The translations under genes were made by a program, and so were the position numbers. From positions 62,001-126,000 of the IMG/VR virus record IMGVR_UViG_3300017971_000185: a stretch of 64,000 nucleotides of DNA, one strand, 5' to 3'. Below, one piece after another: positions 1 through 64,000 of this stretch. A model generated the notes under the pieces. That model saw only the letters and a list, made by a program, of their open reading frames with translations, searched no databases and had not been told where the DNA came from. The first letter of the stretch is position 1; the number at the start of each line of letters is the position of its first letter.

Positions 1-141
1 CAGTCCAACATTCGACCGGTGGAGGATCTGCTCGGAGTCCAGAATCCGTCGACTGCGGTAGAGGATCTGGGGCTCGGATTGCGGTCTTTCCGCGACCCGT
101 TCTTCAAGGTCTACGCGGGCACCTACGAGAAGCTCAAGTAG
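1..141 (+). CDS. 3' end of a gene starting before the window (...RDPFFKVYAGTYEKLK*); unknown, possibly neck/tail completion by position
   Basis: Frame 1 open from base 1 to TAG at 139-141; codon usage like the structural genes. Confidence 0.6.
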   Translation, partial: QSNIRPVEDLLGVQNPSTAVEDLGLGLRSFRDPFFKVYAGTYEKLK

Positions 142-155
142 TGCGCGTCCCTCGC

Positions 156-167
156 TAGGTCGCCTAT
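156..167 (+). promoter_or_regulatory. Candidate late promoter motif TAG-N5-CTAT
   Basis: TAGgtcgcCTAT; same spacing seen in four other intergenic gaps before + strand genes. Confidence 0.35.
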
Positions 168-196
168 ATCCCACACAAAGTAGGCGGAGGTCTATC

Positions 197-676
197 CTGC
201 CGATCTACGAATACCACTGCACGGGTTGTGGGCTCCACTTCGAGAGGATGCGCCCGGCGAAGAAGGCTGAGGAAGCCGTCAATTGCCTGAGTTGCGGTGG
301 GTCCGTACAAGCACAACTTTCGGCTCCCGAGTTTGCATTTTCGCACGCGCCGGATGGCGCAGGTCCGCAGAACACGGGAGTCAGCGGCTTGGATCTTGAG
401 GTTGATCGGGTGATCGGCCGAGAGGCGGAGCAGCAGTGGGCCAAGGTAGCTGCGCGCCAAGACCGCAAGCATCAGGTTCTTGCGGCCAATCCCGGCGCGA
501 CCGGCTTCGATTTGAGCCGGACCCCGGACGGCGATTACCGCGTCATGCAGCCCGACGAACGGAAGGCTGCGGAGACTGCGCGAGGTCTCCATCAAGAGGC
601 TCAAAGTGAGATCTTGAAGACCAAGAAAGGGAAGGATTGGCTCGCGTCACGAGTGACGGGAGCGGCTGGCCCCTGA
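197..676 (+). CDS. FmdB-family zinc-ribbon protein, CTG start
   Basis: Extending ORF 248..676 upstream gives (M)PIYEYHCTGCG...CLSCG, the FmdB N-terminal signature; GGAGG at 186-190 lies 6 nt before CTG at 197. Confidence 0.85.
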   Translation: MPIYEYHCTGCGLHFERMRPAKKAEEAVNCLSCGGSVQAQLSAPEFAFSHAPDGAGPQNTGVSGLDLEVDRVIGREAEQQWAKVAARQDRKHQVLAANPGATGFDLSRTPDGDYRVMQPDERKAAETARGLHQEAQSEILKTKKGKDWLASRVTGAAGP

Positions 677-689
677 GTCAGCAGTCATG

Positions 690-900
690 CCTCTCCGCGA
701 GGAGAGTGCCAGATAAGAACACACAGATCAGACCCATACGCAGATGACTCTGGGACGAGGCACCGCACGCCTCACACGACCGCGCCTTCGGGCTGCCAGA
801 TAAGAACGCACACATAAGTCGCAGAAGCAGAAACAGACCCAGATGAGGACAGGCTGTTCGCAGCCGCATTTCTGACTGCAACCAGGCGGGTTCACCCGAC
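690..900 (+). ncRNA. Candidate structured leader/ncRNA with CAGA repeats upstream of sheath
   Basis: Hairpins CTCTCC-GCGA-GGAGAG (691-706), GCC-TTCG-GGC (784-793), GGCTG-TTCG-CAGCC (852-865), CGGG-TTCA-CCCG (887-898); duplicated TGCCAGATAAGAAC (707-720, 794-807); about 9 CAGA units. Confidence 0.5.
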
Positions 901-938
901 AGGGAGAATTTACCCGCAACCAAAACTCAGAGGTTCCA

Positions 939-3900
939 ATGCCAGACGGCACCCAGATTCCTGGTCACATTTACGCGCCCCCCAACGTCTACGTCGAGAC
1001 TCAGACTGACACGCCGGTTCAAGCACCGATTCAGGGTGTTCGCATTCCGGTGTTCATCGGCACGGGCAACGAGGTTCTGACTCAGACGGATCTCGCGGTG
1101 GTTCGCGGGTCGTCTTCCAGTGTTGACCAGCAGGTTCCGCAGGAGGACATGACCGGCCGCGCGGTTGTCGCAATTCTGGCTTCCGGCGAGGTCGTCCTGG
1201 GTGACTTCGATGGTGATCGGCGGCTCATCCAGGTGCGCAATTATCCCATCGTCACGGGCGACGGGACGGGTACCACGGCGACGGATGCAGCCAGCATCCA
1301 GGTGACGATCAACGGGCAGCCTGACGTGGTTTTGAACGTCCAGGGGGACAGAGGGGTGCTTGAGCTTTCGACGGCTCCAGGGCTCCATGACGACGTGAGA
1401 TGCACGTATTTCTTCAACCGGACCGACACGCTGATCACGGACGACGTGAGCGATCAGGTGACTGCGGATCCCGCGCTCATTTACGGGAGCGGCGAGGAAC
1501 CCGCAGGCGGCTACGACATCACGGTGGACAACAATGAGTTGATCCTGACCATCGATGGCGTCGAGACCACCATCAGCCTGGGGACGCCGGGCGTGAAGCC
1601 CGCAGCTACCGTGGTCTCGTTGATCAACGGAGCGGCCTCTTCTACGTCTCTTGTGGCTTCGCTCTACACCACGAATTTCGGCGGCACTGCCATCCAATTC
1701 GTGGCCGACGAAAACCTCATCGTTGGTGCCGGTACGGCCAACACACTTCTTGGTCTGACCACGGGTGACGCGACCAATCGGCGCTCGACGTTCTACACAT
1801 TCCAGGGTCCGATCGTTGACGGTTCCAACGGAGGAATCACGACCACGGACACCGGGAAGGTGACGGTCCGCGTCAACAATGTCCAGGTCATCCCCACGTC
1901 CGTCAATGGATCGACGCGAGCGGTGACGTTGCCCTTTGCTCCGGCTGCTGGCTCGACCGTCACCATCGAGTACTTTTTCAATAGTTGGCAAGATACCTTC
2001 GACTATCTGGCGAACATCAACCTCACGGAGATCACCCGAGTCGGCATCGTTCCGGGGAACAGCGATTTCGTGCAGGGTGCGGACTTCGTGCTCAAGGATG
2101 ATGTCATTGTCTGGGGTACGTCGGTTCTCATCACTTCGGGTGTTCACACCGAAGGAAGCACGTACTTCGGTGGAGATGGAGGCCAGGTCAGCGCGCTCTT
2201 GGTGGATGCGCAGACGTACTTGGAGGAAGCCACTCCTGTCACGGATGCGACGGTCAGCCCGCCAGTTACGAGTCGGACGAAATTCGACCTTCCGTTCCAG
2301 CCCACGACGGGCAACGGACGCAACACGCCGATCGGGTTGAGTCTGTTCCAGACGGTCAGCAACAACCGTATCGATCTTCCGACCAATCGCCCGGATCTGG
2401 TGATCGCCTATTGGGGCTTCTCGGTCGAGGATGCTTTGCAGCGTGGTCCGGTGGACGTGACAGCGGTCGAGGGAACCAGGATCACTTTGAAGGATCCCGT
2501 GGACGTGGGTGCAACGGTCTACGCCACGTTCTACTACAACACGCTCGTAGATGAGGAGTACAGCCTGGTTTGTGACGTGGCTGGTGCTTCGGGCATTGGT
2601 ACCTATTTCATCCAAGACTCGAATAGCAACGACATGTTCACGCCGCGGTTTGGCGTGAAGGGGGCTGCGCTCACGGGCATCACCATCCAATTCCCGAGCG
2701 GCAGCGAGCTAACCCCGGACGTGCGTTTCGAGAGTGGTACGGACGGTCCGGTCGAGGAGACGGTCACGGTCTCGTTCGCGAGCATCGATGACACGATTGC
2801 GAAGTACAGCGTGCCCGGATCGGGACCGTACTTCACGATCGAGGATGCCTCTGATCATGCACGTTTCTTGATCGACGGCACGGCACCGACTGGTGGCGGA
2901 GCGGGAATCGATCTTGCCCGTGTGGACGGAATCACCGGCTTGGGCGTGTCGGCCAGCTTGCTGGGCGAGGAGATCGAGTATGACGTAGCCTCGGGCAGCA
3001 CGACCTACGACATTACGGCCGGGACCAACGACGAGGTTTCGGTCACGGTCGATGATGTGCTCATTACGTCGATCGCTGCGGCAGGAACGGGTGTCAACGC
3101 GGACAACTACGTTGACGCGCTCAATGCTTTCGCCAAGCTGCAACAGTTTGCTCCGTTCTACACGGCACAGACACGTTTCGTGGGGTCGACGGTCATTACT
3201 GCCGGCGAGTACGACACTTTGGTCATGCACTACAATGGTGCTGTGGCAGGCCCATCGGGTGCGATCACGGCGATCATTCCGCCGCTGACCTACGCCAGCC
3301 CCATGGCTCTGGCAACGGCTCTGGATGGAGTGATTGCAGCCGCAGTCGGTGGTTTGGGTCCGGCGTTTGCCGGGTTGGCGATCAACGTTACTGTGGATGC
3401 CAATAGCCGGCTCCGATTCACGTTGCAGGCGGCGACGGGAGACATCGGCACTTTCGCGGCCGGTGGTGTCATCACCGTGGCGTTAGTGCCGGTCGTGGGT
3501 GACCAGATCATCTTCACGGATTGGGCTGGGAACCAGGCAGCACTCACGGCAGATACGGCCACAACGCCAGGCGGCAACAACTTCGACGTGTCGTCCGGTG
3601 TGGCAGCCACGATCGCTGGTCAGATCGCTATAGCGATTCAAGATGTGACGAACAACGTGGCTTCGATCGTGACCACGACGGGCGCTGTTGGTGTGACGAT
3701 TCCAGTGGTGCCAACTGTTCCGGGTACGCTCGGAAACCGGGTCGTCATGGCCGAATCCGCCGCAACTCCGGCAACCTTCACGTTCGTACAGCCTTCGGGC
3801 GCGACGGACTTGGCAGGTGGCTATTTGGAGTTTGCGGACGCACCGACGCTTGCCAGCGATTTCGCGATTCTGGCAGGCATCAGCGTGGCTCCGGCACCGG

Positions 3901-6278
3901 GAGGATTGCAGACCAAGTTGCTCAACGGAGACATCGCTCGGCGCTTCTCGGTAGCGGGCGGTTCCGGTGCGCTTATCTACGATCGCATCATTCTCCGCAA
4001 CCGCATCATGCCTGGATCGGGCAGCGTGGCCGGGCCTTCCCAGCTTGCGCAGACAGAGCTACGCATCGAGGGGAACAATGCGATCACGGAGACGGGTCTC
4101 CAGCCCAACGACGCTGGGTTGGCGGCGATGGGGGCGGTCGTGCAGCCAGCGACGCTGTTTGGCGAAGTGGGGTTTGTCAGCGGTCAGGTGCCGACAGGCG
4201 CCTACGGGGATGCTCGCGACGGGCAGCCGGTGGTGACGTTCTTCGCAGACGGAGGCACACAGCCGCAGAACAACGTGTTCAAGATCAACATCGATGGCAT
4301 CATGGTGAACGTCACGTTCACGGATGCTGCGGGTGTGGTCATTCCGGCTGGCGGCACAGCAGACGTACCGTTGGGGCCGGGAACGATCGCGAACACGATT
4401 CTGGCACAGCTAGACGCCGCCGCAGTGGCGGCTGGGTTGCCCGCGGGCACGTTCTTGCCAGAAGGCGCTGGTATTCGGATCGTGAGCGGCACGTCTCGCG
4501 TGTCCTCAGCGATCACGGTTGGAGCCGGGAATGCCAACGATGTGTTGGGATTCTCGTCTGGCGGCACGGCGGCACGGACGGAGGTAGAGCCCGAGCAGAT
4601 TGCTTCGGCTCTCATGGCGCATCACGACGCAACGGTATCGGCCAAGCTCCTGAGCTACTCCTCGCCAGGAGTGACCTACTTCGCTGGCTTGGCTCTTGCT
4701 GGTGTCATCAGGGATGCGGCGAATGCCGAATTCCTGTACCTCCAGAGTCAGGCGAGCACGGTCGGAGGTCTGGGTCTGTCGAGCAGCATTGCGCTGCTAC
4801 AGCCCACGGTTGGAAACGGTAGCTGGCTGCTTCCAGGCACGGGCATCAATGCCGAGGTTGGTGACGGCGCATCCGGTGAGGAAGGCTTCAACGGATACTA
4901 CGTCACATCGTCCGATCCGACAGACGGGTCCGGGTCAGCGAACACGTCGAGGCTCAACAACGGAGTGGGTCAAGATGGCGTGATCGGCCAGACGTATCGA
5001 GATACCGTCACGGGTCTCACGTTCACGGTTCTGGCACGTGAGGGTGGCGGGGTGTACCCGACTGGTGTGGGTGCAACCTTCACTTTCGAGGTACGCAATA
5101 AGGTCATCACGGACAGCAACCTTCCGGTCAACACAATCCCCGGAATCGAGCTTTTGGTGACGAACACCACTGGCGTCGCGGTCGGGGACACGGCTGTGGT
5201 CGATACGATCGAGCGCGGGGGCAGCGAGCCTGCCGTGGGCGATCTCTACTACGCGACCTACAACTACCAAAAGGAAAGTTTCGACACTGGCTTGTACACA
5301 CGGCTGGCAACGATCGAGCGTGTGTTTGGTGCAACATCGCCAGAGCATCTTCTGTCCCTGGCGGCGTATGTGTCGATCATCAACGGGGCGGTTGTCGTTG
5401 GGCTCAAACAGGTTCCCAAGCAGCCCAACAGCAATCAGGGCAGTATCACGGACTACTTCGATGCCGTGGACGATGTGCGTGGAGTCCTCCCAGGTGGGGC
5501 GAGGCTCAGCACGCTCACTCCGTTGCGTGGAGACTCGGAGGAGCTATTCCAGAAGATCAGTCAGCATGTTGATCTCCAGTCCAGCATCCGGCTGCGATCG
5601 GAGAGAACCTCGATCTTTGGCGTTTCCTCGGGGACGCAGCCCTCGGCTGCGGGAGACCTGGCCGAGTTGCTGGGCAACACCCGGATGAGGATGGTCTACC
5701 CAGACATCGCCAAGATCACGCTGACCGATGCGGTGAACAACGACAAGCAATTCCTGGTTGACGGCACGATTCTCTCGGCGGCAATGGCAGGAAACCGAGC
5801 AAGCCCGAACATCGACGTGGCAACGCCATGGACACGGGCACGATTGCTCGGGTTCGATGAGCTTGCTCGTATCCTCGATGCGGTCGAGCAGAATCAGGTT
5901 GCCGTGCGCGGCGTGACGATCTTGGAGGATCGCCGTCCGGCAATCAGTGTGCGCCATGGGCTCACGACGGATGTCACCAACGTCCTGACCAAGACCCCAA
6001 CCGTGATGACGATTGCGGATGAGGTACAGCAGCAGACTCGCGTGACGCTGGACAGGTTCATCGGGGTCAAATTCCTGCCCGGTATCCTGAATCAGATCGA
6101 AGGTCGCCTGACCTTCATGCTCAAGGGGCTCATCGCGGCGGAGATCATCGCTGCCTTCACTGGAGTGCAGGCTCAGACAACGAGTGATCCAACGGTGGTT
6201 GCGGTCGAAGCATGGTATCAGCCTGTTTTCCCGCTACTATACATCATCGTCACCTTCAACCTCCGCTCAGTTTTGTGA
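939..6278 (+). CDS. Contractile tail sheath protein, very large with inserted domains
   Basis: N-terminal YAPPNVYVE (PGVY-type motif); C-terminal sheath domain ...TVMTIADEV...DRFIG...DPTVVAVEAWYQPVFPLLYIIVTFNL; upstream of tube and tape measure genes. Confidence 0.9.
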   Translation: MPDGTQIPGHIYAPPNVYVETQTDTPVQAPIQGVRIPVFIGTGNEVLTQTDLAVVRGSSSSVDQQVPQEDMTGRAVVAILASGEVVLGDFDGDRRLIQVRNYPIVTGDGTGTTATDAASIQVTINGQPDVVLNVQGDRGVLELSTAPGLHDDVRCTYFFNRTDTLITDDVSDQVTADPALIYGSGEEPAGGYDITVDNNELILTIDGVETTISLGTPGVKPAATVVSLINGAASSTSLVASLYTTNFGGTAIQFVADENLIVGAGTANTLLGLTTGDATNRRSTFYTFQGPIVDGSNGGITTTDTGKVTVRVNNVQVIPTSVNGSTRAVTLPFAPAAGSTVTIEYFFNSWQDTFDYLANINLTEITRVGIVPGNSDFVQGADFVLKDDVIVWGTSVLITSGVHTEGSTYFGGDGGQVSALLVDAQTYLEEATPVTDATVSPPVTSRTKFDLPFQPTTGNGRNTPIGLSLFQTVSNNRIDLPTNRPDLVIAYWGFSVEDALQRGPVDVTAVEGTRITLKDPVDVGATVYATFYYNTLVDEEYSLVCDVAGASGIGTYFIQDSNSNDMFTPRFGVKGAALTGITIQFPSGSELTPDVRFESGTDGPVEETVTVSFASIDDTIAKYSVPGSGPYFTIEDASDHARFLIDGTAPTGGGAGIDLARVDGITGLGVSASLLGEEIEYDVASGSTTYDITAGTNDEVSVTVDDVLITSIAAAGTGVNADNYVDALNAFAKLQQFAPFYTAQTRFVGSTVITAGEYDTLVMHYNGAVAGPSGAITAIIPPLTYASPMALATALDGVIAAAVGGLGPAFAGLAINVTVDANSRLRFTLQAATGDIGTFAAGGVITVALVPVVGDQIIFTDWAGNQAALTADTATTPGGNNFDVSSGVAATIAGQIAIAIQDVTNNVASIVTTTGAVGVTIPVVPTVPGTLGNRVVMAESAATPATFTFVQPSGATDLAGGYLEFADAPTLASDFAILAGISVAPAPGGLQTKLLNGDIARRFSVAGGSGALIYDRIILRNRIMPGSGSVAGPSQLAQTELRIEGNNAITETGLQPNDAGLAAMGAVVQPATLFGEVGFVSGQVPTGAYGDARDGQPVVTFFADGGTQPQNNVFKINIDGIMVNVTFTDAAGVVIPAGGTADVPLGPGTIANTILAQLDAAAVAAGLPAGTFLPEGAGIRIVSGTSRVSSAITVGAGNANDVLGFSSGGTAARTEVEPEQIASALMAHHDATVSAKLLSYSSPGVTYFAGLALAGVIRDAANAEFLYLQSQASTVGGLGLSSSIALLQPTVGNGSWLLPGTGINAEVGDGASGEEGFNGYYVTSSDPTDGSGSANTSRLNNGVGQDGVIGQTYRDTVTGLTFTVLAREGGGVYPTGVGATFTFEVRNKVITDSNLPVNTIPGIELLVTNTTGVAVGDTAVVDTIERGGSEPAVGDLYYATYNYQKESFDTGLYTRLATIERVFGATSPEHLLSLAAYVSIINGAVVVGLKQVPKQPNSNQGSITDYFDAVDDVRGVLPGGARLSTLTPLRGDSEELFQKISQHVDLQSSIRLRSERTSIFGVSSGTQPSAAGDLAELLGNTRMRMVYPDIAKITLTDAVNNDKQFLVDGTILSAAMAGNRASPNIDVATPWTRARLLGFDELARILDAVEQNQVAVRGVTILEDRRPAISVRHGLTTDVTNVLTKTPTVMTIADEVQQQTRVTLDRFIGVKFLPGILNQIEGRLTFMLKGLIAAEIIAAFTGVQAQTTSDPTVVAVEAWYQPVFPLLYIIVTFNLRSVL

Positions 6279-6322
6279 GGTACACTAGCGCTCTAGGCTA
6301 GTACAGAGCCCAAAAGCGGCGT

Positions 6323-6352
6323 TTGCCGTGGGGTCTGTGGTGGTGGTATGGT
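6323..6352 (+). promoter_or_regulatory. Sigma70-like promoter for a leaderless nuclease-MTase mRNA
   Basis: TTGCCG (6323-6328)-N18-TATGGT (6347-6352) with TGn extension; ATG 6 nt downstream at 6359 and no clear SD. Confidence 0.5.
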
Positions 6353-6358
6353 GGTGGT

Positions 6359-8542
6359 ATGGATGAGGAGATCTGTGCAGCCTTTCGGTCCGATCTGTCT
6401 TCTGCCGCGGTTGCTGAATCGTTGGGGGTTGGTCGACAGCGTGTTCTCAAAGTCTGGAAGGCTTCCTTTGGTGCCGGTGAGGTAAGAGCACGTGCGAATA
6501 GGCTTCGCTCTCGCCCCAAGAAAGAAGATCCTCAGCAACGGGCAGCAGCTCTGCCGTGGTTCGCTGAGGGTGTGGCAGTCAAGGAGGCTGCGCGAAGATT
6601 GGGTGTCCACTATCTCAAGGTTCAACGATGGTGGATCGAAGAGTTTGGAGAAGAAGTATATCGGAGTCGTGGAAAGCGTCTTCAAGCTGCGCGAACGGCA
6701 GCCAATAACCGTAGAGGATTGCCGAAGACGCAAACGGTTGTACGAGTCGCCTGTGAAGACTGCGGCACGGAACACGACCGTACAATGATGAGTTTGGCCA
6801 AGGCTGCGCGGCTCATTTGTCCAACGTGTAAGAGCAAGAAGCAAGATCCGCATGCGTGTCCGGTGTGTGGTTTTGTGTTCGAAGGCGCTCGGGGGTTGGC
6901 GTCTCATTTTCGGCATCAACGGAATTGCTCTGCGCATAAGGAGTATCGACGCAAGCAATGGGAAGTCCTGGCAAGTCGGACTGACGAGTACGTGACTTGC
7001 CAGGAGTGTGGCTTCGTAGGTCGGTCGATTTCGGCTCATATTCAAACACACGACCTAAATTGGAGGAGCTACACGCGTAAGTATCCTGGTGCTCCTCTGT
7101 ATTCGGCGATCTCAGAGGCACGGAGGCGTGCTCGTATCCGGGAAACACATGCCAGGTACGGATTCACATACGCGGACTTCAAGGCGTACCTGGATGACGA
7201 GCATCGTTTGATTGTGGCGGCTGCGGCTAAGGGATTGGGAGTTGCTCAAGATACGGTGCGGACATACGCGAAGAAACTAGACATCCCTACGCGGAATCGA
7301 TTGGCGTGGCAGCGAGAAGTCTTGCAGACGGTAGCTGATGTTTTGGGCGAAGCGTATAAGTGGGAATGGTCTGACGATCGTATTCGAAATCCCGAGACGG
7401 GGAGGTTACTGAATTATGACGGCTGTTTTCCCAAGTCAAAGGTGATCGTGGAGTGCCATGGAATTCAGCATTACCAGTTTGTTCCTCGATGGCACCGTCT
7501 TCCAGAGGAATTTGTCAAGTTGCGGGAGCGAGACGTTTACAAAAAAGAGCGAGCGGAGGAGCTTGGCTATACCGTGATCGAAGTGCGCTATGATGCAGAG
7601 GTATCTCGTGAGTTTTTCATGGAGTTGTTGCGAGCACCAAAGAAGAGTCGTCAGGCGGTGAAGGACAAGGCCGAGACAATTCTGCGGGAGCTACGGAGGG
7701 ATTGCTTTCCGTTTCCGGTGATCGATCCAGAGGAGACTCGGAGGGAGTTGGAAAGGCTACAACGGAAGCGCCTGAAGTTAGTTGACGGGATTATCGTTCC
7801 TCGTTCGTGGGTTGGGACCAAAGTCTGCAAAGCATATTTCCCCAATCTCTTCCAAGCCAGGTACAAGAATCAGCTATCGGCTGTAGAGGCGTGGAATTCG
7901 GATGAGAAGCTCCGGCTTGCTATCCTGACTCAACTAGACTCGTCGCATCCGACGACACCAGAACGAGTGCTTAAGGCGATTCTGATGCATCATCGGGTTC
8001 CTACGGTTTTCCGTCCAGCTTATGCTCGATACTTGTATGACCGCTACTGCCCGGAAGGCAAGACAACATGGGATCCTTGCGCAGGGTGGGGCGGGCGTCT
8101 CTTGGGCGCCGCAGCGGCGAATGTGAGATACATCGGAACGGAGATTGATGCTCTTACTGTCGAGGGGAATCGCAGGTTAGCTTCCGATCTGCGGCATGAC
8201 GCGGAGATCATTGAAGGGTCGGCATTGGGCGCGGACATCCCTCAGGTAGACTTTGTATTCACCTCTCCGCCCTACTATGACGTTGAGCAGTATTCAGACC
8301 ATCCTGAACAACCTCACATGCGATTTGGTTCCGAGGAGGATTGGGTAGAGGGGTTTCTCTTGCCTTTGGTCAGGAAGGCACGTTCTGTGCTGCCTCAAGG
8401 CTGCGCTATGGCTCTCAACCTCTCCGATGCCTTGCTAGGGCGTCTAGAAGAGTGCGCTTTTGATTGTGGTTTTGAGCTTGAGACCGTGGTTGGCTTTGAG
8501 CTTCCGAATGGAAAGGTTGCTCGGACAGCCGTTTACCGATAG
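6359..8542 (+). CDS. HTH/zinc-finger + PD-(D/E)xK (DUF559/Vsr-like) endonuclease fused to amino-DNA methyltransferase
   Basis: CEDC..CPTC, CPVC..H..H, CQEC..H..H fingers; NYDGCFPKSKVIVECHGIQHY..RDVYK nuclease motif; MTase motif I WDPCAGWGGRLLG and motif IV FTSPPYY; more A/T-ending codons than neighbours. Confidence 0.85.
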   Translation: MDEEICAAFRSDLSSAAVAESLGVGRQRVLKVWKASFGAGEVRARANRLRSRPKKEDPQQRAAALPWFAEGVAVKEAARRLGVHYLKVQRWWIEEFGEEVYRSRGKRLQAARTAANNRRGLPKTQTVVRVACEDCGTEHDRTMMSLAKAARLICPTCKSKKQDPHACPVCGFVFEGARGLASHFRHQRNCSAHKEYRRKQWEVLASRTDEYVTCQECGFVGRSISAHIQTHDLNWRSYTRKYPGAPLYSAISEARRRARIRETHARYGFTYADFKAYLDDEHRLIVAAAAKGLGVAQDTVRTYAKKLDIPTRNRLAWQREVLQTVADVLGEAYKWEWSDDRIRNPETGRLLNYDGCFPKSKVIVECHGIQHYQFVPRWHRLPEEFVKLRERDVYKKERAEELGYTVIEVRYDAEVSREFFMELLRAPKKSRQAVKDKAETILRELRRDCFPFPVIDPEETRRELERLQRKRLKLVDGIIVPRSWVGTKVCKAYFPNLFQARYKNQLSAVEAWNSDEKLRLAILTQLDSSHPTTPERVLKAILMHHRVPTVFRPAYARYLYDRYCPEGKTTWDPCAGWGGRLLGAAAANVRYIGTEIDALTVEGNRRLASDLRHDAEIIEGSALGADIPQVDFVFTSPPYYDVEQYSDHPEQPHMRFGSEEDWVEGFLLPLVRKARSVLPQGCAMALNLSDALLGRLEECAFDCGFELETVVGFELPNGKVARTAVYR

Positions 8543-8798
8543 TCGTTCTAGTCGTGTTTTCCCATCAGAGGATCGGGCTTCGTTGCAGAAGCGACGAAAC
8601 GGGGGCTTGCAAGAAGCCTCTTGCCAAGAGTCGTAGCCAGGTTCGGCGTATTCGCCAGCGAACCAGATCGCTTCGATTTGGCGTCGTCCTTGGGGCGTCT
8701 TGGCCGAACGAACGGCAGCTTGTAGGGCTGGGCGACACGTCATGGGAGCCATTGGGTGCTTTCTCAGCACATCGATGGCGTGGTGTTTCGCAACTACG

Positions 8799-8869
8799 GC
8801 CGAAGCCCAAGGGCGGTATCGATTCCCGTCCTTGGGCTGTCACGCCATTGTCGGGTTAGTTGAAGTCAC
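8799..8869. repeat. 71-bp direct repeat copy 1 (hairpin + duplicated DUF932 3' end)
   Basis: 68/71 identical to 9907-9977 (offset 1108); includes hairpin 8804-8838. Confidence 0.95.
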
Positions 8870-8906
8870 CCGCTGCTGTATATTCAACCTCAGGTCGGTG
8901 CTGTAG
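8870..8906 (+). pseudogene. Relic of a second allele of the tail sheath 3' end
   Basis: ccg ctg ctg tat att / ttc aac ctc agg tcg gtg ctg tag encodes PLLYI and FNLRSVL*, matching sheath end PLLYIIVTFNLRSVL* (6231-6278) with synonymous differences and 11 nt fewer. Confidence 0.85.
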
Positions 8907-8920
8907 TTGCTCAGTCTTGG

Positions 8921-8942
8921 GGCCGCCGGATTTCCGGCGGCC
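8921..8942. terminator. Perfect GC hairpin, probable bidirectional terminator
   Basis: GGCCGCCGGA-TT-TCCGGCGGCC between relic sheath stop and the stop of the convergent gene at 8943. Confidence 0.7.
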
Positions 8943-9311
8943 TCACTTCTTCTTGACCTTCCAGGGAGTGGTCTCTTCTGGGTGGAACGTGGCCTCGATG
9001 CCAGCCTCATCGAGCGCGCCAACGAGATCAAGAAGCATCAGGAGCGAAGTCTCGATCGTGTCTTTTGGGGACTTGGTGGAAAACTTGTAAGCCTGGTCTC
9101 CGAAACGGAGGGAGACGGTTTGACAGTCGCTAGAGATGTGGATGGACGAGTGGTCTCGGATGCTCATGCGTGCCTCTACCGCTCGCGCTTCGGCTGCGTC
9201 GCGCTTGTCTTGCAGTGCAGTTGTTGTCGATACATGGTCCACGAACCGCACCCACCCGCCGTCGTCGGCCGCGTACATGCCGGAAGGTCTCCATTCGTAT
9301 CGCTTATCCAC
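8943..9311 (-). CDS. Hypothetical protein
   Basis: 122-aa ORF overlapping the upstream gene stop, ends at the terminator hairpin. Confidence 0.65.
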   Translation of the reverse strand: MDKRYEWRPSGMYAADDGGWVRFVDHVSTTTALQDKRDAAEARAVEARMSIRDHSSIHISSDCQTVSLRFGDQAYKFSTKSPKDTIETSLLMLLDLVGALDEAGIEATFHPEETTPWKVKKK

Positions 9312-9633
9312 TGTCCGACTTCTTTCCGTAACGCCCGATGCACTCGTCGCGTTTGCGTTGGATCTCGGTCTCGTCTTGCTCGGTGGTGCGGGGTGGCCTG
9401 TCGTTCATCCACGCGAGGTCAAAGGCAGCGCACGCCTTCTCGGGAGTGTCGCCAAACCCGGCCACGCCAACCTGCAAGTCTTCGCCTAGCAGCGCGCACC
9501 ACTGGTTTCCGTCTGGGAAAATGCGTGGCCGGAACACGACTGAGGGGCGCGAATACTGCTCGCCTACGATCGCTGCCTGTCTACAGATCTCTGCGCCTGC
9601 GGCCGTTGCTTCTAGCCCGACCGTCGTCCTCAT
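9304..9633 (-). CDS. Phage hypothetical protein (DGNQWCAL...GVAGFGDTP, possibly HicB-like fold)
   Basis: ATG at 9633 with GGAG SD; recognisable phage motif; the listed longer ORF start (9918) is unlikely. Confidence 0.7.
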   Translation of the reverse strand: MRTTVGLEATAAGAEICRQAAIVGEQYSRPSVVFRPRIFPDGNQWCALLGEDLQVGVAGFGDTPEKACAAFDLAWMNDRPPRTTEQDETEIQRKRDECIGRYGKKSDSG

Positions 9634-9634
9634 C

Positions 9635-9697
9635 TCACTTCTCCCATTGTCCGAAGCCGGCATCGCGATAGCCAGGTCGTCCCGTGTAGTTAGCCAT
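9635..9697 (-). CDS. 20-aa peptide MANYTGRPGYRDAGFGQWEK
   Basis: Fills the gap between RHH stop (9699) and next ATG (9633) with 1-nt spacers; GGAAGG upstream. Confidence 0.4.
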   Translation of the reverse strand: MANYTGRPGYRDAGFGQWEK

Positions 9698-9698
9698 A

Positions 9699-9860
9699 TT
9701 AGCCTTCCAGGGGTGGTAGGGCGACTTGGAGGACAGCCCGTACCAGCGTAGAGGGCGATACCCCGCGGTCCCTCGCTATCTTCTCCAGCCGGGCGCGGTA
9801 GCCTGCCGGCAACCGAAGGTGGAAATGCTCGGAAAGCTCGACGCCCCTGTTCGAGAGCAC
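9699..9860 (-). CDS. Ribbon-helix-helix (CopG/Arc-like) DNA-binding protein
   Basis: HFHLRLPAGYRARLEKIARDRGVSPSTLVRAVL fits the RHH pattern; start (GTG 9860) uncertain. Confidence 0.7.
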   Translation of the reverse strand: MLSNRGVELSEHFHLRLPAGYRARLEKIARDRGVSPSTLVRAVLQVALPPLEG

Positions 9861-9906
9861 GAAGTCGATCTGGGTTGAAAGGTCTCTTGATCGCAATGTT
9901 GCACCT

Positions 9907-9977
9907 GCCGAAGCCCAAGGGCGGTATCGATTCCCGTCCTTGGGCTGTCGCGCCGTTGTCAGGTTAGTTGAAGTCAC
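9907..9977. repeat. 71-bp direct repeat copy 2 (DUF932 stop + terminator-like hairpin 9912-9946)
   Basis: AGCCCAAGGGCGG-N9-CCGTCCTTGGGCT just downstream of DUF932 TAA. Confidence 0.95.
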
Positions 9978-10770
9978 GCCGGAGGCCACAGAAGCCATCG
10001 AGCAGGACGTGAAGCTGCTCAGTCTTGGCCGGAAGGGTGAAGAGATCGTTGCTTTCGCGTCGGGGCTTGAGAACCTCGGTAAACGCGTTCATCAGCCGCC
10101 AGGTGGTCGGTCCCGCTTCTCGGAATTCGGGGTGACGGGGCTCTCTCCACTCGGAGAGGATCTGCGAGATCTTGCTGGAGGCGATGACATCGGCATCGAG
10201 CGCGCGAATGAGCAGGTCGTTTACCTGCGCGTCGTTTAGCTCGTGCTGCTTGTACGTCGCGAGGCGCTGGTCTTGGAAGTCCTTGAGCGCTGCGACTTGC
10301 TGGAGAGCCTCGGCGATCAGCTTGGCAAGATCGCGAAGGATGTTCGGGGTGTGCTTGCGACCGACCTTGATTTCGCCGGAGAAGCACAGGTTGTCGCAAA
10401 CGAACACGCCCGAGCCGACTACAAGGCCAGCCAGGAACGTCTTGTCGTTGGCGTTGCGGAGCCCGAGGATGATGCTGTAGTCCGGGTCGAGGATCGGGCT
10501 GTTCATCTCCGTGGGAACAGGATCGAGCACCGGAGCCGGTGCTACTTCCAGCATTCCGAAGTAGCGCAGGTTCTCGTGAGAGAGTGCGTGTACCTCTTGG
10601 ATGGTGGTTAGCCCCACGGTGGTGATTTGGTTCTCCACTTCCTCCAGCAGTGTGCTGTGGGGGATGGGGGTGTGTCTTGGGCCGGCGGCCTCAGGCTCGG
10701 GCAGCGTAAAGAGGACTTCCCGAGGAACCTGATGGGCACCGCAGTGAGTCAAGAGGTTGAGGTTTGTCAT
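9964..10770 (-). CDS. DUF932-family protein
   Basis: HTPIPH, GLRNANDK, VFVCDNLCFSGE, RKHT, TTWRLMNAFTE motifs; GGAG SD. Confidence 0.85.
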   Translation of the reverse strand: MTNLNLLTHCGAHQVPREVLFTLPEPEAAGPRHTPIPHSTLLEEVENQITTVGLTTIQEVHALSHENLRYFGMLEVAPAPVLDPVPTEMNSPILDPDYSIILGLRNANDKTFLAGLVVGSGVFVCDNLCFSGEIKVGRKHTPNILRDLAKLIAEALQQVAALKDFQDQRLATYKQHELNDAQVNDLLIRALDADVIASSKISQILSEWREPRHPEFREAGPTTWRLMNAFTEVLKPRRESNDLFTLPAKTEQLHVLLDGFCGLRRDFN

Positions 10771-10788
10771 GTCGTATCTCCTGTCTCT

Positions 10789-10816
10789 TCTACGCGAGAT
10801 TCGGGGGAAAGTTTAC
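10789..10816 (-). promoter_or_regulatory. ECF-like early promoter GTAAACTT-N12-CGCGTAGA, copy A
   Basis: Identical boxes and spacing in three places, each 17-18 nt before an ATG. Confidence 0.8.
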
Positions 10817-10824
10817 ATAGTCGC

Positions 10825-11280
10825 TCATTCGCATCGGCGAATCGGAGCTTTTCTAGGTTGCGGGGTGTTTACATAGTATGTCTTCGCTTCGGATCTGAGC
10901 CACTTCAAGAAGATGGTAACCCTCGGTGCGTCGTATTCGTTCACGGTTTTCAAGGGCGCGTCCATACCCTTCTTAAAGGCTGCGAAGGCTTGCTTTTGCT
11001 TCATCCACAGACCGTCGCTGGGTATGAGCCATAGACGTTCCCAATTGTTGCTCAGGCAGAGGGCTTCATCGAGAGACTCGACAGGCTCAAAGTACCAAGC
11101 CCAGTGCCCCTTGCAGGTTCCACCGATGCAGCCGGGCGAGATGACCCAACCCTCTTCGTAGTCCTTGCAAAGTGTGCCGATGGTGATGCCTTCTACGCGC
11201 ACGTCGTATTGACAAGCGTTGCGGTGCTTTTCGGCCAGCCGCTTGAATTCGACGTTCATCTTTTGGTAGCCGCTGATCAT
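10825..11280 (-). CDS. Hypothetical protein
   Basis: ATG 2 nt after PolX stop; 151 aa. Confidence 0.6.
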   Translation of the reverse strand: MISGYQKMNVEFKRLAEKHRNACQYDVRVEGITIGTLCKDYEEGWVISPGCIGGTCKGHWAWYFEPVESLDEALCLSNNWERLWLIPSDGLWMKQKQAFAAFKKGMDAPLKTVNEYDAPRVTIFLKWLRSEAKTYYVNTPQPRKAPIRRCE

Positions 11281-11282
11281 GT

Positions 11283-12023
11283 TTAGCTCGCTATCTCGCA
11301 CTCTTTGTTGTACTTGGCCTGAGCGGTCTCGATGTGACGGCATTTGCGCCGAAACTGGAAGCCCTCGCACTCGCAATTCCAGCGGTTGTTCTTGCCAAGC
11401 CAGACTCGGTAAGAACCATCCTTGGCGCTCGGGATCTCGCACTCCCATTCGACTTCGCCACGGAAGCACTTGAGATCGTCACGAGCGGGCGGGGTGGTGT
11501 ACTCCAGCCCGAGCGCTTCGAAAACCTCGCGTTCGGTCTTACCGGCGATGCGCCGATACCAGCGCTTTTCAGTCTCGCCCTTCCGCTTGACGTGAATGAA
11601 CGCGTAGCCCTGGGACTCGTCCGTTTCCTCGGGATCACATGGCTTGTATACGCCCTTTTCGTTGAGGAGTAGCCCCAGCGCGGCGGCGTGGCTTCGCATC
11701 TTGATGTTGAAGGTATGCGGGCCGGTCAGGTAGAGCCACGCGGCGCCGAAGCCATCTTCATCGGGCGCTCGGATCACGTCTACCTGCATGCCACCCACGA
11801 TGAGCCGGATCTTGGCATCCTTTCCTTGGACCCACTCGAAACCAGCTTTCTCGATTTCCGCCTGTGTGGGTAGCGTGCCGAGGAACACGATATCGACATC
11901 GCGAACGTACTCTTTGCCACGACGGAGAGAGCCGGCGATCTTGGCTTCCTTACCGAGCAAGGCGAGGACGGGAGCTACTCGCTCGACCGCGACGCCCTGG
12001 GGAATCTTCTTACCTTTGCTCAT
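11283..12023 (-). CDS. Minimal X-family DNA polymerase with C-terminal SWIM zinc finger
   Basis: AGSLRRGKEYVRDVDIV, QVDV, YLTGP..FNIKMR, LNEKG, TEREVFEALGLEY..P..R; then YRV...WNCECEGFQFRRKCRHI (CxC-xn-CxH). Confidence 0.88.
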   Translation of the reverse strand: MSKGKKIPQGVAVERVAPVLALLGKEAKIAGSLRRGKEYVRDVDIVFLGTLPTQAEIEKAGFEWVQGKDAKIRLIVGGMQVDVIRAPDEDGFGAAWLYLTGPHTFNIKMRSHAAALGLLLNEKGVYKPCDPEETDESQGYAFIHVKRKGETEKRWYRRIAGKTEREVFEALGLEYTTPPARDDLKCFRGEVEWECEIPSAKDGSYRVWLGKNNRWNCECEGFQFRRKCRHIETAQAKYNKECEIAS

Positions 12024-12303
12024 CGTTGGTCTCCTTTAGCCGATACCAGAGGAAGCCTCGGTCTACACACTCAGCGACTCGAATGGCAGTGCTCTCCAGC
12101 ACGAGATGCTTGACCGGATGCCCGGACGAGCAAACCGGACACGGTCCGGTGAATGAGCCGGTGATTCGTATTCGTGCTCCGCCAAGCTCGGAAGGAAGCC
12201 TGACCCAATCGGGAGCGCCGTCGCCCACGAGGTACATGCTCTCGTCCTCCGTGGAGGGTGAGGCGAAGTCGCCGGGGCGGCGGTTGAACCATGCGGTGGT
12301 CAT
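12010..12303 (-). CDS. Hypothetical protein (CPVC, possible Zn site)
   Basis: ATG in a TGATG overlap with the upstream stop. Confidence 0.6.
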   Translation of the reverse strand: MTTAWFNRRPGDFASPSTEDESMYLVGDGAPDWVRLPSELGGARIRITGSFTGPCPVCSSGHPVKHLVLESTAIRVAECVDRGFLWYRLKETNDEQR

Positions 12304-12519
12304 CAGGACGCCTTGGCTTCGGGAGCACTCTCCAGCTTGAGATCATCCCCGATGGCTGTCAACGCATCTTGGAAGGACCCCACGAAGGTGTTGCGAGAGG
12401 CGGTTATCACGTTGATGTGACGGCCGCGCCTCTCCTTGGGTCCGGCGAGTCCGCGGTCGATGCTTGTCCTGGTAGACGAGGGTCCGGTCGTCGCGGGAGG
12501 TTTCGAGAAGAAGGTGCAT
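12303..12519 (-). pseudogene. Small gene split by a +1 frameshift
   Basis: SD+ATG at 12519 (MHLLLETSRDDRTLVYQDK) and the C-terminus coupled to the next gene (IDRGLAG...APEAKAS*) are in different frames; span 217 nt = 3n+1. Confidence 0.5.
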
Positions 12520-12537
12520 CTTTTGCTCTCCAACCTC

Positions 12538-12565
12538 TCTACGCGAGATCCCCGAAGAAGTTTAC
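12538..12565 (-). promoter_or_regulatory. ECF-like early promoter, copy B
   Basis: GTAAACTT-N12-CGCGTAGA. Confidence 0.8.
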
Positions 12566-12619
12566 ATTTCAAAACGCGCGTAGGGCGCGGGCAAATCCTT
12601 CGATAGAAGCCTGTCTACG

Positions 12620-12877
12620 ATGGCTCTGGCCAAGATCATTAGGTTTGTCCGCTTGGCGGACGGCAAGACCAAGCTGGAGGCGAAGCGTGGAGCGAAGAAT
12701 CCCTACTTGAACACGCCGCCGACTGTGTTGAAACGCGATCTCGAAAAGGAGACCAATCCCATGAAACGCAAGTTGATGAGCGACGCATTGAATGCTTGGC
12801 GGATGACGCATGGGAATCCTTTGGCTCGTTCTGCGGCTCGTGTAGCTGCGCGTTGGCTCGACAGCGGAGGGACCTGA
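12620..12877 (+). CDS. Small basic hypothetical protein
   Basis: 85 aa, K/R-rich, stop 2 nt before the SpeD-like ATG. Confidence 0.65.
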   Translation: MALAKIIRFVRLADGKTKLEAKRGAKNPYLNTPPTVLKRDLEKETNPMKRKLMSDALNAWRMTHGNPLARSAARVAARWLDSGGT

Positions 12878-12879
12878 CG

Positions 12880-13275
12880 ATGCATGGGCCGTTTGCTGGT
12901 TGGCACCTAATCGTGGATGCTCTCGTCGGGTCTGGAGATCCCACTGACCGGTTGGCGGATGTTGAGTTTCTGGAGACGTTTCTCAGGGATCTCGTGATCC
13001 ATCTGGATATGAAGATCCTGGGCGGTCCCTACATGAATGTGGTCGAGCCCGATTCGAAGCTCATTGAGACGGAAGAGGATGAGGGTGGGGTGACAGGATG
13101 TGTAGTGATCACAACGAGCCATATCTCACTGCACACGTGGCCGCTACGCAACCGCTTCTCCCTCGACATCTACTCGTGCAAGCAGTTTGACCCGGATGCA
13201 GCTAAGGACTTCATCACGGGACGACTTAGTTGCACGGAGCGAAGTATCAACTGGACGCAGCGGCTCTGGCCTTAG
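12880..13275 (+). CDS. speD: S-adenosylmethionine decarboxylase-like pyruvoyl proenzyme
   Basis: GWHLIVD, GGVTGCVVITTSHISLHTWP, DIYSCK; GGAGG SD before ATG 12880. Confidence 0.85.
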   Translation: MHGPFAGWHLIVDALVGSGDPTDRLADVEFLETFLRDLVIHLDMKILGGPYMNVVEPDSKLIETEEDEGGVTGCVVITTSHISLHTWPLRNRFSLDIYSCKQFDPDAAKDFITGRLSCTERSINWTQRLWP

Positions 13276-13590
13276 CTACTTGTCCTTGTCTAGATCGGCC
13301 TTGCAAGCGTCCAGGTCTTCATACGTGATGAGCAACGGGCGCTCATCCACATCGGGGAAACACTGATTGGGCACGCACTGTGACTTCACGTCCCAGCCAT
13401 CGACGGTGGTCACGATGGAGCAGGTGAAGCCATCCTTGCAGCCGTCCTCGCCGTGGGGTGCCTCTTCATCGCATTCGTCCGCAGGCGCATTCACGACAAT
13501 CGGATCGCTCTGCGTGTCAGCGGCAGGCGCCGTCTGCAAAGGAGCGTTGGCCGTCAGAGCGAGGAACCCGGTGAGGATGGTGGTGAGCAT
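13276..13590 (-). CDS. Exported Cys-rich protein with signal peptide
   Basis: Hydrophobic N-terminus MLTTILTGFLALTANA, 6 Cys, acidic; GGAG SD. Confidence 0.7.
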   Translation of the reverse strand: MLTTILTGFLALTANAPLQTAPAADTQSDPIVVNAPADECDEEAPHGEDGCKDGFTCSIVTTVDGWDVKSQCVPNQCFPDVDERPLLITYEDLDACKADLDKDK

Positions 13591-13607
13591 TTCTTGTCTC
13601 CACCCAG

Positions 13608-13635
13608 TCTACGCGGGTTTTGTGGAGAAGTTTAC
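13608..13635 (-). promoter_or_regulatory. ECF-like early promoter, copy C
   Basis: GTAAACTT-N12-CGCGTAGA. Confidence 0.8.
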
Positions 13636-13654
13636 TGCGCCAAGTCCGCGCCCC

Positions 13655-13666
13655 TAGCTTGTCTAT
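13655..13666 (+). promoter_or_regulatory. Candidate late motif TAG-N5-CTAT before tube gene
   Basis: TAGcttgtCTAT. Confidence 0.35.
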
Positions 13667-13722
13667 TTTCAAGCGCTTAACGAGGGTGGTGCGTCGCGCA
13701 TTCCCCGCCCTTAGGAGACAGT

Positions 13723-14520
13723 ATGCCAAACACCGATCTAGTCCAGGGAGGCGCAGCAGGGCTCCAGGGCTCTAGCTCCGTCTACGACTACGGGACTTCC
13801 CCCAACACGAGAACAGCCGTTTCACAGAAGGTGAGGATCTTGTCCCCGGCCTACGGGACGACAAGTCAGCTTCTTCAGATTGGCGTGCTGACCAACTTCA
13901 CACCTTCCGAGAGTCGCACTGTCGAGCCCCTACGCGGCATTGGGTTTGGCGATCAGATCGCTGAGCTTGTGCCGTCCGTGACGACAGAGATGACGCTGAG
14001 CTTTGAGCGAGCGTTGCTCTACATGGCGAATCTCTGGCAGGCGACTGGTTACGCTGGAGGCATCGACGGGCCCGTGCGTTCGTTGAAGCATCACAGGTGG
14101 CCGTTCGATGTGGAGGAGCAGCTTGTGTTTTCGACTCTTGTCGATATGGCACTTGGAGTCGAGAACGTGGGCTACCAGGGTCAGGGTTTCCAGGGAGGAA
14201 CGGCTCAGATCGTCTATCCCGATCAGCTAGATGGCGAGACCGGCCCGACTCCCAACGGTCCTTTCCCGCAGGGTGGCCAGCAGGGACACACGGCCATCAT
14301 CACCATGTACGAGGCGTGCTGGTTCACGTCTTGGTCCAAGACCAACATCACCCGCGACACGGGAATGCTCATGGAGACGGGAGATGCGATGGTCACCGAC
14401 GTTCACGACTTCGCCTCCGAGTACGGAGAATTTCTGGCTACGGGCAACGACCCATCCGTAGGCCAGCTTGGATCAGTCAGGTTTGGCGATCCACAGGCAG
14501 GAGGGACGCCGTTCGGCTAG
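13723..14520 (+). CDS. Tail tube protein
   Basis: IGVLTNFTPSESRTVEPLRGIG..ELVP, PFD, YEACWFTSWS tube-fold pattern; AGGAG SD; position between sheath and tape measure. Confidence 0.8.
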   Translation: MPNTDLVQGGAAGLQGSSSVYDYGTSPNTRTAVSQKVRILSPAYGTTSQLLQIGVLTNFTPSESRTVEPLRGIGFGDQIAELVPSVTTEMTLSFERALLYMANLWQATGYAGGIDGPVRSLKHHRWPFDVEEQLVFSTLVDMALGVENVGYQGQGFQGGTAQIVYPDQLDGETGPTPNGPFPQGGQQGHTAIITMYEACWFTSWSKTNITRDTGMLMETGDAMVTDVHDFASEYGEFLATGNDPSVGQLGSVRFGDPQAGGTPFG

Positions 14521-14526
14521 GGTACA

Positions 14527-14708
14527 GTGGCCTAAAACCGAGCAGTCGGTGGTTTCCAAGAATCAGACGCAGATGAATATCAGATCATATCCAGATTCCC
14601 GTGCTGTCTCCTAAACCCTATATCAGATCCAGACCCACATAGATCAGACCCAGATTCGTTTGCGCTGTTTTCCAGGCCACCGCTTGCTCTCTCAACGGGA
14701 GTAGCGGT
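14527..14708 (+). ncRNA. Candidate structured leader with CAGA repeats and SD-sequestering hairpin
   Basis: Closing stem GTGGCCT (14527-33)/AGGCCAC (14674-80) around 8 CAGAY units; hairpin 14679-14708 pairs GGGAG just before ATG 14709. Confidence 0.5.
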
Positions 14709-15932
14709 ATGACAATCAACTTTGAGGCTCTGCAAGCCTCGCTCGAAAAGATCGGGCAACTAGGCCAAGCGGAGCGTTCTTTCAAAGCAGGCGACCACGC
14801 GATCACCATTCGTGTGCTTCAAGCACGTGAGGAGATCGAGGTCGATAAGTACGCTCAGATAGCCTGGGATGAGGCTTCGGGAGATGAAGACCGGGCTGCC
14901 TTGGCGGACTACATCGATCGGGTGCGGGTAGCCACTCTGTCACACGTCATCGTTCAGATTGGCGATCAAGACCTTCGACGGGAGGAGTTTGTCGAGACGG
15001 GGGAGGAGGACGAGAACGGGAACAAGGTCAAGAAGCCTCGTTATCTCGTGATTCGCGAGATGATCGGCAAGTGGAGTCGGCCTGTTTTGCACATGTGTTA
15101 CCTCAACTACGGGACTTTGGTTCAAGAAGTCGAGAGTGCTTCTAGTAAGAGTATCGAGTCCTCAGAGGCTAACGTCGGGGGAGAGATCGATCGCCTTCAA
15201 ACGCGGTTAGAGAACCTCAAGCGCATTCAGAGTGAGCAGAAGGCCATGGCTGATCGTGCCGCCATGACGGCGCAGACACGAGAGGCTCTCGGTGAGTACA
15301 GCCAAGCCCATGAGGATCACATTGACCGACTGGCAACTGTGACGGGAGAGGTTGTAGAAGAGTCCGAGTCCGAGCCCGAGGCCGCGCCCAAGGCTGAAGG
15401 CGCGACCGAGCCCCCGAAGCGGCCTGTCAGACGAGAGCCGACGATACCACGTCGGGCAGTGCCGCCTGTGCGCGCTCAGAAGTCCGAACCTGTTGATGCG
15501 GACGGGATACCGCTGCCACATGAGGGGGATTCGTTCTACGATCCGGCCGATGGGGATGCGGCTGTAGCGGCTGAGCACAAACGTCTGGAAGCTTTCCGAC
15601 AACAAAAGATGCGGGCGCAATCGAGACCCACAGCAGAACCAGAAGCGCCTGAATCTCCAGAACCGGAACCGGAGCCCCTTGAGCCTTTGCCTGGGGTGAC
15701 GCGAGGACGGAAGCCGCCACACCGAGACGCACTCAACACGGCTGACGCCGTGCTCAATCTTCAGGGAGAGACGGTAGTGGACCAGCCCAAAGCTGCCACG
15801 GAAGCAGTAGAGGGTGTTCGATTGCCGACAGAGACCCTAAGTCCTCGATCGAAGCCAACAGAAAAACCAACGAAGGCTCCTGTGGATCCTCCACCAACGG
15901 GCTCAAGAAACCCGCGGTTTAGAGGTGCGTAG
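14709..15932 (+). CDS. Probable tail assembly chaperone with long Pro/Glu-rich C-terminus
   Basis: Position between tube and tape measure; ITIRVLQAREE chaperone-like start. Confidence 0.6.
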   Translation: MTINFEALQASLEKIGQLGQAERSFKAGDHAITIRVLQAREEIEVDKYAQIAWDEASGDEDRAALADYIDRVRVATLSHVIVQIGDQDLRREEFVETGEEDENGNKVKKPRYLVIREMIGKWSRPVLHMCYLNYGTLVQEVESASSKSIESSEANVGGEIDRLQTRLENLKRIQSEQKAMADRAAMTAQTREALGEYSQAHEDHIDRLATVTGEVVEESESEPEAAPKAEGATEPPKRPVRREPTIPRRAVPPVRAQKSEPVDADGIPLPHEGDSFYDPADGDAAVAAEHKRLEAFRQQKMRAQSRPTAEPEAPESPEPEPEPLEPLPGVTRGRKPPHRDALNTADAVLNLQGETVVDQPKAATEAVEGVRLPTETLSPRSKPTEKPTKAPVDPPPTGSRNPRFRGA

Positions 15933-15934
15933 TA

Positions 15935-17089
15935 GTGTTGTCTCCGCCCGCACCAACGCTTGAACAACGCAGTCCCATGTATGCGGACGTGCGTCATCTA
16001 CTGACGCCTGGTTTTTTGACAGAGACGGTTCGTATCAACGAGACAGCGTTGGTATTGCGGACGTTCAACCGGGGAGACTATTTCATGCTCCTCAATCGAG
16101 GAGTCGAGTCCGAGAATCCGGCCTTTCTCGACTGGATCATAGCTGCCGCTGTGTGGGTGGTTGATGGGCAGCCGGTTCTAGAAGATCCGTCTGCTACCTA
16201 CCACATTCGGGAGATGTGCGCGGGGTTTCCGAGAGTCATCAAGCACGATCTCATGGCGGTGGTTGGTCATCTTCGCGAACGAGTCGAGACAGCATTGAAC
16301 CGGGTGGAGGCTTTCTTTTACGAGGATGAGTCTCGCTTTATCTGGCGTGCTCATGGGCCACGCATTACGGGAGCAACCGGCGTTCCTGGCAGTGAGCGAT
16401 TGGGTGTGAATGCGTTGCAGGAGTTGTGGATCGCTTACAACGAAGTTGAGGATCACCGGGAGTCCTTCGTCGCACAATGGACGCAGACGAAGTTGATCGC
16501 CCAAACCATGGCTCCGAAGGGGATCAAGAAACTCAACAAGTCGGATGAGATGGCTCAGCGTCGGTTGGACCAGGAGCGCGAGGCTGTACGAACGAAGGCG
16601 TACTATCAATTCATTGGGCGCGAGGAGCTAGCGGCCAAGAGGGTGCCGGAGCAGAGCAACAGTCCCTATGTAGAGCGGTATGTTGTTCGTTCCGTCGAGG
16701 ATATGCAGGAGGAGTATCGGAAGTGGCGTCAGGGCATCAAGGATGAGCACGATCTGATCGTGGACGCCTACAAAGCGAAGATTCGCGAGAAGATGGAACG
16801 CGAGCGACATGAGCGGGAGGAACGGATTGTAGAGGTCGATCGGGCAATGGAGACTGAGGGGGTCTCTGAGCCGCCTCTTCGAAACGTGTTGGGGCGCATT
16901 GAATCAATGGAGCCAGGATGGGCGAAGGGCAAGCGGATCTACTCAGGAGGAAAATCAGAGCGTCTTTACGAGCGCTATCTCAAGAATGACGTTGTGCCGG
17001 GTGCCATTCGCATGAAGGACGGCCAAGCAATCTCTGTTCCCGACACGTTACAAGAACGTGTGGAAGCCAGGAAGCCTGGAGGAAAATAG
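15935..17089 (+). CDS. Probable second tail assembly chaperone
   Basis: Synteny; LVLRTFNRGD start; charged helical C-terminus. Confidence 0.55.
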   Translation: MLSPPAPTLEQRSPMYADVRHLLTPGFLTETVRINETALVLRTFNRGDYFMLLNRGVESENPAFLDWIIAAAVWVVDGQPVLEDPSATYHIREMCAGFPRVIKHDLMAVVGHLRERVETALNRVEAFFYEDESRFIWRAHGPRITGATGVPGSERLGVNALQELWIAYNEVEDHRESFVAQWTQTKLIAQTMAPKGIKKLNKSDEMAQRRLDQEREAVRTKAYYQFIGREELAAKRVPEQSNSPYVERYVVRSVEDMQEEYRKWRQGIKDEHDLIVDAYKAKIREKMERERHEREERIVEVDRAMETEGVSEPPLRNVLGRIESMEPGWAKGKRIYSGGKSERLYERYLKNDVVPGAIRMKDGQAISVPDTLQERVEARKPGGK

Positions 17090-17092
17090 CCG

Positions 17093-19981
17093 ATGCCTGC
17101 TCCAGATAGCATCATCGAGATGGCTGCACGCCTCCAGGTGGACGCCGCCAGCCTTCACCATGCGGCCAGAGCAGTCCACAAGTCGATGGGAGATGCCATC
17201 ACGGGCAGCGTGGACCAGGGCATGAAGGCGAGTTACCGGCTGATCAAACGCGGACTTGAACGCGCTGCGTCGGCATCAGACTTCGCCAAGAAGATGCTGG
17301 ATGCTCGCAAGACGCGGAAAGAGCTTGTGGACTTTGCTGGGAAGGTGGGCGACTGGTTTGGGAAGGGGTACACGAAAGCACAAAAAGTGTTTTTCGATGA
17401 GGTTGACAAGTATCGGAAACGCAGCAGACGGAAGGAGCAAGAACACGAAGATCTGATGCACGATCGGCGCAGGCAAGCTGCGCAAGAGATCGAGAGCTTT
17501 CGTAAGAAGGAATTGGAAGAGCAGATCGAGACTTACGGCAGGGGAATGACCGGAGTGCTCGAAACCCTGAAGAGCGGGGAGCTAGCAGGGTTAGCGGGAA
17601 TCGTCGGGGCCGCTGGACGAGCGGGAGTGACTAGGGGACGCGCGTGGCAGGCTGCGGGCGAAGCAGGGGACGCAGGCAAACTACAGAAGGCCATGGCGAA
17701 GTTGGGGAAAGGCATGGTAGCGGTGGGGAAAACACTTGCGGTAGTAGGCGCGACGGCTGGGGTCTTAGCTATAATCGTGAAGCTCTTGGTGGAAATTGCA
17801 GATGGGGCTTCTATAGTCAAAAAGTCGTTTTTGGAGATGGGTGGCGCAGTCGCCATGGGACGGACTTCGGTGGCGGCTTTGGATAGACAGATGGAGGCTT
17901 TCTACAAAACTGTGTACGAAGGCGACTTCAAGACACACTGGAGTCTCGTCAAGGATGAGATGATCGGTGTCACAAAGGCCATGGCGGATGCCGGGATGCA
18001 CATGGCACGGCTGAGGGCGCAAACGAAGGCGGGCGCCAGTGTCATGGGAACCCTCAAGGACAACATCGGGTTCGCAGTGACCTACGCCACCATGTTTGGC
18101 AAGCAGATCGATGAGGTTGGGCGTGACATGGCGACGCTCTCCTTTGAGACCGGCCTTTCTATGGAAACGATCGCGCACGGGATGGCGGAGATCTCAGAGA
18201 TCACGAGAGTTGCGGGATTCGACGCCAAGCGGTTCTACGGGACCGTTCTGGAAGTCACCAGTGGCATGGGCATCTACAGCCGGCGTGTGGAAGAAGCCGC
18301 GGGGATGTTGAAAACGCTCAGCCATATTCTGGGAGAAACGGTGGGTGCGGATTTCCTCAAAGGAATCGAGCGCAGCTTCAAGGACATGCCTATCACGCAG
18401 CGGATCCAGTTTGTTGCGATGGCGGGCACCGAGAACGTTATGCGGCTCATGAAGGACGCCGCGGAAAGGCAAGGACGGGCTGTAGAGGAAACCTTGGCTG
18501 ACATGGTCGGACAAGAGGACAAACGAGCATTGGCAATCGTGAAGGCATTTGGCGGAAGCGCGGACAAGGTGGCGGAAGCAATTGAAGGCATGACGAAAGA
18601 AGAGTACCGAGCGGCTGAGGCAAAGGCGCTTCGCGTCGGGGGTCCTGGCACGGCAGAGCTTCTCAAAGAGCTGACTCGTCTCCGCAGGTTGCAAGAAGGC
18701 GCTGTGGATGAGCGCAAGACTACTTTGGCACTGCAAGACTGGCCAGCCACGCACAAATTGTTGGGGCAACTGTTTGCGGCCATGCGGCCATTGGGGGGCA
18801 TCGAAAAGAACATCGATAGGCTGAATGACATAGAGGCCCTAGCCTCGGAGGCTGGCTGGAGCATGTCGGTCGAACAGTTGCATACACTGCAAGATTTGGT
18901 GGGCCGGTCGCAAGCAGGCTGGAAAGACTTGGAGAACGCGACGGGAAAGGTCAGAAAACAACTGGCAGAGCAGTATGGGTTGACCGTGAAAGATGGGAAG
19001 TTGCAGGAGAAGGGCTCAGGCAAACTTGTGGAGTCGTTTACGGATTTTTTGATTGCGACTGCGACTCTTGAGAAGGATACGAAGAAGCAGACAGATCTTC
19101 TCACCGACCAGGCCAACCTTGCTAAGGGAATACGCGACAAAACCGAGGGGATGTCAAAAGATATTGAGAATCTCAAGGACGAACTCATCGAGAAGATCCA
19201 GATTGACCTGCACGATCTGGTTACGACGATACCCGGTAAAATTGAGGATCTGATAGATGCCATAGATAGCATTACAGGAAAGAAAGGAACGGCTAAGGGG
19301 GATACAGGTGAAGAGTATCAAACGGCATCTACTGTCGGGGCGGCTCTTAAAAAGGGGACGGAAGGGACGTGGGTGCAGCCTGTAATTGAGGCCCTTGGCA
19401 CGGGAGAGTTTGCTGTTGGTCAGACGACCGAACAGGCGGTTCAGGCGGGGTTGCGTTCTGCCTTCGAGGCATGGGCGTTGAGGCCAACACGAGGGACTGA
19501 GGAAGAAAAGAGACAAAAAAGAGTCGAGTGGATCACAGGGGAGACAATCTCGGAGGACCCCGCATATTTGCGGATGTTGGAGAAATTGAGGGGAGCTGGG
19601 ATGTCTGAGGAAATGATTAAGCAACGAAGTGCCGTGGCCATTGACTTGGCTGATTTAGCTAAGGAACAATTGTTGGCAGAACATCCTGGCGCAGGGCCCT
19701 TTGTCGTAGGCGGCACCATGGCAGGCGCAATGGCTCCGGTACTGTTATATGGGCGCGAGGCTGGCTTTACTGGTCCTGAGCAGCCGGCGGGGGATTTTGT
19801 TGTTACCGATCGAGGTGATGTCATCAAGGCAGACCCGAGAGACACCATCGTGGGGTTCCGCGGTAGAGCAGGCGGTCCGGGCGCTGGGGCCGTGTACGTC
19901 AACATCTATGGAGGCGATCGGCGTGAGGTTTACGAGACCGTGCGCCAGGCTCTCCGTGTCGCGAGGGTGGCTACTGCGTAA
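17093..19981 (+). CDS. Tape measure protein
   Basis: 962 aa A/G/K/E-rich helical, hydrophobic segment VAVGKTLAVVGATAGVLAIIVKLLV, C-terminal VYVNIYGG. Confidence 0.75.
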   Translation: MPAPDSIIEMAARLQVDAASLHHAARAVHKSMGDAITGSVDQGMKASYRLIKRGLERAASASDFAKKMLDARKTRKELVDFAGKVGDWFGKGYTKAQKVFFDEVDKYRKRSRRKEQEHEDLMHDRRRQAAQEIESFRKKELEEQIETYGRGMTGVLETLKSGELAGLAGIVGAAGRAGVTRGRAWQAAGEAGDAGKLQKAMAKLGKGMVAVGKTLAVVGATAGVLAIIVKLLVEIADGASIVKKSFLEMGGAVAMGRTSVAALDRQMEAFYKTVYEGDFKTHWSLVKDEMIGVTKAMADAGMHMARLRAQTKAGASVMGTLKDNIGFAVTYATMFGKQIDEVGRDMATLSFETGLSMETIAHGMAEISEITRVAGFDAKRFYGTVLEVTSGMGIYSRRVEEAAGMLKTLSHILGETVGADFLKGIERSFKDMPITQRIQFVAMAGTENVMRLMKDAAERQGRAVEETLADMVGQEDKRALAIVKAFGGSADKVAEAIEGMTKEEYRAAEAKALRVGGPGTAELLKELTRLRRLQEGAVDERKTTLALQDWPATHKLLGQLFAAMRPLGGIEKNIDRLNDIEALASEAGWSMSVEQLHTLQDLVGRSQAGWKDLENATGKVRKQLAEQYGLTVKDGKLQEKGSGKLVESFTDFLIATATLEKDTKKQTDLLTDQANLAKGIRDKTEGMSKDIENLKDELIEKIQIDLHDLVTTIPGKIEDLIDAIDSITGKKGTAKGDTGEEYQTASTVGAALKKGTEGTWVQPVIEALGTGEFAVGQTTEQAVQAGLRSAFEAWALRPTRGTEEEKRQKRVEWITGETISEDPAYLRMLEKLRGAGMSEEMIKQRSAVAIDLADLAKEQLLAEHPGAGPFVVGGTMAGAMAPVLLYGREAGFTGPEQPAGDFVVTDRGDVIKADPRDTIVGFRGRAGGPGAGAVYVNIYGGDRREVYETVRQALRVARVATA

Positions 19982-20730
19982 TGCCTGGCCCGATTCCCAT
20001 CGTCCCCTCTGCGTTTGAGACTCATCGAGATGGTGAGCTTGGCCTCGGTAAGCGGCCTGTGGTGTTTGACATCCTCGCGTCCGATCGCGAAACGAGTCTG
20101 TTGCCCGATGACATCAAACTCGTGCTGCATGTGAATCCGCGCACGATGCGGTTGAATTACCAGAAGTTGATCACTCGCCAGCAGACGCTTGGAGGGTTTG
20201 TCGAATTCCATTGGGGCGATGCGCTGGAGGACATCAATTTCGAGATGGCTACTGGTGCGTTCGTTCGCCTCTACAGCGGCCTATCGAACATAACGAGCAG
20301 CCCAGGAGGACCGGGTCGGAGAGAGTCGATTGCGTATGACCGCTTCCTCGACATCCTGGCTCTCTTCCATTCGAATGGAGCCGTCTACGACATCAACGGG
20401 AACATTGCCCTTCAGGGTTACCTCCAGGTGACGTTCGATGGGGGCATTTACATCGGTTGGTTTGACACGGATTTCACGCTCACTGAGAGCGCTGATTCTC
20501 CGTACCAATTCACGCTCACTTCGCGCTTCATCATCGACCGGGAGGAGCTACAGCTTCGTTCCACCATCCTCAACCCTGTTACGGACACCATCATTGCTGC
20601 GACGGGCGCTTCTCAAGCAAACCAGCCTATTGGTGGTCTGGATGCCAACCAAGTTTTTGGTGAGGTTGGTGCTGACCCAAATACCGGCGAAGTGGGAATC
20701 CGGCGTCGCTCCGGGTTCACGTCGTTCTAG
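19981..20730 (+). CDS. Tube-fold baseplate/tube initiator-like protein
   Basis: LHVNPRTM..K..TRQQTLGGFVEFHWGD pattern; TAATG coupling after tape measure. Confidence 0.6.
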   Translation: MPGPIPIVPSAFETHRDGELGLGKRPVVFDILASDRETSLLPDDIKLVLHVNPRTMRLNYQKLITRQQTLGGFVEFHWGDALEDINFEMATGAFVRLYSGLSNITSSPGGPGRRESIAYDRFLDILALFHSNGAVYDINGNIALQGYLQVTFDGGIYIGWFDTDFTLTESADSPYQFTLTSRFIIDREELQLRSTILNPVTDTIIAATGASQANQPIGGLDANQVFGEVGADPNTGEVGIRRRSGFTSF

Positions 20731-20732
20731 TC

Positions 20733-21899
20733 ATGGCACGGACACCACCCCCTGCGTTGTTGTACCAACCACTTCCGGCCGGGCCGGGTTGGAAACGCAC
20801 GTATGAGATCCAGGCGAATGTCCCGATCGATGGGTCCAGGGGCATTCTTCGCGATTCATCCGTTGGCTCTCCCTTCACGCTCAGTGTGATTCCTCCGCCT
20901 CTTCTCATGGACGCGATGAACCGCGAGCGGAAGGAGCCCATCGATGTCATCAGTGCCTCGTTGCGGGTCAACGACGACTTCACGGCTTTCCAGGAGAAGA
21001 TCACCGAGTTTCGTAGCAACGGGATTGTCACGAAGTCGAATGTGCAACAGACTCGGCTGGAAACTCTGGTGGGGAACAACGGCATCTTCTTTGATCCGCA
21101 AACTGGCCAGACGAACCAGGCTAACGTGTTGGGGATTGCGGATGTCACCCAAGCTCTGAGTGTCATCTCACAGCTTAACGCATTGCTGGCAACGCCGCCT
21201 CTCACGCTGTTGATCAATCCCATGGCCTTCTCGATTGTGCGGCAGAAGAAGCAGCAGTATTCAGACCGCAATCGGAGTGGGTACATTTTCATGGCTTGGG
21301 GTGAGGAGCAGGTACGTCTCAACGTGTCTGGTCGGATCGGAGCTTACTACGCTGGAACACGGTACTTCGATGGAGACTCTCCCCAGAATTTCCAGGGGCA
21401 TGGTGGCCCGTCGCGGGGGCGGATTTCCACGACCACATCGCCATCGGGAAATCAGTTTGCCACGATGCGCGATTCGGCGTCGTACCAGAACCTCATGAGC
21501 TTGCTGACGCTGTTTCGGAACAACGGTTACATTTACGATCTCGTTGGCGAGAGTGAGGCGCACTGGTGGATCGGAATGATTGCGATTTCGTATGACCAGT
21601 GGACGTATGCCGGGCACTTCGAAAACTTCAGCTTTACGCACCAAGAGACCACTATGCGGGGAGGAATCGAATTCACGTTTGACTTCGTAGCCTCCTTCGT
21701 ATTCGACAACGCTCAGCGAAACTTCCAGGTGCTTCCGATCCGGGCACCGACGCCGAGCCCGAGCGATCCTTTGTGGTCTGATCCGACTAAAAGACCGCTT
21801 CCTATCGGGACCACACGAGGTCGCTTACAGCCGGCCCCACGGCTCAACCCTCCCCTCTCACCCGTGGCCGATCCGCTTCGCGCACCGCTTCTGAGGTAG
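20733..21899 (+). CDS. Second tube-fold initiator-like protein, paralogous to previous
   Basis: LLINPMAF..KK....RSGYIFMAWGE; SASYQNLMSLLTLFRNNGYIYD aligns with SIAYDRFLDILALFHSNGAVYD. Confidence 0.6.
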   Translation: MARTPPPALLYQPLPAGPGWKRTYEIQANVPIDGSRGILRDSSVGSPFTLSVIPPPLLMDAMNRERKEPIDVISASLRVNDDFTAFQEKITEFRSNGIVTKSNVQQTRLETLVGNNGIFFDPQTGQTNQANVLGIADVTQALSVISQLNALLATPPLTLLINPMAFSIVRQKKQQYSDRNRSGYIFMAWGEEQVRLNVSGRIGAYYAGTRYFDGDSPQNFQGHGGPSRGRISTTTSPSGNQFATMRDSASYQNLMSLLTLFRNNGYIYDLVGESEAHWWIGMIAISYDQWTYAGHFENFSFTHQETTMRGGIEFTFDFVASFVFDNAQRNFQVLPIRAPTPSPSDPLWSDPTKRPLPIGTTRGRLQPAPRLNPPLSPVADPLRAPLLR

Positions 21900-21902
21900 T
21901 GG

Positions 21903-24900
21903 ATGCCTAATCTTCTCGATCGTCCTTATGCAGGCAACTTCCAGCCCAACGCACGTCGGGTTGTGAAGTACACGCCTGATGCGTTGGTCTACGTCAACGG
22001 GGATCTCTCTATCCCAGGTTGTCCCAAGTGCAATGGACGAATCAACATCCAGCGGTTCGTGAAATCGGTTTCGGTCGAGGCCGGGGTGCATGCGGGAGCG
22101 GCCAGCGGCTCGATTCAGCTTGCGGTTCCCGTCATCTGGGGGGACCAGCTATTTCGAGAAGGCCGGATGCTGCTTCAGCCTGGGTTGGAAGTCCATATTT
22201 ACATGCGCGGCTATTTTCCGGTGCAGGGTCAGTTTGCACATCTGGATACGGCAGATGCCGTGGGGCAGACGGGGCTGAATCAGGGAAACTTCGATAATTT
22301 CCCGACCTACCCCTACTACCATGTGTTCCATGGCGTTGTTACGTCGGCGGATTACAGCTACTCGGATGGTTTCTATTCGGCATCACTCCAACTCGCGTCG
22401 ATGTTGCACTTTTGGCAATTCCACAACATTGCCACGAACGCTGCGTTGGTGGCCGTCAAGCCAGATGGTACGAGAGCGCAGCCAAACATCTGGGGGAACA
22501 TTTACACCAACATGCACCCCTATGCGATTATCTACGATCTCTATCGGTCGATAATCGGAGCACCGGGAGGCATCGAGGGGATAGCCCGTCTTGACACATA
22601 CAGGACCAACCTCAACGCAACAATCACGACTAGAGACGGCCAGGATCGCTTGATCTACTCGATGATGCAGTTGTATTGGGAGGAGCGGTTTCGTACGTCG
22701 ATTCAAAGCCTGCGCATGTATGGGGTGAACGGGAAGCTATACAACGCAGTGCAGCAGGCGTACATCGGACGGCGAAACAGCACCAAGCTCAACAAGTTAC
22801 TGCAACACAACCAGCATCTCGATCTCGATGCGCAGTCGAATGCGAAGGATCCCTTCTCTCGGAGCTTCGCAGTCGCCAAGGCTATTGGTCTTGAGGGAGC
22901 GGGTCTGGATGTCACATTTGCCCCGAGCATGGGGACAGAAGGAGCGTCAGACGAGAAGGAACCGCTCGACTTTAACATGACTTCGATCTTTGCGTTCACC
23001 TTATCGCCAGGATCGGCCAATCTCAACGTTTTCAACACGTCGTACATGCCCAAGCTCACCATCGCCCAACAGGTTTGTGAGGCGACGGGTTTCGAGTTTT
23101 ACCAGGACGTGGACGGCGACTTGGTGTTCAAGCCGCCCTTCTACAACCTGGACACGCGATCGAGTCGGGTCTATCGGTTGGAGGACATCGACATCATCAG
23201 CTTCTCTGTTCAGGAGAAGGAACCGCAGGCTACCTACTGCACCGTGAAGTCCGGGTTGATCAACAGCTTGAACACGGGTAGCGATCCGTCTGTTGGAAAC
23301 AGAGGTACGTTTATCGATTGGCGGCTCGTCTGCAAGTACGGATGGCGTCCCGCTGACATGGAGATCACGTATTTCTCTAATCCCAAGTCATTGTTCTTCG
23401 TTGCGCAGCATCGGCTGGATATTCTCAACATCGACATTCACTCAGCGCAAGTGACCATTCCTTTGCGTCCCGAGATGCGGCCGGGGTATCCAGTCTACAT
23501 CCCATCGCTGGATTGCTTCTACTACATCACGGCACTGAGCCACCAGTTTTCGTTCGGCAGCGCGTGCCAAACATCGCTGACGTTGACGGCACGGAGGGCG
23601 AAGGTCTTTGCTCCCGGCCTTCCAGGGCCGCTGCAAGAGGGTGAAAACGCCATCGATCGGATCAAGTTGGATGAGCCGTGGCTGCCCGAGCGTCCTCTGG
23701 AGATCATGGACAATGGCATACCGCGTTGGGCTGGGTTTCCCAATCTGGTCATGGCGCTGGATCCTCTCAAGCTCAACCCCAAGCAGTTTGCGTTGCGGGC
23801 AGGGTTGGAGGATCTGGGGACTGAGATTCTGGGCGAGGGCAAGGTCGAGTTGCTTTTCAACATCATCAATCAGCAAGTCAAGACGACAGGCGAGGGAGCG
23901 GGGGTTTTTGCCTTGGCTGCTCCGCGAGAGGATGATGCTTCATCGCCCACCGAGCACACACGGTATGTGTTGCGTCGTTCCGGCAACCCCGAGGATGACA
24001 TCGAGTTTTCGCTGGCCGAATTGCGTGAGGACTACGCTTCTTTCGACGCTGCTCGGACAGAGATTCAGAAACGACGGGGACAGGTCGCACGTCTGCGGGA
24101 TGACCTGCGCCTGACGGCGAGCGGCGGCGAGCCAGGGCTTGCTCAGGAAGGGACTCTCTCACGAAGAACGGGCGGGGCTGACGCGATAGAAGCCCGGTTG
24201 AACGAAGCGACTGCCTCCCTGCGCCGCGCCACGGAGTTGTTCGCCACGGGCGTGACTGACTTCTCGGCCAATGGCGACAAGACCATCAATTCACTGGTTT
24301 TGATTGTCCAGTCTCTTCAGAACAACGATGTGATACGGCGCTCGTTTGGCGGGATGCCAGACGCGTCAACAACGATGACATGGCTGGACATCATAGCGGA
24401 CACCAAGGCCAACATGAATCCCGGCATGTCGTTGCCTGGCTACTATCGGTTCTACTCTGCTTCTCATCCTAGTCCCGAGATGCAGGGCCAGGCGACCCTG
24501 ACTTTCACGGAAGGGTCAGCAGATGACTTGTTTGTGTATCAGGATGAGACGTTGTCCGAGCCTGCCGAGACTTCGGGCGGAGAGGTAAAAAAACCTGTTG
24601 AGCCCGAGCCCGCGCCTCCCGAGGAAGTCCCTGATGATCTCAAGGTTACGGAGGATGGCCGCGTAAGGCGAAAGCAACCTGGAAGCCATATCGGTTGGTT
24701 TGACGACTACACGAGAGGAAAAGCGGGCAAGCAGGAATTCGAGGATGTGGCACGACGGGCGCAAGCTCTTGGTGTTCCAGAGTCCTACATTCGCTACATG
24801 CGTGTCCAGGTAGCGCGCGAGACAGGCAACACTTGGAACACGGGGGTGGTTGCGCTCAGGTCAGGAGGCACGGCGAGAAGAGACTACAACAAGCGAAAGA

Positions 24901-27446
24901 AACGAGGCGCGTTCTCTGATCAGACGGCTCCCGATGACCATTACACGATGGGGGCGTCGGGATGGTTTCAGCTTCTTCCCCCGACAGGCATGGCTACTTT
25001 CGAGGGGACGGATTGTGAAAACCACGATCCCTATGTGTTGTTTGATCCCGACTATGCAATGGCTGCGAATTTGTCGAACATGCGTGCTCGTCAGAGAGTC
25101 ATGAGTGGTCGGGTACACCAGCTTCCCCCGGACGAGCGCACTTGGTCAGCGATTGCTCGGTCTCAGCATAACCTCTGGTCTATCAATCCTCATTCGACAG
25201 CCCCAACCCATTACGTGAACAATGGTGGCAGTTTCGCGACTAACTTACTCCGGCGGGGGGAGATGGTGACGTCAGCGCAACAAACCGATGCGCGTCTGAG
25301 AAAGTGGGCTGCGGTGGTGGGTGAAGATGAGAGCTTTCTGTTTGAGAGCGGACCGCCTTCGCGGTCGTCCTGGGGTTATCCGGCCGGCAACGTAGACAGT
25401 CGCGGTCGCCCTGCTTTCAATCCGTGTGCTTTCGCCGCCGCTTTGAAAGAGCTACGGGCACAGGAGGAGGGGGAGGCTACACAGAATCAGCTTGAGCCCC
25501 CAACACCGCAGCCTTCGAAGGGTCTCGTAGCGCAGAACGATCCTTCGCGGATAGTAGTGGCTCCGGCTAAGCTGAGCGGTGCTGCCCGGAAAGTCCAAGG
25601 TTTTATAAAGGGTGTGCTGCCGCTCGGTTCGCGGGCTGTCGAGGCAGCGCTGGGTGATGTGACCCCTACGCGCGGTATCAAGGTGCTGGTGAACAACTCT
25701 GGTCAGACCAAAGTTGTCGATACCTCGCAGATTCAACGACTGACTTTCACTCGCTCCGAGGTTAACAAGAGTATCACTGTTGAGGGCCTCGCCAACGAAC
25801 AGGGGATCTACGGACCGGCTGACTTCGAAGCCTTCCTGACCAAGAATCTCACGCGTCGGCTCCAAGAGGAAAGCAACCCGAAGATCGAAGGGATGGACAG
25901 CACGCCCAACGATTTCCTCAAAGAGAGTTACGATCAGATACGGAACGATCTTCTGGAGGGCGCCGGGCAAGATTTCCGCGACTTCCCAGAGGCCAAGAGC
26001 TATCCCGTCTACTTTTCGATTGGAGACCAACTGGCGTCTCCCGATACGGAATACGTGATCGATGACTTTGAGGTTGTCCGTCTGCCTACGTTCGAAGATG
26101 CGGCGTTCACGAACGAGATCTTGTTGCACGATCCGTATGATACGTCTGTCGACTTTGAGACGCTGGATGATCAAGGTCAGTCGGCCGCGGGGCTTACGCT
26201 GAAAAAACTCGGGCAAGTGCCTCCCTTCCAGGGAGTCACGCTCGATGTGATCGTAGAAAAAGTCATTACTGCTTACGTCAGCACGATCGTCACGACGGTT
26301 GTAAGAGACTTCACCACGGCTCGGGACAGAGCTGGCTTCGTGGAAGGGAAACGTCCGTTCGGCTTCAGCGACCGGATGGCGATCATTACTGATGGTTTCA
26401 GCAACATCGCATTGACGGTTACGGGTGTCGAGTTTGACATCAAGGCTCAGCGTTCGGAGGCTCGCGCGCTTCGGGCAGCCAAGCGCAATCATGGGATCTA
26501 CACGCCTGTGTTTCCGGTCTCTGATTCGGGCGGCTACGAACACATTGGTGCGTTTCGGTACGGCCGAGGGCTAGAGATCGATCCGGGCGGCAACTTCGAA
26601 GTGATCAACACTGGTCTCGATCCCTTCAGGAATGTTGACGCACAGGCGGCAGAGGATTTTCTAAACGCACTGACGAGCATCAAGGGTGTTCGGCCGCCCA
26701 AGGAGGGGGAAGAGGCGAAGCCGGGGCGCGAGGCTTTCCTTGCGGAAGAAATCCGTCGTCTGACTGAGGAGCAACGGGATGTGTTGTTGGGAGTGGCGGG
26801 CGGCACGAGGGACATCGATCAGTCCACTCTGGAAAGCCTGACCATGGCGGACATCCACAGAGTTGCGCAAACGCGACTAGCCTTGCAGGAGCTACAGAAG
26901 ACCAATCCCGATGCTGTGCGCCAACTGGAAGAGGCCAACGACATGGAGCAGGGCACACTGCTCATCCGCAGCGCACGACCGAACATTTTTGAGACCAAGT
27001 TTGCCAATTACCCCGCGAACCAGCTTCAAGAGGGGGTCCTCAAGACCACGGTGATGAACGCCGCCTACAACCTTGCTGACCTGGAACCGCACATGCAGCA
27101 AAACGCCCACCAAGGCTGTGTCTGCCGGGGGAATGCTTCACAACTAGTGCTTCCTGCGTTTGGAAGGGATGACTTCGTGGCTATCGATGGGATCGATTCC
27201 AAAAGGGATCCGGCAACCGCTTCGTTGTCGGAGCAGATTCTACAGTCGCTACCAGACTATGTTGCCCAGAGGCAGGCGCTCCGCGGTCAGCAGCTTGACA
27301 CAAGGCCGCCTAGTCTGAGCGATGCTTTCAACAAGGTCAGGGATATCCGTAACCTGATCGCCGGCACGGGAGAACAACTGGCTGAGGCGGGCGAACAACT
27401 GACGGAGGTAGGTGGGCAGGTAGGCAGCCTGTTTGGGAGTGATTGA
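21903..27446 (+). CDS. Baseplate hub protein with inserted lytic transglycosylase-like domain
   Basis: FEFYQDVDGDLVFKPPFYN and IPLRPEMRPGYPVY hub motifs; internal ARETG..GASGWFQLLPPT..FDPDYAMAA. Confidence 0.75.
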   Translation: MPNLLDRPYAGNFQPNARRVVKYTPDALVYVNGDLSIPGCPKCNGRINIQRFVKSVSVEAGVHAGAASGSIQLAVPVIWGDQLFREGRMLLQPGLEVHIYMRGYFPVQGQFAHLDTADAVGQTGLNQGNFDNFPTYPYYHVFHGVVTSADYSYSDGFYSASLQLASMLHFWQFHNIATNAALVAVKPDGTRAQPNIWGNIYTNMHPYAIIYDLYRSIIGAPGGIEGIARLDTYRTNLNATITTRDGQDRLIYSMMQLYWEERFRTSIQSLRMYGVNGKLYNAVQQAYIGRRNSTKLNKLLQHNQHLDLDAQSNAKDPFSRSFAVAKAIGLEGAGLDVTFAPSMGTEGASDEKEPLDFNMTSIFAFTLSPGSANLNVFNTSYMPKLTIAQQVCEATGFEFYQDVDGDLVFKPPFYNLDTRSSRVYRLEDIDIISFSVQEKEPQATYCTVKSGLINSLNTGSDPSVGNRGTFIDWRLVCKYGWRPADMEITYFSNPKSLFFVAQHRLDILNIDIHSAQVTIPLRPEMRPGYPVYIPSLDCFYYITALSHQFSFGSACQTSLTLTARRAKVFAPGLPGPLQEGENAIDRIKLDEPWLPERPLEIMDNGIPRWAGFPNLVMALDPLKLNPKQFALRAGLEDLGTEILGEGKVELLFNIINQQVKTTGEGAGVFALAAPREDDASSPTEHTRYVLRRSGNPEDDIEFSLAELREDYASFDAARTEIQKRRGQVARLRDDLRLTASGGEPGLAQEGTLSRRTGGADAIEARLNEATASLRRATELFATGVTDFSANGDKTINSLVLIVQSLQNNDVIRRSFGGMPDASTTMTWLDIIADTKANMNPGMSLPGYYRFYSASHPSPEMQGQATLTFTEGSADDLFVYQDETLSEPAETSGGEVKKPVEPEPAPPEEVPDDLKVTEDGRVRRKQPGSHIGWFDDYTRGKAGKQEFEDVARRAQALGVPESYIRYMRVQVARETGNTWNTGVVALRSGGTARRDYNKRKKRGAFSDQTAPDDHYTMGASGWFQLLPPTGMATFEGTDCENHDPYVLFDPDYAMAANLSNMRARQRVMSGRVHQLPPDERTWSAIARSQHNLWSINPHSTAPTHYVNNGGSFATNLLRRGEMVTSAQQTDARLRKWAAVVGEDESFLFESGPPSRSSWGYPAGNVDSRGRPAFNPCAFAAALKELRAQEEGEATQNQLEPPTPQPSKGLVAQNDPSRIVVAPAKLSGAARKVQGFIKGVLPLGSRAVEAALGDVTPTRGIKVLVNNSGQTKVVDTSQIQRLTFTRSEVNKSITVEGLANEQGIYGPADFEAFLTKNLTRRLQEESNPKIEGMDSTPNDFLKESYDQIRNDLLEGAGQDFRDFPEAKSYPVYFSIGDQLASPDTEYVIDDFEVVRLPTFEDAAFTNEILLHDPYDTSVDFETLDDQGQSAAGLTLKKLGQVPPFQGVTLDVIVEKVITAYVSTIVTTVVRDFTTARDRAGFVEGKRPFGFSDRMAIITDGFSNIALTVTGVEFDIKAQRSEARALRAAKRNHGIYTPVFPVSDSGGYEHIGAFRYGRGLEIDPGGNFEVINTGLDPFRNVDAQAAEDFLNALTSIKGVRPPKEGEEAKPGREAFLAEEIRRLTEEQRDVLLGVAGGTRDIDQSTLESLTMADIHRVAQTRLALQELQKTNPDAVRQLEEANDMEQGTLLIRSARPNIFETKFANYPANQLQEGVLKTTVMNAAYNLADLEPHMQQNAHQGCVCRGNASQLVLPAFGRDDFVAIDGIDSKRDPATASLSEQILQSLPDYVAQRQALRGQQLDTRPPSLSDAFNKVRDIRNLIAGTGEQLAEAGEQLTEVGGQVGSLFGSD

Positions 27447-29896
27447 TGCCACCCAGAGACTACATGCCGCCTTTCCCGCTGAATCTCCTCACGTATGGAG
27501 AAGTCTGGAGAGATTGGCAGGCTGAGAATTGGCTCAAGGATCAGGATCCTGACCAGGGAGACAGCAGGTTCTCTCTCGCGCTCGCTCGTGTGACGCGGGT
27601 GGACTATTCGCTTCACACCGTCACGTTGATGATGATCAGCGGGACCAAGAAAACGGAGCTTCGGACTCCTGTTCCGATCAGCTATCCGGGGGCCGGCGCT
27701 CGTCATTTCCTTGGGGCAGTCCCCACCGTAGGTTCCTTTTGTGTAGTCGGGTTCTTACCTACCAAGCCCACGCACACGCCGGTTGTGCTCGCCTGGAACA
27801 TTCCAAATCCGTGGATGGGACACGACTGGATTCCCACACAAGATTTCCACCCGACAGAGTTTGATCTCACCTTCCGAAAGCAGACAGAGCTAGAAGGAAT
27901 CTCTCATCGGGTTCGCCACAAACTCCGGCACATGTATCCCGGTAACATCTGCGCCTCGTCAGACCAAGGCGCGGACCTTGTTCTCGATGAGGGTGTGCTG
28001 GTTTGTGACCGCCGCGGAGATGAATTTCGGATTCGAGAGCAAGATGGTTCGTTCATCTTCCGTTCGCAGCAGCAATTCCATGCGGCTGGAGGCATGCGTC
28101 AGTACACGGGGATGGTCCAGCGTGACGCGAGCTTTCTTCCTATCCCAATGGTCTCGGATGGACGGCGATGGGACGGGCCAAAGGTTACCTCCAACGGCTT
28201 GCCTTCGGCTCCCTTCCAACTCGATGAAGATCTCCTGCGCAAGGCAATGCAGATTCAGCCCCACGATGCTTTCAAGCGGGTGCAAGTGGGCGGCGTGGAC
28301 CCCGACTCGGGCTATCGGATTCAGCCGAGTCTGGATCCCTATCGATTTCTTCGGAACGGTCTGTTCATTGCAGAGGATGGGCAAGTCATCAATCCCGATC
28401 TCACGCTCGCAGACGCGGAGTATGCTGGCAAGTCGATCTTTCGCGTGTCGGCAGGGGACAACCCGGATTCGGGAGATGGGCAGCCGGCCAACGCTGCGGT
28501 CGATGCGGATGAAAAGACCTTGGTCGAGCACCGTGTCGAGATCGATCATACGTGGGATGGTCGCTTGCCCGTCACGGAGCAGACGGATGGGTTTGATGCA
28601 GATCGGTTGCCTCCGGCCCCCGGAGACGGTAGTCCTCTTTCCGCAGGGGAGCGGCCGTTCATTGAATGGGTGCTTGGAAGCGTAGTCGGCAATGACCCCT
28701 TCAGCGCTCAGGGGAGGCCGCTCTATGGCAAGCCGCTTCTTGCCAGGGTCTTCGATGACGCGGGGGCGATCGAGCCCGTGCTGGAGTCTGCGATTGGGGC
28801 CAACGTCAGCGAGCATGCTGCTACGTTGTTCCGTCTGGACCCGCCGGTAGATCCCAACTATCTGCCGACGTTTGCCTCGTTCACAAAGGATGGTCGGCTC
28901 AAGGCATATGTCAGTGGTCCGCCGACTGAGAACAGCATCGAGATCGCAACTTCGGGAGGGATCAAGGTCAGGGCAGGCGGAGCTTTGGATCTCAGGACCG
29001 GCTCTCCTCTCATCATTGAGGCTCCTTCCGGCGACGCTAAAGACAACTTCGGATTCTGCTTCACGTCACCCACGGGTGCGATTTGCCTGACTGCCGGAGC
29101 GGCTACGACGCGGGGAAGCGTGACGGCTCGGACGGCTCCCGAGGCTTTCGAGGAGAACACGCTGCCTGGGATTATCGTTGAGGCCCCCACAACCAGCGTG
29201 AACATCACAGCCGGGCGCAACGTGAAGATCTCCGCGGGAGGTCAGACACGCATCGAGAACAGCCAGGATGTGGTCATTTCGCCGCAAAATACAGTCAGCA
29301 TTACGACAGATAAGGTGTCGCAGCAGAGTACGTCTGTCGATAAGACGGTTCTGGCGAAGGAAACCACGCTTTACTCCGGTCCCAAAAACTTCAACCCCGC
29401 CAATGCTCCCCTGCGATCAGTAACGTTTGGGGCCAATCCTTTGACAGGACATATTGGGGGGCCCACCGACACTTACAGGATGGTCTTTGGTGATCGTGAA
29501 GAGACCTTCTTGTTTGGTAACCATTCCACTAACGTCATCATCGGGAACCTGACCTATCAGACTGGCGTGGGAGCCTTTCGTGCGCAGGCGGGAGCCAATC
29601 TGCTCAACTTGGATACCGTTTCTGGCATGGCCGCTACCGTGACGGCGGGCACGATGTCCATGACATCGACTACGACCGCGACCATTACAGCAGTTGGTGC
29701 TGCTTCGATGTCCGCTGTATCAGGTACGGCACGCGTGAGCGGTTTGGCTACAGTCCTTGGTGGACAACTCACGCCCAAGACGAAATTCGGGGCGATCATT
29801 GCCGAGTCGGACATCGATCCTACTTCGGGGTTGCCTTTTACCTTCTACGGGATGGGAAGCGCTACCCATCTTCTAGTGCCGCACACAGGTCCGTAA
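27446..29896 (+). CDS. Baseplate central spike (gpV/gp5-like)
   Basis: N-terminal OB-fold ARVTRVDY..GAVPTVGSFCVVGF; beta-rich C-terminus; TGATG coupling. Confidence 0.65.
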   Translation: MPPRDYMPPFPLNLLTYGEVWRDWQAENWLKDQDPDQGDSRFSLALARVTRVDYSLHTVTLMMISGTKKTELRTPVPISYPGAGARHFLGAVPTVGSFCVVGFLPTKPTHTPVVLAWNIPNPWMGHDWIPTQDFHPTEFDLTFRKQTELEGISHRVRHKLRHMYPGNICASSDQGADLVLDEGVLVCDRRGDEFRIREQDGSFIFRSQQQFHAAGGMRQYTGMVQRDASFLPIPMVSDGRRWDGPKVTSNGLPSAPFQLDEDLLRKAMQIQPHDAFKRVQVGGVDPDSGYRIQPSLDPYRFLRNGLFIAEDGQVINPDLTLADAEYAGKSIFRVSAGDNPDSGDGQPANAAVDADEKTLVEHRVEIDHTWDGRLPVTEQTDGFDADRLPPAPGDGSPLSAGERPFIEWVLGSVVGNDPFSAQGRPLYGKPLLARVFDDAGAIEPVLESAIGANVSEHAATLFRLDPPVDPNYLPTFASFTKDGRLKAYVSGPPTENSIEIATSGGIKVRAGGALDLRTGSPLIIEAPSGDAKDNFGFCFTSPTGAICLTAGAATTRGSVTARTAPEAFEENTLPGIIVEAPTTSVNITAGRNVKISAGGQTRIENSQDVVISPQNTVSITTDKVSQQSTSVDKTVLAKETTLYSGPKNFNPANAPLRSVTFGANPLTGHIGGPTDTYRMVFGDREETFLFGNHSTNVIIGNLTYQTGVGAFRAQAGANLLNLDTVSGMAATVTAGTMSMTSTTTATITAVGAASMSAVSGTARVSGLATVLGGQLTPKTKFGAIIAESDIDPTSGLPFTFYGMGSATHLLVPHTGP

Positions 29897-30477
29897 TGGC
29901 TGTTGATCCCGGCACGCTTGCGAAGGACATCCTGACGATCGGGCGCGTGGTTGCTCCGGGTGCTCCGAATCTGCCGAAGATAGCAGGTGCGGTCGGAACC
30001 TCGGTCTTTGCGTGGCTTCCTCAGCTTCAGAACGTGACTTCCAACGGCGTTACTGCGGGGTTGTCGGGATTGGGAACGGCCACCGGCAAGCTGTTCTTCG
30101 TCCCCGCAGGCCAGGTAGTCAGCCAGCTTTCGGCAGCGGGCTTGACGGGACCATCCAAAGCGGTTGGGTTGGCAGTTGAATTAGGTCTCGCTAAGCATCT
30201 CAATGCCCGAGCGCAATACCTGGGCACTTCTATAGGTGTTTCCTCTGGCGTTGATGTCACGAAGGTCTCGCTGTCCAACCCAGCAACGCTGATAGGGCTG
30301 CTGTCCAGCAATCTCCCGGCTATGGGGATAGCTGGACCGTTGGCTGCTCAGTACGCCACAGGACTCGGTGTCGGCATAGCTCTGCTCGTTCAAACCGGCT
30401 TTGGCGTGGGAGGGGTTGCTCCCGTGACACCCGCGCCGCTTCCAGGAGCCGGTACTTCCATCTCGACGGTATTTTGA
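29896..30477 (+). CDS. Gly/Ala-rich structural protein, possibly spike-associated
   Basis: TAATG coupled to the spike gene; 193 aa. Confidence 0.6.
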   Translation: MAVDPGTLAKDILTIGRVVAPGAPNLPKIAGAVGTSVFAWLPQLQNVTSNGVTAGLSGLGTATGKLFFVPAGQVVSQLSAAGLTGPSKAVGLAVELGLAKHLNARAQYLGTSIGVSSGVDVTKVSLSNPATLIGLLSSNLPAMGIAGPLAAQYATGLGVGIALLVQTGFGVGGVAPVTPAPLPGAGTSISTVF

Positions 30478-30486
30478 GTCACGACT

Positions 30487-33400
30487 ATGGGATTCCCTCT
30501 CGACGGCTTCGTTCTACGTGCTCCGCGCACGGCTCCGTCCAATGCGATATCTACGGATGAGGCGGTCAATGGTGTCGAGCGCGACTTCAAGCCGCCAGTC
30601 ACGTCGGCCTTCGGTGGTGGCGAAGCTCCCGAGCTAGTCGAGGTAGCGGCAGATCAGTACCGCGCAGCAGTGCTTCTGCGTCCTGACGATGGCCAGACCG
30701 AGTATCTCATCTGGGCCGCCAACACGGCTGATCTATCGACGCTGGAGATCTTCGAGGCCGACAGTGACGACGGCTCGATCAGAGCGCTCTATGGAACGCT
30801 TGAGGTCGAGAATCAAGTATCCGATCCCGATCCTGAAGTCTATGAGGATGGGACGCTTCGGTTCTATGTCAGCGATAGCACCAACGCTAGCATCGCCGCC
30901 ATTCTGCAATTCAAGATCGCTCGGGGTGACACCGACGATACTCTCGTTCTCACAGAAGGTTTCTACGACTTCAATCCAGTCACGAGCATCGTCACGATCA
31001 CGGATGAGGCGACCATCCAAGCTCTGAGTGGTGGTTTTTCGCCGCTGCGGAGGGATCGGCTAGGTAGCTTGCGCTACACGAGAGCGGCGGTCCGCTTTTG
31101 GTGGTCCAAAAACGATCGCTATGCAACTCGGTTCCAGTGGAACGGCTTGACTCAGAGATGGGAACCGCTCAAAGGAACCGCTCCCCGAAATCTGGGTACG
31201 CTTCTCGCAGACGGAACGTACACGGCCATTCCGAATCCCAACGTGCCGGCGGGTGAGTACCTGCCGGGGAACAGTGTCGATCCTGATTCGTACTCGATGA
31301 TCCGTGTTGGTGTTCGCCCGGACTCGGGCTCGACGCCAGTGGCAGAGCCAGTGTCGGTGACGGGCTACGGTGGGATTCTTGTCGTTGCGGATGATGAGGT
31401 CGAGGAGTACGACTTTCCCACCAACGCTCCCACGGCAGCGGGCGTCATGGGGCAGTCGTCTGGAGAGCTACTGTGGAATCCCGGCTTCGTGAATCTGTTC
31501 GCGGGGCAGTCGGTTTTCTACTGCTACCAGAGTTTCCTAACTGAAGGAGATGCTGAGGCGGTCGGCAAGCTGGAGACGAGCGAAGAGGAGCCTCTCTTCC
31601 TTTCTCCCGTTCCGGGGGTGACGGACTATCCATTCGTGCGTATCGGCAATCGGACTCCGTTGGAAGCGCTCATGGCCGATACCGAAGCACTCTTGGCGGT
31701 GACGGCTGTCAGCGAAGGTCAAGTGGGGATTGCGCTGTCCACGGGAAAGCTCAAATTCAGCCAGGTTGACATCGACAAATCCGACCCAGAGTCAACAACT
31801 TTCGACACGAATTGGCTGGGAGCGGAAGTGTTCTACGACGGTCTCAGCCTCACGCGGAGCCCTCTCAAGACCAAGGCTCCTGTGAGACTCGTAGACGGCT
31901 CAGGAGACCCCACGACGATCTCCAAGGACCAGCGCCTCTACATTCCAGACGCGGAACCACAGCCCGCTCCGGGCGTCTCAGGCGTCCAGTTTGAACCGGA
32001 TCTGACGGGAACCATCCCCGACCCGGCGATCGATCCCAGCATCCGGTACAACAAGTCCGGGCTTGTGCGCGATGTGCGCGGAGATTGGGACTTGGTGCTG
32101 TTTACGACCGAGGGACGAATCACTTCGGTTCGCGTTGTAGACGACCCTGAAGATGAGGTTCCGAGGTTCAAATTCCGCATTCCGCAGGGCCGTGCGTACA
32201 TCGATCTCAACCGAGGGTCCGGCGGCAGTGAGGTCATCCTCGGCAAGAAGGATCGGCAACGGTTTGCTGGAGAGCCCATGTGGTTTCTTCAGTCTGGAGT
32301 GCAACCGGCTGTTTATGCCAGCGAAGCACGGATTTGTTCGCGCGTGCGCGGCTCGTTTGACTTGGTGGGGACAGAGCGACTCAAGTTTGCCATCCAGAAC
32401 AACATCTATCTCTGGAACGCATCGGCCGACCCCGGTGGCGTGGCTACGAGTGCTGGCGGCACGTTCACTGCCGAAGAGATAGCTACGAGTCTCGATGCCG
32501 TGATCACAGGTCAGGGATCAGCAGTAGTTGTCGGAAGCTGCGTCGTTCTGCAAACGGACTTGGAGGCCAACGGCAAGCAGTACGGTGAGATCGAGGTTGG
32601 ATGGGGACCGGTAGACACGAAGGACTTGTCTGGAGCAGCGGCGTTGGGCTTCTTGCCTGGTTGGCATGTCAGGGTCTCCAACCCGCCCTCAGTCGATGAC
32701 CTTCACTTCTTGCCCGACTCGGGCACGCATCTCGGTGTGTATCGTAGTCCGCTCAACATCTCCGGCAGACGCGACGACATCGCTGACATCGGTCACCGAG
32801 ATCGCCTAGAGGACACCACGTTGTCCGAGAACATCGCGCAGATACCCGTGGTGCTTCTCGACAAGATCCCTTTGGAGGACCAGCCGGGCTATGACGACGG
32901 TGTGTTTTTCCGGCTCCAGACGGGATTTTTCACTCGCGATCTTCAGAATTACGATGAGGTTCTTCACCAGTTTGGCGAAGGCAAATTCACGTGGGTTGAC
33001 GAGAACAGTTTGTTCGGCTTGGTGCCACGCCCCACGACGGAGTTAGGACTAGGAGCATCCTCTCTCGTTCCCGATTCGTTCCGTTTGCCTGGCAAGGGCT
33101 TGAAGGTGTCGGCAGACGGCGGTCCCTTCGTTGAGCAAGAGCTAGACACGGACTTCAAGCTCTTGCTCGATGGTCAGCCAGGCATCGCCACGCTCATTCA
33201 GCAGGTTGGTGATCGAGTCGCTTTGGGCGCGCGAGGAACGGTTGCCGCGCGGGGAACGACATTCGAGGACAACTCCCCGGATGTGGACTTCGTGGCGCTT
33301 GGAGTTACGGAGGGCTATCAGCTCAAGTTGCTGACCGGGGCAGAAGCGATCCAGGGAACGTACATCGTCACGGCCGATGCGACCAATCCCAAGCAGCTAC

Positions 33401-36400
33401 AGGTCAAACCGGCGTTTCTCGATGATTCGTCCAGCGTGACTTGGGAGTTATTCGTCGGTGTAGATGAGGACACGAACGATCCGGGGATCGTTGCCGATGC
33501 TCACTACCTCCAATTCAACCATCTGTTGGAGGAGCCGTTCAAGATCCGCACGCTCACTGACCTGGGCGACGTACCGGTAGACGCAACGACACAGGAAGCC
33601 AGTCGTCTCCAAGCCAACATCAGCCGCGCGTTGGCTTCCGAGCGAGAGATCGACATACGGTTTGGACAACCCAACGGCAGTCCCACGGCCACGCTCAGGC
33701 GGCTAGAGCAGGAGTTTCTCGGAGAGATCGTCAACAGTGGGTTGTATGTTCCCGATCCGAGCGGTGAGAGGTTCGTCAACGAGGACTTCTCGATTCGAGT
33801 CGGGACCAAACTGTTTACGTTCGCTGCGGGAGATCTGGTCAAGGTCCCGCCACCTGTGACGTTCCCGTTGACGGGCAACATCATCGAGGTCGAGGATGGT
33901 TCGGGGCTCCTGAATTTCGGCGCTGAGGTTTTCGCTGAGCTAGCGCAGTCCGATGTCTACTACGTCGAGGAATTCGCGGACCCGGCCGCCAGCCCAACGG
34001 TCTTGCCAGCAGGAGTGGCCGAGTATCGCATTGACGATGGTCTGTTGAATTTCTCGGCAGACGACATGGCGCAGTACGGGGGAACCACGACGGCTTACTT
34101 CGTGCAGCAGATGGTCACGGAAAACGGTCAGGATGTGACCATCAGCCCTCTTCAGGGATCGATCCTGTTCAACACTCCCATAGATGAGCAGACCATTGTC
34201 GAGGTCGAGTACTTCCAGGCCCAGGTCGGATCGGGGGAGCTAGCACTCGATAATGAGGGGGATCCGATTCAGGTCATCGAGTTTGTACCTCTGTTCGTAG
34301 ATCAGGAGGAAGCGACACTACCGCCGGTTCCGCCGGGGAGCATCGTGCCTGCGGACTACGGTAGGCGATGGGATTTCAACCCCACAGAGAGGACCGTTCG
34401 TGAGGACATCGACGCAACGATCTACGTGGGGAACAACTTGGCGAACGTCGGAGGCGCTGTTTCTCCCCAAGTCGAGATTGACTACGAGGCGAACCAACTC
34501 ATTCTCAAGCAGCCGGTTGATCAGAACACGAAGGTCACGATCACGTATGCCGTCAATGAATCGTTTGGGGGCGAGCAGTCCTACACGGTGTCTACGATTC
34601 CCGTGTATCGGCCGCCTTTCCGCATCCCGGCGAACACTGACGAGTTTGTGTTGGAGGGAGACCGGACCGGCGATGTGATCGCAGGCAAGCTGCTTCGCGT
34701 CGGTGAGTTTCCGTTCTACATCAAGGAGTCCACATACGACGCGTCGGCAAACAGCACGACGGTCGAGATTTTCCCCCCGACGCAGCCAAACCAGGAGCCC
34801 GGCACGCTTGCTCCAGGGCACGATGTTCTTTCGCTGCTCACGGAGCGCCCCATCGCCAAGCAGTACAACACGGCGGCTGACGACGGCATTTGGAAGGACA
34901 TTCCCAACGAGTATGAGCCGGTCAATCGGGGCTTCGTTTCGGTCACGTTCTTCGGCAACTTGGTCGAGGATGCAATAACGGGTTACTTGCTGGAGATCGG
35001 CGGCTACCCGTTCATCATCGCGGGCGCAACGCTTTCAGAGGACGGGAACCGGACTACGATTGATCTGACTTCGCCAACACCAGAAGGGTTTGTGGTTGGG
35101 CAGGATGCGGTCCGGGTCACGATCCGCCCTGTGTATCAACCGGCACCGATGAATTTCCTGGGGCTCGGGCCAGTTTCCAGGGAGGACGTTGCCGAAGTAG
35201 TGCTGTTTGGAGAGACGGATGATTCTGGCAACGTACTTCCTGGGCGCACCCTCAAGCTGTCAACGGAATACACGCTGGACTACGACTCAGGAACCATCGA
35301 CTTTCTGGCGCCCCAGCAGGCTCCTCTCCGTCCTGGTCAGACGCTCTATCTCCGCCACACGCGGCTCAGGGTTCTGGCTCCGTTCGTCAGGGATGAGGTT
35401 GTCGTAACGCCGCGATACTTTGCTTCGTATGTCAATGGCATCGTGCCGTCCGAGGACAACGGCATTCTGGGCCAGGTTCTTCGTGCCGAGTACACGTTTG
35501 CCAGCCCAGACACATGGTTCTATCGCACAGCGCCTTTGCTCGACTACTTGGGAGAGGTAGGCGAATCGCTGCAAGCGGGGATTTCAGCGCAACTGCCGTC
35601 TCGCGGTGCTGTTGTTGCGATTCCTCCGGCGGTCGAGAACGACACAGAGGGCAACTTGGGGCTCAGGGCGCAGATCAGTGATCTGGAGGACCAAGATCGT
35701 GCTGCCCGGACGTTCATCGAATTCTACAACAATGTCATCCTGGCATACGAACAGGTGTTGGAGACGATCTCTGGCAACGTCATTGGCGACCGGGATGGGA
35801 AATTCAAATTCTTCGTTGGTCGGGGAAAGGAGCTAGCGCCACCCGGATACGAGGATGCCATCACAGGCAACCTCAACACGCGCAACATCTTCTCGGAGTT
35901 GTTCTTCGCCTACAATCGCCATCTCATTCACCTGACGCGAGACCCGTTGGTAGAGCCGATCACGGCGGAGCTACAAGGCGATCAGATTGTCGGAGATTTC
36001 CTCGATCCTGATCGCCTGGCCGACTTGTTTGGGGAGATGCGCGAGATCATCCACAACGATGTGGACGATTTGGTGCTGGTGTCTCGCACTCGCAAGCGCG
36101 TGCGAAGGAAGCCGCTTCGCTATGAGTCGTTTGGGCGCTATGACATCGCAGGAGAGCCCAACAAATTCTCACGTCTCTTCCCCGAGCGCGCAACCGCTTT
36201 CACGCTGACCGATCCGGGGCTCTTGGCGGATCTCGAATCCGATCCGGTCGATCCGGGTGTCTACGCTTTCCGCAAGAAACTTACGAAGTGGTCGTTCAAG
36301 GGAGGGATTCAACGGCCGAAGCGCGGGAGCACGTTCCGCAAGTCCATTGGGATCATCGGGAATCCTGTGTTGGGCCAGATGACTGGGATCACGAGTATCA

Positions 36401-39400
36401 CGGTGACCGATCGGTTGCCGAGAGCACGGGTGTTTGCCTACTCGGAGACGGGGTTCCCCGATCTTGATTCGAGTTTTGAGTCTGACCCGCGGCCAGCGGT
36501 GATTGCCACGGTTCTTCCGCTGCACGAGTTTCCCATCCGTGACGATGGTTTGCCGGACGTATCGCAGTTAGAAGCGAACGGCGGAGAGTTGCCAGACCTG
36601 ACGACTGGCGATTCCGACTTGATCACGCCTGCGTTCACTACCTTCGATCGTGACGACCGAAGGTTTCCCCAGATAGCGATTGGGCGTCCTACGGGAGAAA
36701 TCATCGACATCGTGTCCGCTACCAGCGTGAACATTGGGTTTGGGGACTTTACTGTTTCCATACCTCAAAAGGTGTTTGTAGGAGAGGTTCTCCAGGGCTG
36801 CATCCTCACGTTCGTGACTTCAAACAATTCGACTGGCGATCCTATCCTCGATTCGACTGAGATTCTTGAGGCTGGCGATGAGCCCGAGGACGCGACGCCG
36901 CTCACGCTGGAGCGCGGCGATACCATCTTCATTACGCCGCCGGACGTGGACATTGAACCGGCCGATCCCTCGGAGAACGAGCAACGGGCTGCGGAGGTAA
37001 AAGGACTCCCAAGCTATCGCGTAGACTTCGATCTTCGTGTGAACGATGGCGATGGTGTGTATGAGGACAACACGCTGCCGTCGATCCTCGATCCCAGCAT
37101 CTTCTTCCTCAAGGAGCTACTAGGCCAGAAGCCTCCAGATCCACTCAGTCATCTGGAAGCTGAAGTGAGCTTCCGCAACAGCTTGACCGATCCTCTGGAG
37201 ATCCCCGCGCTTACGGGTGGCTATACGAACGACTCGGGGGACTACACGCTTCCGTATCTGTACGTCACGAATACGGAAATCGATCGCTTGGGTGAGGCAA
37301 AGGCAGCCTTCGCGACGATCGTGAGTACCGATGCCCCCGCTCCTCGGGCTGTGTATCCTGATGAGATTCAAGGAACGGATGGGCAAGTCCTCGCGTCGTT
37401 GTCGTTCGGGGGCGAGCAGCCTGCGGCGTTGCTCACGAGCCTGGATGCTACGCCCGTTACGACTGCCGGAGGCTACACACCGGGCTCGGGAGTGGGTGAC
37501 GTTGCGCCTTACGATCTGCTCCTCATCGAGACTCCACAGAGCGAGATTCCGATAGGAGCGCAAGGCATCATCAACCTCGGGACGGTTGAAGGCGGCGCCT
37601 CTGGAAGTCGGCTTCATCCTGCGCGCTTCGTGACGGCGACTTCGGCAGGTGCGCGTTTTCGCTACGAGTTTCTGGCGATGCAGACCTACGTTAACCAGCC
37701 GCCGACTGTGGCTCCTCCTGGCATGGTGGTTTCGGTAGCCGGCCCGACTACGACGTTCGATGTCACGTCTGTCTCTCCAGGTTTCATCGTGTTCAACGAC
37801 GGGAATCCGCCTCCGAGTCCGACTGGCGGTCTCAATGACATCGTTGATCCGGGCGGACCCTTTGCCTACCCGGCCAACGACAACCGCATTCGGATCAACA
37901 TTTGGACGGCAGACGATACGGTCAATCCGGTCGTGTTCGTGGGATACATCGAGATCGCCATGAATGGCGTCGGAGTCCCCACGGCAGACGCACCATTCAG
38001 TGGCCTTGGGCCTCAGACGATCACATCACCGCCGCCCTTCTTCGATCAACAAACGCTCAGTTTCCAGACGGCTGCTCCGTTTCTCACGGTGGGGTTTGGG
38101 CCGACCGACGTACCAGAGGACATCTCGAATCCGGGGTTCTCACGGCCGCTCTGGTTCACGGTCGATGTGGACACGACATCAGCGGCTCCGTCTGGCGGAG
38201 CAAGCCTGACGGGTTACATTGACAACGATCGAACGACTTTCCGTGAGGGCATCGACATGCGCGGTGTTCTCGATCGTGGCACACCAGCGTTGGTGGGACA
38301 ACCGGTACATGGGCGTCTCAGGGTCGAGTTTGTGGAAGGCCCTGGCGGTCAGGATGCGATCACGGTCAACAACCCGGCAGAAGTGAATGGCGGCGTTCCG
38401 TTCACATTCTTGAATCGAGAGTTTTCGTTCCCGACCATAGGCAGTTTCGATCTCAACACAGGGCGTGGATCGATCAAGGTCATGGGGTTTGAGGGACACG
38501 GGAACACGCCGTTGCCCTCGACCGGGGAAGTGGTCTTCTCGGCCATTCCGTCTTGGAGTCAGGACGAGAACGGGACGATTGCCTACGGCACCGGTACTTC
38601 GGCAGCAGCCACTTTCAACCCGGATTTCGACAATCGGGTTGCGGTGCTCACTGAGGCTGATGTGACGAGCGGCAATCTGGCTAATGTGGAGGCTGGCGAC
38701 ATCCTCACCATTGCCAGTAGCGACGACACGTCTGCTAGGGCGACCACCAAGGCAGGTACCTACCTAGTCAAGCACGCGATTCAGCCCCTCGCAGGAGGTT
38801 GGCCTTTCGCTACCTACGGGCTCACGACAAACACCAACCCGATTAACACAGGAGCCGGCTGGTTGCAGGTCCAGTTTCCGAGACTGGTCAGCGTCAACAC
38901 GCTGACCAAGGAAATCACGATCACGTCGGCTCGCCTCGATAACGGAACGGATGCGTGGCCTCCTGCCACAAACCGGATTTATCTCATCCCCGACGTGGCG
39001 GACATCGCTTCGGTTGTCAGCGTCGAGTACACGGCGGTGGACTTTGCCAACGCGGTGTTCACCTACGATGACACCACGGTTGAGGATGCGAACGGAGGGG
39101 GTTTGACTGAGGCGGATTTGGTAGCAGTGGCGGAGGACTCTTTCGTGTCTGGGTTCTGGGCTGCTGAGGTGCGGATGGATCGGGCAGGCGCAGGCTTGCC
39201 GAGGAACCTTGTGGGGTATCGGACGCCGGGGCCTGACAACACAGCTTACGGCTTCGGAGGAGTCAGGTTTTTCAATCCCAAGGTTCCCGCAAGCACGGCA
39301 GTCATCTTGACTTTCGGAGGAGGTCAGATCATTGAAGGCGGCACACCTGCTGCGAACGAGATTCGTGTTACGGATCATACGCCCATAGTCAACACGTCCT

Positions 39401-41391
39401 TTGTCAACGATCCCGATGCCATCGTGTATCCAAGCGTGGCGGAGAATTTCTTGTGGCGGCTTAGTCAGGCTAACTGGGATTTGATTCATGACGGAGCGGC
39501 TCAAGGTGCGGCGCAGGTGAATTGTCTTTTCCCTGGCGATCAGCTCAATACAGAGACAGCCATTCCGGCATTTCGAGCGCAGGCGGGTGTGTTTCTGGAG
39601 CCGTCAATCCCGAGGCCCGTTTTCGATCTGGGAGGAGTGTCGCCCAAGGTCGTGGACGCGAACAACTCACTGCTCCCGGCTGATATCGGGTTTCGGGATG
39701 CGGTGACTTACGGCATGTCGGAACCCGAGCGTGTGCGGTTTGAGGTACGTCGCATTCGTCGGTTCCATCTGCCGCTCACCGATGCGTCGCAAGCACTGCT
39801 GCCGCTCCAGTACGCGTACCAGATTCGGCGTGGGGTGGTGACGACCTATGGCCCAGACACGCTGCCTCCTACGAGTGAGGAGTGGCCTTACGTCATAGAG
39901 ACCATTGGCGGCACTACTCTAGGCGACTTCTTGGATGAGAACGTCAACATCAACCCCGGCGACATGTTCCGTCTGCTCGATAGCGACGGAACATTGCTCG
40001 ATGAGGTCGAGATCGCGGGTATTCCAGACGAGAATCGCCTGGCTCTTGCTGCTCCGGGGATCTCGGCTGTCAGCGCGGCTAACGTGAACGGAAAGGCTTT
40101 CGAGATCTACCTGCGGGCGGTTCCGGTTCCGCACGAGCAATCGAATGAGCAGCTTCTCGATCTGGTCGCTGACGAAGTGCTGATCGAGCGCACGGCAGAC
40201 TACGGTGCGCAAACCGGCGGGTGGGTTCCCATCGAAGCGTCATCGCTCGATCCTCGGCGTGTTCGTGACACGGACGGGAGCGTCAACTTCGCTGGTGCTG
40301 GAGTGGAGGAAGGCGACATCGTTCTCATCGACGGTGCGGGGGATCTGAGCGGACCAGGCGGTATTCCCATCACTGGTCAGGAAAGAGGAGCACGGCCGTT
40401 TGGGGATCGTTCTGTTCCGAATCGGACCGTGGCTACGCCTGGGCAAGAGGTTCCGTTCATCGCGGGCGCTCCGTCTGAGTTGGATGACAACCGGGGGTTC
40501 TACCGCGTGTCGGAGGTTGCTTCTGAGTCGGTGACGATAGATCCCACAACGACCTTCTCTGGAGAGAACGGCGGAAGTTTCATTACGTTTGGCGACCAAG
40601 CGGAGTATGCCGTCTACCCAACTGTGAGCGATTCGACGGCTCCGTTTGCCGATCCTCCGGGCGGTCCGGGGGTGGAAGGGCAGATGGATCTGAGGCCCAC
40701 GTCGTTTGCTGGAGAGAACGGGTCTCCAGCGGATTCGTACTTGGACAATCTGTTCTCCATCGCTCCGTTCTCCTACCGCATCATCCGTCCTTCGGCTCTC
40801 CTCTCAGATGAGGCAGTGGATCTCATCTTGCTGATGCGCGAGCGAACGCTCAGCTTCATCGATGCGTTCAATGTGTTCTTCACAGGCACGAAGGAAGGGT
40901 CGTACTTCATCTTCCAGCGCGACGCTCACATCTCTGATTTGGGGAATCCTCTTATCCCAGATGAGGGGTTGGGAGTCATGTCCAATGCTCTCATTCAGGG
41001 TGTCGCGGGACTGACCCAGATCTCGCCTTTCGCCAACACGACGGACGCACTCTCCGTGCTCGACCGGCGGTTTTGGGTAGCTGACACGCGTCTCGACGCC
41101 GAGCGCCCCCAGCCGGGAGATCCCACATACTCAACCTTTGAGACGAACGACGGCAACCCCAGCGCCGCTGTGGGCGATGGGCGTCCGGTTCTGCCCGACC
41201 GCATCACAGAGGTACTCGATAACAGCGATCAATTCCGGCCGTTGCGGTTGTCCTGGCTGAATTTCCGCGTGAACCGAGAGGATGGCATCTTGGTCACGCT
41301 CAACATCAGCCGTAGTCGGTTTTCCAAGAACAGGCGCAGGCAGATTCGCCAGCTACAGCAGGCCAAGTCTCTAGAGGATGCGCAGTCATGA
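30487..41391 (+). CDS. Giant 3634-aa acidic beta-rich virion protein
   Basis: Uninterrupted 10.9 kb ORF within the baseplate cluster. Confidence 0.8.
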   Translation: MGFPLDGFVLRAPRTAPSNAISTDEAVNGVERDFKPPVTSAFGGGEAPELVEVAADQYRAAVLLRPDDGQTEYLIWAANTADLSTLEIFEADSDDGSIRALYGTLEVENQVSDPDPEVYEDGTLRFYVSDSTNASIAAILQFKIARGDTDDTLVLTEGFYDFNPVTSIVTITDEATIQALSGGFSPLRRDRLGSLRYTRAAVRFWWSKNDRYATRFQWNGLTQRWEPLKGTAPRNLGTLLADGTYTAIPNPNVPAGEYLPGNSVDPDSYSMIRVGVRPDSGSTPVAEPVSVTGYGGILVVADDEVEEYDFPTNAPTAAGVMGQSSGELLWNPGFVNLFAGQSVFYCYQSFLTEGDAEAVGKLETSEEEPLFLSPVPGVTDYPFVRIGNRTPLEALMADTEALLAVTAVSEGQVGIALSTGKLKFSQVDIDKSDPESTTFDTNWLGAEVFYDGLSLTRSPLKTKAPVRLVDGSGDPTTISKDQRLYIPDAEPQPAPGVSGVQFEPDLTGTIPDPAIDPSIRYNKSGLVRDVRGDWDLVLFTTEGRITSVRVVDDPEDEVPRFKFRIPQGRAYIDLNRGSGGSEVILGKKDRQRFAGEPMWFLQSGVQPAVYASEARICSRVRGSFDLVGTERLKFAIQNNIYLWNASADPGGVATSAGGTFTAEEIATSLDAVITGQGSAVVVGSCVVLQTDLEANGKQYGEIEVGWGPVDTKDLSGAAALGFLPGWHVRVSNPPSVDDLHFLPDSGTHLGVYRSPLNISGRRDDIADIGHRDRLEDTTLSENIAQIPVVLLDKIPLEDQPGYDDGVFFRLQTGFFTRDLQNYDEVLHQFGEGKFTWVDENSLFGLVPRPTTELGLGASSLVPDSFRLPGKGLKVSADGGPFVEQELDTDFKLLLDGQPGIATLIQQVGDRVALGARGTVAARGTTFEDNSPDVDFVALGVTEGYQLKLLTGAEAIQGTYIVTADATNPKQLQVKPAFLDDSSSVTWELFVGVDEDTNDPGIVADAHYLQFNHLLEEPFKIRTLTDLGDVPVDATTQEASRLQANISRALASEREIDIRFGQPNGSPTATLRRLEQEFLGEIVNSGLYVPDPSGERFVNEDFSIRVGTKLFTFAAGDLVKVPPPVTFPLTGNIIEVEDGSGLLNFGAEVFAELAQSDVYYVEEFADPAASPTVLPAGVAEYRIDDGLLNFSADDMAQYGGTTTAYFVQQMVTENGQDVTISPLQGSILFNTPIDEQTIVEVEYFQAQVGSGELALDNEGDPIQVIEFVPLFVDQEEATLPPVPPGSIVPADYGRRWDFNPTERTVREDIDATIYVGNNLANVGGAVSPQVEIDYEANQLILKQPVDQNTKVTITYAVNESFGGEQSYTVSTIPVYRPPFRIPANTDEFVLEGDRTGDVIAGKLLRVGEFPFYIKESTYDASANSTTVEIFPPTQPNQEPGTLAPGHDVLSLLTERPIAKQYNTAADDGIWKDIPNEYEPVNRGFVSVTFFGNLVEDAITGYLLEIGGYPFIIAGATLSEDGNRTTIDLTSPTPEGFVVGQDAVRVTIRPVYQPAPMNFLGLGPVSREDVAEVVLFGETDDSGNVLPGRTLKLSTEYTLDYDSGTIDFLAPQQAPLRPGQTLYLRHTRLRVLAPFVRDEVVVTPRYFASYVNGIVPSEDNGILGQVLRAEYTFASPDTWFYRTAPLLDYLGEVGESLQAGISAQLPSRGAVVAIPPAVENDTEGNLGLRAQISDLEDQDRAARTFIEFYNNVILAYEQVLETISGNVIGDRDGKFKFFVGRGKELAPPGYEDAITGNLNTRNIFSELFFAYNRHLIHLTRDPLVEPITAELQGDQIVGDFLDPDRLADLFGEMREIIHNDVDDLVLVSRTRKRVRRKPLRYESFGRYDIAGEPNKFSRLFPERATAFTLTDPGLLADLESDPVDPGVYAFRKKLTKWSFKGGIQRPKRGSTFRKSIGIIGNPVLGQMTGITSITVTDRLPRARVFAYSETGFPDLDSSFESDPRPAVIATVLPLHEFPIRDDGLPDVSQLEANGGELPDLTTGDSDLITPAFTTFDRDDRRFPQIAIGRPTGEIIDIVSATSVNIGFGDFTVSIPQKVFVGEVLQGCILTFVTSNNSTGDPILDSTEILEAGDEPEDATPLTLERGDTIFITPPDVDIEPADPSENEQRAAEVKGLPSYRVDFDLRVNDGDGVYEDNTLPSILDPSIFFLKELLGQKPPDPLSHLEAEVSFRNSLTDPLEIPALTGGYTNDSGDYTLPYLYVTNTEIDRLGEAKAAFATIVSTDAPAPRAVYPDEIQGTDGQVLASLSFGGEQPAALLTSLDATPVTTAGGYTPGSGVGDVAPYDLLLIETPQSEIPIGAQGIINLGTVEGGASGSRLHPARFVTATSAGARFRYEFLAMQTYVNQPPTVAPPGMVVSVAGPTTTFDVTSVSPGFIVFNDGNPPPSPTGGLNDIVDPGGPFAYPANDNRIRINIWTADDTVNPVVFVGYIEIAMNGVGVPTADAPFSGLGPQTITSPPPFFDQQTLSFQTAAPFLTVGFGPTDVPEDISNPGFSRPLWFTVDVDTTSAAPSGGASLTGYIDNDRTTFREGIDMRGVLDRGTPALVGQPVHGRLRVEFVEGPGGQDAITVNNPAEVNGGVPFTFLNREFSFPTIGSFDLNTGRGSIKVMGFEGHGNTPLPSTGEVVFSAIPSWSQDENGTIAYGTGTSAAATFNPDFDNRVAVLTEADVTSGNLANVEAGDILTIASSDDTSARATTKAGTYLVKHAIQPLAGGWPFATYGLTTNTNPINTGAGWLQVQFPRLVSVNTLTKEITITSARLDNGTDAWPPATNRIYLIPDVADIASVVSVEYTAVDFANAVFTYDDTTVEDANGGGLTEADLVAVAEDSFVSGFWAAEVRMDRAGAGLPRNLVGYRTPGPDNTAYGFGGVRFFNPKVPASTAVILTFGGGQIIEGGTPAANEIRVTDHTPIVNTSFVNDPDAIVYPSVAENFLWRLSQANWDLIHDGAAQGAAQVNCLFPGDQLNTETAIPAFRAQAGVFLEPSIPRPVFDLGGVSPKVVDANNSLLPADIGFRDAVTYGMSEPERVRFEVRRIRRFHLPLTDASQALLPLQYAYQIRRGVVTTYGPDTLPPTSEEWPYVIETIGGTTLGDFLDENVNINPGDMFRLLDSDGTLLDEVEIAGIPDENRLALAAPGISAVSAANVNGKAFEIYLRAVPVPHEQSNEQLLDLVADEVLIERTADYGAQTGGWVPIEASSLDPRRVRDTDGSVNFAGAGVEEGDIVLIDGAGDLSGPGGIPITGQERGARPFGDRSVPNRTVATPGQEVPFIAGAPSELDDNRGFYRVSEVASESVTIDPTTTFSGENGGSFITFGDQAEYAVYPTVSDSTAPFADPPGGPGVEGQMDLRPTSFAGENGSPADSYLDNLFSIAPFSYRIIRPSALLSDEAVDLILLMRERTLSFIDAFNVFFTGTKEGSYFIFQRDAHISDLGNPLIPDEGLGVMSNALIQGVAGLTQISPFANTTDALSVLDRRFWVADTRLDAERPQPGDPTYSTFETNDGNPSAAVGDGRPVLPDRITEVLDNSDQFRPLRLSWLNFRVNREDGILVTLNISRSRFSKNRRRQIRQLQQAKSLEDAQS

Positions 41392-41645
41392 AGCCACTCG
41401 ATGAAGATCTGACTCCAGAAGAGGCCAAGCGACGGCTTGATGAGATGGGCATTCCAACAGACGCCTGGCAGAACACCAACCCTGATGGGGAGGTCGAGAT
41501 CACAAGCATCCCAACATTCGAGCGCATGGCAGGTAGGCTCGGGGAATTGGGTGGCTTGATCGAGGAACAGATCGAGAAGGACCGGAAGCAGATCAAGGAT
41601 CTACAACTCAAACTCGCGCGGCTCAAGCATGGAGGAGGCAGGTAG
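41388..41645 (+). CDS. Small coiled-coil protein
   Basis: ATGA overlap with the giant gene; GAGGA SD. Confidence 0.75.
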   Translation: MKPLDEDLTPEEAKRRLDEMGIPTDAWQNTNPDGEVEITSIPTFERMAGRLGELGGLIEEQIEKDRKQIKDLQLKLARLKHGGGR

Positions 41646-44258
41646 GTGCCAAACCCAGAACAGGGGCCGCAACAGCAGGGGCTCGTAGGCACCTGGCAGA
41701 CGGTCAATCTCGGGATTCCCGACTTTCTGGAGGAAGTCCGCGAAGCCGTAGACCAATTCTTCTCGTTGCTCATCCAGATCCTCAACATCCTGTTGCAGAT
41801 CTTGGAGATTCTCAAGACGTTCGCCATCGGTTTTCTCGATCCGATCATCGCGTTGATCGAGGCTCTCCTGGCGCTTCTTGAGGCAATTCTCAACGACCTA
41901 CGTCAAGCAGGGTTGTATCTTCACGGAGATTGGTCGCTCTTGAAAGGGCCTGAATTTCGCAACCTTCTCGGCGGATTCACGGCTTACGAGCGACGGATGA
42001 TAACTCGGCTTGTTGATCGACGTGACCCGAACCGGCCGAACATCTCCAGTTTCTCGGCTTGTATTGCGGTGTTCTTGTACGTCTCGGTAGACATTTCGGC
42101 ACTGGAACGACTCATCCGGCTGATCAGAGGCATCTTGGCTCTGTTCACTCGCAAGATTCCGTTGCCGCGAAGTCTGGGGGCAGTTGTTCAACTTCGGGCG
42201 ACGTATGGATACGAGGGTGCTGCGGTCACTTCGTTTGCGAAGCCGGGGTTCTTCCCGACACGCGAGCAGTTGAAGAATGAGAAGCTCTCGGATGCTTTCA
42301 ACGCGGTGAACATTACGTGGCGGATGGCTCCCACGCCCGGTAATTTCCTCACCACGTTCGCACAGCTTCCGCCCTCGGGTTTCTTGGTCGAGGTTTCCAC
42401 GATCTCGCAGGGCATTACAGTCCAGTACGACAAGCCGATCAAGGGAGCGAACGAAGGACAGGAGGACAACAAGGGGCGAGACGTGGGCACGGCGGTCAAC
42501 GAAGATGGGCAGCCCATCGTGTTGTTCGGTGGCTATGACCAGCTACGAGTCGAGGACAGCCTGCAATTCAACGAAGGGGTCACGGGCCAGGGACCGTTCC
42601 GACAACTCAAGCCTCTGTCTGTGAGGGTGTTCGGAGTCAAGAGCCTTTCCGACGCTGCGCCGATTCAGTTTAGCGATCTCAAGGACGCCAGCGGCAACTA
42701 CTACATCCAAAAGACGTTCTACACGAGCGGCTTTGCTGGCGCGTTCTTCCCCGGCAAGGGATACGGCATCACGATTCCGTTTGAGGAAATGCCGTTCGAT
42801 GCGGAGTTTGGCTACGAGGGTGGTCTGTCCAAATTCAAGCCGACTGGACGGCCCTCCAAATTCTTCGTCCGCGTTCGGGCCGTCAGCAAAACGATCAAGA
42901 AGCCGGAGGACTTTGCCTATGACGTTGCTCGGGTTTTCTTTGATGACGTAGGCAACCCGGTGACGCTGCCGTTGGTCCAGCCTTTTCCGTTTGAGGAAGC
43001 CACTACGCCGGGTGACGCAGGCCCTCTGTCCGCGCCTTTGGAGATCGTGTTCCCTGGCGGAGCCACCGAGGAGTATCTGCGCTGCGTCGTATCGGCTCTG
43101 GCTGTCATGGTGCTGAGTCGGGCGGACTTGCCGGTCAAGGTCGGAACGTCCTCGACGGAGGGCGATGCTCCTACGATCCACACGTTCAACTATCCGCCGA
43201 CAGAGGAGGATTTGGAGTTTGAGGGAGCTAGCTCGTCATGGTCAGGCTACGAGGGACAGGCGCGCAAGTACACACAGCTTGAAGAGTTGGCTGGAGTCCT
43301 GACGCCGCAGCTTCTCGGTCGTAAGTGGCGAGTGGCGAAGTTTTACGAGTCAACGAACAACCTGGCGAGATGGCGCAAGAGGTTGTTGGCCCGGTGCGTC
43401 AACCTGACGAATCGCATGTACCGAGAGAATCGTCCTCCAGCCTCGCTGGAGGAGGTTGTGGTCTCGACTTGCAAGGACTTGTTAGACTTCAAATTCGATC
43501 TCGGCGAGTCCGTAAGCATCATCGAAGCATTGAGTAGTCGAGAGGTCAAGTCAGGATTAGCTCCCAATCCGCTCAGTATTGGCATCACATCACCAGGGCG
43601 CAATGTCGAGCAGATGGAAGATCCCGGTCTGTTGGCTCGTGCGGAGCACTTCTTTCAGATTAGCCGTAGAGGCGGGAAGAGCATTCAAGGTTCCGTAGAC
43701 AAGTCGCCTGTGGTCTTTAGCCGAAGGAACAACATCGATATCGATTCGCTGGAGTTTTGTCGCAACGCATTCTCCGATGCGATCTATGAGCAAGCGGCTT
43801 TTGCTCTCCGAGTTGCGGTAGGGCCTTTCCAGCGACCACAGGAGGACGGCTGGATCGCTATTCGGCTGTTCCCTCAGGGGCTCCCCGCTATCGATCGATT
43901 CCTCGATGAGTTGCTTGCACTTCTGCGCAGCATCCGGGCTGCTCTTCAAGCAATCACGGATCTGATCAAGCGCTTCATCGAATTCTTGCAGTCGCGCATT
44001 ATCGAGTTGCAAGCGTTGCTCAACCGGATCAACGCGATGATCCAAAACCTCTTGCGGTTTTTCATTGGGATTCCGGCGGCAGCCGGTTTGGTGGTTGTTG
44101 CGCCGGGGACAGATGGGGTGTTGTCTGCTCTCGTTTCGGCAGGCAACAAGCCCTACGACAGCCCAAGAGCTTACGGTGGCGGGGTGGTCATGTTGGCTGG
44201 CGGCATACCGACGATCGCGCTGGATCTCTTCAAAGCGCTTGTACAGGGGAGTGGCTGA
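41646..44258 (+). CDS. Virion protein with long hydrophobic/amphipathic helices at both ends
   Basis: GGAGG SD + GTG; FFSLLIQILNILLQILEILKTFAIG and LLALLRSIRAALQAITDLIKRFIEFLQ. Confidence 0.75.
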   Translation: MPNPEQGPQQQGLVGTWQTVNLGIPDFLEEVREAVDQFFSLLIQILNILLQILEILKTFAIGFLDPIIALIEALLALLEAILNDLRQAGLYLHGDWSLLKGPEFRNLLGGFTAYERRMITRLVDRRDPNRPNISSFSACIAVFLYVSVDISALERLIRLIRGILALFTRKIPLPRSLGAVVQLRATYGYEGAAVTSFAKPGFFPTREQLKNEKLSDAFNAVNITWRMAPTPGNFLTTFAQLPPSGFLVEVSTISQGITVQYDKPIKGANEGQEDNKGRDVGTAVNEDGQPIVLFGGYDQLRVEDSLQFNEGVTGQGPFRQLKPLSVRVFGVKSLSDAAPIQFSDLKDASGNYYIQKTFYTSGFAGAFFPGKGYGITIPFEEMPFDAEFGYEGGLSKFKPTGRPSKFFVRVRAVSKTIKKPEDFAYDVARVFFDDVGNPVTLPLVQPFPFEEATTPGDAGPLSAPLEIVFPGGATEEYLRCVVSALAVMVLSRADLPVKVGTSSTEGDAPTIHTFNYPPTEEDLEFEGASSSWSGYEGQARKYTQLEELAGVLTPQLLGRKWRVAKFYESTNNLARWRKRLLARCVNLTNRMYRENRPPASLEEVVVSTCKDLLDFKFDLGESVSIIEALSSREVKSGLAPNPLSIGITSPGRNVEQMEDPGLLARAEHFFQISRRGGKSIQGSVDKSPVVFSRRNNIDIDSLEFCRNAFSDAIYEQAAFALRVAVGPFQRPQEDGWIAIRLFPQGLPAIDRFLDELLALLRSIRAALQAITDLIKRFIEFLQSRIIELQALLNRINAMIQNLLRFFIGIPAAAGLVVVAPGTDGVLSALVSAGNKPYDSPRAYGGGVVMLAGGIPTIALDLFKALVQGSG

Positions 44259-45313
44259 TGAGTTTCGGATTCCTTGGGAGTTTTCGGCAGACGCAGTGGC
44301 GAATCTTCCGCCAATTCATCCTCAATGAACGGCGGGTCATCGATGCTCGTTTGGCTTACATCGATGCCGAGCTACAGCGTATTGGTGAGATCACGGTGTC
44401 CTATGCCCGTCGAAATGAGGATTCCTCGGGAGAAGTAACAGAGCGTAGAACCGGTTTCTCCGTGATGCCTGAAAGCTCGTCCCTGCACAAGCTCGTGCAA
44501 GCCTACATCGCTCAGGGCGGCAATCCGTGTGAGATTTCCTTGTTCCTCAAGCCGGATCATGTGCTCTGGGAATCGGACCGTGATCCTGATGAGAACCCGG
44601 ACATCGATCCCACGGCTCCGATCAACGATGAAGAAGTGGACGGCGCTCTCAGCGAACAGCCGGAGTTTGGCGTGGTGTCTCCCGAGAGCGATAACCGGTC
44701 GGTGGGTGGTCCCGATCGTGGTGGGTGGCTTCGGTGGGGACGCTATCCGTTCCGTAGAATTGGCCGCATGATCGACCTGAGTGAAGCCGATCAGCAGATT
44801 GCGTACCACGTGGATTTCGCACGTCGGTGGGCTAATCCGACGATTCAGGAGCGTCGTAACAATCTGGAGGCTCGCATCATCAAGTTGATGGATTACCGCG
44901 AGCAACTCATTCACGAGCGAGAGAATGTTCTGTCGCAAGCGGTAGGCGGAAGCGTGGATAGCGTGCCCCTAGGCGATCAACGGATGGTTCAGCCGAATCT
45001 TCATGTTGCTCTCATCGTGCAGGCTATCGACAAGATCATCTACACCCTCATTCCTCGCGGCCGTACCCGAGGAGAGTTACGGGAACAGCAGCGAAAGGAG
45101 ATTACGGAACGACCCGGAGTGGTGGTTAATGCCGATGAGGCTCTTGCGAAGTTGAAAGCAGATTTGGAGGCCAGTCAAACTGCTACAGAGAGCCAGGGAT
45201 TGCCAGATGAGGATCTCATTCCCGACTTCAACCAACCCAACTACGCCAACTTGGGGGAATTCGACACTCTTTGGTGGGACCATCCCGTAGAGGACGACTC
45301 CAATACTGCGTGA
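44258..45313 (+). CDS. Hypothetical protein
   Basis: TGATG coupling; 351 aa. Confidence 0.75.
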   Translation: MSFGFLGSFRQTQWRIFRQFILNERRVIDARLAYIDAELQRIGEITVSYARRNEDSSGEVTERRTGFSVMPESSSLHKLVQAYIAQGGNPCEISLFLKPDHVLWESDRDPDENPDIDPTAPINDEEVDGALSEQPEFGVVSPESDNRSVGGPDRGGWLRWGRYPFRRIGRMIDLSEADQQIAYHVDFARRWANPTIQERRNNLEARIIKLMDYREQLIHERENVLSQAVGGSVDSVPLGDQRMVQPNLHVALIVQAIDKIIYTLIPRGRTRGELREQQRKEITERPGVVVNADEALAKLKADLEASQTATESQGLPDEDLIPDFNQPNYANLGEFDTLWWDHPVEDDSNTA

Positions 45314-45344
45314 TTTGCCTATAGCAAACCCCTCGTGAACCAGC

Positions 45345-46511
45345 ATGACTGTCGATTTCCAGATCGGTTTTCCTTGCCCGCATCTCACCATTGAGGAGCG
45401 GGTAGCCCTAGGGGAAGATCGCCGTTCTCTGGAGACTCTTCAGCCGGTTACGTCAGGGGACTTTGTTCGGATTACGGCAAACGATGACGTGGACATTCCG
45501 AAGCAAGGTCTGGTTTCCTCTGCTCGGATTGCGGCAAAAGCTCCCGGTCCGTTTACTATCCCTTGTGGACGGAATCGCATTACGATCAGCAATGCTCGCG
45601 GGTCACTAGAAGACTTCGTGCTTCCTGTTGGTGTGCGTGTCGAGGCGGCACGCGTGGTCGGGCTTCTCTCTGCGGCTTTTCTGAATGCCCAGCTTGGCAT
45701 CTTGCCGGTAAGTCGCAATGGTGTGTTGGTTTTGACGGACACGGACGATGCGGGGCCTCTTTCTCGCATAGACGTGCGCGGGACCGCTGCTGAAGCGTTG
45801 GGGTTCACGGGACAGATCGCGAGCCGAGGCCGACAGGTATACCCCGGCTGGGAGATGGCGGAGCGCGAAGATCTAGTCACCGCAACGAGCATCAATCAGT
45901 TTGTGAGCATCACGACTCGGTATCCTCGTTTCGTTACGCCAATCAAGGCCAATCCCGTTTTCAAAGTCACCTATGCCACGATTCAACAACGGTGTCGTCG
46001 GTGTTCGATGACTGGAATCGAGAATGACTACCGCTTCGACACTCAAGGACTCGCGCTCCTCGTACAGAACGAGGATCTGTTGAACCAGGCGCTGATCAAG
46101 ATCCTCCTGACGAGACGGGGGTCCAACCCTTACCACACGTACTATGGCTCAAGACTGTCCGATTTCCTCGGCAACAAGTCAGTCAATCGGACGACGATTG
46201 GCGTCAACGAGGATGTGATTCGGACGGTCGATACGTTCAAGCGTCTACAGACTCTCACCGGACAGTTTCAGGCAATCACCGCTCAAGAGCGGTTGTTCGC
46301 TGTGTTGTCGATCAATGTGATTCCGAAGGCAGATGATCCCAACGTGTTCAACGTGGTCATCACCGGCACCAATGCTTCGGGAGACCCGGTGACTCTCACT
46401 ACAGTGTATGTTGCCCCCGGAGCAGCGGCACTTGTGGGAGCCAGCGGGAAATCCCTAGGGCTCGGGGGTGTTGGGTTGAAGGAAGATATCACCAGAGGGG
46501 ATGTCTTTTAG
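45345..46511 (+). CDS. gp25/GPW-like baseplate wedge protein with N-terminal extension
   Basis: LVQNEDLLNQALIKILLTRRGSNPYHTYYGSRLSDFLG; directly before the J-like gene. Confidence 0.8.
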   Translation: MTVDFQIGFPCPHLTIEERVALGEDRRSLETLQPVTSGDFVRITANDDVDIPKQGLVSSARIAAKAPGPFTIPCGRNRITISNARGSLEDFVLPVGVRVEAARVVGLLSAAFLNAQLGILPVSRNGVLVLTDTDDAGPLSRIDVRGTAAEALGFTGQIASRGRQVYPGWEMAEREDLVTATSINQFVSITTRYPRFVTPIKANPVFKVTYATIQQRCRRCSMTGIENDYRFDTQGLALLVQNEDLLNQALIKILLTRRGSNPYHTYYGSRLSDFLGNKSVNRTTIGVNEDVIRTVDTFKRLQTLTGQFQAITAQERLFAVLSINVIPKADDPNVFNVVITGTNASGDPVTLTTVYVAPGAAALVGASGKSLGLGGVGLKEDITRGDVF

Positions 46512-46514
46512 CTG

Positions 46515-49500
46515 ATGTCGTTGACTCCCAAAATCCTCGGTCCAGACGGCATAGCTCGTGAGAATTCCATTTTCACGACAACGCTGCCGCAACGCTTCTT
46601 CCAGGGCACTGTCGACGCCTCGACGGTGGACATGCAGATCAGTGTTCGTGGTGAGGCTTTCACATCGAATCCCGACCTGATCATCTTCGAAGGTGAGTCG
46701 TTCCAGATTCCCAATCCTTCAGTGTATCCCGAGGGATTGGAGTTGGCGCCTGGTCTCAACGTCATCGAGGTGCGTGCAGTCTCTTTCTCGGGAGCGGTAT
46801 CACCAGCCGCTCGCGTTGAAGTGACGCTCGTACAGGAGGCCGACGTTTCCTTCATTCCCGATCCTCCGACGAACATCACGGTGGAACGGTTCGATGAGGA
46901 GATTGAGATCTCTGTGCAGATGCCCACGGACGCGCGCGTTCGGGGGATCAACTTCTATGCTTCGGAGTTTTCGGGCGGCGGTGCTATCGGATATCAGCGC
47001 ATCAATCTCGATCTTGTACAGGACACGGTAGTTGTAGAAGAGACCGATACCCTCCACACATTGGAGGTCGACAGCTCCATCGCGACGAACCCGGATGGTA
47101 CTCCTGCGGCCGACCCTTTGTATGTGCAACTGCGGGAGACCCAGACCAAGGGTGGAGACACCATAGAGAGACTGGAGGACGTGACGCTGACGGATGAGTT
47201 GGCGGCAGCGATCACGTACAACGAGCAAGAGAATCTGCTCAAGACTGATTTCCTCGATGTCTTTGAAGTCCCCGAGACGGTCCAGAACATCCGCACTTCC
47301 GTGTCGGTCGCTTCTGTCACGCAGGTTGTCTTTGCCAAATTCAGGCACAACCGCACCGCCGGCCCATCGAGCACGCCTCCCACGGTAGCCGTAGGCGTGT
47401 TCGCGTCTACTCCCATTAGCGATCCGCTGTACTACGTCGTGACGGCGGTGGCTTTCGATGAATCGACGCAGATTGAGTCGGAGTCGGCTTTCTCGATCGA
47501 GGTCTTCGGCAACCCCGTCACTGTCAACCTCCAGGTGGGTGCTTTTCCGGTGGTGTCGAGGTCGGACATCACACAGCAGACGATCACATCCATCTTGCGG
47601 ACGAATCCAACCCAGGCTCTCGCGCCTGGCGCCGTGATTCGTGACACGGTTGTTGATCCGTCCTCCAGTGAGGCAGAGCGGGTCCGCTTTATCGTGGACT
47701 TCTTGCATCGCGCACAGTCCTTTGATTCTCTGTTGCGGGTTGATGGTATCGACGCGAACGGTGATTCCATTGCCGTCCAGAATTCGGCTTACAAGCAAGC
47801 GCTTCAGCGTGCCTTTGGGAACATCAGTACGCAGCAAACTCAGGCCATCATTGATGCGGCTTTTGAGCAGGAAGCTGCGAGGGTTGGCGAATCTCGTCGG
47901 CCTGGTATTTACTCACGCGGGCTTCTCACCTTCTTCACTTCGAGACGGCCCAAGCAAACGATCCAGATTCCTCTCGGCACGCGGGCTGCTATCGGTGGTG
48001 TCTTTTTCAGCACAACGCAGTCTGCGTCAATGCCTCTTGATAGCGTGGCATCGTTTTTCAATCCGGTCACAGGGCTATTTTCTCTCGACGTGCCCATCCG
48101 TGCCGATGAGGTAGGGACGCAAGGGAATGTGGCGCGCGGGCAGATTCGGACACTCGTTGATCAGGTCGGCGGTCTCCAGGTAGTGAATCCAGGGCCGACG
48201 TTCGGTGGTCGGGGTGTGGAGACGAATCTGCAATTGGCGACGCGAGCCAGGAATGCCGTGGCTGGGTCTGATACAGGAACCGAGGCGGGATATCGCCAGA
48301 CTCTAGCAAACATTCCAGGAGTTGAGCAGGCGAAGGTTGTCACGTCGGGTAACACGTTGATGCAGCGGGACTTCGATCCTGCTTCGGGACGACACGTCGG
48401 AGGGAAGGTTGATGTCTATACCCGTGGCGATGTCCTCGCTACCGTCACGGACACGTTCGCCTTCACTTTCGAGATCGCCTACAACATCCAATTCAAGCTC
48501 TTTGGCAACCCGGCAGAGCTTAAGTTTGAAGCCATGGACCCAACACTCTCGGTGGACAATCCGATTGCCGAGATGTTGGATTTCCCCGACGCAGGGTTGG
48601 GACTCCGTAATGCTTCGCAGTCGGCTGCATACGACCTGACGGATGTGCAGATTCTCGACTACAAGACAATTCAGTTGAGCGATGCGGTCCCGCAGCCGGT
48701 GATCACGGCTCTCAGCGATGTGGTCCTTGGGGACTATCGTTACGTGGTCAGTCGCAAGTTTGTGTTGCCACGGCAGCCTACACGAGAGGTGTTGTCGGTC
48801 ACGGGGGCTGTGACCGGCGTTCTCGATGAAGACAACTACCGCTTCTTCAAGACGGAATCGCCGTTGTTGGACGGCCTCTCGACGGAATCGCAATCCTATC
48901 TCCAGATCGATGAGGTCAATGGTCAGCCGACCGGCGAGGTTATCCCTGTAGAGGATGAGGTTCATGTCATCATTGGCGAGTTTCCCGAGTCTTTGTTCAA
49001 CCTGGGTGCCAATGTTCTGACGGTAAAGGTGTACAACGAGGATCGCACGGTTCTGTTCCGCGGTCCCTTCGATCCCAGCGGCATCAGCGATTACACGATT
49101 ATCCCCGGTAGCCAGACGACTCCGGTCAAGATCAAGCGTGTCGAGTCGGGGGCGATTCTCTCGGGCCAGCGTCTCAGTGTTGACTACTCGCACGATGAAA
49201 ACTTCGTGGTCGAGTACACGATCAACCTGGCGGTACGCACTGCCCAGGACGCGGTCGATGCCCAAAAGCACGCTACGGCGGACATCTTGATCAAGGAGGC
49301 CATTCCGGTACTCGTGGACAGAACCGCTACTGTGATCAAGGAGTCGGAGGCAGCCACGTCTACGGTAGATCGGAGCATCCGATCGAACCTGAAGGTGTTT
49401 TACGAAGGGTTGTCTCTGGGTGACTCCGTTCGTCAGTCGGATGAGGCGGCAGAGATCAACCGGAGCGTTGGTGTCGCGTATGTGACGGTTCCCTTCACAA

Positions 49501-50045
49501 AACTCGCGCGACAGCCTGGCTCTGCCGTGCTGCGAGAGTCGCTCACGACGGCACAGAACGCAGACATTACCTACCTATCTGAGTACTCCACGGAGTCCGT
49601 GCTCGTTTGGCTCATCGAAGAGGAGTTGAACGCGGCGACGACTACAGGCGGCGGAGATGCGACGGAATTTCGCGAGGTCACGCAGGATGATCTGGCGATG
49701 GATTTGCAGATCGTGGATCTTCCTTCGATTGGATCCGGTGCGAGTCGTGCGTACATCATCGGGGACGCGGGGGCATCGATCATGGGCTACACGGACGATG
49801 TAACTCTTGAGGAAGAATTCCCCACGGCGACTCCTCAAGAGCGAAATCAGGTCCGTAGAGATCGGACGGCAAACCGAGTAGTCATCTCGCTTGCCGTTGG
49901 GGATAGTCCCACGAATTACAAGTACACGGTCAGCTACATCGTTGGCTCGACCAACGCTGGCGTGAAGAACCTGGATGCCTTTGACATCGAGTACTTCACG
50001 CTCGGAAACGTCAACCTCACCATCGTGGATGAAAAAGACCAGTAG
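46515..50045 (+). CDS. Baseplate J-like wedge protein
   Basis: GAVIRD, GTQGNVARGQI, VVNPGPTFGGRGVETNLQLATR, GTEAGY, GGKVDVY. Confidence 0.88.
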   Translation: MSLTPKILGPDGIARENSIFTTTLPQRFFQGTVDASTVDMQISVRGEAFTSNPDLIIFEGESFQIPNPSVYPEGLELAPGLNVIEVRAVSFSGAVSPAARVEVTLVQEADVSFIPDPPTNITVERFDEEIEISVQMPTDARVRGINFYASEFSGGGAIGYQRINLDLVQDTVVVEETDTLHTLEVDSSIATNPDGTPAADPLYVQLRETQTKGGDTIERLEDVTLTDELAAAITYNEQENLLKTDFLDVFEVPETVQNIRTSVSVASVTQVVFAKFRHNRTAGPSSTPPTVAVGVFASTPISDPLYYVVTAVAFDESTQIESESAFSIEVFGNPVTVNLQVGAFPVVSRSDITQQTITSILRTNPTQALAPGAVIRDTVVDPSSSEAERVRFIVDFLHRAQSFDSLLRVDGIDANGDSIAVQNSAYKQALQRAFGNISTQQTQAIIDAAFEQEAARVGESRRPGIYSRGLLTFFTSRRPKQTIQIPLGTRAAIGGVFFSTTQSASMPLDSVASFFNPVTGLFSLDVPIRADEVGTQGNVARGQIRTLVDQVGGLQVVNPGPTFGGRGVETNLQLATRARNAVAGSDTGTEAGYRQTLANIPGVEQAKVVTSGNTLMQRDFDPASGRHVGGKVDVYTRGDVLATVTDTFAFTFEIAYNIQFKLFGNPAELKFEAMDPTLSVDNPIAEMLDFPDAGLGLRNASQSAAYDLTDVQILDYKTIQLSDAVPQPVITALSDVVLGDYRYVVSRKFVLPRQPTREVLSVTGAVTGVLDEDNYRFFKTESPLLDGLSTESQSYLQIDEVNGQPTGEVIPVEDEVHVIIGEFPESLFNLGANVLTVKVYNEDRTVLFRGPFDPSGISDYTIIPGSQTTPVKIKRVESGAILSGQRLSVDYSHDENFVVEYTINLAVRTAQDAVDAQKHATADILIKEAIPVLVDRTATVIKESEAATSTVDRSIRSNLKVFYEGLSLGDSVRQSDEAAEINRSVGVAYVTVPFTKLARQPGSAVLRESLTTAQNADITYLSEYSTESVLVWLIEEELNAATTTGGGDATEFREVTQDDLAMDLQIVDLPSIGSGASRAYIIGDAGASIMGYTDDVTLEEEFPTATPQERNQVRRDRTANRVVISLAVGDSPTNYKYTVSYIVGSTNAGVKNLDAFDIEYFTLGNVNLTIVDEKDQ

Positions 50046-51436
50046 TGTCCAACGGCGACGACAGAGCAGATCGGTTTCTGCCGTTTAGCATCGAGCAGAA
50101 CCCCGCACCGACTCGCCTTGAGGGTCAGGACAGCACCAACCAGATCCAAGACTTGACGGACTCGATCATGGAGACGTTCCTGCGCGTTCTCCCATCGAAT
50201 TACGTCAGTCAGATTAATGGCCCGTACTACACTACGCAGTTTCGATCGCTAGCCGAGGTTCTAGCTCGGGTGCAGGTCACGGCTGAGCAAGCTGCTCTCG
50301 ACGGCTACATCAACTTCACACGTCCAGAGTATCTGTGGCAGGTCATTGGTGCGTTGGCCTTTCCTGAGGCCAAGTCGAATCGGGACGTGCCCACCATCCC
50401 AGGGGATGTCTCGTATCGAACCTTCCTCAAGAGAATCATCGAGCTACTCTTGGAGGGAGCCAAGCTGGAAGTCCAGAAGGAAGGCATCGAGGCGCTGACT
50501 TCGGCCGTCGTGTCGGTGTTGGCGAAGGTTGCCTACCAGCGTGACCCCAACACCGCGTGGGGTTTCCCCGATCAATTCACGTTTGAGATCAACGTCAGCG
50601 ATCGGACGGTTTGGACAGACCCAGGTACAGGCGATCTGATCGAGGGGGACATCGGTACGGGTTTCCCCGATCTTCCTTTCGTGCTTCAGAAAAACGTCGG
50701 AATCGTGCTCCGGGCTCTCAAACCGGGCCACGCAATCTACGATTACCGAAACCTGTTTCTGGAATCCTTTGACACGCTGTTTGAAGATACGGTTTCCTTT
50801 GACTTCGACACGTTCTACTACGAGGACTTTCGGAAATTCTGCACCGGGGCCAAGGAAGTCACCGGTACAGAAGGTGAGACGCTGACCGATCGTTTCCTCT
50901 TCTCGGACCCCACGCGTGAGTTTCGGTGGATCCTACCTGGAGCGATTCTGGAGGTTCTGTCAGGCCCCAATGCCCGTCCCACGCTCGGAGGCGTCGATCA
51001 GGCCACGTTGGGGCGTTACCGTGTCCGTGAAATTCTCCGTATGCCCATCGGTGCGGAGACAACGCCTCGAAGCTATACAACCTCGCCTACAGGTTTGGTG
51101 GGCACGGTAACGATTCTGGATGGTGGTGAGCTAGAAGATCTCAGCCAGGATTGGTCTCTGGCCGAGGAAGGTGAAATTCTGACCCTCAGCGATGGCCCCA
51201 ATGGGGGCCGCTACCGCTTGGAAACGTTGCTTGGCCCGGATGGCGGCTCTGTGGGATTCGTGCCTTCGGGGTCAGGCATAACCAACGTGCGTGTTTCGCC
51301 GAGTCTCCTTCGCTTGGAGACGATCATGCCGGAGACGGCAACAGACCAGATCTACCGTGTGGGAGTTGATCGTCTTGGCGTCAGACGCCCTCAGGTCGTT
51401 ACGGGGGAAGATGTTTCTGCGCAGTTTTACCTGTGA
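50045..51436 (+). CDS. Baseplate wedge protein (gpI/gp7-like)
   Basis: LPSNY, DVSYRTFLKRII..LLEG, LRALKPGH; follows the J-like gene. Confidence 0.7.
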   Translation: MSNGDDRADRFLPFSIEQNPAPTRLEGQDSTNQIQDLTDSIMETFLRVLPSNYVSQINGPYYTTQFRSLAEVLARVQVTAEQAALDGYINFTRPEYLWQVIGALAFPEAKSNRDVPTIPGDVSYRTFLKRIIELLLEGAKLEVQKEGIEALTSAVVSVLAKVAYQRDPNTAWGFPDQFTFEINVSDRTVWTDPGTGDLIEGDIGTGFPDLPFVLQKNVGIVLRALKPGHAIYDYRNLFLESFDTLFEDTVSFDFDTFYYEDFRKFCTGAKEVTGTEGETLTDRFLFSDPTREFRWILPGAILEVLSGPNARPTLGGVDQATLGRYRVREILRMPIGAETTPRSYTTSPTGLVGTVTILDGGELEDLSQDWSLAEEGEILTLSDGPNGGRYRLETLLGPDGGSVGFVPSGSGITNVRVSPSLLRLETIMPETATDQIYRVGVDRLGVRRPQVVTGEDVSAQFYL

Positions 51437-51505
51437 GATGGGCCGATATAGGCCCTATAGCCGAGCCAAGATAAGGGCCGCTACAGGTCTCTTTGGAGAA
51501 GTTTC

Positions 51506-54500
51506 ATGGCCATCCAAAGCCTCGTAAACGGAATCAATCCTCTGACTGACACCAGCCGGAATGATGCACGTTCTGGCGATGTCATCACGCTGAATTACGT
51601 CGGTGGTCCGTTTGTCACGATCGGTTGGTCGTTGACATTCACACCGGATGCTCCAGACGGAACGCCATCAACCGCAGTCTTGTCGGGTACGTCTGGTCCT
51701 GGTCCGATCACCTTCACGATCGATAATGAAGGTTCCTACATGGTTCGGCAGGTGGTGGACGATGGCGTGTCTATCACCGAGACCTATGTGCGGATTCGAT
51801 ACCTTACCTTCTTTGCCGATCTCAAGCTGGTAGCGGGTGGGGAGCGTATAGATCCTCCGCTTCCTCCGATTCCGGTTGATGCGACTCCAGAGGGATGGGC
51901 CGACGATCAGAACCAGAATCTCCAGACGTTGCTGGGGCTCATCGAGCACGTCTCCGCCAGCGGTCGCATCATCTACGTCGATGCCAACCGTGGCAAGGAC
52001 TACTCCAACACTCCCAGCGATCCCACGGTTGCCGAAGGCTTTGCCGACTTCGACTCAGTTGACAATGCGATCCAGGCAGCGTTGTTCGATCCCACGTACA
52101 ACGGTGGTGTTTCACCATCCCCGACTGACCCGGTGATTGTTGCGGTTCGCCCTGGTCTGTATGATGAGGCGGTCACCTTTGAGCCCTACGTGCATGTCAT
52201 CGGGTGGCCTTCGACGGGTGGTTTCCTTGGCGATACCGATCAGTCAGTCCGCATTCGTACCACATCAGGCTCGCCGCATGTTCTCAACATGACGAGTGGC
52301 GGTGAATTCTGCCACATCCATGCAGTGTTGCTGGAGAATAATGCGTCCACAGCAAGCGCCGCGGTTCGCAAGGTAGGTCTTGGTCAGGCGTATCTCTCCA
52401 ACAGCCGAGTCTTGCAGAACGGAGACAGTGTAGGGCAAGGGCCAGCGGTGGCCATCGATGTGGGTCGTCTCGTGTTTCACGAGTGCAAGGTGATCCAGAA
52501 TGCGACTACGGATGACACGGCTGTAGCTCTACAGCTATCCCCCACAGGGCCGAACACGGCCGAGGTCGTCGCGACGCGCAGCGAGTTTCGCGGCACAAGC
52601 AGCGCGATCTTGGATTCCAACCAGGCTGGGTCCACGACGGAAGCCAACTTCCGCGACTGTGACTTCGTACAGGTTGGTGCTGGAGTCACTTCGTTCTGCG
52701 TGGACTCCTTTGCACCGGCAGCACGGTTTGAGGATTGTCGCTTCATCATGGAGAATGCTGCTACGGACGCGGTTCGTGGTAACCCCGGCGCAGTGGGAAC
52801 GCCAGGCGACCTGCTCATCGCACTACGCGGTTGCATCGTAGGCGGGCCGAATCCCTCGGCCTATCTGGGTATCAACGTAGACGATACGGGTGTCACGGGT
52901 ACGCCAACGCTCCAGCTTGGATCGTCCGAGTATGGAACGCTCACTCTCGGTGGTACGGTTGTCGAGACTGCTCTTACACTTGGCACGTCGTTGTTCTACG
53001 ACAACTCGGTTACGACGATCACGGCCACGAATGTTCAGGACGCGATCGATCAGGTCTCTGCTCAGGCGACATCCATCGCAGATCTCGATGATGCCTACGA
53101 CGGCTACGACTTCACGACCACACCGCCGACACGTCTCATCGGGGGTGGGCGAACGATCACGGCCGATGCCGATGCTGTAGAGATCCATGGTTCGGGTGTC
53201 CCCACCAATCCTCCGCCACTAGAGGATGCGACCGGGGACGGAACGCTTCGTGTTGTAACGGCTACCGAGATCGGAGCGATCAACGCGCCGGAGATGGCGT
53301 TGCGCTCCAACTTCTTCGGCAGTGGCCCGATGATTGAGCTTGGCAACTTGATCTGGAGCGATAGCTCGGTCGGAGCAAACGGTCTGATCATCGCGGGCCA
53401 GAACACCCCAGGCGGGGCGTTGTTCCGAAACTACAATCTGCGGCTTCAGAGCTACAGCGGCCAGGGGAACACGGCAACAGGCGGTGCTTCTCCCGCTATG
53501 GGGTCGGTCATCGTCATGGGCGGATCGGCCTATGCCATCGCTGGCGTGGATTCTCCGGCAGGCGGGACCGTCTATGTCATGGGCGGCAACGTAGACTCCA
53601 ACGCGGTTGGGCTCGCTAGTATCGCGGGAGATATCTTCCTTGCACCGGGCATTACGGCAGCCCCTTTAGCCACCGAAGCGTTTGGGACCGTCCAGATCCC
53701 GAATCCAGAGACGGCGACGCCTGCAACACTCGTTGCGGGTGCAAACTTCGTAGACTCCGGTGCTCCCGCTGGAATCATCACTTTCGCTACGAGCAACGGA
53801 AAGGCGGACATCACGTTCACGGGTGGTGAGGTTTGGGCCGGGCCTGGAGGTATTCAGGAGGCGCTCCAACTCAACACGGGAATTTTGGCGACGTGGCCCG
53901 GCGCTGGAAACCCGATTACGTTGACAACGACGCATACGGGGCCGACTGCCGATCTGGTGTTTATCTCGGACTCGATAGCGGGAGCGCTCAATACGTTCCT
54001 TGGAGACTTCACACCGGGCGGCGGGGCTCTTTTTACTGCGGGCACCTATCCAGATACGGCACGGTTGTGGGGAGCCACCAACCAGATTCTTACGCTGGAC
54101 GCCGTTCTCAAGATGCCTCAGATCGCGCACACGACTATCCCAGCGGGTCAGTCGGGTATCTTCGTTTCGGACGGCACAGCTCCGGCCAGTGTACCTGGGG
54201 TGCCCTGGTACAAAGATCCGGGCGGGATTCTCTTCGATTTGACGGCGGGTGGCGGCGGAGGAGCGCCAATCTCGGCTCCTTATGTCACCTTCAGTGGCCC
54301 TGTTGGTGCGCTCACGAACAATCGGGTGCTGACCGGAACGCCGGGGCGAATCAGTGTTGTTGTTGGTGGCGCGGATGACGGTCCGGCCACAGTGGACATG
54401 ATCACGACCGGAGTCGTTCCCGGCGCGTACACGAACACCAATCTCACAGTTGATGCTTATGGGCGGATCACCGCCGCGGCCAACGGAGTAGGAGCAACTG

Positions 54501-54898
54501 CGGAGAAGCTGCTCTCGCGTCAGATGTTGATTCCGGTCGGCGTACCGGCTCCCAACACGATCCGTGAGTATGACATTCTTCAGTTTTCGGCAGGGTTTAC
54601 TCCGGTAGCGGTGTCCGTGATGGTAAACATAGCTGTCACGCCTGTGTTTCCTCCGGGTAATATAACCATCAGTATTGACGTGAGAGACCCAGTTGGTGTT
54701 TTAATTGGGGCGTTGATTACTCCTTTTGACGTGACCACTCTGGCCCCTAATGTGCCAGCCATTCTGCCTCTTATTCCGCCTTTTCCTTTGTTGATTCCAC
54801 CCAATAGCACCATGGAGATTCGCATGGATCAGCCTCCGGGCGCTTCGACTTTGCTCACGGGGGATGGCCTTGTCGTAGCCGTTACCGGAACGGCGTAG
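51506..54898 (+). CDS. Tail fibre/spike with pectin-lyase-like beta-helix region
   Basis: IIYVD..DSVDNAIQAA..VAVRPGLYDEAV; ATNVQDAIDQV; GAYTNTNLTVDAYGRITAA fibre repeat. Confidence 0.7.
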   Translation: MAIQSLVNGINPLTDTSRNDARSGDVITLNYVGGPFVTIGWSLTFTPDAPDGTPSTAVLSGTSGPGPITFTIDNEGSYMVRQVVDDGVSITETYVRIRYLTFFADLKLVAGGERIDPPLPPIPVDATPEGWADDQNQNLQTLLGLIEHVSASGRIIYVDANRGKDYSNTPSDPTVAEGFADFDSVDNAIQAALFDPTYNGGVSPSPTDPVIVAVRPGLYDEAVTFEPYVHVIGWPSTGGFLGDTDQSVRIRTTSGSPHVLNMTSGGEFCHIHAVLLENNASTASAAVRKVGLGQAYLSNSRVLQNGDSVGQGPAVAIDVGRLVFHECKVIQNATTDDTAVALQLSPTGPNTAEVVATRSEFRGTSSAILDSNQAGSTTEANFRDCDFVQVGAGVTSFCVDSFAPAARFEDCRFIMENAATDAVRGNPGAVGTPGDLLIALRGCIVGGPNPSAYLGINVDDTGVTGTPTLQLGSSEYGTLTLGGTVVETALTLGTSLFYDNSVTTITATNVQDAIDQVSAQATSIADLDDAYDGYDFTTTPPTRLIGGGRTITADADAVEIHGSGVPTNPPPLEDATGDGTLRVVTATEIGAINAPEMALRSNFFGSGPMIELGNLIWSDSSVGANGLIIAGQNTPGGALFRNYNLRLQSYSGQGNTATGGASPAMGSVIVMGGSAYAIAGVDSPAGGTVYVMGGNVDSNAVGLASIAGDIFLAPGITAAPLATEAFGTVQIPNPETATPATLVAGANFVDSGAPAGIITFATSNGKADITFTGGEVWAGPGGIQEALQLNTGILATWPGAGNPITLTTTHTGPTADLVFISDSIAGALNTFLGDFTPGGGALFTAGTYPDTARLWGATNQILTLDAVLKMPQIAHTTIPAGQSGIFVSDGTAPASVPGVPWYKDPGGILFDLTAGGGGGAPISAPYVTFSGPVGALTNNRVLTGTPGRISVVVGGADDGPATVDMITTGVVPGAYTNTNLTVDAYGRITAAANGVGATAEKLLSRQMLIPVGVPAPNTIREYDILQFSAGFTPVAVSVMVNIAVTPVFPPGNITISIDVRDPVGVLIGALITPFDVTTLAPNVPAILPLIPPFPLLIPPNSTMEIRMDQPPGASTLLTGDGLVVAVTGTA

Positions 54899-54901
54899 TG
54901 T

Positions 54902-57900
54902 ATGTCGAATGGCTTTGGACACGTTCCGTTCGGTTCGGGTCCTTACGGGTCCACGGGTGGCGTCCTTGTGCCTGCGCCTCATGGGGTCGGGAGCGGCTAC
55001 GGGGGCATTCCGTATGGCGTAGGAGCATACGGAGCTACGACGCCTCCGCCCTTCGCGTTTCCGATCATGGGCGGCTACGGAGGGACGGCCTACGGGTTGG
55101 GATCCTACGGCAGCTTGGGGATGGTCGCGGGCACCGTCACGAGTGTCACGTCGATCAACGGGTTTCAGACTGAGGTTTTCTTCTCGACTGCGGTGGCCGA
55201 GAACACGGCTTTCTTCAATCCCGCAAGCTACGTTTTCACGCCTGTCTTTGGTGCCGCGCCGACTACAGCCGTGAGCGTTGCGGTGGGAACGACGGATGCG
55301 TATGGCCCCACGTCGGCAATTGTCACGCATACGGGTACGACGCTTGGTGGTCGCTACGACATAGAAGCCCTCGGGATCAAAACGTGGTCAGGCCAGCCGT
55401 TGATTCCGCCAGGAAGCATCGCTTCCTCTGTGTTGACGAAGGGCGATCCTCCTTCGTACACGATGACGCCGCCTTCCGGCGACACGGTGGAGATTACCTT
55501 CGATGAGATCATGCTCACGGAGGCTCAGTTTACGCCTGGCATCAAGGACAAAACGGCGTACCAATTCAACTCGTCCTATCCCGTTCCTCTGACGATCAAC
55601 ACGATCACCCATCCAACTGGAGGGGATGCTTCGGTTGTGACCTTGGATGTGCAGGGCATGACTTCCGTGTCGTACAACACGGTGATCAGCCCGGCTGATG
55701 CCATCATCTTCGACGGCACGTACCTCCCGAGCACGGCAACCACTTTCGCGGGAGTCGAGATAGGAACCGGAACCTCTACTATCGGTGCCGGTCGACTGTT
55801 GCTGACCAAGACCCCTACTGCCGGGTACGGATGGCAATTCATCGATACCAGCGGGAAGGTTCTGCCAGCTTCTTCATTCCGATGCGAGGTCACGATCGAT
55901 GTGCCGTCTGCATCGTTCGTGCCTCCGTTGTTCGATACGACGCTAGCGACTTTCAGAATCTCAGATGGCGCAGTCGAAGCCCTCTTCACGCTCAAGCGCA
56001 TCGCAGGAATCGATCACATCGAGGTAACGAGCGGGGCGTACTTTATCTCATCTCCGACGAATTGGAGCACGGCTGGCCCTTACACGTTTGGTCTCGTTCG
56101 CAATCAGAAGGCGGATACGTTCACGATCTTGGTGGACGGAGCACCCATCGCCTCCGCGCTCACGGGCTCCTTTACGGGAGCCGCGACTATTCCCGGCGGT
56201 GCGGAATTCATACTCGACCCGACCGGAGCCTACGACGTTCAACTGTTTCCGCTCCAGAGCGTGGACTTCACGTCCTCCCAGACCGTGTTCTCTGGGGCCT
56301 GGAATTTCTTGCACGGCCAGGGCGCGACGTTTCAGGGGAATGACGGAATCACCAACGATACGCTCCTTGTCGATTGCGGGCCGCTGGTGAAGGGATGGGG
56401 CGATGCGACTCCTGCCACGAAGCAGGATGTCACGGTTCGTGTCAACGGGACTCCGGTAGAGGTCTCTTCGGTCAACCCGTACCTCGGTGTGATTACGACC
56501 ACCATCCCGATCCCGTTGATGCCGCCGGGGACGATGACGGTGGGGGTAGACTACACGTGGTTCCCGTCACCCGTCTTCGAATTCGCAGGGCTGAATACGT
56601 TGGGGGTCGTGCTCAACAAGTACGACATCCACCCAGGGAACAACACGGTCTTCTCTCCCGCGGCGATGTTGCCGGGAGGGGGATCCAAAGAGGGCGAACG
56701 TTTCCAGTTTGGGCTCGTGCTCGCTCCGCAGACTCCCCGCGAGCCGCTGTACATCAGTCATCGGTTCCTGGGGTTTGAGAAGGCATACACGGCAGCGTTG
56801 AACAGCCCGACCACGTTGCTGTTGAACCGCAGCAATCACACGGTCGCGCTGCCAGACAGAGAGATCGAGGCAGTTGGAGAGTCAGTTGCCTACGATGGCA
56901 CGACCGATCCTGTCGAGGCTGATCCCGTTTGGTCGCTGCTTGGAGTCAATGCGCAGGATGAGAACCCGGACGACATCGCTACGTCGGGTATCTTCCCCGT
57001 CGATGATGCGCTGACAGGATCGTACAGCACCGGACAGCCGACGATCTACTCGCGTGAGATCAACACGTCGCTTCCCTCTACCGTGATCGTTGTCCCGCGG
57101 TTCGTGGTTGACAGAGGGAACACGGAGGTTCCGTTCCAGACGGATGGCGTGTTTACCGGGGTGGGGTTCGGAGCACACAACGACGATCACTTGTACCTTG
57201 TGGGCGCGTTGCTCATCAACGACGTGCAGCACATAGGTATGCTGACTGAGCCCACTCGGCCCGAAGAAGTCGAGTCTTGGGAGATTGCGCTCGCGACCGA
57301 GATCACGATTACGTCGTCTACCACGTTCACCATGCTGCAATCGGACATTCCGTCAATCGTCCGCGAGCATGTTTTCTGCGCCGAGGGTTCTCGTATTCAG
57401 ATTCTTGAAGGCACTCAGGCTGGTGTCTACGAGATCGTGGAGATCGTGGACAACACGGACGACACGGCGACGGTCACGGTTTCTGACAGCACAGCTTTCC
57501 CCAACGATCCGTCCTTGTTCGGCAATGCCTTCTTCACTGGCTACTTTGAGATCAAGTGGGACGGCGATGGTGACCTGTCGAGTGCGATAACCTATCGCCT
57601 GGTCATCCTGAATGACATCAAGGACACTCCCGAGGGGTGGGCGCAACTCTACGTCGGCGGCAGTCTCACGGGACTTGTCTTGACGATGGAAGGTGGCGTG
57701 CCGAGGCTTCCCAAGCCCGCAGATTCGGTGCTGCTGTTCCCCACGTCGGATCGTGGTCAGGTGTTCTGGGGATCGCTCAGTCGGAAGGCGACAGGGCGAA
57801 GTTTGTGGAGCTTTGTCCGGTACGGAGTCGAGGATGCCGCAACGGTTCACCACTTCCGCGGCGTCGTGGTCGCGGCCGAGATGAACGACAAGCCAGAGGA

Positions 57901-60346
57901 CGATCCAAACAACATCTGGTTTGTCAGTCAGGAGTTCGGCTTCTCCGAGATCGATTCGAGCGCCGACACGCTGTTGCTCAAGAGCACGTCGGACAACAAC
58001 CAGCCCGGCGTCAATGGTATCGACCTGACGTTCGGGTACGGCCGAGTGGAAGCGTTCCTCGATAGGACTCAAGCACTCGACCTAGACGCCACCTACCGAG
58101 TCGAGAGCGGTCTCCGAGGATCAGGAGATGCTCACATCGTTGTCCGCGATGGAGAGCGTGAAGTCCGTCTTGCGACGTTGGCCTACGAAGAAACCGTAAC
58201 TGAGCGACGGCTGATTGGCACTCTTCCCTCCATTTCACTTTCTGGGCTGCTTCTGCCCGAGCGGCAAGTCACGGACGATGGCGATGGGTGGGTCAAGGCG
58301 GGATCGTTGACACTGGAATCCGTCCAGGGCCAGCGGATTCAGTATCAGCAAGTAGCTGGAGAGACGCTCTCCTACGCGGTGAAATTCACGGACTACTATC
58401 CTGACCCGCTCCCGAGCAAGGGGCGCATCATGGAGATGCGTCTCCGGGTCGGGTCTCTGACGACGGCTGACGTATCTGGCAACACGGGGCTCTACTGGAC
58501 CACGGATGCAGATGATGTCGGTATCACACGTGGCGTCGGCATAACGTTGCGTGTGCCTGTTGGTCTCAACCCTGCTCGCGTTGTGTTGTTCGATGTCAAC
58601 TCCGGGGCTGACGTTGCTACTTACGACTTCGATTGGCAAGACGGAGATCTTCACACCTATCGAGTGCTCATCGATCCAGACTCGGATGCCGTCACTGTAG
58701 TCCTTGATGATACGGTGGTCGGCACAGTCACGTTCTTCGCCAATTTCACGTTCACGCCTACTGATGGTGTTGCCTATGGGTTCGGCGGCAGTACGACAGC
58801 GGCAACGGCTGAGCTAGAGAGTTTTTCTGTGGTCGTTACGCCGCCTGCAACGGTCAAGCGCACGTTGGGTGTTTGGCTTGGGGGCGACTTCGCAGACATC
58901 GACAATTGGGAGATCCCACGCACCGATTCGTTGACGGTGCCAAATAGTGATCTTTCAGCCGTGGTCGAGGAGATGGATTGGCGCTCTACCATCAAGGTTC
59001 GCATCCATCGCGATCCGACATGGGGTGTCACGATTCTTCGCCCAGACTTGCCCCCGCCGCCTTACTTCACGGGAGACTTCGCGACGCAGATCACAGAACC
59101 AAGCGCAGGCTGGATCAACGTCGAGTACAGGCATCTTCCTCAGCTAGATAACCCACAGCTTCAGGACACGTTGCTCACGCAACTCATGTCGCTGACGCCC
59201 CCGCACATCGGGTTTGTGGCCTTTGGAGCGCTCGACCCAGCGTCGGTCACGCAGCAGCGATGGGGAGAGGTTCGCTATCGGATCTACGAGTATCCGAGCG
59301 AAGATCTGATTGCGCCGCACCACATGGTGCTCAATCAGTACAACGTCGTTTCGGGTGGTGAGCTTGGTGCGGATGTCTCCGTAGAAGAAGTCACGGTGAC
59401 GACGGTCAATGCGACAACCATTTCGCTCAGAGTCACCAACATCACTGCGGACAGGGTGTTCAACCTTGAGTATGTGGATAGTGAGGGGGAGGTCGTAATC
59501 CTCACCCCGGATTCGTTCACATTCAACCGCGAGCTACAAACCATCACGCTCAACGACGGGCTGACCTTCCGTCCGTTGTTGATTGCGCCTCCTGATCCTA
59601 ATTTTGATCCGAATGCCTCGATCAACCCCGAAGCAAATGATGCCGGGGTGGTCGTTGATCCCGCCTCTGTTCACATTCCCGCCACGGTTCGCGCCGCACC
59701 CGGCGAGCCAGTCACGACATCCTATCTGACTTCGCAGCCTTTGCTGGAAGGCATCACGCTGCTCAATGAAGGGACTCCGCCCTTCACCAAGAGTCTCGTG
59801 ACGGGAACGGAGCCGGTGCCTACGTTTGGGTCGAAGGTCAACGATCCCACGGACACGCTCAGCACCGATCCCGACTTCATCCTGAATGACCCGTATCGTT
59901 ACGTCGATTTCGCGATGACGCTGCCGGAAGGGATGTACGAGAACATCGACTTCTTGGAAGTGGATAATGGAGGATTGACCGGTCGGCTTTCTTCGTTCTG
60001 TGACAGCCAGGGAAAGCTGGCTGGCCTACATGAGCTTTCCCTCGACGGCCTGGCGTTCACGGAGGTTGACAAGATCACGTTCACGGATGGCACTCCTGGG
60101 GTGGCTCCGGCCGGCGGAAGTGCTTTCCAGGTTCCGAATCAGGTCATGGCCTGGAGCGGCGGGAGCGCAACCACATACGGGAATCTCAATCAGGGGGCTT
60201 GGGGGCCTCCGCCTCCAATGCTGCCTCCAACGGGCTCTGGGAGCCTCTCCGGTATGGTGCCGATGGGTGTCATCGGGTTCCTCTACGACACCCTCGGAGG
60301 CACGACTCAAGTCCTCTACTTTGGCAAGCAGGTGCCCTATCCGTAG
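54902..60346 (+). CDS. Large beta-rich virion protein (1814 aa), possible lectin-like domains
   Basis: GYG/PYG-rich N-terminus; FDWQDGDLHTYRVLID LamG/ConA-like motif. Confidence 0.75.
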   Translation: MSNGFGHVPFGSGPYGSTGGVLVPAPHGVGSGYGGIPYGVGAYGATTPPPFAFPIMGGYGGTAYGLGSYGSLGMVAGTVTSVTSINGFQTEVFFSTAVAENTAFFNPASYVFTPVFGAAPTTAVSVAVGTTDAYGPTSAIVTHTGTTLGGRYDIEALGIKTWSGQPLIPPGSIASSVLTKGDPPSYTMTPPSGDTVEITFDEIMLTEAQFTPGIKDKTAYQFNSSYPVPLTINTITHPTGGDASVVTLDVQGMTSVSYNTVISPADAIIFDGTYLPSTATTFAGVEIGTGTSTIGAGRLLLTKTPTAGYGWQFIDTSGKVLPASSFRCEVTIDVPSASFVPPLFDTTLATFRISDGAVEALFTLKRIAGIDHIEVTSGAYFISSPTNWSTAGPYTFGLVRNQKADTFTILVDGAPIASALTGSFTGAATIPGGAEFILDPTGAYDVQLFPLQSVDFTSSQTVFSGAWNFLHGQGATFQGNDGITNDTLLVDCGPLVKGWGDATPATKQDVTVRVNGTPVEVSSVNPYLGVITTTIPIPLMPPGTMTVGVDYTWFPSPVFEFAGLNTLGVVLNKYDIHPGNNTVFSPAAMLPGGGSKEGERFQFGLVLAPQTPREPLYISHRFLGFEKAYTAALNSPTTLLLNRSNHTVALPDREIEAVGESVAYDGTTDPVEADPVWSLLGVNAQDENPDDIATSGIFPVDDALTGSYSTGQPTIYSREINTSLPSTVIVVPRFVVDRGNTEVPFQTDGVFTGVGFGAHNDDHLYLVGALLINDVQHIGMLTEPTRPEEVESWEIALATEITITSSTTFTMLQSDIPSIVREHVFCAEGSRIQILEGTQAGVYEIVEIVDNTDDTATVTVSDSTAFPNDPSLFGNAFFTGYFEIKWDGDGDLSSAITYRLVILNDIKDTPEGWAQLYVGGSLTGLVLTMEGGVPRLPKPADSVLLFPTSDRGQVFWGSLSRKATGRSLWSFVRYGVEDAATVHHFRGVVVAAEMNDKPEDDPNNIWFVSQEFGFSEIDSSADTLLLKSTSDNNQPGVNGIDLTFGYGRVEAFLDRTQALDLDATYRVESGLRGSGDAHIVVRDGEREVRLATLAYEETVTERRLIGTLPSISLSGLLLPERQVTDDGDGWVKAGSLTLESVQGQRIQYQQVAGETLSYAVKFTDYYPDPLPSKGRIMEMRLRVGSLTTADVSGNTGLYWTTDADDVGITRGVGITLRVPVGLNPARVVLFDVNSGADVATYDFDWQDGDLHTYRVLIDPDSDAVTVVLDDTVVGTVTFFANFTFTPTDGVAYGFGGSTTAATAELESFSVVVTPPATVKRTLGVWLGGDFADIDNWEIPRTDSLTVPNSDLSAVVEEMDWRSTIKVRIHRDPTWGVTILRPDLPPPPYFTGDFATQITEPSAGWINVEYRHLPQLDNPQLQDTLLTQLMSLTPPHIGFVAFGALDPASVTQQRWGEVRYRIYEYPSEDLIAPHHMVLNQYNVVSGGELGADVSVEEVTVTTVNATTISLRVTNITADRVFNLEYVDSEGEVVILTPDSFTFNRELQTITLNDGLTFRPLLIAPPDPNFDPNASINPEANDAGVVVDPASVHIPATVRAAPGEPVTTSYLTSQPLLEGITLLNEGTPPFTKSLVTGTEPVPTFGSKVNDPTDTLSTDPDFILNDPYRYVDFAMTLPEGMYENIDFLEVDNGGLTGRLSSFCDSQGKLAGLHELSLDGLAFTEVDKITFTDGTPGVAPAGGSAFQVPNQVMAWSGGSATTYGNLNQGAWGPPPPMLPPTGSGSLSGMVPMGVIGFLYDTLGGTTQVLYFGKQVPYP

Positions 60347-60392
60347 CCGGTAGCGAGCCTATGAAATTCCACAATCGACAGCGGAGATCCTC

Positions 60393-61040
60393 ATGCTCAA
60401 ACACGACTCCATAAGGCGCGCCAAAACGGCGATGAAATTCGCCTTGCACAACCAGCATGAGGAAAACCTCGGGTTGCGTGTGAAGGGCTTGGTGACCTTT
60501 GACATGCGTGACGCACGGACCGGTGAGGTTCTTTGCTATTGGCAAAAGGACAACATCGTTCTTCTCGATGCGGGGATTCTGACTGCGCGTCTCTACAAGG
60601 ACAATGCCGAGCCGCCGCACGGAATCAACATGCTTGCCGTGGGCACCGGAGCACTCGGGGCCATTCTCAATCCCGATGCGCCGCCGGTCGAGCAGAGAAG
60701 GCTCAACAACGAGATCGAGCGCAAGGCATTCGATTCGACCACGTTCCGCGATAGCTCTGGAGCGGCAGTGTCGATCCCAACGAACGTGGTGAATTTCACC
60801 ACCATCTTCAACCAGTCGGAAGCGGTTGGTCCTCTCAACGAGATGGGGCTGATGTCCACCATCTCGGACAACCCAACCGTCACGAACCCGAACCCCAACT
60901 TCGCGGGGCAAGGAGGGCAGCCATACGATCCGACGATCGATGTCACGCTCTACGACATGCAGGTCAACTACCTGACTTTTGAGGTCATCTCGAAACCCGC
61001 GACAGCGGTGTTGGCAGTCACGTGGAGGCTTTCTTTTTGA
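60393..61040 (+). CDS. Tail fibre N-terminal/collar-like protein
   Basis: NIV..G, AVGTG, LNNEIERK, LNEMGL motif series. Confidence 0.65.
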   Translation: MLKHDSIRRAKTAMKFALHNQHEENLGLRVKGLVTFDMRDARTGEVLCYWQKDNIVLLDAGILTARLYKDNAEPPHGINMLAVGTGALGAILNPDAPPVEQRRLNNEIERKAFDSTTFRDSSGAAVSIPTNVVNFTTIFNQSEAVGPLNEMGLMSTISDNPTVTNPNPNFAGQGGQPYDPTIDVTLYDMQVNYLTFEVISKPATAVLAVTWRLSF

Positions 61041-61116
61041 AACGATGTCCTTCATGTCTCGTCCCGAAGGACGAATCTGAATTCGGCAAATGCAAGAGCC
61101 GGAGGGTGGCCTAGCG

Positions 61117-64000
61117 ATGGCGCGCCACGAAAGATATTTCCCGTCCTCGACGCTTTCTCGGTATCTCCTGCCGGGAGAGACGGCGTGGGACACTCTCGTT
61201 TACCAGAGCACCAAGCCGATTCTGGATGCCGAGGGTGTTCTCCAGCAGGACGTTCGCGAGCTATTCCAGCGCCACGTGCTCCAGCACAATGTCCACTCGG
61301 GATGGTTGCGTGGGCAGACGCGTGCTGACCCCTACGATGACTTCAGCTTCGATGCGCCGTGGCTTCCCGGTCCCGTGCTCAATCCAGACTTCACCGCGAA
61401 CACATTTCACATGCGGAGAAGGCAAGCGCTTGTCGCAGGGCACTACGTGGATGTCGAATTCACGAACACGGACACGCCAAACGACAATCTGATCACACTC
61501 AACGCTCCAACGGTGTACGACGGGACGCCGCCTTCGTTCAAGCGAACAGACTTTGTTTTCCTAGAGGTTTGGTTGGCTGAGGTTCGCGACAGCCCCAATG
61601 CCACGGGAACGATGTTGGTCGTCAGTCCGCAGACGGTGAACCCCGGCGACTTCGTTACGGTAGATGGGATCGTTCTCACGGCTGTGATAGGGCCTCCTGG
61701 TTTGAATCAGTTTCAGATTGGAGGCACGGCGCCGGCTACCGCAGCAAACCTGGCCGCGTCGATCACGGCCAATGTAGGAACCGTTCGGACGCAAGTGGTC
61801 GCCAACTTGGTGACCATCATTGCTCTCGTGTCGGGTACGGCAGGAAACCTGATTGGCATTTCGTCATCCGTACCAGCTTCGATCACCCCCTCGGGCTTGA
61901 ACCTCACAGGCGGCGTCGATACGGTCAACAAGCCGACGCAGGACTTGATCTACCGACATGGCAATGTGCAATCGTCTACTACGGTCGCATTGCCGGATGA
62001 CTTGGCCGATCCCGCAATCAACGCCGAGACGGCGCGTAGGGTCCAGGTCCAGTATCGCATTCGCGTAACGGGCATTCCCGAAGGCATCAACTACAAACTC
62101 CAGCCAGACGGCTTCAGCAACCCAGCCATCATGGCACAGGGAGCGCAGACGGCTCCGGTAGCTTTGTATCCGTTTGTTCCTGCCGATCTGACGACGGTCA
62201 TCAACAACTCAGACGCGCGAGACGAGGTTGGAGGTCCGGGGATTGGCTACGGCATTCGGGACAACGGTCTCTACATCGCAGGCAACGGAACCTCGGCATC
62301 GTCGGTTGCTCTCGGGACGGTGGATGGCTACTGCTATGCGATTCCAATCGGTTTTGTCTTTCGCCGGAACGATGCATACAACGGCGGTCTGGGCGGTGGC
62401 TGGACACCAGCTACGAACACCAACGGGGCATTGACGCACGACCATGCCTTGTTCACGAATCCGAATCTCTACGATCCAGTAGACGTAGCCGAGTCTGATC
62501 GCCCGGACAAGTACTTCGCGGACGCCATTGTCGAGACGGACTTGCTCGACCTTCGCCGCCACGTCAATCTCATGGGTGTTGATCTCGCGGCAGAGCTACA
62601 GTTTCAGATGAAGGCTCTGCTGGACGGAAACTTCCGCACGTGGGCGATCGATACGGCTGACAAGCAAGTGATGGGAGCCGGGACGGGGGACGTTTCGACA
62701 CAATTCCTCGTTTGTGACCAGATCGGCCGCACGGAGACCAATCCTCCGGGGCTCAACGGAACGCCGCCTCTGTCTGGCGACACCACAAACGGTGAGACGA
62801 TCCGAAACTTCGATCATGTCTGTCGGAGGTTTGGCGATCAGTCCGTGGTCGAGCACTTCGTGCTGGAATTGTCTCCCACGGACGACATTGGCTCGAATGC
62901 AGGCAAGTACGTCGCACGAGCCGCGTATGCTGGCGCGTATCTCGGGTGGGCCGAAGAGGACACTATCCATATCGACTTGGCTGCTCTCAACGGATCGACG
63001 CTGGGCAACTTCAATCCAGCAGACGCGACGTTGCCCACGGGAGACATCTTCGACTTCATGCCCGCAGGGACGCAGATCACGGACATCCTGTCCGTTTTCC
63101 ACGATGACGGAAACTTCGATGTGGTCGTGGCTCAGGAGGCCCAGGTATCGGTGATCACCGGGCTGGGAACGGAGCATGTGACGGTCCAGATCGATGCGAA
63201 CACCACTCAGGTCAATGGCGGCTTGCCTGGAGCTACGCATGACATGGTGGGAACCCAAGCATCGGGCGACGTTGGATCTCAGCGCCGCATCTTCGTGGAG
63301 TTGGAGATCACGTATCCGCCCGGTGGCGGCTCGACCTGCACGCCAGACGTGGAGTTGACGGACCAAGACACCGATCCGTTCCCGTTTGGGCCGTATGTCG
63401 AAAACGACATTACGTTGACGCAGCGCCCGAGGGACATGGAAAACCCCATCGCTCCAGCGTTCCGCTCGGGGTTCCGTGAGATCAACCTGGAGTACATTGC
63501 CAACGATCCCTCTGGCGGTGGTGGGAATGCTGGGGCTCCCATCGGCTCGATCACGCCCGAATTGCTCGTGAGCCGAGACAATCTCACCTTCGTGCTTCCA
63601 CGTCGAGCCTGGGGATCGTTTGTCACGTCCATGAGCCTGACGGACCAGAACGACTTGGGCGGCCGAGTGATCGATGACGGGAACACCGACTACGGTAGCT
63701 CGTCTCGCTTCGTGCAGCTTGCCAATACGGGAATCATCCCTGCGGTTCCGCTCTCGGGAGCCGGGCAGACGTTGGTAGCCGTGGCCTGGTTTGGGCAAGA
63801 TGCGATTCCGCAGGCCGGACCGGCGGGTGCGGGCTATCAGGTCGGTGTGTACTATCGCTCCAATGCGCCGCAGACGGCGGGAGTGAAAGAAGGCACGATT
63901 CACACGACGATCACCAGTTTCCCATGGACCGGAGCGGGTGGTCCGATGCCCGCGGAAGTCGTTGTCGAGCCTCTGGCGATCTCTCCCGAGCTTTGGACAG
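61117..64000 (+). CDS. Large baseplate/tail fibre protein, truncated by the window end
   Basis: ATG 61117 after GGAGG; MARHERYF..VYQSTKPILDAE..RTDFVFLEVW..ETARRVQVQYRIRV; same frame at the window end; absent from the ORF track because it has no stop. Confidence 0.8.
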   Translation, partial: MARHERYFPSSTLSRYLLPGETAWDTLVYQSTKPILDAEGVLQQDVRELFQRHVLQHNVHSGWLRGQTRADPYDDFSFDAPWLPGPVLNPDFTANTFHMRRRQALVAGHYVDVEFTNTDTPNDNLITLNAPTVYDGTPPSFKRTDFVFLEVWLAEVRDSPNATGTMLVVSPQTVNPGDFVTVDGIVLTAVIGPPGLNQFQIGGTAPATAANLAASITANVGTVRTQVVANLVTIIALVSGTAGNLIGISSSVPASITPSGLNLTGGVDTVNKPTQDLIYRHGNVQSSTTVALPDDLADPAINAETARRVQVQYRIRVTGIPEGINYKLQPDGFSNPAIMAQGAQTAPVALYPFVPADLTTVINNSDARDEVGGPGIGYGIRDNGLYIAGNGTSASSVALGTVDGYCYAIPIGFVFRRNDAYNGGLGGGWTPATNTNGALTHDHALFTNPNLYDPVDVAESDRPDKYFADAIVETDLLDLRRHVNLMGVDLAAELQFQMKALLDGNFRTWAIDTADKQVMGAGTGDVSTQFLVCDQIGRTETNPPGLNGTPPLSGDTTNGETIRNFDHVCRRFGDQSVVEHFVLELSPTDDIGSNAGKYVARAAYAGAYLGWAEEDTIHIDLAALNGSTLGNFNPADATLPTGDIFDFMPAGTQITDILSVFHDDGNFDVVVAQEAQVSVITGLGTEHVTVQIDANTTQVNGGLPGATHDMVGTQASGDVGSQRRIFVELEITYPPGGGSTCTPDVELTDQDTDPFPFGPYVENDITLTQRPRDMENPIAPAFRSGFREINLEYIANDPSGGGGNAGAPIGSITPELLVSRDNLTFVLPRRAWGSFVTSMSLTDQNDLGGRVIDDGNTDYGSSSRFVQLANTGIIPAVPLSGAGQTLVAVAWFGQDAIPQAGPAGAGYQVGVYYRSNAPQTAGVKEGTIHTTITSFPWTGAGGPMPAEVVVEPLAISPELWT

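What the first reader, a model, noticed from the sequence alone, without database searches (positions are those of the whole stretch)
10789..13635. Three-copy ECF-sigma-like promoter defining an early regulon on the minus strand
Seen: GTAAACTT-N12-CGCGTAGA is perfectly conserved at 10789-10816, 12538-12565 and 13608-13635, each 17-18 nt before an ATG with a GGAG SD. The copies head DUF932, the PolX operon and the exported protein. Established: ECF sigma promoters usually have AAC in the -35 box and CGT in the -10 box. Inference: the phage uses a host or phage-encoded ECF sigma for accessory genes, which could help identify the host.
Basis: partly seen in the sequence, partly recalled or inferred. 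Interest (0 to 1): 0.6.

Follow-up and report, generated by a model that had tools for sequence, protein, structure and literature searches.

The report
Genome-wide ECF-like promoter class, megaphage
The three repeats are real, but they are 3 of about 41 near-identical promoter sequences spread over a roughly 0.5-Mb phage genome. They have the shape of promoters read by ECF-type sigma factors and are most likely read by a sigma-like protein the phage itself encodes, which is a familiar kind of phage gene control carried out by a family nobody has described.

Summary
**Observation.** It is confirmed. GTAAACTT-N12-CGCGTAGA occurs exactly at window 10789-10816, 12538-12565 and 13608-13635 on the minus strand. 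Each copy lies 17-18 nt upstream of an ATG, with a GGAG in between.

**Scale.** This is not a three-copy regulon. The window lies in a 497-kb virus record that holds 41 such sites, against 0 in a reversed-sequence control.
- Nearly all sites are intergenic and point at a start codon 2-23 nt downstream.
- The invariant bases are AAC-N16-CGTA, the architecture of ECF sigma promoters (Bacillus subtilis sigmaW type).
- A pyrimidine-purine step 6-7 nt after the motif predicts where transcription starts.

**Who reads it.**
- Pfam models found no phage RNA polymerase.
- The phage encodes a divergent 375-aa protein with sigma2 and sigma4 domains, which lies outside the window.
- That protein family occurs on huge-phage contigs up to 618 kb and is almost absent from cellular genomes.
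- Relatives carrying the family have their own abundant two-box motifs in the same position before genes (AACTT-N14-CGTAG; CTTAT-N15-AGTAG; TGTAAC-N16-TACACT).

**Genes served.** They are non-structural: DNA ligase, PolX, a PARP-like enzyme, DnaJ and HTH regulators. The sigma gene itself lacks the motif, so a "middle" class fits better than "early".

**Limits.** No RNA data exist, and the host remains unknown.

**Verdict.** A new member of a known kind.

The parts
10789..10816 (-). Promoter copy 1. The -35-like box GTAAACTT is at 10809-10816 and the -10-like box CGCGTAGA at 10789-10796. The spacer is TCCCCCGAATCT.
   Evidence: Exact match. PWM score 48.1 bits.
10782..10782 (-). Predicted transcription start of copy 1: an A, the 7th nt after the motif, preceded by C. 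GGAG follows at 10778-10781 and the ATG is at 10768-10770.
   Evidence: Inference from the pyrimidine(6)/purine(7) bias over the 41 sites, 33/41 at each position, and from the sequence. Not measured.
9964..10770 (-). First gene of unit 1: a 268-aa DUF932-like protein.
   Evidence: Pfam PF06067, 21.2 bits, just under the cut-off of 23.
12538..12565 (-). Promoter copy 2. The spacer is CTTCGGGGATCT. This is the best-scoring site in the genome.
   Evidence: Exact match. PWM score 50.6 bits.
12531..12531 (-). Predicted transcription start of copy 2: the first G of GGAG at 12528-12531. The ATG is at 12517-12519.
   Evidence: Inference. Not measured.
11283..12519 (-). Unit 2: a 58-aa basic ORF (12343-12519), a 97-aa ORF (12010-12303), and a 246-aa protein with a PolX thumb domain and a SWIM zinc finger (11283-12023).
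   Evidence: ORF list. Pfam PF14791 at 60.8 bits and PF04434 at 23.9 bits.
13608..13635 (-). Promoter copy 3. The spacer is CTCCACAAAACC.
   Evidence: Exact match. PWM score 38.8 bits.
13601..13601 (-). Predicted transcription start of copy 3: the first G of GGAG at 13598-13601. The ATG is at 13588-13590.
   Evidence: Inference. Not measured.
13276..13590 (-). First gene of unit 3: a 104-aa protein with a signal-peptide-like N-terminus and a cysteine-rich remainder.
   Evidence: Translation. No Pfam or PHROG family.
8918..8945 (.). A GC-rich hairpin with a 12-bp stem, at the far end of the minus-strand block. It sits between that block and the plus-strand gene 6323-8542. Likely a terminator.
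   Evidence: Terminator-like scan. Its function is inferred.

Best explanation
The three repeats are members of one class of about 41 core promoters of a roughly 0.5-Mb phage.

**Anatomy of each site**
- A -35-like box, GTAAAC(TTyy).
- A weakly conserved mid-spacer block, rAATCy.
- A -10-like box, CG-CGTAGA.
- The invariant bases are AAC-N16-CGTA.

**Proposed mechanism**
- The host's core RNA polymerase is directed to these sites by an alternative two-domain (sigma2 + sigma4) sigma factor of the ECF type.
- The most likely candidate is the phage's own 375-aa sigma-like protein (G000 293800-294927, outside the window).
- Transcription probably starts about 7 nt after the final A of TAGA.
- The resulting mRNAs either begin directly with the GGAG ribosome-binding site (ATG 15-23 nt after the motif) or are nearly leaderless (ATG 6-11 nt after it).

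**What the class controls**
- Short units of non-structural genes: DNA repair and replication accessories, host-takeover-type enzymes and regulators.
- It does not control the long structural operons.
- The sigma gene itself lacks the motif, so the class is most likely delayed-early or middle.

**Shown versus inferred**
- Shown: the motif, its count, its orientation, its position relative to start codons, the sigma-like fold, and the analogous motifs in relatives.
- Inferred: promoter activity, the start site, which sigma reads it, and the timing.
For: **The motif is a discrete, genome-wide class**
- 11 exact copies and 38 with up to 2 mismatches, against 0 for the control pattern.
- A PWM built from the sites gives 41 sites, all above 24 bits. 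The next best score is 10.3 bits, and nothing in the reversed-sequence controls exceeds 10 bits.
- An unbiased dyad count returns TAAAC-N16-CGTAG as the top bipartite word pair of the genome: 26 observed against 0.27 expected.

**It sits where a promoter must sit**
- 33 of 41 sites have an ATG-initiated ORF of at least 30 aa starting 2-23 nt downstream, against 15% of random positions.
- Several sites form back-to-back divergent pairs.
- No sigma70-type promoter is found in window 8500-14800: 0 found, 2.1 expected from shuffles.
- Downstream of the motif, position 6 is a pyrimidine in 33/41 sites and position 7 a purine in 33/41.

**The architecture matches ECF promoters**
- A5, C6, C23, G24, T25 and A26 are invariant in all 41 sites.
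- This matches the literature: AAC in the -35 box, and tGAAACnTTTt...CGTA for sigmaW (PMC5758882).

**No phage RNA polymerase was detected** with PF00562, PF00623 or PF00940.

**The phage has a sigma-like protein**
- TIGR02937 (sigma70-ECF) matches at E 4.8e-6 over model positions 21-159 of 165.
- Homologues are named "sigma24 family" by JGI.
- In the AlphaFold model, residues 185-367 align only to sigma factors in the top 50 rows. The best is M. tuberculosis ECF sigma L at Z 8.1 over 155 aligned residues. Sigma4 alone superposes at rmsd 2.5 A and sigma2 alone at 2.9 A.

**The family is phage-borne**
- It is found on IMG/VR contigs of 200-618 kb.
- It gave 1 hit among genomes of 185,579 prokaryotic species.

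**Relatives carrying the family have their own motifs in the same place**
- L062 (sigma 87% identical) has the same two boxes with different spacers.
- L059 (49%) has 15 sites of AACTT-N14-CGTAG in 11.7 kb, against 2 in the control.
- G015 (436 kb) has about 50 sites of CTTAT-N15-AGTAG(TCTAGG), followed by GGAGG and an ATG.
- G010 (234 kb) has about 45 sites of TGTAACTT-N9-10-CGTGCTACACT.

**Protein and DNA conservation run broadly parallel.** Sigma2 is better conserved than sigma4 across the family (0.79 against 0.61 mean column identity). This parallels the better-kept -10 core and the more variable -35 box.

**The downstream genes are non-structural**.
Against: - No transcription start data exist. 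All 11 public runs holding this DNA are DNA runs kept as contigs.
- The sigma-like protein falls below every curated threshold: TIGR02937 26.3 against 42.9 bits, Sigma70_r2 14.9 against 24, Sigma70_ECF 13.9 against 21.1. Foldseek E-values are weak, the best being 0.07.
- Unlike classical ECF sigmas, its gene has no copy of the motif upstream. No anti-sigma partner was identified.
- The phage has other sigma4-like proteins that could be involved: a 204-aa tandem-sigma4 protein and small proteins of 73 to 145 aa.
- Covariation is not clean. L060, L063 and L066 have sigma4 domains closer to G000's (64-67% identity) than L059 does (48%). Yet their few sampled sites show GTGTGT at the -35 position, while L059 keeps GAAC.
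- G010's motif can also be read as an extended -10 promoter of the primary-sigma type (TGcTACACT), so not every relative's motif need belong to this sigma.
- Every phage has promoters, so finding a motif in genomes that were selected for carrying the sigma is not proof of a link.
Confidence: 0.6

Rival explanations
1. The sites are promoters read by a host ECF sigma factor, not a phage one. The phage borrows a host stress sigma for its accessory genes.
For: The consensus is a textbook ECF promoter, AAC-N16-CGTA with a T-rich stretch after the AAC, as for B. subtilis sigmaW. The phage sigma candidate scores below the curated family thresholds.
Against: - Host ECF sigmas are normally held inactive by anti-sigma factors and are present at low levels (established knowledge). 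That is a poor basis for 41 phage promoters.
- The phage carries its own sigma2+sigma4 protein.
- Related phages from other samples have altered versions of the motif, and each carries a diverged copy of that protein.
- The host is unknown, so this was not tested directly.
Confidence: 0.15
2. The conserved boxes are binding sites for a phage transcription factor that sits on the promoter region as an activator, a repressor or a sigma appropriator of the T4 MotA/AsiA type. Candidates are the 204-aa tandem-sigma4 protein and the 752-aa protein with five LuxR-type HTH repeats. RNA polymerase would carry a different sigma.
For: - The two 8-bp boxes lie 20 bp apart centre to centre, about two helical turns. 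That suits a protein with two HTH domains.
- Such proteins exist in the genome.
- The 5xHTH gene itself is preceded by the motif.
Against: - The ATG lies only 6-23 nt downstream, so the motif occupies the whole space where the -35 and -10 elements must be. No sigma70-like hexamers are present there.
- The boxes are neither palindromic nor direct repeats.
- The invariant bases are the ones ECF sigmas read.
Confidence: 0.12
3. The sites are promoters of an unrecognised phage-encoded RNA polymerase, either single-subunit or a highly divergent multisubunit enzyme, hidden among the giant unannotated proteins.
For: Many giant ORFs (1779, 1847, 1814 and 3634 aa) have no Pfam match. Pfam can miss divergent phage polymerases, and the PF00940 control rang in none of the 14 control genomes.
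Against: - No hit to the double-psi beta-barrel polymerase domains PF00562 or PF00623, whose controls worked.
- D-x-D-G-D-like strings occur at about the chance rate.
- Two boxes separated by a 16-nt variable spacer is the geometry of sigma70-family recognition. It is not that of T7-like, N4-like or phiKZ/AR9-type promoters (established knowledge; PMC9209446 and PMC5449584 for AR9).
Confidence: 0.06
4. The sites are not functional signals: chance similarity, or copies of a small repeat or mobile element.
For: None beyond the fact that function has not been measured.
Against: - 41 sites against 0 in controls.
- The spacers differ between copies while the boxes stay fixed.
- Orientation and distance to start codons are strict.
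- The boxes are conserved with different spacers in a relative whose sigma is 87% identical.
- No Rfam family matches.
Confidence: 0.01

Closest known systems
ECF (group 4) sigma-dependent promoters, especially Bacillus subtilis sigmaW (tGAAACnTTTt ... CGTA)
   Same: - Bipartite, with AAC in the -35 box and CGTA in the -10 box.
- A 16-nt gap between the AAC and the CGT.
- A T/pyrimidine-rich stretch directly after the AAC.
- Very close adherence to the consensus (PMC5758882).
   Different: - Found in a phage genome in 41 copies.
- The -10 box extends to CGCGTAGA and is followed by a G-rich discriminator.
- There is an extra semi-conserved mid-spacer block (rAATCy).
- There is no copy in front of the candidate sigma gene, so no autoregulation.
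- The genes served have nothing to do with envelope stress.
Phage-encoded alternative sigma factors with their own promoter classes: SPO1 gp28 and gp33/34, T4 gp55, phiEco32 gp36, and the sigma factors of jumbo phages that lack an RNA polymerase
   Same: A phage without its own polymerase encodes a sigma-family protein and carries a uniform, non-host-like promoter class in front of a temporal set of genes. Sources: PMC7824862 for jumbo phages, PMC13401047 abstract for SPO1, and my own knowledge for T4 and phiEco32.
   Different: - The protein belongs to a family with no PHROG and no Pfam family of its own.
- It has a conserved N-terminal domain of about 180 aa with no recognised fold.
- It is found on uncultivated huge phages only.
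- The link between this sigma and this promoter has not been tested.
T4 middle promoters (a MotA box at -30 plus a sigma70 -10 element, with AsiA remodelling sigma70)
   Same: A phage-specific upstream box at a fixed distance from a -10 element, heading non-structural middle genes (own knowledge; AsiA in jumbo phages, PMC7824862).
   Different: The -10 box here (CGTAGA) is not a sigma70 -10 element, so remodelling region 4 of the host's primary sigma alone would not explain recognition. No MotA or AsiA homologue was looked for specifically.
T7-type single-subunit RNA polymerase promoters
   Same: Highly uniform, phage-specific, many copies, with a G-rich sequence at the start of the transcript.
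   Different: T7-type promoters are about 20 contiguous conserved bases. Here 12 nt between the boxes vary freely, and no such polymerase gene was detected.

Membership tests
ECF-type sigma-dependent promoter | Two conserved boxes at the -35 and -10 positions, separated by a spacer of fixed length (14-17 bp) | tested here: met
   GTAAAC and CGTAGA are separated by exactly 16 nt in all 41 sites, and the spacer sequence varies.
ECF-type sigma-dependent promoter | AAC in the -35 box and a CGT-type -10 box | tested here: met
   A5, C6, C23, G24, T25 and A26 are invariant in 41/41 sites and A4 is present in 30/41. The criterion comes from PMC5758882.
ECF-type sigma-dependent promoter | Transcription starts about 6-8 nt downstream of the -10 box | not testable with these tools
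   No RNA run holds the phage. The only evidence is indirect: a pyrimidine at +6 and a purine at +7 in 33/41 sites each, and GGAG often starting at +7.
ECF-type sigma-dependent promoter | Activity depends on a specific ECF sigma factor | not testable with these tools
   This needs in vitro transcription or genetics.
ECF-type sigma-dependent promoter | A copy lies upstream of the sigma factor's own operon (autoregulation, typical but not universal) | tested here: not met
   No site lies upstream of the sigma-like gene at G000 293800. The nearest co-oriented sites are downstream, at 295870 and 296700. A conserved CGCATAGA in the upstream region differs from the motif at the invariant G24.
ECF (group 4) sigma factor: the 375-aa phage protein | Sigma2 and sigma4 domains only, with no region 1.1 and no sigma3 | tested here: met
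   Model residues 185-367 align to ECF sigma L over 155 of its 174 residues (Z 8.1). Sigma2 (186-270) and sigma4 (about 284-366) also align separately, at rmsd 2.5-2.9 A, and the linker between them is short. The extra N-terminal domain of about 180 aa is not typical of the family.
ECF (group 4) sigma factor: the 375-aa phage protein | Scores above the curated family thresholds (TIGR02937, PF04542, PF08281/PF04545, PF07638) | tested here: not met
   TIGR02937 26.3 bits against 42.9; PF04542 14.9 against 24; PF07638 13.9 against 21.1. PDB profile search: only 3mzy (sigma-H) at E 0.008.
ECF (group 4) sigma factor: the 375-aa phage protein | A cognate anti-sigma factor encoded next to it | not tested
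   The neighbouring genes were not analysed for anti-sigma folds.
T7-like phage RNA polymerase promoter | A single-subunit polymerase gene in the genome and a contiguous conserved block of about 20 bp | tested here: not met
   PF00940 gave no hit, although its control also rang nowhere. The motif has a variable 12-nt interior.
Repressor operator or stoperator-type site | Dyad symmetry or a short asymmetric site whose position is not tied to the core promoter | tested here: not met
   The boxes are not complementary to each other. The sites are strictly oriented and lie 2-23 nt from start codons.

The most novel reading that the evidence does not exclude
The sigma-like protein may define a phage-exclusive sigma family shared by a wide clade of uncultivated huge phages (200-618 kb). 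Its features are a conserved N-terminal domain of unknown fold, a well-conserved sigma2 domain and a fast-evolving sigma4 domain.

On this reading, each lineage has co-evolved its own set of 40-50 near-identical promoters: GTAAAC/CGTAGA here, CTTAT/AGTAGT in G015, and TGTAAC/TACACT in G010. These would be natural orthogonal sigma-promoter pairs. They would yield mRNAs that begin with the ribosome-binding site or are leaderless. They would run the non-structural half of the infection programme on host core RNA polymerase.
Probability: 0.35. Interest if true: 0.6.

Novelty: new member of a known kind. Interest (0 to 1): 0.42.

Why it matters
- **A first regulatory map for a half-megabase phage.** For an uncultivated phage of about 0.5 Mb there is now a concrete transcription map of 41 predicted start points. 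There is also a named candidate regulator that can be tested with purified proteins, without needing to culture the phage.
- **It may extend across a clade.** The same protein family sits in many huge phages, and three other genomes or contigs show their own two-box motifs in the same position. If the link holds, it would explain how a whole clade of megaphages that lack an RNA polymerase redirects the host enzyme.
- **A possible source of engineering parts.** It would also supply a ready series of highly specific sigma-promoter pairs.
- **Annotation can use it now.** The motif marks the true starts of many small genes that gene callers miss.

Tried and rejected
- **Near-identity search in cultured phages.** No match.
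- **Exact-pattern scan of IMG/VR.** It found only fragments of the same phage (identical spacers) plus one chance hit. This gave no independent conservation evidence.
- **G000 PWM on 20-kb loci of distant sigma-bearing phages, and AACTT-N14-CGTAG on 15 whole records.** Neither was enriched over controls. Distant relatives do not share this exact motif.
- **Simple 8-mer over-representation in those loci.** It picked up only codon or palindrome words and tRNA arms. The dyad count worked instead.
- **G007 (402 kb) dyad search.** It was swamped by a coding tandem repeat, so no promoter motif could be extracted.
- **Search for RNA data.** All 11 runs holding the region are DNA runs kept as contigs, from sediment and seawater metagenomes. 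Read laying was therefore not used, because contigs cannot show RNA ends.
- **Sigma70-type promoter scan upstream of the sigma gene and in the window.** Nothing found.
- **Rfam on window 8500-15000.** Nothing found.
- **N-terminal domain of the sigma-like protein.** No credible relative by atlas features or structure.
- **Host identification via the sigma family in cellular genomes.** One short MAG contig labelled Altiarchaeales, probably mis-binned phage DNA, so not informative.
- **One look-up returned genes but no DNA** (P0017).
- **Complex prediction was not used.** The host polymerase is unknown, and the test is insensitive for phage-host pairs.


Full report
**1. The observation**

GTAAACTT-N12-CGCGTAGA occurs three times without mismatch in the window, all on the minus strand, at 10789-10816, 12538-12565 and 13608-13635. 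At up to 3 mismatches there is one further weak match, inside a gene at 110-137. Shuffles expect 0.21 matches.

The sequence shows an ATG 18, 18 and 17 nt after the motif, with a GGAG in between. The genes behind the three copies are:
- a weak DUF932-like protein;
- two small ORFs followed by a protein with a PolX thumb domain and a SWIM zinc finger;
- a small cysteine-rich protein with a signal-peptide-like N-terminus.

**2. Scale**

The window is positions 62001-126000 of a 497,194-bp IMG/VR virus record (G000), linear as assembled, which CheckV rates 94% complete. The whole record has 11 exact copies and 38 with up to 2 mismatches. The control pattern gives none.

A weight matrix built from these sites converges on 41 sites, all scoring above 24 bits. 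The next best position scores 10.3 bits, and nothing in the reversed-sequence controls exceeds 10 bits. The class is therefore discrete. An unbiased count of all 5-mer/gap/5-mer pairs returns TAAAC-N16-CGTAG as the strongest pair in the genome, 26 observed against 0.27 expected.

The consensus is GTAAACTTyy-nnnn-rAATCy-CGCGTAGA-GRGG. A5, C6, C23, G24, T25 and A26 are invariant. The twelve middle bases differ from copy to copy apart from the weak AATC block.

**3. Position and orientation**

- Nearly all sites are intergenic by a crude gene call.
- 33 of 41 have an ATG-initiated ORF of at least 30 aa starting 2-23 nt downstream, against 15% of random positions.
- Several sites form divergent back-to-back pairs: G000 176170/176199, 232399/232490 and 387018/387061.

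Distances to the ATG fall into two groups. In one group the ATG is 15-23 nt away, and a GGAG often starts at the 7th or 8th nt. In the other the ATG is 6-11 nt away, often as ...GAGATG. Downstream of the motif, position 6 is a pyrimidine and position 7 a purine in 33 of 41 sites each.

Taken together, this puts a likely start of transcription about 7 nt after the final A. On that reading CGTAGA occupies -12 to -7 and GTAAAC occupies -34 to -29. The mRNAs would start with the Shine-Dalgarno sequence or be nearly leaderless. This step is inference; a start 2-3 nt further downstream cannot be excluded.

No sigma70-type promoter is found in window 8500-14800 (0 found, 2.1 expected from shuffles). 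No Rfam family matches.

**4. What kind of promoter**

AAC in the -35 box and CGT(A) in the -10 box, 16 nt apart and with a T-rich stretch after the AAC, is the published signature of ECF sigma promoters. The closest published match is B. subtilis sigmaW, tGAAACnTTTt ... CGTA (PMC5758882).

**5. Who reads it**

Pfam models for the conserved domains of multisubunit RNA polymerases find nothing in G000, while their controls ring in 14 of 14 genomes. The T7-type model also finds nothing, but its control was uninformative. The giant ORFs of the window have no Pfam hits apart from Baseplate_J. D-x-D-G-D strings occur at about the chance rate.

Sigma-domain models pick out several genes. One of them, G000 293800-294927 (375 aa, outside the window), matches TIGR02937 (sigma70-ECF) over nearly the whole model at E 4.8e-6. 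It stays below the curated cut-off, as do its Pfam matches.

Further evidence on this protein:
- It has at least 247 homologues of about 400 aa, several named "sigma24 family" by JGI.
- An alignment of 21 members shows a conserved N-terminal domain, a variable linker and a conserved C-terminal half.
- In the AlphaFold model (pLDDT 70.5), Foldseek's top list is almost entirely sigma factors, but at weak E-values.
- VIA-align places residues 185-367 on sigma factors in all 50 top rows. The best is ECF sigma L of M. tuberculosis (Z 8.1, 155 residues aligned). Sigma4 alone aligns at rmsd 2.5 A and sigma2 alone at 2.9 A.
- The Z values are middling in absolute terms. It is the exclusivity of the hit list and the two-domain coverage that persuade.
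- There is no PHROG family for it.

Other sigma4-like proteins exist in G000: a 204-aa tandem-sigma4 protein at 432225-432839 and small ones of 73, 138 and 145 aa. The assignment of this particular protein to the motif is therefore an inference, not a result.

**6. Relatives**

The family sits on IMG/VR contigs of 618, 436, 402, 297, 266, 234 and 230 kb and others. Among genomes of 185,579 prokaryotic species it gave a single hit, on a 3.4-kb MAG contig. It is therefore a huge-phage family, not a recently borrowed host gene.

| Relative | Sigma identity to G000 | Motif found |
|---|---|---|
| L062 | 87% | Same two boxes (GTAAACTT or GTATACTT ... CGCGTAGA) before ATGs, with different spacers |
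| L059 (11.7 kb of a 13.2-kb contig) | 49% | 15 sites of AACTT-N14-CGTAG against 2 in the control; consensus gtnAACTTt...CACGTAGn; ATG 6-12 nt downstream; mid-spacer block absent |
| L092 | 42% | GTTCAGTTCC-N12/13-CCGTAGGT |
| L091 | 46% | GGTTCAATC-N12-yCAGAAGG-TAG |
| L060, L063, L066 | 50-61% | GTGTGT at the -35 position, 16-17 nt before CGTAG(R) or AGTAGA; only 3-4 sites available |
| G015 (436 kb; direct terminal repeats; CheckV 100%) | 34% | Top dyad is a class of about 50 sites, gggCTTATyTC-N10-rGAGTAGTCTAGGTG, followed by GGAGG and an ATG, often in divergent pairs |
| G010 (234 kb) | 41% | About 45 sites of TGTAACTT-N9-10-CGTGCTACACT with the ATG 10-11 nt after GCTA; could alternatively be read as an extended -10 promoter |

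The exact G000 motif is not enriched in 15 distant records.

Across the family, sigma2 is more conserved than sigma4 (0.79 against 0.61 mean column identity). This parallels the retained (G)TAG core at -10 and the variable -35 box.

The parallel is only qualitative. The lineage with GTGTGT has a sigma4 domain closer to G000's than L059 does, although L059 keeps GAAC. That is an unresolved inconsistency.

**7. What the class controls and when**

Genes directly behind the 41 sites include:
- NAD-dependent DNA ligase;
- the PolX-like protein;
- a PARP/WGR protein;
- HATPase-like, FHA, DnaJ, VWA, PcfJ-like, CxxCxxCC and DUF3228 proteins;
- a 752-aa protein with five LuxR-type HTH repeats;
- many small ORFs.

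No site lies in the long plus-strand blocks at G000 76-140 kb or 390-496 kb. The first of these blocks holds the window's giant ORFs and Baseplate_J.

The sigma gene has no site upstream. It is instead preceded by 600-900 nt of non-coding DNA that is partly conserved in relatives and contains no sigma70-like promoter. No expression data exist: the 11 runs holding the region are DNA runs from sediment and seawater metagenomes, from 9 studies.

**8. Rivals**

- **A host ECF sigma.** This is possible, but it fits poorly with the number of promoters, with the phage-borne sigma, and with the lineage-specific motif changes.
- **A phage HTH factor bound over the promoter.** This cannot be excluded, but it would still need an unusual -10 reader, because CGTAGA is not a primary-sigma -10 element.
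- **A hidden phage polymerase.** This is unlikely given the -35/-10 geometry and the negative domain searches.
- **Chance or a mobile repeat.** This is excluded by the counts and controls.

**9. Comparison and novelty**

In how it works, this resembles the phage-encoded alternative sigma factors of SPO1, T4 and phiEco32, and those of jumbo phages that lack their own polymerase (PMC7824862). In DNA terms it resembles ECF/sigmaW promoters.

It differs in three ways: the protein family is unannotated, carries an extra N-terminal domain, and falls below the curated thresholds; there is no autoregulatory copy; and the genome is a half-megabase uncultivated phage. I rate it a new member of a known kind, of moderate interest.

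My confidence, step by step:
- about 0.85 that these are core promoters;
- about 0.75 that a sigma70-family alternative sigma reads them;
- about 0.55 that it is the phage's 375-aa protein.

Noticed in passing
whole record G000 (window = G000 62001-126000); G001: The window belongs to a 497-kb phage genome. A 372-kb sibling contig (IMGVR_UViG_3300018065_000011) carries the motif sites nearest the two ends of G000 only 12.9 kb apart. It therefore bridges the ends: the genome is circularly permuted or circular, and about 1.35 kb is missing from G000.
   Followed up: partly
G000 293000-293800 (L009:280-900), with further copies near G000 174417, 212437 and 400274: The sigma-like gene is preceded by 600-900 nt of non-coding DNA that is partly conserved in relatives. 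Within it, the element CTATAG(G)TG...GGGGCAGATCTGCC recurs at four intergenic places in G000 and is kept upstream of the sigma gene in L062, L060 and L063. It may be the signal that switches the sigma gene on, or an operator.
   Followed up: partly
G000 432225-432839 (L010:1363-1977) and G000 494402-496660 (L016:667-2925, minus strand): Two unusual DNA-binding proteins. One is a 204-aa protein made of two tandem sigma region-4 domains with no region 2. The other is a 752-aa protein with five LuxR/GerE-type HTH repeats plus DUF7227, and its gene is itself preceded by the motif.
   Followed up: partly
window 939-6278, 21903-27446, 30487-41391, 54902-60346 and neighbouring ORFs (plus strand): A run of giant ORFs (1779, 1847, 3634 and 1814 aa) without any Pfam match, next to a Baseplate_J protein (46515-50045). 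This is presumably a tail or baseplate module with very large unknown proteins. No motif site lies inside this block.
   Followed up: partly
G000 306-366 kb (L082-L084): At least 31 tRNA genes lie in three 20-kb stretches, covering many amino acids. Some motif sites sit directly after tRNA genes, for example G000 314514 after tRNA-Arg and 336929 after tRNA-Leu.
   Followed up: partly
G015 (IMGVR_UViG_3300028840_001395, L095-L114) and G010 (IMGVR_UViG_3300013121_000030, L135-L146): Two other huge phages that carry the sigma family each have their own class of 45-50 two-box motifs immediately upstream of genes: CTTATyTC-N10-GAGTAGTCTAGGTG in G015 and TGTAACTT-N9-10-CGTGCTACACT in G010. In G010 the ATG follows so closely that most of these mRNAs would be leaderless.
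   Followed up: partly
G000 142025-143722 (L073:16025-17722): A 565-aa protein with a PARP catalytic domain and a WGR domain sits directly behind a motif site. It is a candidate ADP-ribosylating host-takeover or DNA-damage-sensing enzyme.
   Followed up: no
window 10866-10880: About 60 nt upstream of promoter copy 1 there is a second ctatGTAAAC on the minus strand, with the same four preceding bases but no CGCGTAGA partner. It looks like a partial duplicate or a decayed site.
   Followed up: no
window 6323-8542 (plus strand): A 739-aa ORF combines a Ros/MucR-type zinc-finger regulator region with the start of an N6/N4 DNA methylase domain. Both matches are below the curated cut-offs.
   Followed up: no
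G000 324137-324164: One good motif site (24.9 bits) has no ORF of at least 30 aa starting within 110 nt downstream. It may drive a small RNA or a very short ORF.
   Followed up: no

What the first reader, a model, noticed from the sequence alone, without database searches (positions are those of the whole stretch)
14527..14708. Second CAGA-repeat element after the tube gene, linked to an SD-occluding hairpin
Seen: it shares exact words with the first element: AGATCAGACCC (725/14641), ACGCAGATGA (738/14567), CAGACCCAGAT (834/14645). Eight CAGAY units are enclosed by GTGGCCTAAAAC...GTTTTccAGGCCAC. That stem overlaps by 2 nt a hairpin (ACCGC-t-TGCTCTC/GGGAGTA-GCGGT) that buries the chaperone gene SD. 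The two elements bracket the sheath-tube region, which encodes the highest-copy tail proteins. Inference: one factor reads both sites and sets tail protein stoichiometry by translational switching or RNA processing. Iterated DNA binding sites are an alternative.
Basis: partly seen in the sequence, partly recalled or inferred. Interest (0 to 1): 0.7.

Follow-up and report, generated by a model that had tools for sequence, protein, structure and literature searches.

The report
Structured RNA leader between tail genes
The CAGA repeats are this huge phage's own version of a folded RNA leader of about 175 bases, conserved across a large group of huge phages, that sits between the tail-tube and tail-chaperone genes, hides the chaperone gene's ribosome-binding site, and has a sister copy in front of the sheath gene.

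Summary
In the 497-kb genome such dense clusters in long non-coding gaps occur only before the sheath gene (677-938) and after the tube gene (14521-14708).

CAGAY itself is not the conserved signal. Orthologous gaps in relatives hold 0-5 copies. What is conserved is an architecture:
- a -10-like box right after the tube stop codon;
- a closing helix (14540-14552 with 14677-14689);
- A-rich segments R1 and R2, which here are CAGAY;
- two boxes of consensus UUGNGCUGU at fixed spacing;
- a hairpin that buries the ribosome-binding site (Shine-Dalgarno, SD) just before the AUG.

Covariation supports the helices: 84.8% of cells paired against 66% in shuffles, and 46 of 52 pairs show double changes. 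That model did not detect our copy, which is assigned by a sequence profile and synteny. A related leader precedes the sheath gene, where the SD is free.

Gene labels hold: sheath, tube, and a chaperone whose N-terminal domain matches the HK97 tail assembly chaperone (Z 8.1).

Best reading: a cis-acting structured mRNA leader that throttles or switches chaperone translation. The SD-closed and closing-helix folds differ by 2.5 kcal/mol. No Rfam family matches. The trigger is unknown, and no RNA data were available.

The parts
248..676 (+). Upstream 142-aa ORF; its stop codon (674-676) abuts element 1
   Evidence: ORF list. No Pfam or PHROG hit. In relatives the sheath leader also begins right after the upstream stop codon.
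677..938 (+). Element 1: structured leader before the sheath gene
   Evidence: Fold z = -2.59. It is the only significant genome hit of the HMM built from relatives' sheath leaders, matching 829-918 at E 0.004. Seven CAGAY units.
681..687 (+). Element 1 closing helix, 5' strand GCAGUCA (pairs with 873-879)
   Evidence: MFE. Relatives have GGUCGC with GCGACC/GCGACU at the same place, which are compensatory changes seen by inspection.
707..744 (+). Element 1 module copy 1 (38-nt direct repeat, A/C-rich, holds CAGAY units)
   Evidence: the repeat finder family D1.
794..831 (+). Element 1 module copy 2 (82% identical to copy 1)
   Evidence: the repeat finder family D1.
873..879 (+). Element 1 closing helix, 3' strand UGACUGC, within the conserved GACUGCAACCAGG block
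886..917 (+). Element 1 terminal hairpin (GCGGGU with ACCCGC), upstream of a free SD
   Evidence: MFE. Equivalent CAGGGC...GCCCUG hairpins in relatives.
929..933 (+). Sheath gene SD (AGAGG), not sequestered
   Evidence: P(SD paired) 0.50 here. Mean 0.52 over 18 sheath leaders, none above 0.8.
939..6278 (+). Tail sheath gene (1779 aa)
   Evidence: The C-terminal 400 aa resemble the sheath families PF04984 and PF17482 in the Atlas feature search, score 0.92-0.94. Synteny with the annotated sheath of phage Tunturi_5.
13723..14520 (+). Tail tube gene (265 aa)
   Evidence: Atlas feature and structure neighbours are tail-tube families. More than 1,200 homologues at 60-86% identity on huge-phage contigs. 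The homologue in Tunturi_5 is annotated as a virion structural protein.
14521..14528 (+). -10-like promoter box GGTACAGT; predicted transcription start near 14534-14535
   Evidence: G, T and A of the box are conserved in at least 90% of 43 relatives' leaders. Genome-wide, GGTAnnnT peaks 6-7 nt upstream of ORF starts. The start site is inferred, not mapped.
14540..14552 (+). Closing helix P1, 5' strand GAGCAGUCGGUGG. It can alternatively form the local hairpin 14537-14550.
   Evidence: the repeat finder inverted pair I2, 85% complementary. Cognate 5'/3' pairing is better than non-cognate in relatives. Helix 1 of the covariance-model alignment is 87.6% paired, with double changes in 6 of 6 pairs.
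14559..14578 (+). R1a: 5' strand of the extended helix, pairs with 14654-14671. Holds CAGAC at 14564 and CAGAU at 14570.
   Evidence: Duplex and MFE predictions. R1:B2 cognate advantage, p = 8e-6.
14562..14596 (+). R1: first A-rich repeat segment (two 13-nt units, four CAGAY)
   Evidence: R segments in relatives are A 35%, U 17%.
14599..14607 (+). Box B1 (CCGUGCUGU; family consensus UUGNGCUGU)
   Evidence: In the subclade consensus it pairs locally with the CAGAU at 14581. No family-wide partner was found.
14620..14657 (+). R2: second A-rich repeat segment (two 13-nt units, four CAGAY)
14660..14668 (+). Box B2 (UUGCGCUGU, 9 of 9 to consensus), 3' strand of the extended helix with R1a
14677..14689 (+). 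Closing helix P1, 3' strand CCACCGCUUGCUC. It overlaps the 5' arm of the SD hairpin by 11 nt.
14679..14708 (+). SD-sequestering hairpin (14679-14691 pairs with 14697-14708; SD GGGAG at 14697-14701)
   Evidence: P(SD paired) 0.997. The hairpin is present in nearly all relatives with different sequences. Helix 11 is 91% paired, with double changes in 12 of 12 pairs.
14709..15932 (+). Tail assembly chaperone-like gene (407 aa: folded N-terminal domain plus a Pro/Glu-rich tail)
   Evidence: AlphaFold2 model of residues 1-160 has pLDDT 91. Best PDB match is the HK97 tail assembly chaperone 2ob9: Foldseek rank 1 and VIA-align Z 8.1 over 102 of 107 residues. It sits directly after the tube gene.

Best explanation
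Element 2 is a cis-acting, structured mRNA leader of about 175 nt for the tail assembly chaperone gene. It is the ortholog of a leader conserved in a large clade of huge phages. Element 1 is a related leader for the sheath gene.

Shown:
- A conserved -10-like box sits right after the tube stop codon.
- A 5' segment pairs with a segment about 125 nt downstream (closing helix P1). This extends into a helix between the first A-rich repeat segment (R1) and box B2.
- The last 30 nt form a hairpin whose 3' arm is the Shine-Dalgarno sequence.
- The CAGAY units are this lineage's version of the A-rich, U-poor segments R1 and R2. CAG pairs with CUG of the invariant boxes UUGNGCUGU.

Inferred:
- The hairpin keeps chaperone translation low relative to tube. 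The sheath leader leaves its SD free.
- The 3' strand of P1 overlaps the anti-SD arm, so the RNA can take two nearly isoenergetic folds, SD closed or SD released. This would make it a translational throttle or switch.
- The trigger is unknown. Candidates are RNase III cleavage of the long helix, a phage protein, or upstream ribosomes.
For: Orthology and synteny:
- Tube gene, then a long gap of mostly 210-290 nt, then the chaperone homologue, in nearly all of 80 relatives.
- An HMM of relatives' leaders hits the 497-kb genome only at element 2 (E 1.4e-4). The sheath-leader HMM hits only element 1 (E 0.004). Cross-hits run from E 1e-7 to 3e-4.

Fixed geometry:
- B1 to B2 is about 70-78 nt and B2 to AUG is 49-57 nt in 33 leaders.

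Structure:
- A covariance model seeded on 7 leaders finds full-length matches in other clusters down to E 6e-6.
- On that alignment, 84.8% of cells pair against 66.4% in shuffles and 35-46% in slid controls. 46 of 52 pairs show double changes.
- Cognate 5'/3' pairing beats non-cognate by 7.9 kcal/mol over 18 clusters, p = 8e-4.
- R1:B2 cognate advantage has p = 8e-6.
- The 5' segment uses 5-15 nt of the anti-SD arm in most leaders, cognate -21.1 against -15.0 kcal/mol, p = 1.6e-5.

SD occlusion:
- P(SD paired) is 0.82 in chaperone leaders (0.997 in ours), 0.52 in sheath leaders and 0.56 in background genes.

Two states in our copy:
- -48.4 kcal/mol with the SD hairpin against -45.9 kcal/mol with P1 forced.

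Strand:
- The sense strand folds better than the antisense strand by 4.8 kcal/mol, p = 0.0015.

Promoter:
- GGTAnnnT peaks 6-7 nt before ORF starts.
Against: - No transcript data exist. No RNA run was listed, so the 5' end, processing and even transcription of the gap are inferred.
- The covariance model seeded on one subgroup did not detect our own element. Our copy lacks the apical CCUCCCC/GGGGAYGG hairpin and is shorter.
- The covariance-model alignment is fitted to the structure, which inflates pairing.
- The sequences in the cognate tests are related, so the p-values are optimistic.
- Ensemble folding of full leaders still leaves the SD mostly paired (0.68 against 0.79 locally), so a switch is not demonstrated.
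- Region 14515-14730 as a whole does not fold better than shuffles.
- Box B1 has no consistent partner.
- In some relatives a terminator-like hairpin lies between the -10-like box and the leader, which is odd for a promoter.
Confidence: 0.6

Rival explanations
1. One sequence-specific factor, a protein or an RNA, recognises the CAGAY units in both elements. It acts on RNA or on DNA and sets tail protein stoichiometry.
For: - CAGAY clusters in long non-coding gaps are confined to these two gaps and to the + strand.
- They form regular 13-nt units with 21-22-nt spacing within each module.
- The two elements share 10-12-mers.
Against: - The motif is not conserved where the elements are. There are 0-5 CAGAY in orthologous leaders, and only 2-4 at 84% tube identity.
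- CACAU-type repeats replace it in a sheath leader at 79% identity.
- Several units are predicted to be base-paired.
- What is invariant across the family are the UUGNGCUGU boxes and the helices.
Confidence: 0.12
2. RNase III-type processing and stability element. The long irregular duplex (P1 plus R1:B2, about 25-30 bp) is cleaved. This separates the abundant tube mRNA from the chaperone mRNA and fixes the fate of the SD hairpin. It is compatible with the best explanation and is one candidate trigger for it.
For: - A long-range helix of about -35 kcal/mol in our copy, and comparable helices in relatives.
- An intercistronic position that starts at the upstream stop codon in both elements.
- Established precedents from general knowledge: phage T7 intercistronic RNase III sites and the lambda N leader.
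Against: - No end-mapping data exist.
- The helices are interrupted by bulges.
- A conserved -10-like box suggests a separate transcript rather than processing of a polycistronic one.
Confidence: 0.15
3. A DNA-level element. The repeats and boxes are operator or promoter architecture for late transcription, as iterated protein-binding sites downstream of the -10 box.
For: - A -10-like box at the 5' end.
- Direct repeats with spacing of about two helical turns.
- Fixed box spacing.
Against: - Compensatory changes keep base pairing rather than sequence.
- The sense strand folds better than the antisense strand.
- The boxes fit neither a -35/-10 arrangement nor the sigma-54 GG-N10-GC spacing, checked by inspection of the sequences shown.
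- The last hairpin contains the SD and abuts the AUG.
Confidence: 0.08
4. A cis-acting processive antitermination RNA, like put of phage HK022, placed at the head of long late operons.
For: - Two related structured copies per genome.
- Each sits just downstream of a likely start of transcription and ahead of very long genes. A run of 24 co-oriented crude ORFs (about 64 kb) begins with the tube gene and follows element 2. Element 1 precedes the 5.3-kb sheath gene.
- Some relatives carry terminator-like hairpins nearby.
Against: - No similarity to put or any Rfam antiterminator family.
- SD sequestration points to translation.
- The sheath leader has no promoter box directly upstream in relatives.
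Confidence: 0.05

Closest known systems
Riboswitch-type or translational-operator leaders in which a closing helix competes with an SD-sequestering hairpin
   Same: The SD lies in the 3' arm of a conserved, covarying hairpin. The closing helix's 3' strand overlaps the anti-SD arm. The interior has a conserved core with invariant nucleotides. The two folds are close in energy.
   Different: No ligand or protein is known. No Rfam family matches. Ensemble folding does not show clear bistability in most relatives. There are two paralogous copies per genome, one of which leaves the SD free.
Phage T7 intercistronic RNase III sites and the lambda N-leader RNase III site
   Same: Long irregular intercistronic duplexes in phage mRNAs next to a ribosome-binding site, where processing changes translation or stability (general knowledge). 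Here a duplex of 25-30 bp is predicted.
   Different: Much larger (175-290 nt), with conserved single-stranded A-rich segments and sequence boxes. Cleavage is untested.
Phage Mu mom leader with Com (a translational activator that opens an SD-occluding hairpin)
   Same: Late-gene translation is gated by a hairpin that hides the start region. A trans factor could open it.
   Different: No Com-like protein was identified. The leader is far larger and is duplicated before a second gene.
Long-range RNA pairing that sets translation ratios of neighbouring cistrons in MS2 and Q-beta phages
   Same: Distant segments pair to control access to a downstream start. The element begins at the upstream gene's stop codon, so upstream ribosomes could perturb it.
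   Different: This is a DNA phage. The conserved 5' strand lies 20 nt or more past the stop codon, beyond a terminating ribosome's reach. A promoter-like box intervenes.

Membership tests
Any Rfam 15 family | Match to a curated covariance model | tested here: not met
   Window 1-20000 and ten relatives' loci were searched at E up to 1. Only unrelated sub-threshold hits appeared elsewhere: nadA, mir-1188 and msiK.
Huge-phage tube-to-chaperone leader family (defined here) | Position between tube-gene and chaperone-gene orthologues | tested here: met
   Synteny in nearly all of 80 loci. Our gap is 14521-14708.
Huge-phage tube-to-chaperone leader family (defined here) | Sequence-profile match | tested here: met
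   nhmmer with an HMM built without our genome gives a single significant genome hit, at window 14511-14695, E 1.4e-4. Alignment with the nearest relatives has 75% mean column identity.
Huge-phage tube-to-chaperone leader family (defined here) | Two UUGNGCUGU boxes at fixed spacing | tested here: met
   B1 matches 7 of 9 at 14599 and B2 matches 9 of 9 at 14660. B2 to AUG is 49 nt. B1 to B2 is 61 nt, shorter than the usual 70-78 nt.
Huge-phage tube-to-chaperone leader family (defined here) | Closing helix and SD hairpin | tested here: met
   14540-14552 pairs with 14677-14689. Hairpin at 14679-14708. Both helices covary in relatives.
Huge-phage tube-to-chaperone leader family (defined here) | Apical CCUCCCC/GGGGAYGGUY hairpin | tested here: not met
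   Absent from our copy and weak in its nearest relatives. It is present in most others, where helix 10 is 95.6% paired.
Huge-phage tube-to-chaperone leader family (defined here) | Covariance-model match | tested here: inconclusive
   Model R1, seeded on one subgroup with an effective sequence number of 1.19, did not score our element.
SD-sequestering translational switch | Mutually exclusive pairings with comparable energy | tested here: inconclusive
   Our copy gives -48.4 against -45.9 kcal/mol. Overlap with the anti-SD arm is seen in most relatives. Ensembles keep the SD mostly paired.
SD-sequestering translational switch | A trigger (ligand, protein, processing) that shifts the fold and changes translation | not testable with these tools
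   No RNA data. The phage is uncultured.
Iterated DNA binding sites (iterons or operators) | The repeat unit sequence is conserved in orthologous elements | tested here: not met
   0-5 CAGAY in relatives. Different repeats in the L089 sheath leader.
Sigma-54 promoter (reading of the boxes as -12 TTGC) | GG-N10-GC spacing | tested here: not met
   By inspection of the sequences, it fits some group A leaders but fails in our copy and in group B.
Tail assembly chaperone (downstream gene) | Chaperone fold, with the gene directly after the tube gene | tested here: met
   AlphaFold2 pLDDT 91. HK97 chaperone 2ob9 is Foldseek rank 1 (E 0.18) and VIA-align Z 8.1, with the next match at 5.7. Atlas leads were weak, 0.77-0.79.
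Tail assembly chaperone (downstream gene) | Programmed -1 frameshift giving two products | not tested
   The next ORF starts 2 nt after the stop codon (15935). No slippery-site analysis was done.
Tail tube protein (upstream gene) | Tube fold or family | tested here: met
   Atlas feature and structure neighbours are tail-tube families, and all ten best hits that carry a Pfam family share one family or clan. My own AlphaFold2 model was too poor to use, pLDDT 34.

The most novel reading that the evidence does not exclude
The two leaders belong to an undescribed family of regulatory RNAs specific to huge phages. A conserved core of about 130 nt (the UUGNGCUGU boxes, A-rich segments and apical hairpin), closed by P1, senses a phage or host factor. 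That factor could be a tail protein, an RNA-binding protein or a small molecule. Through P1 competing with the anti-SD arm, the core switches chaperone translation, while the paralogous copy before the sheath gene reads the same signal with a different output. Together they would coordinate tail-component stoichiometry during assembly.
Probability: 0.2. Interest if true: 0.8.

Novelty: new variant of a known kind. Interest (0 to 1): 0.6.

Why it matters
Huge phages are known almost only from metagenomes, and their gene regulation is essentially unmapped. This is a large, covarying RNA element found at the same two tail-gene junctions in many such genomes. The tube protein family has more than 1,200 members, and 472 stretches in IMG/VR encode a relative.

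It gives a concrete, testable handle on how these phages set the ratio of high-copy tail proteins (sheath, tube) to the low-copy chaperone. It is also a candidate for a new RNA family in public libraries.

The leaderless-type promoter motif seen in passing would help annotate transcription units in this clade.

Tried and rejected
- Rfam search of the window and of ten relatives found nothing.
- Nucleotide search of 13700-16000 against phage records found nothing. A protein search found only an uncultured 485-kb phage and Tunturiibacter phage Tunturi_5.
- RNA-seq: no RNA run was listed. Only DNA metagenomes from sediment and seawater hold the sequence.
- The AlphaFold2 model of the tube protein from a shallow alignment was unusable, pLDDT 34. 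Sequence searches of PDB with the sheath and tube proteins gave nothing.
- RNAalifold on plain MAFFT alignments of all leaders gave no or almost no structure. Structure appeared only within subgroups or after covariance-model alignment.
- Covariance model R1 did not find our own copy.
- Reading the boxes as a -35 element or as a sigma-54 -12 element was rejected on inspection of the sequences.
- A small upstream ORF through R2 that ends in box B2 is present in three close relatives (MKMKMG...FAL). It is not frame-conserved elsewhere, so it was rejected.
- Hfq A-R-N triplets, CsrA GGA motifs and Rho-binding C-rich sites do not fit across the family.
- R2:B1 pairing as a family-wide inner helix shows no cognate advantage, p = 0.5.
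- Literature searches found no description of such a leader. The search was shallow.

Full report
**Context**

The window is bases 62001-126000 of a single 497,194-bp contig with 57.7% G+C. It carries very long ORFs and belongs to an uncultured huge phage. Identical stretches are in IMG/VR and in sediment and seawater DNA metagenomes. The only related deposited phage records are an uncultured 485-kb phage (59% tube identity) and Tunturiibacter phage Tunturi_5 (36%). In Tunturi_5 the homologue is a virion structural protein lying downstream of the annotated sheath gene.

**Gene labels**

Pfam and PHROGs give nothing for the genes flanking the finding.
- **Sheath.** The C-terminal 400 residues of the 1779-aa protein (939-6278) resemble phage sheath families.
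- **Tube.** The 265-aa protein (13723-14520) has tail-tube families as its feature and structure neighbours. It has more than 1,200 homologues at 60-86% identity on contigs of up to several hundred kb.
- **Chaperone.** The first 160 residues of the 407-aa protein (14709-15932) fold with pLDDT 91. They match the HK97 tail assembly chaperone best: Foldseek rank 1 and VIA-align Z 8.1 over 102 of 107 residues, with the next match at 5.7.

**Observation**

- Windows with 5 or more CAGAY per 180 nt occur at five places in the genome, all on the + strand. Only the gaps before the sheath gene and after the tube gene are long non-coding clusters.
- The eight units of element 2 are four copies of a 13-nt unit.
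- Element 1 is two copies of a 38-nt unit.

**Conservation**

In nearly all of 80 related loci the tube gene is followed by a long gap, mostly 210-290 nt, and then the chaperone homologue. A minority have a short gap of 80-130 nt.

CAGAY counts in these gaps are 0-5, so the motif is not conserved. The architecture is:
- a GGGTAnnnTG box after the stop codon;
- a 5' segment ending in GGUGG;
- an A-rich, U-poor repeat segment (R1);
- box B1, consensus UUGNGCUGU;
- a CCUCCCC/GGGGAYGGUY hairpin;
- a second A-rich segment (R2);
- box B2;
- CCACCG;
- a hairpin holding the SD directly before the AUG.

The spacings are nearly fixed: B1 to B2 is 70-78 nt and B2 to AUG is 49-57 nt.

An HMM made from relatives only hits our genome at element 2 and nowhere else (E 1.4e-4). 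An HMM of relatives' sheath leaders hits only element 1 (E 0.004). The two leader types hit each other at E 1e-7 to 3e-4. Sheath leaders of relatives show the same order of parts, but with a free SD.

**RNA structure**

- A covariance model seeded on seven leaders of one subgroup finds full-length matches in other clusters, with E down to 6e-6. It also finds the apical hairpin in sheath leaders.
- On the resulting alignment 84.8% of cells pair. Shuffles give 66.4% (0 of 500 reach the observed value) and slid controls give 35-46%.
- 46 of 52 pairs show changes on both sides. Closing helix 1 is 87.6% paired, apical helix 10 is 95.6% and SD hairpin 11 is 91.1%. This alignment is fitted to the model, which favours pairing.
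- Independent tests agree. Cognate 5' and 3' parts pair 7.9 kcal/mol better than non-cognate ones over 18 clusters, p = 8e-4. R1:B2 pairing is cognate-specific, p = 8e-6, whereas R2:B1 is not.
- The sense strand folds better than the antisense strand, p = 0.0015.

**Our copy**

- The closing helix is 14540-14552 with 14677-14689. The repeat finder also reports it.
- The extended helix is 14559-14578 with 14654-14671. It uses the first two CAGAY units and box B2.
- In the subclade consensus the CAGAU at 14581 pairs with box B1.
- CAGA is therefore largely the complement of the invariant CUG(U) of the boxes, set in an A-rich context.
- Our copy has lost the apical hairpin and is shorter.
- Model R1, which is narrow, did not score our copy.

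**SD control**

- The hairpin 14679-14708 pairs the SD with probability 0.997.
- Across chaperone leaders the mean is 0.82. Sheath leaders average 0.52 and background genes 0.56.
- The hairpin recurs in relatives with different sequences.
- The 3' strand of the closing helix overlaps the hairpin's 5' arm. The overlap is 11 nt in our copy and 5-15 nt in most relatives.
- In our copy the SD-closed fold (-48.4 kcal/mol) and the fold with P1 forced (-45.9 kcal/mol) are close.
- This gives the anatomy of a switch. Ensemble folding of full leaders still keeps the SD mostly paired, so switching is inferred, not shown.

**Start of the RNA**

The box after the tube stop codon matches a motif, GGTAnnnT, that peaks 6-7 nt upstream of ORF starts genome-wide (21 of 384 copies, about ninefold enrichment). 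This is the signature of -10-only promoters for leaderless mRNAs. It predicts a transcription start near 14534-14535.

That stem is also not conserved.

**Verdict**

- The CAGA-reading factor is not supported.
- Translational throttling of the chaperone through SD sequestration, possibly switchable, is the best-supported mechanism.
- RNase III processing is a compatible variant.
- No RNA data could be obtained, so function remains inferred.

Noticed in passing
Genome-wide; in the window at 14521-14528: The motif GGTAnnnT (-10-like) peaks sharply 6-7 nt upstream of the first ATG or GTG of ORFs of 80 aa or more (21 of 384 copies; 7.8% at 6-10 nt against 0.9% for random positions). This suggests -10-only promoters and many leaderless mRNAs in this phage.
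   Followed up: partly
window 939-6278: The sheath protein is 1779 aa. The C-terminal 400 aa score as sheath-like, and by eye the N-terminus also looks sheath-like. The long middle part has no recognisable family.
   Followed up: partly
window 6323-8542 and 12796-13275: Unrelated cargo sits between the sheath and tube genes: a 739-aa ORF with weak HNH endonuclease, helix-turn-helix and DNA-methylase similarities, and an S-adenosylmethionine decarboxylase. A close relative's contig has three minus-strand genes there instead.
   Followed up: no
window 14709-17089: The chaperone-like protein has a folded N-terminal domain followed by about 250 residues rich in Pro and Glu. The next ORF (15935-17089, GTG start) begins 2 nt after its stop codon. 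Whether a programmed frameshift links them, as in other tail chaperones, was not examined.
   Followed up: no
Relatives' loci, e.g. L010, L033 and L093 to L096; absent at window 14608-14625: A CCUCCCC-loop-GGGGAYGGUY hairpin recurs at the apex of both leader types. In one subgroup a second copy lies 5' of the closing helix. Its 3' arm looks like an SD followed by AUG. Our window's element 2 has lost it.
   Followed up: partly
window 14585-14602 and 14695-14712: A second inverted repeat: AUUCCCGU, just before box B1, can also pair with the SD region ACGGGAGU. This is another possible way to sequester the SD.
   Followed up: no
Relatives L010, L012, L038, L046, L052, L055, L060 and L061, just after the tube stop codon: Many relatives carry one or two GC-rich hairpins, one followed by a U-run like an intrinsic terminator, between the tube stop codon and the leader. 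Our genome has none.
   Followed up: partly
Genome 36,890-36,960 and 168,770-168,920 (outside the window): Two other CAGAY-dense spots. One is a short leader plus the first codons (MQTNTQT) of a small gene, preceded by GTACGGTGG. The other is a coding Pro-Asp-Ser repeat.
   Followed up: partly
Relatives L011, L044, L056, L058, L066, L073, L075, L078 and L079: About one in six unique relatives have only 80-130 nt between the tube and chaperone genes, often with a GTG start. They lack the two-box leader but mostly still have a hairpin over the SD.
   Followed up: no
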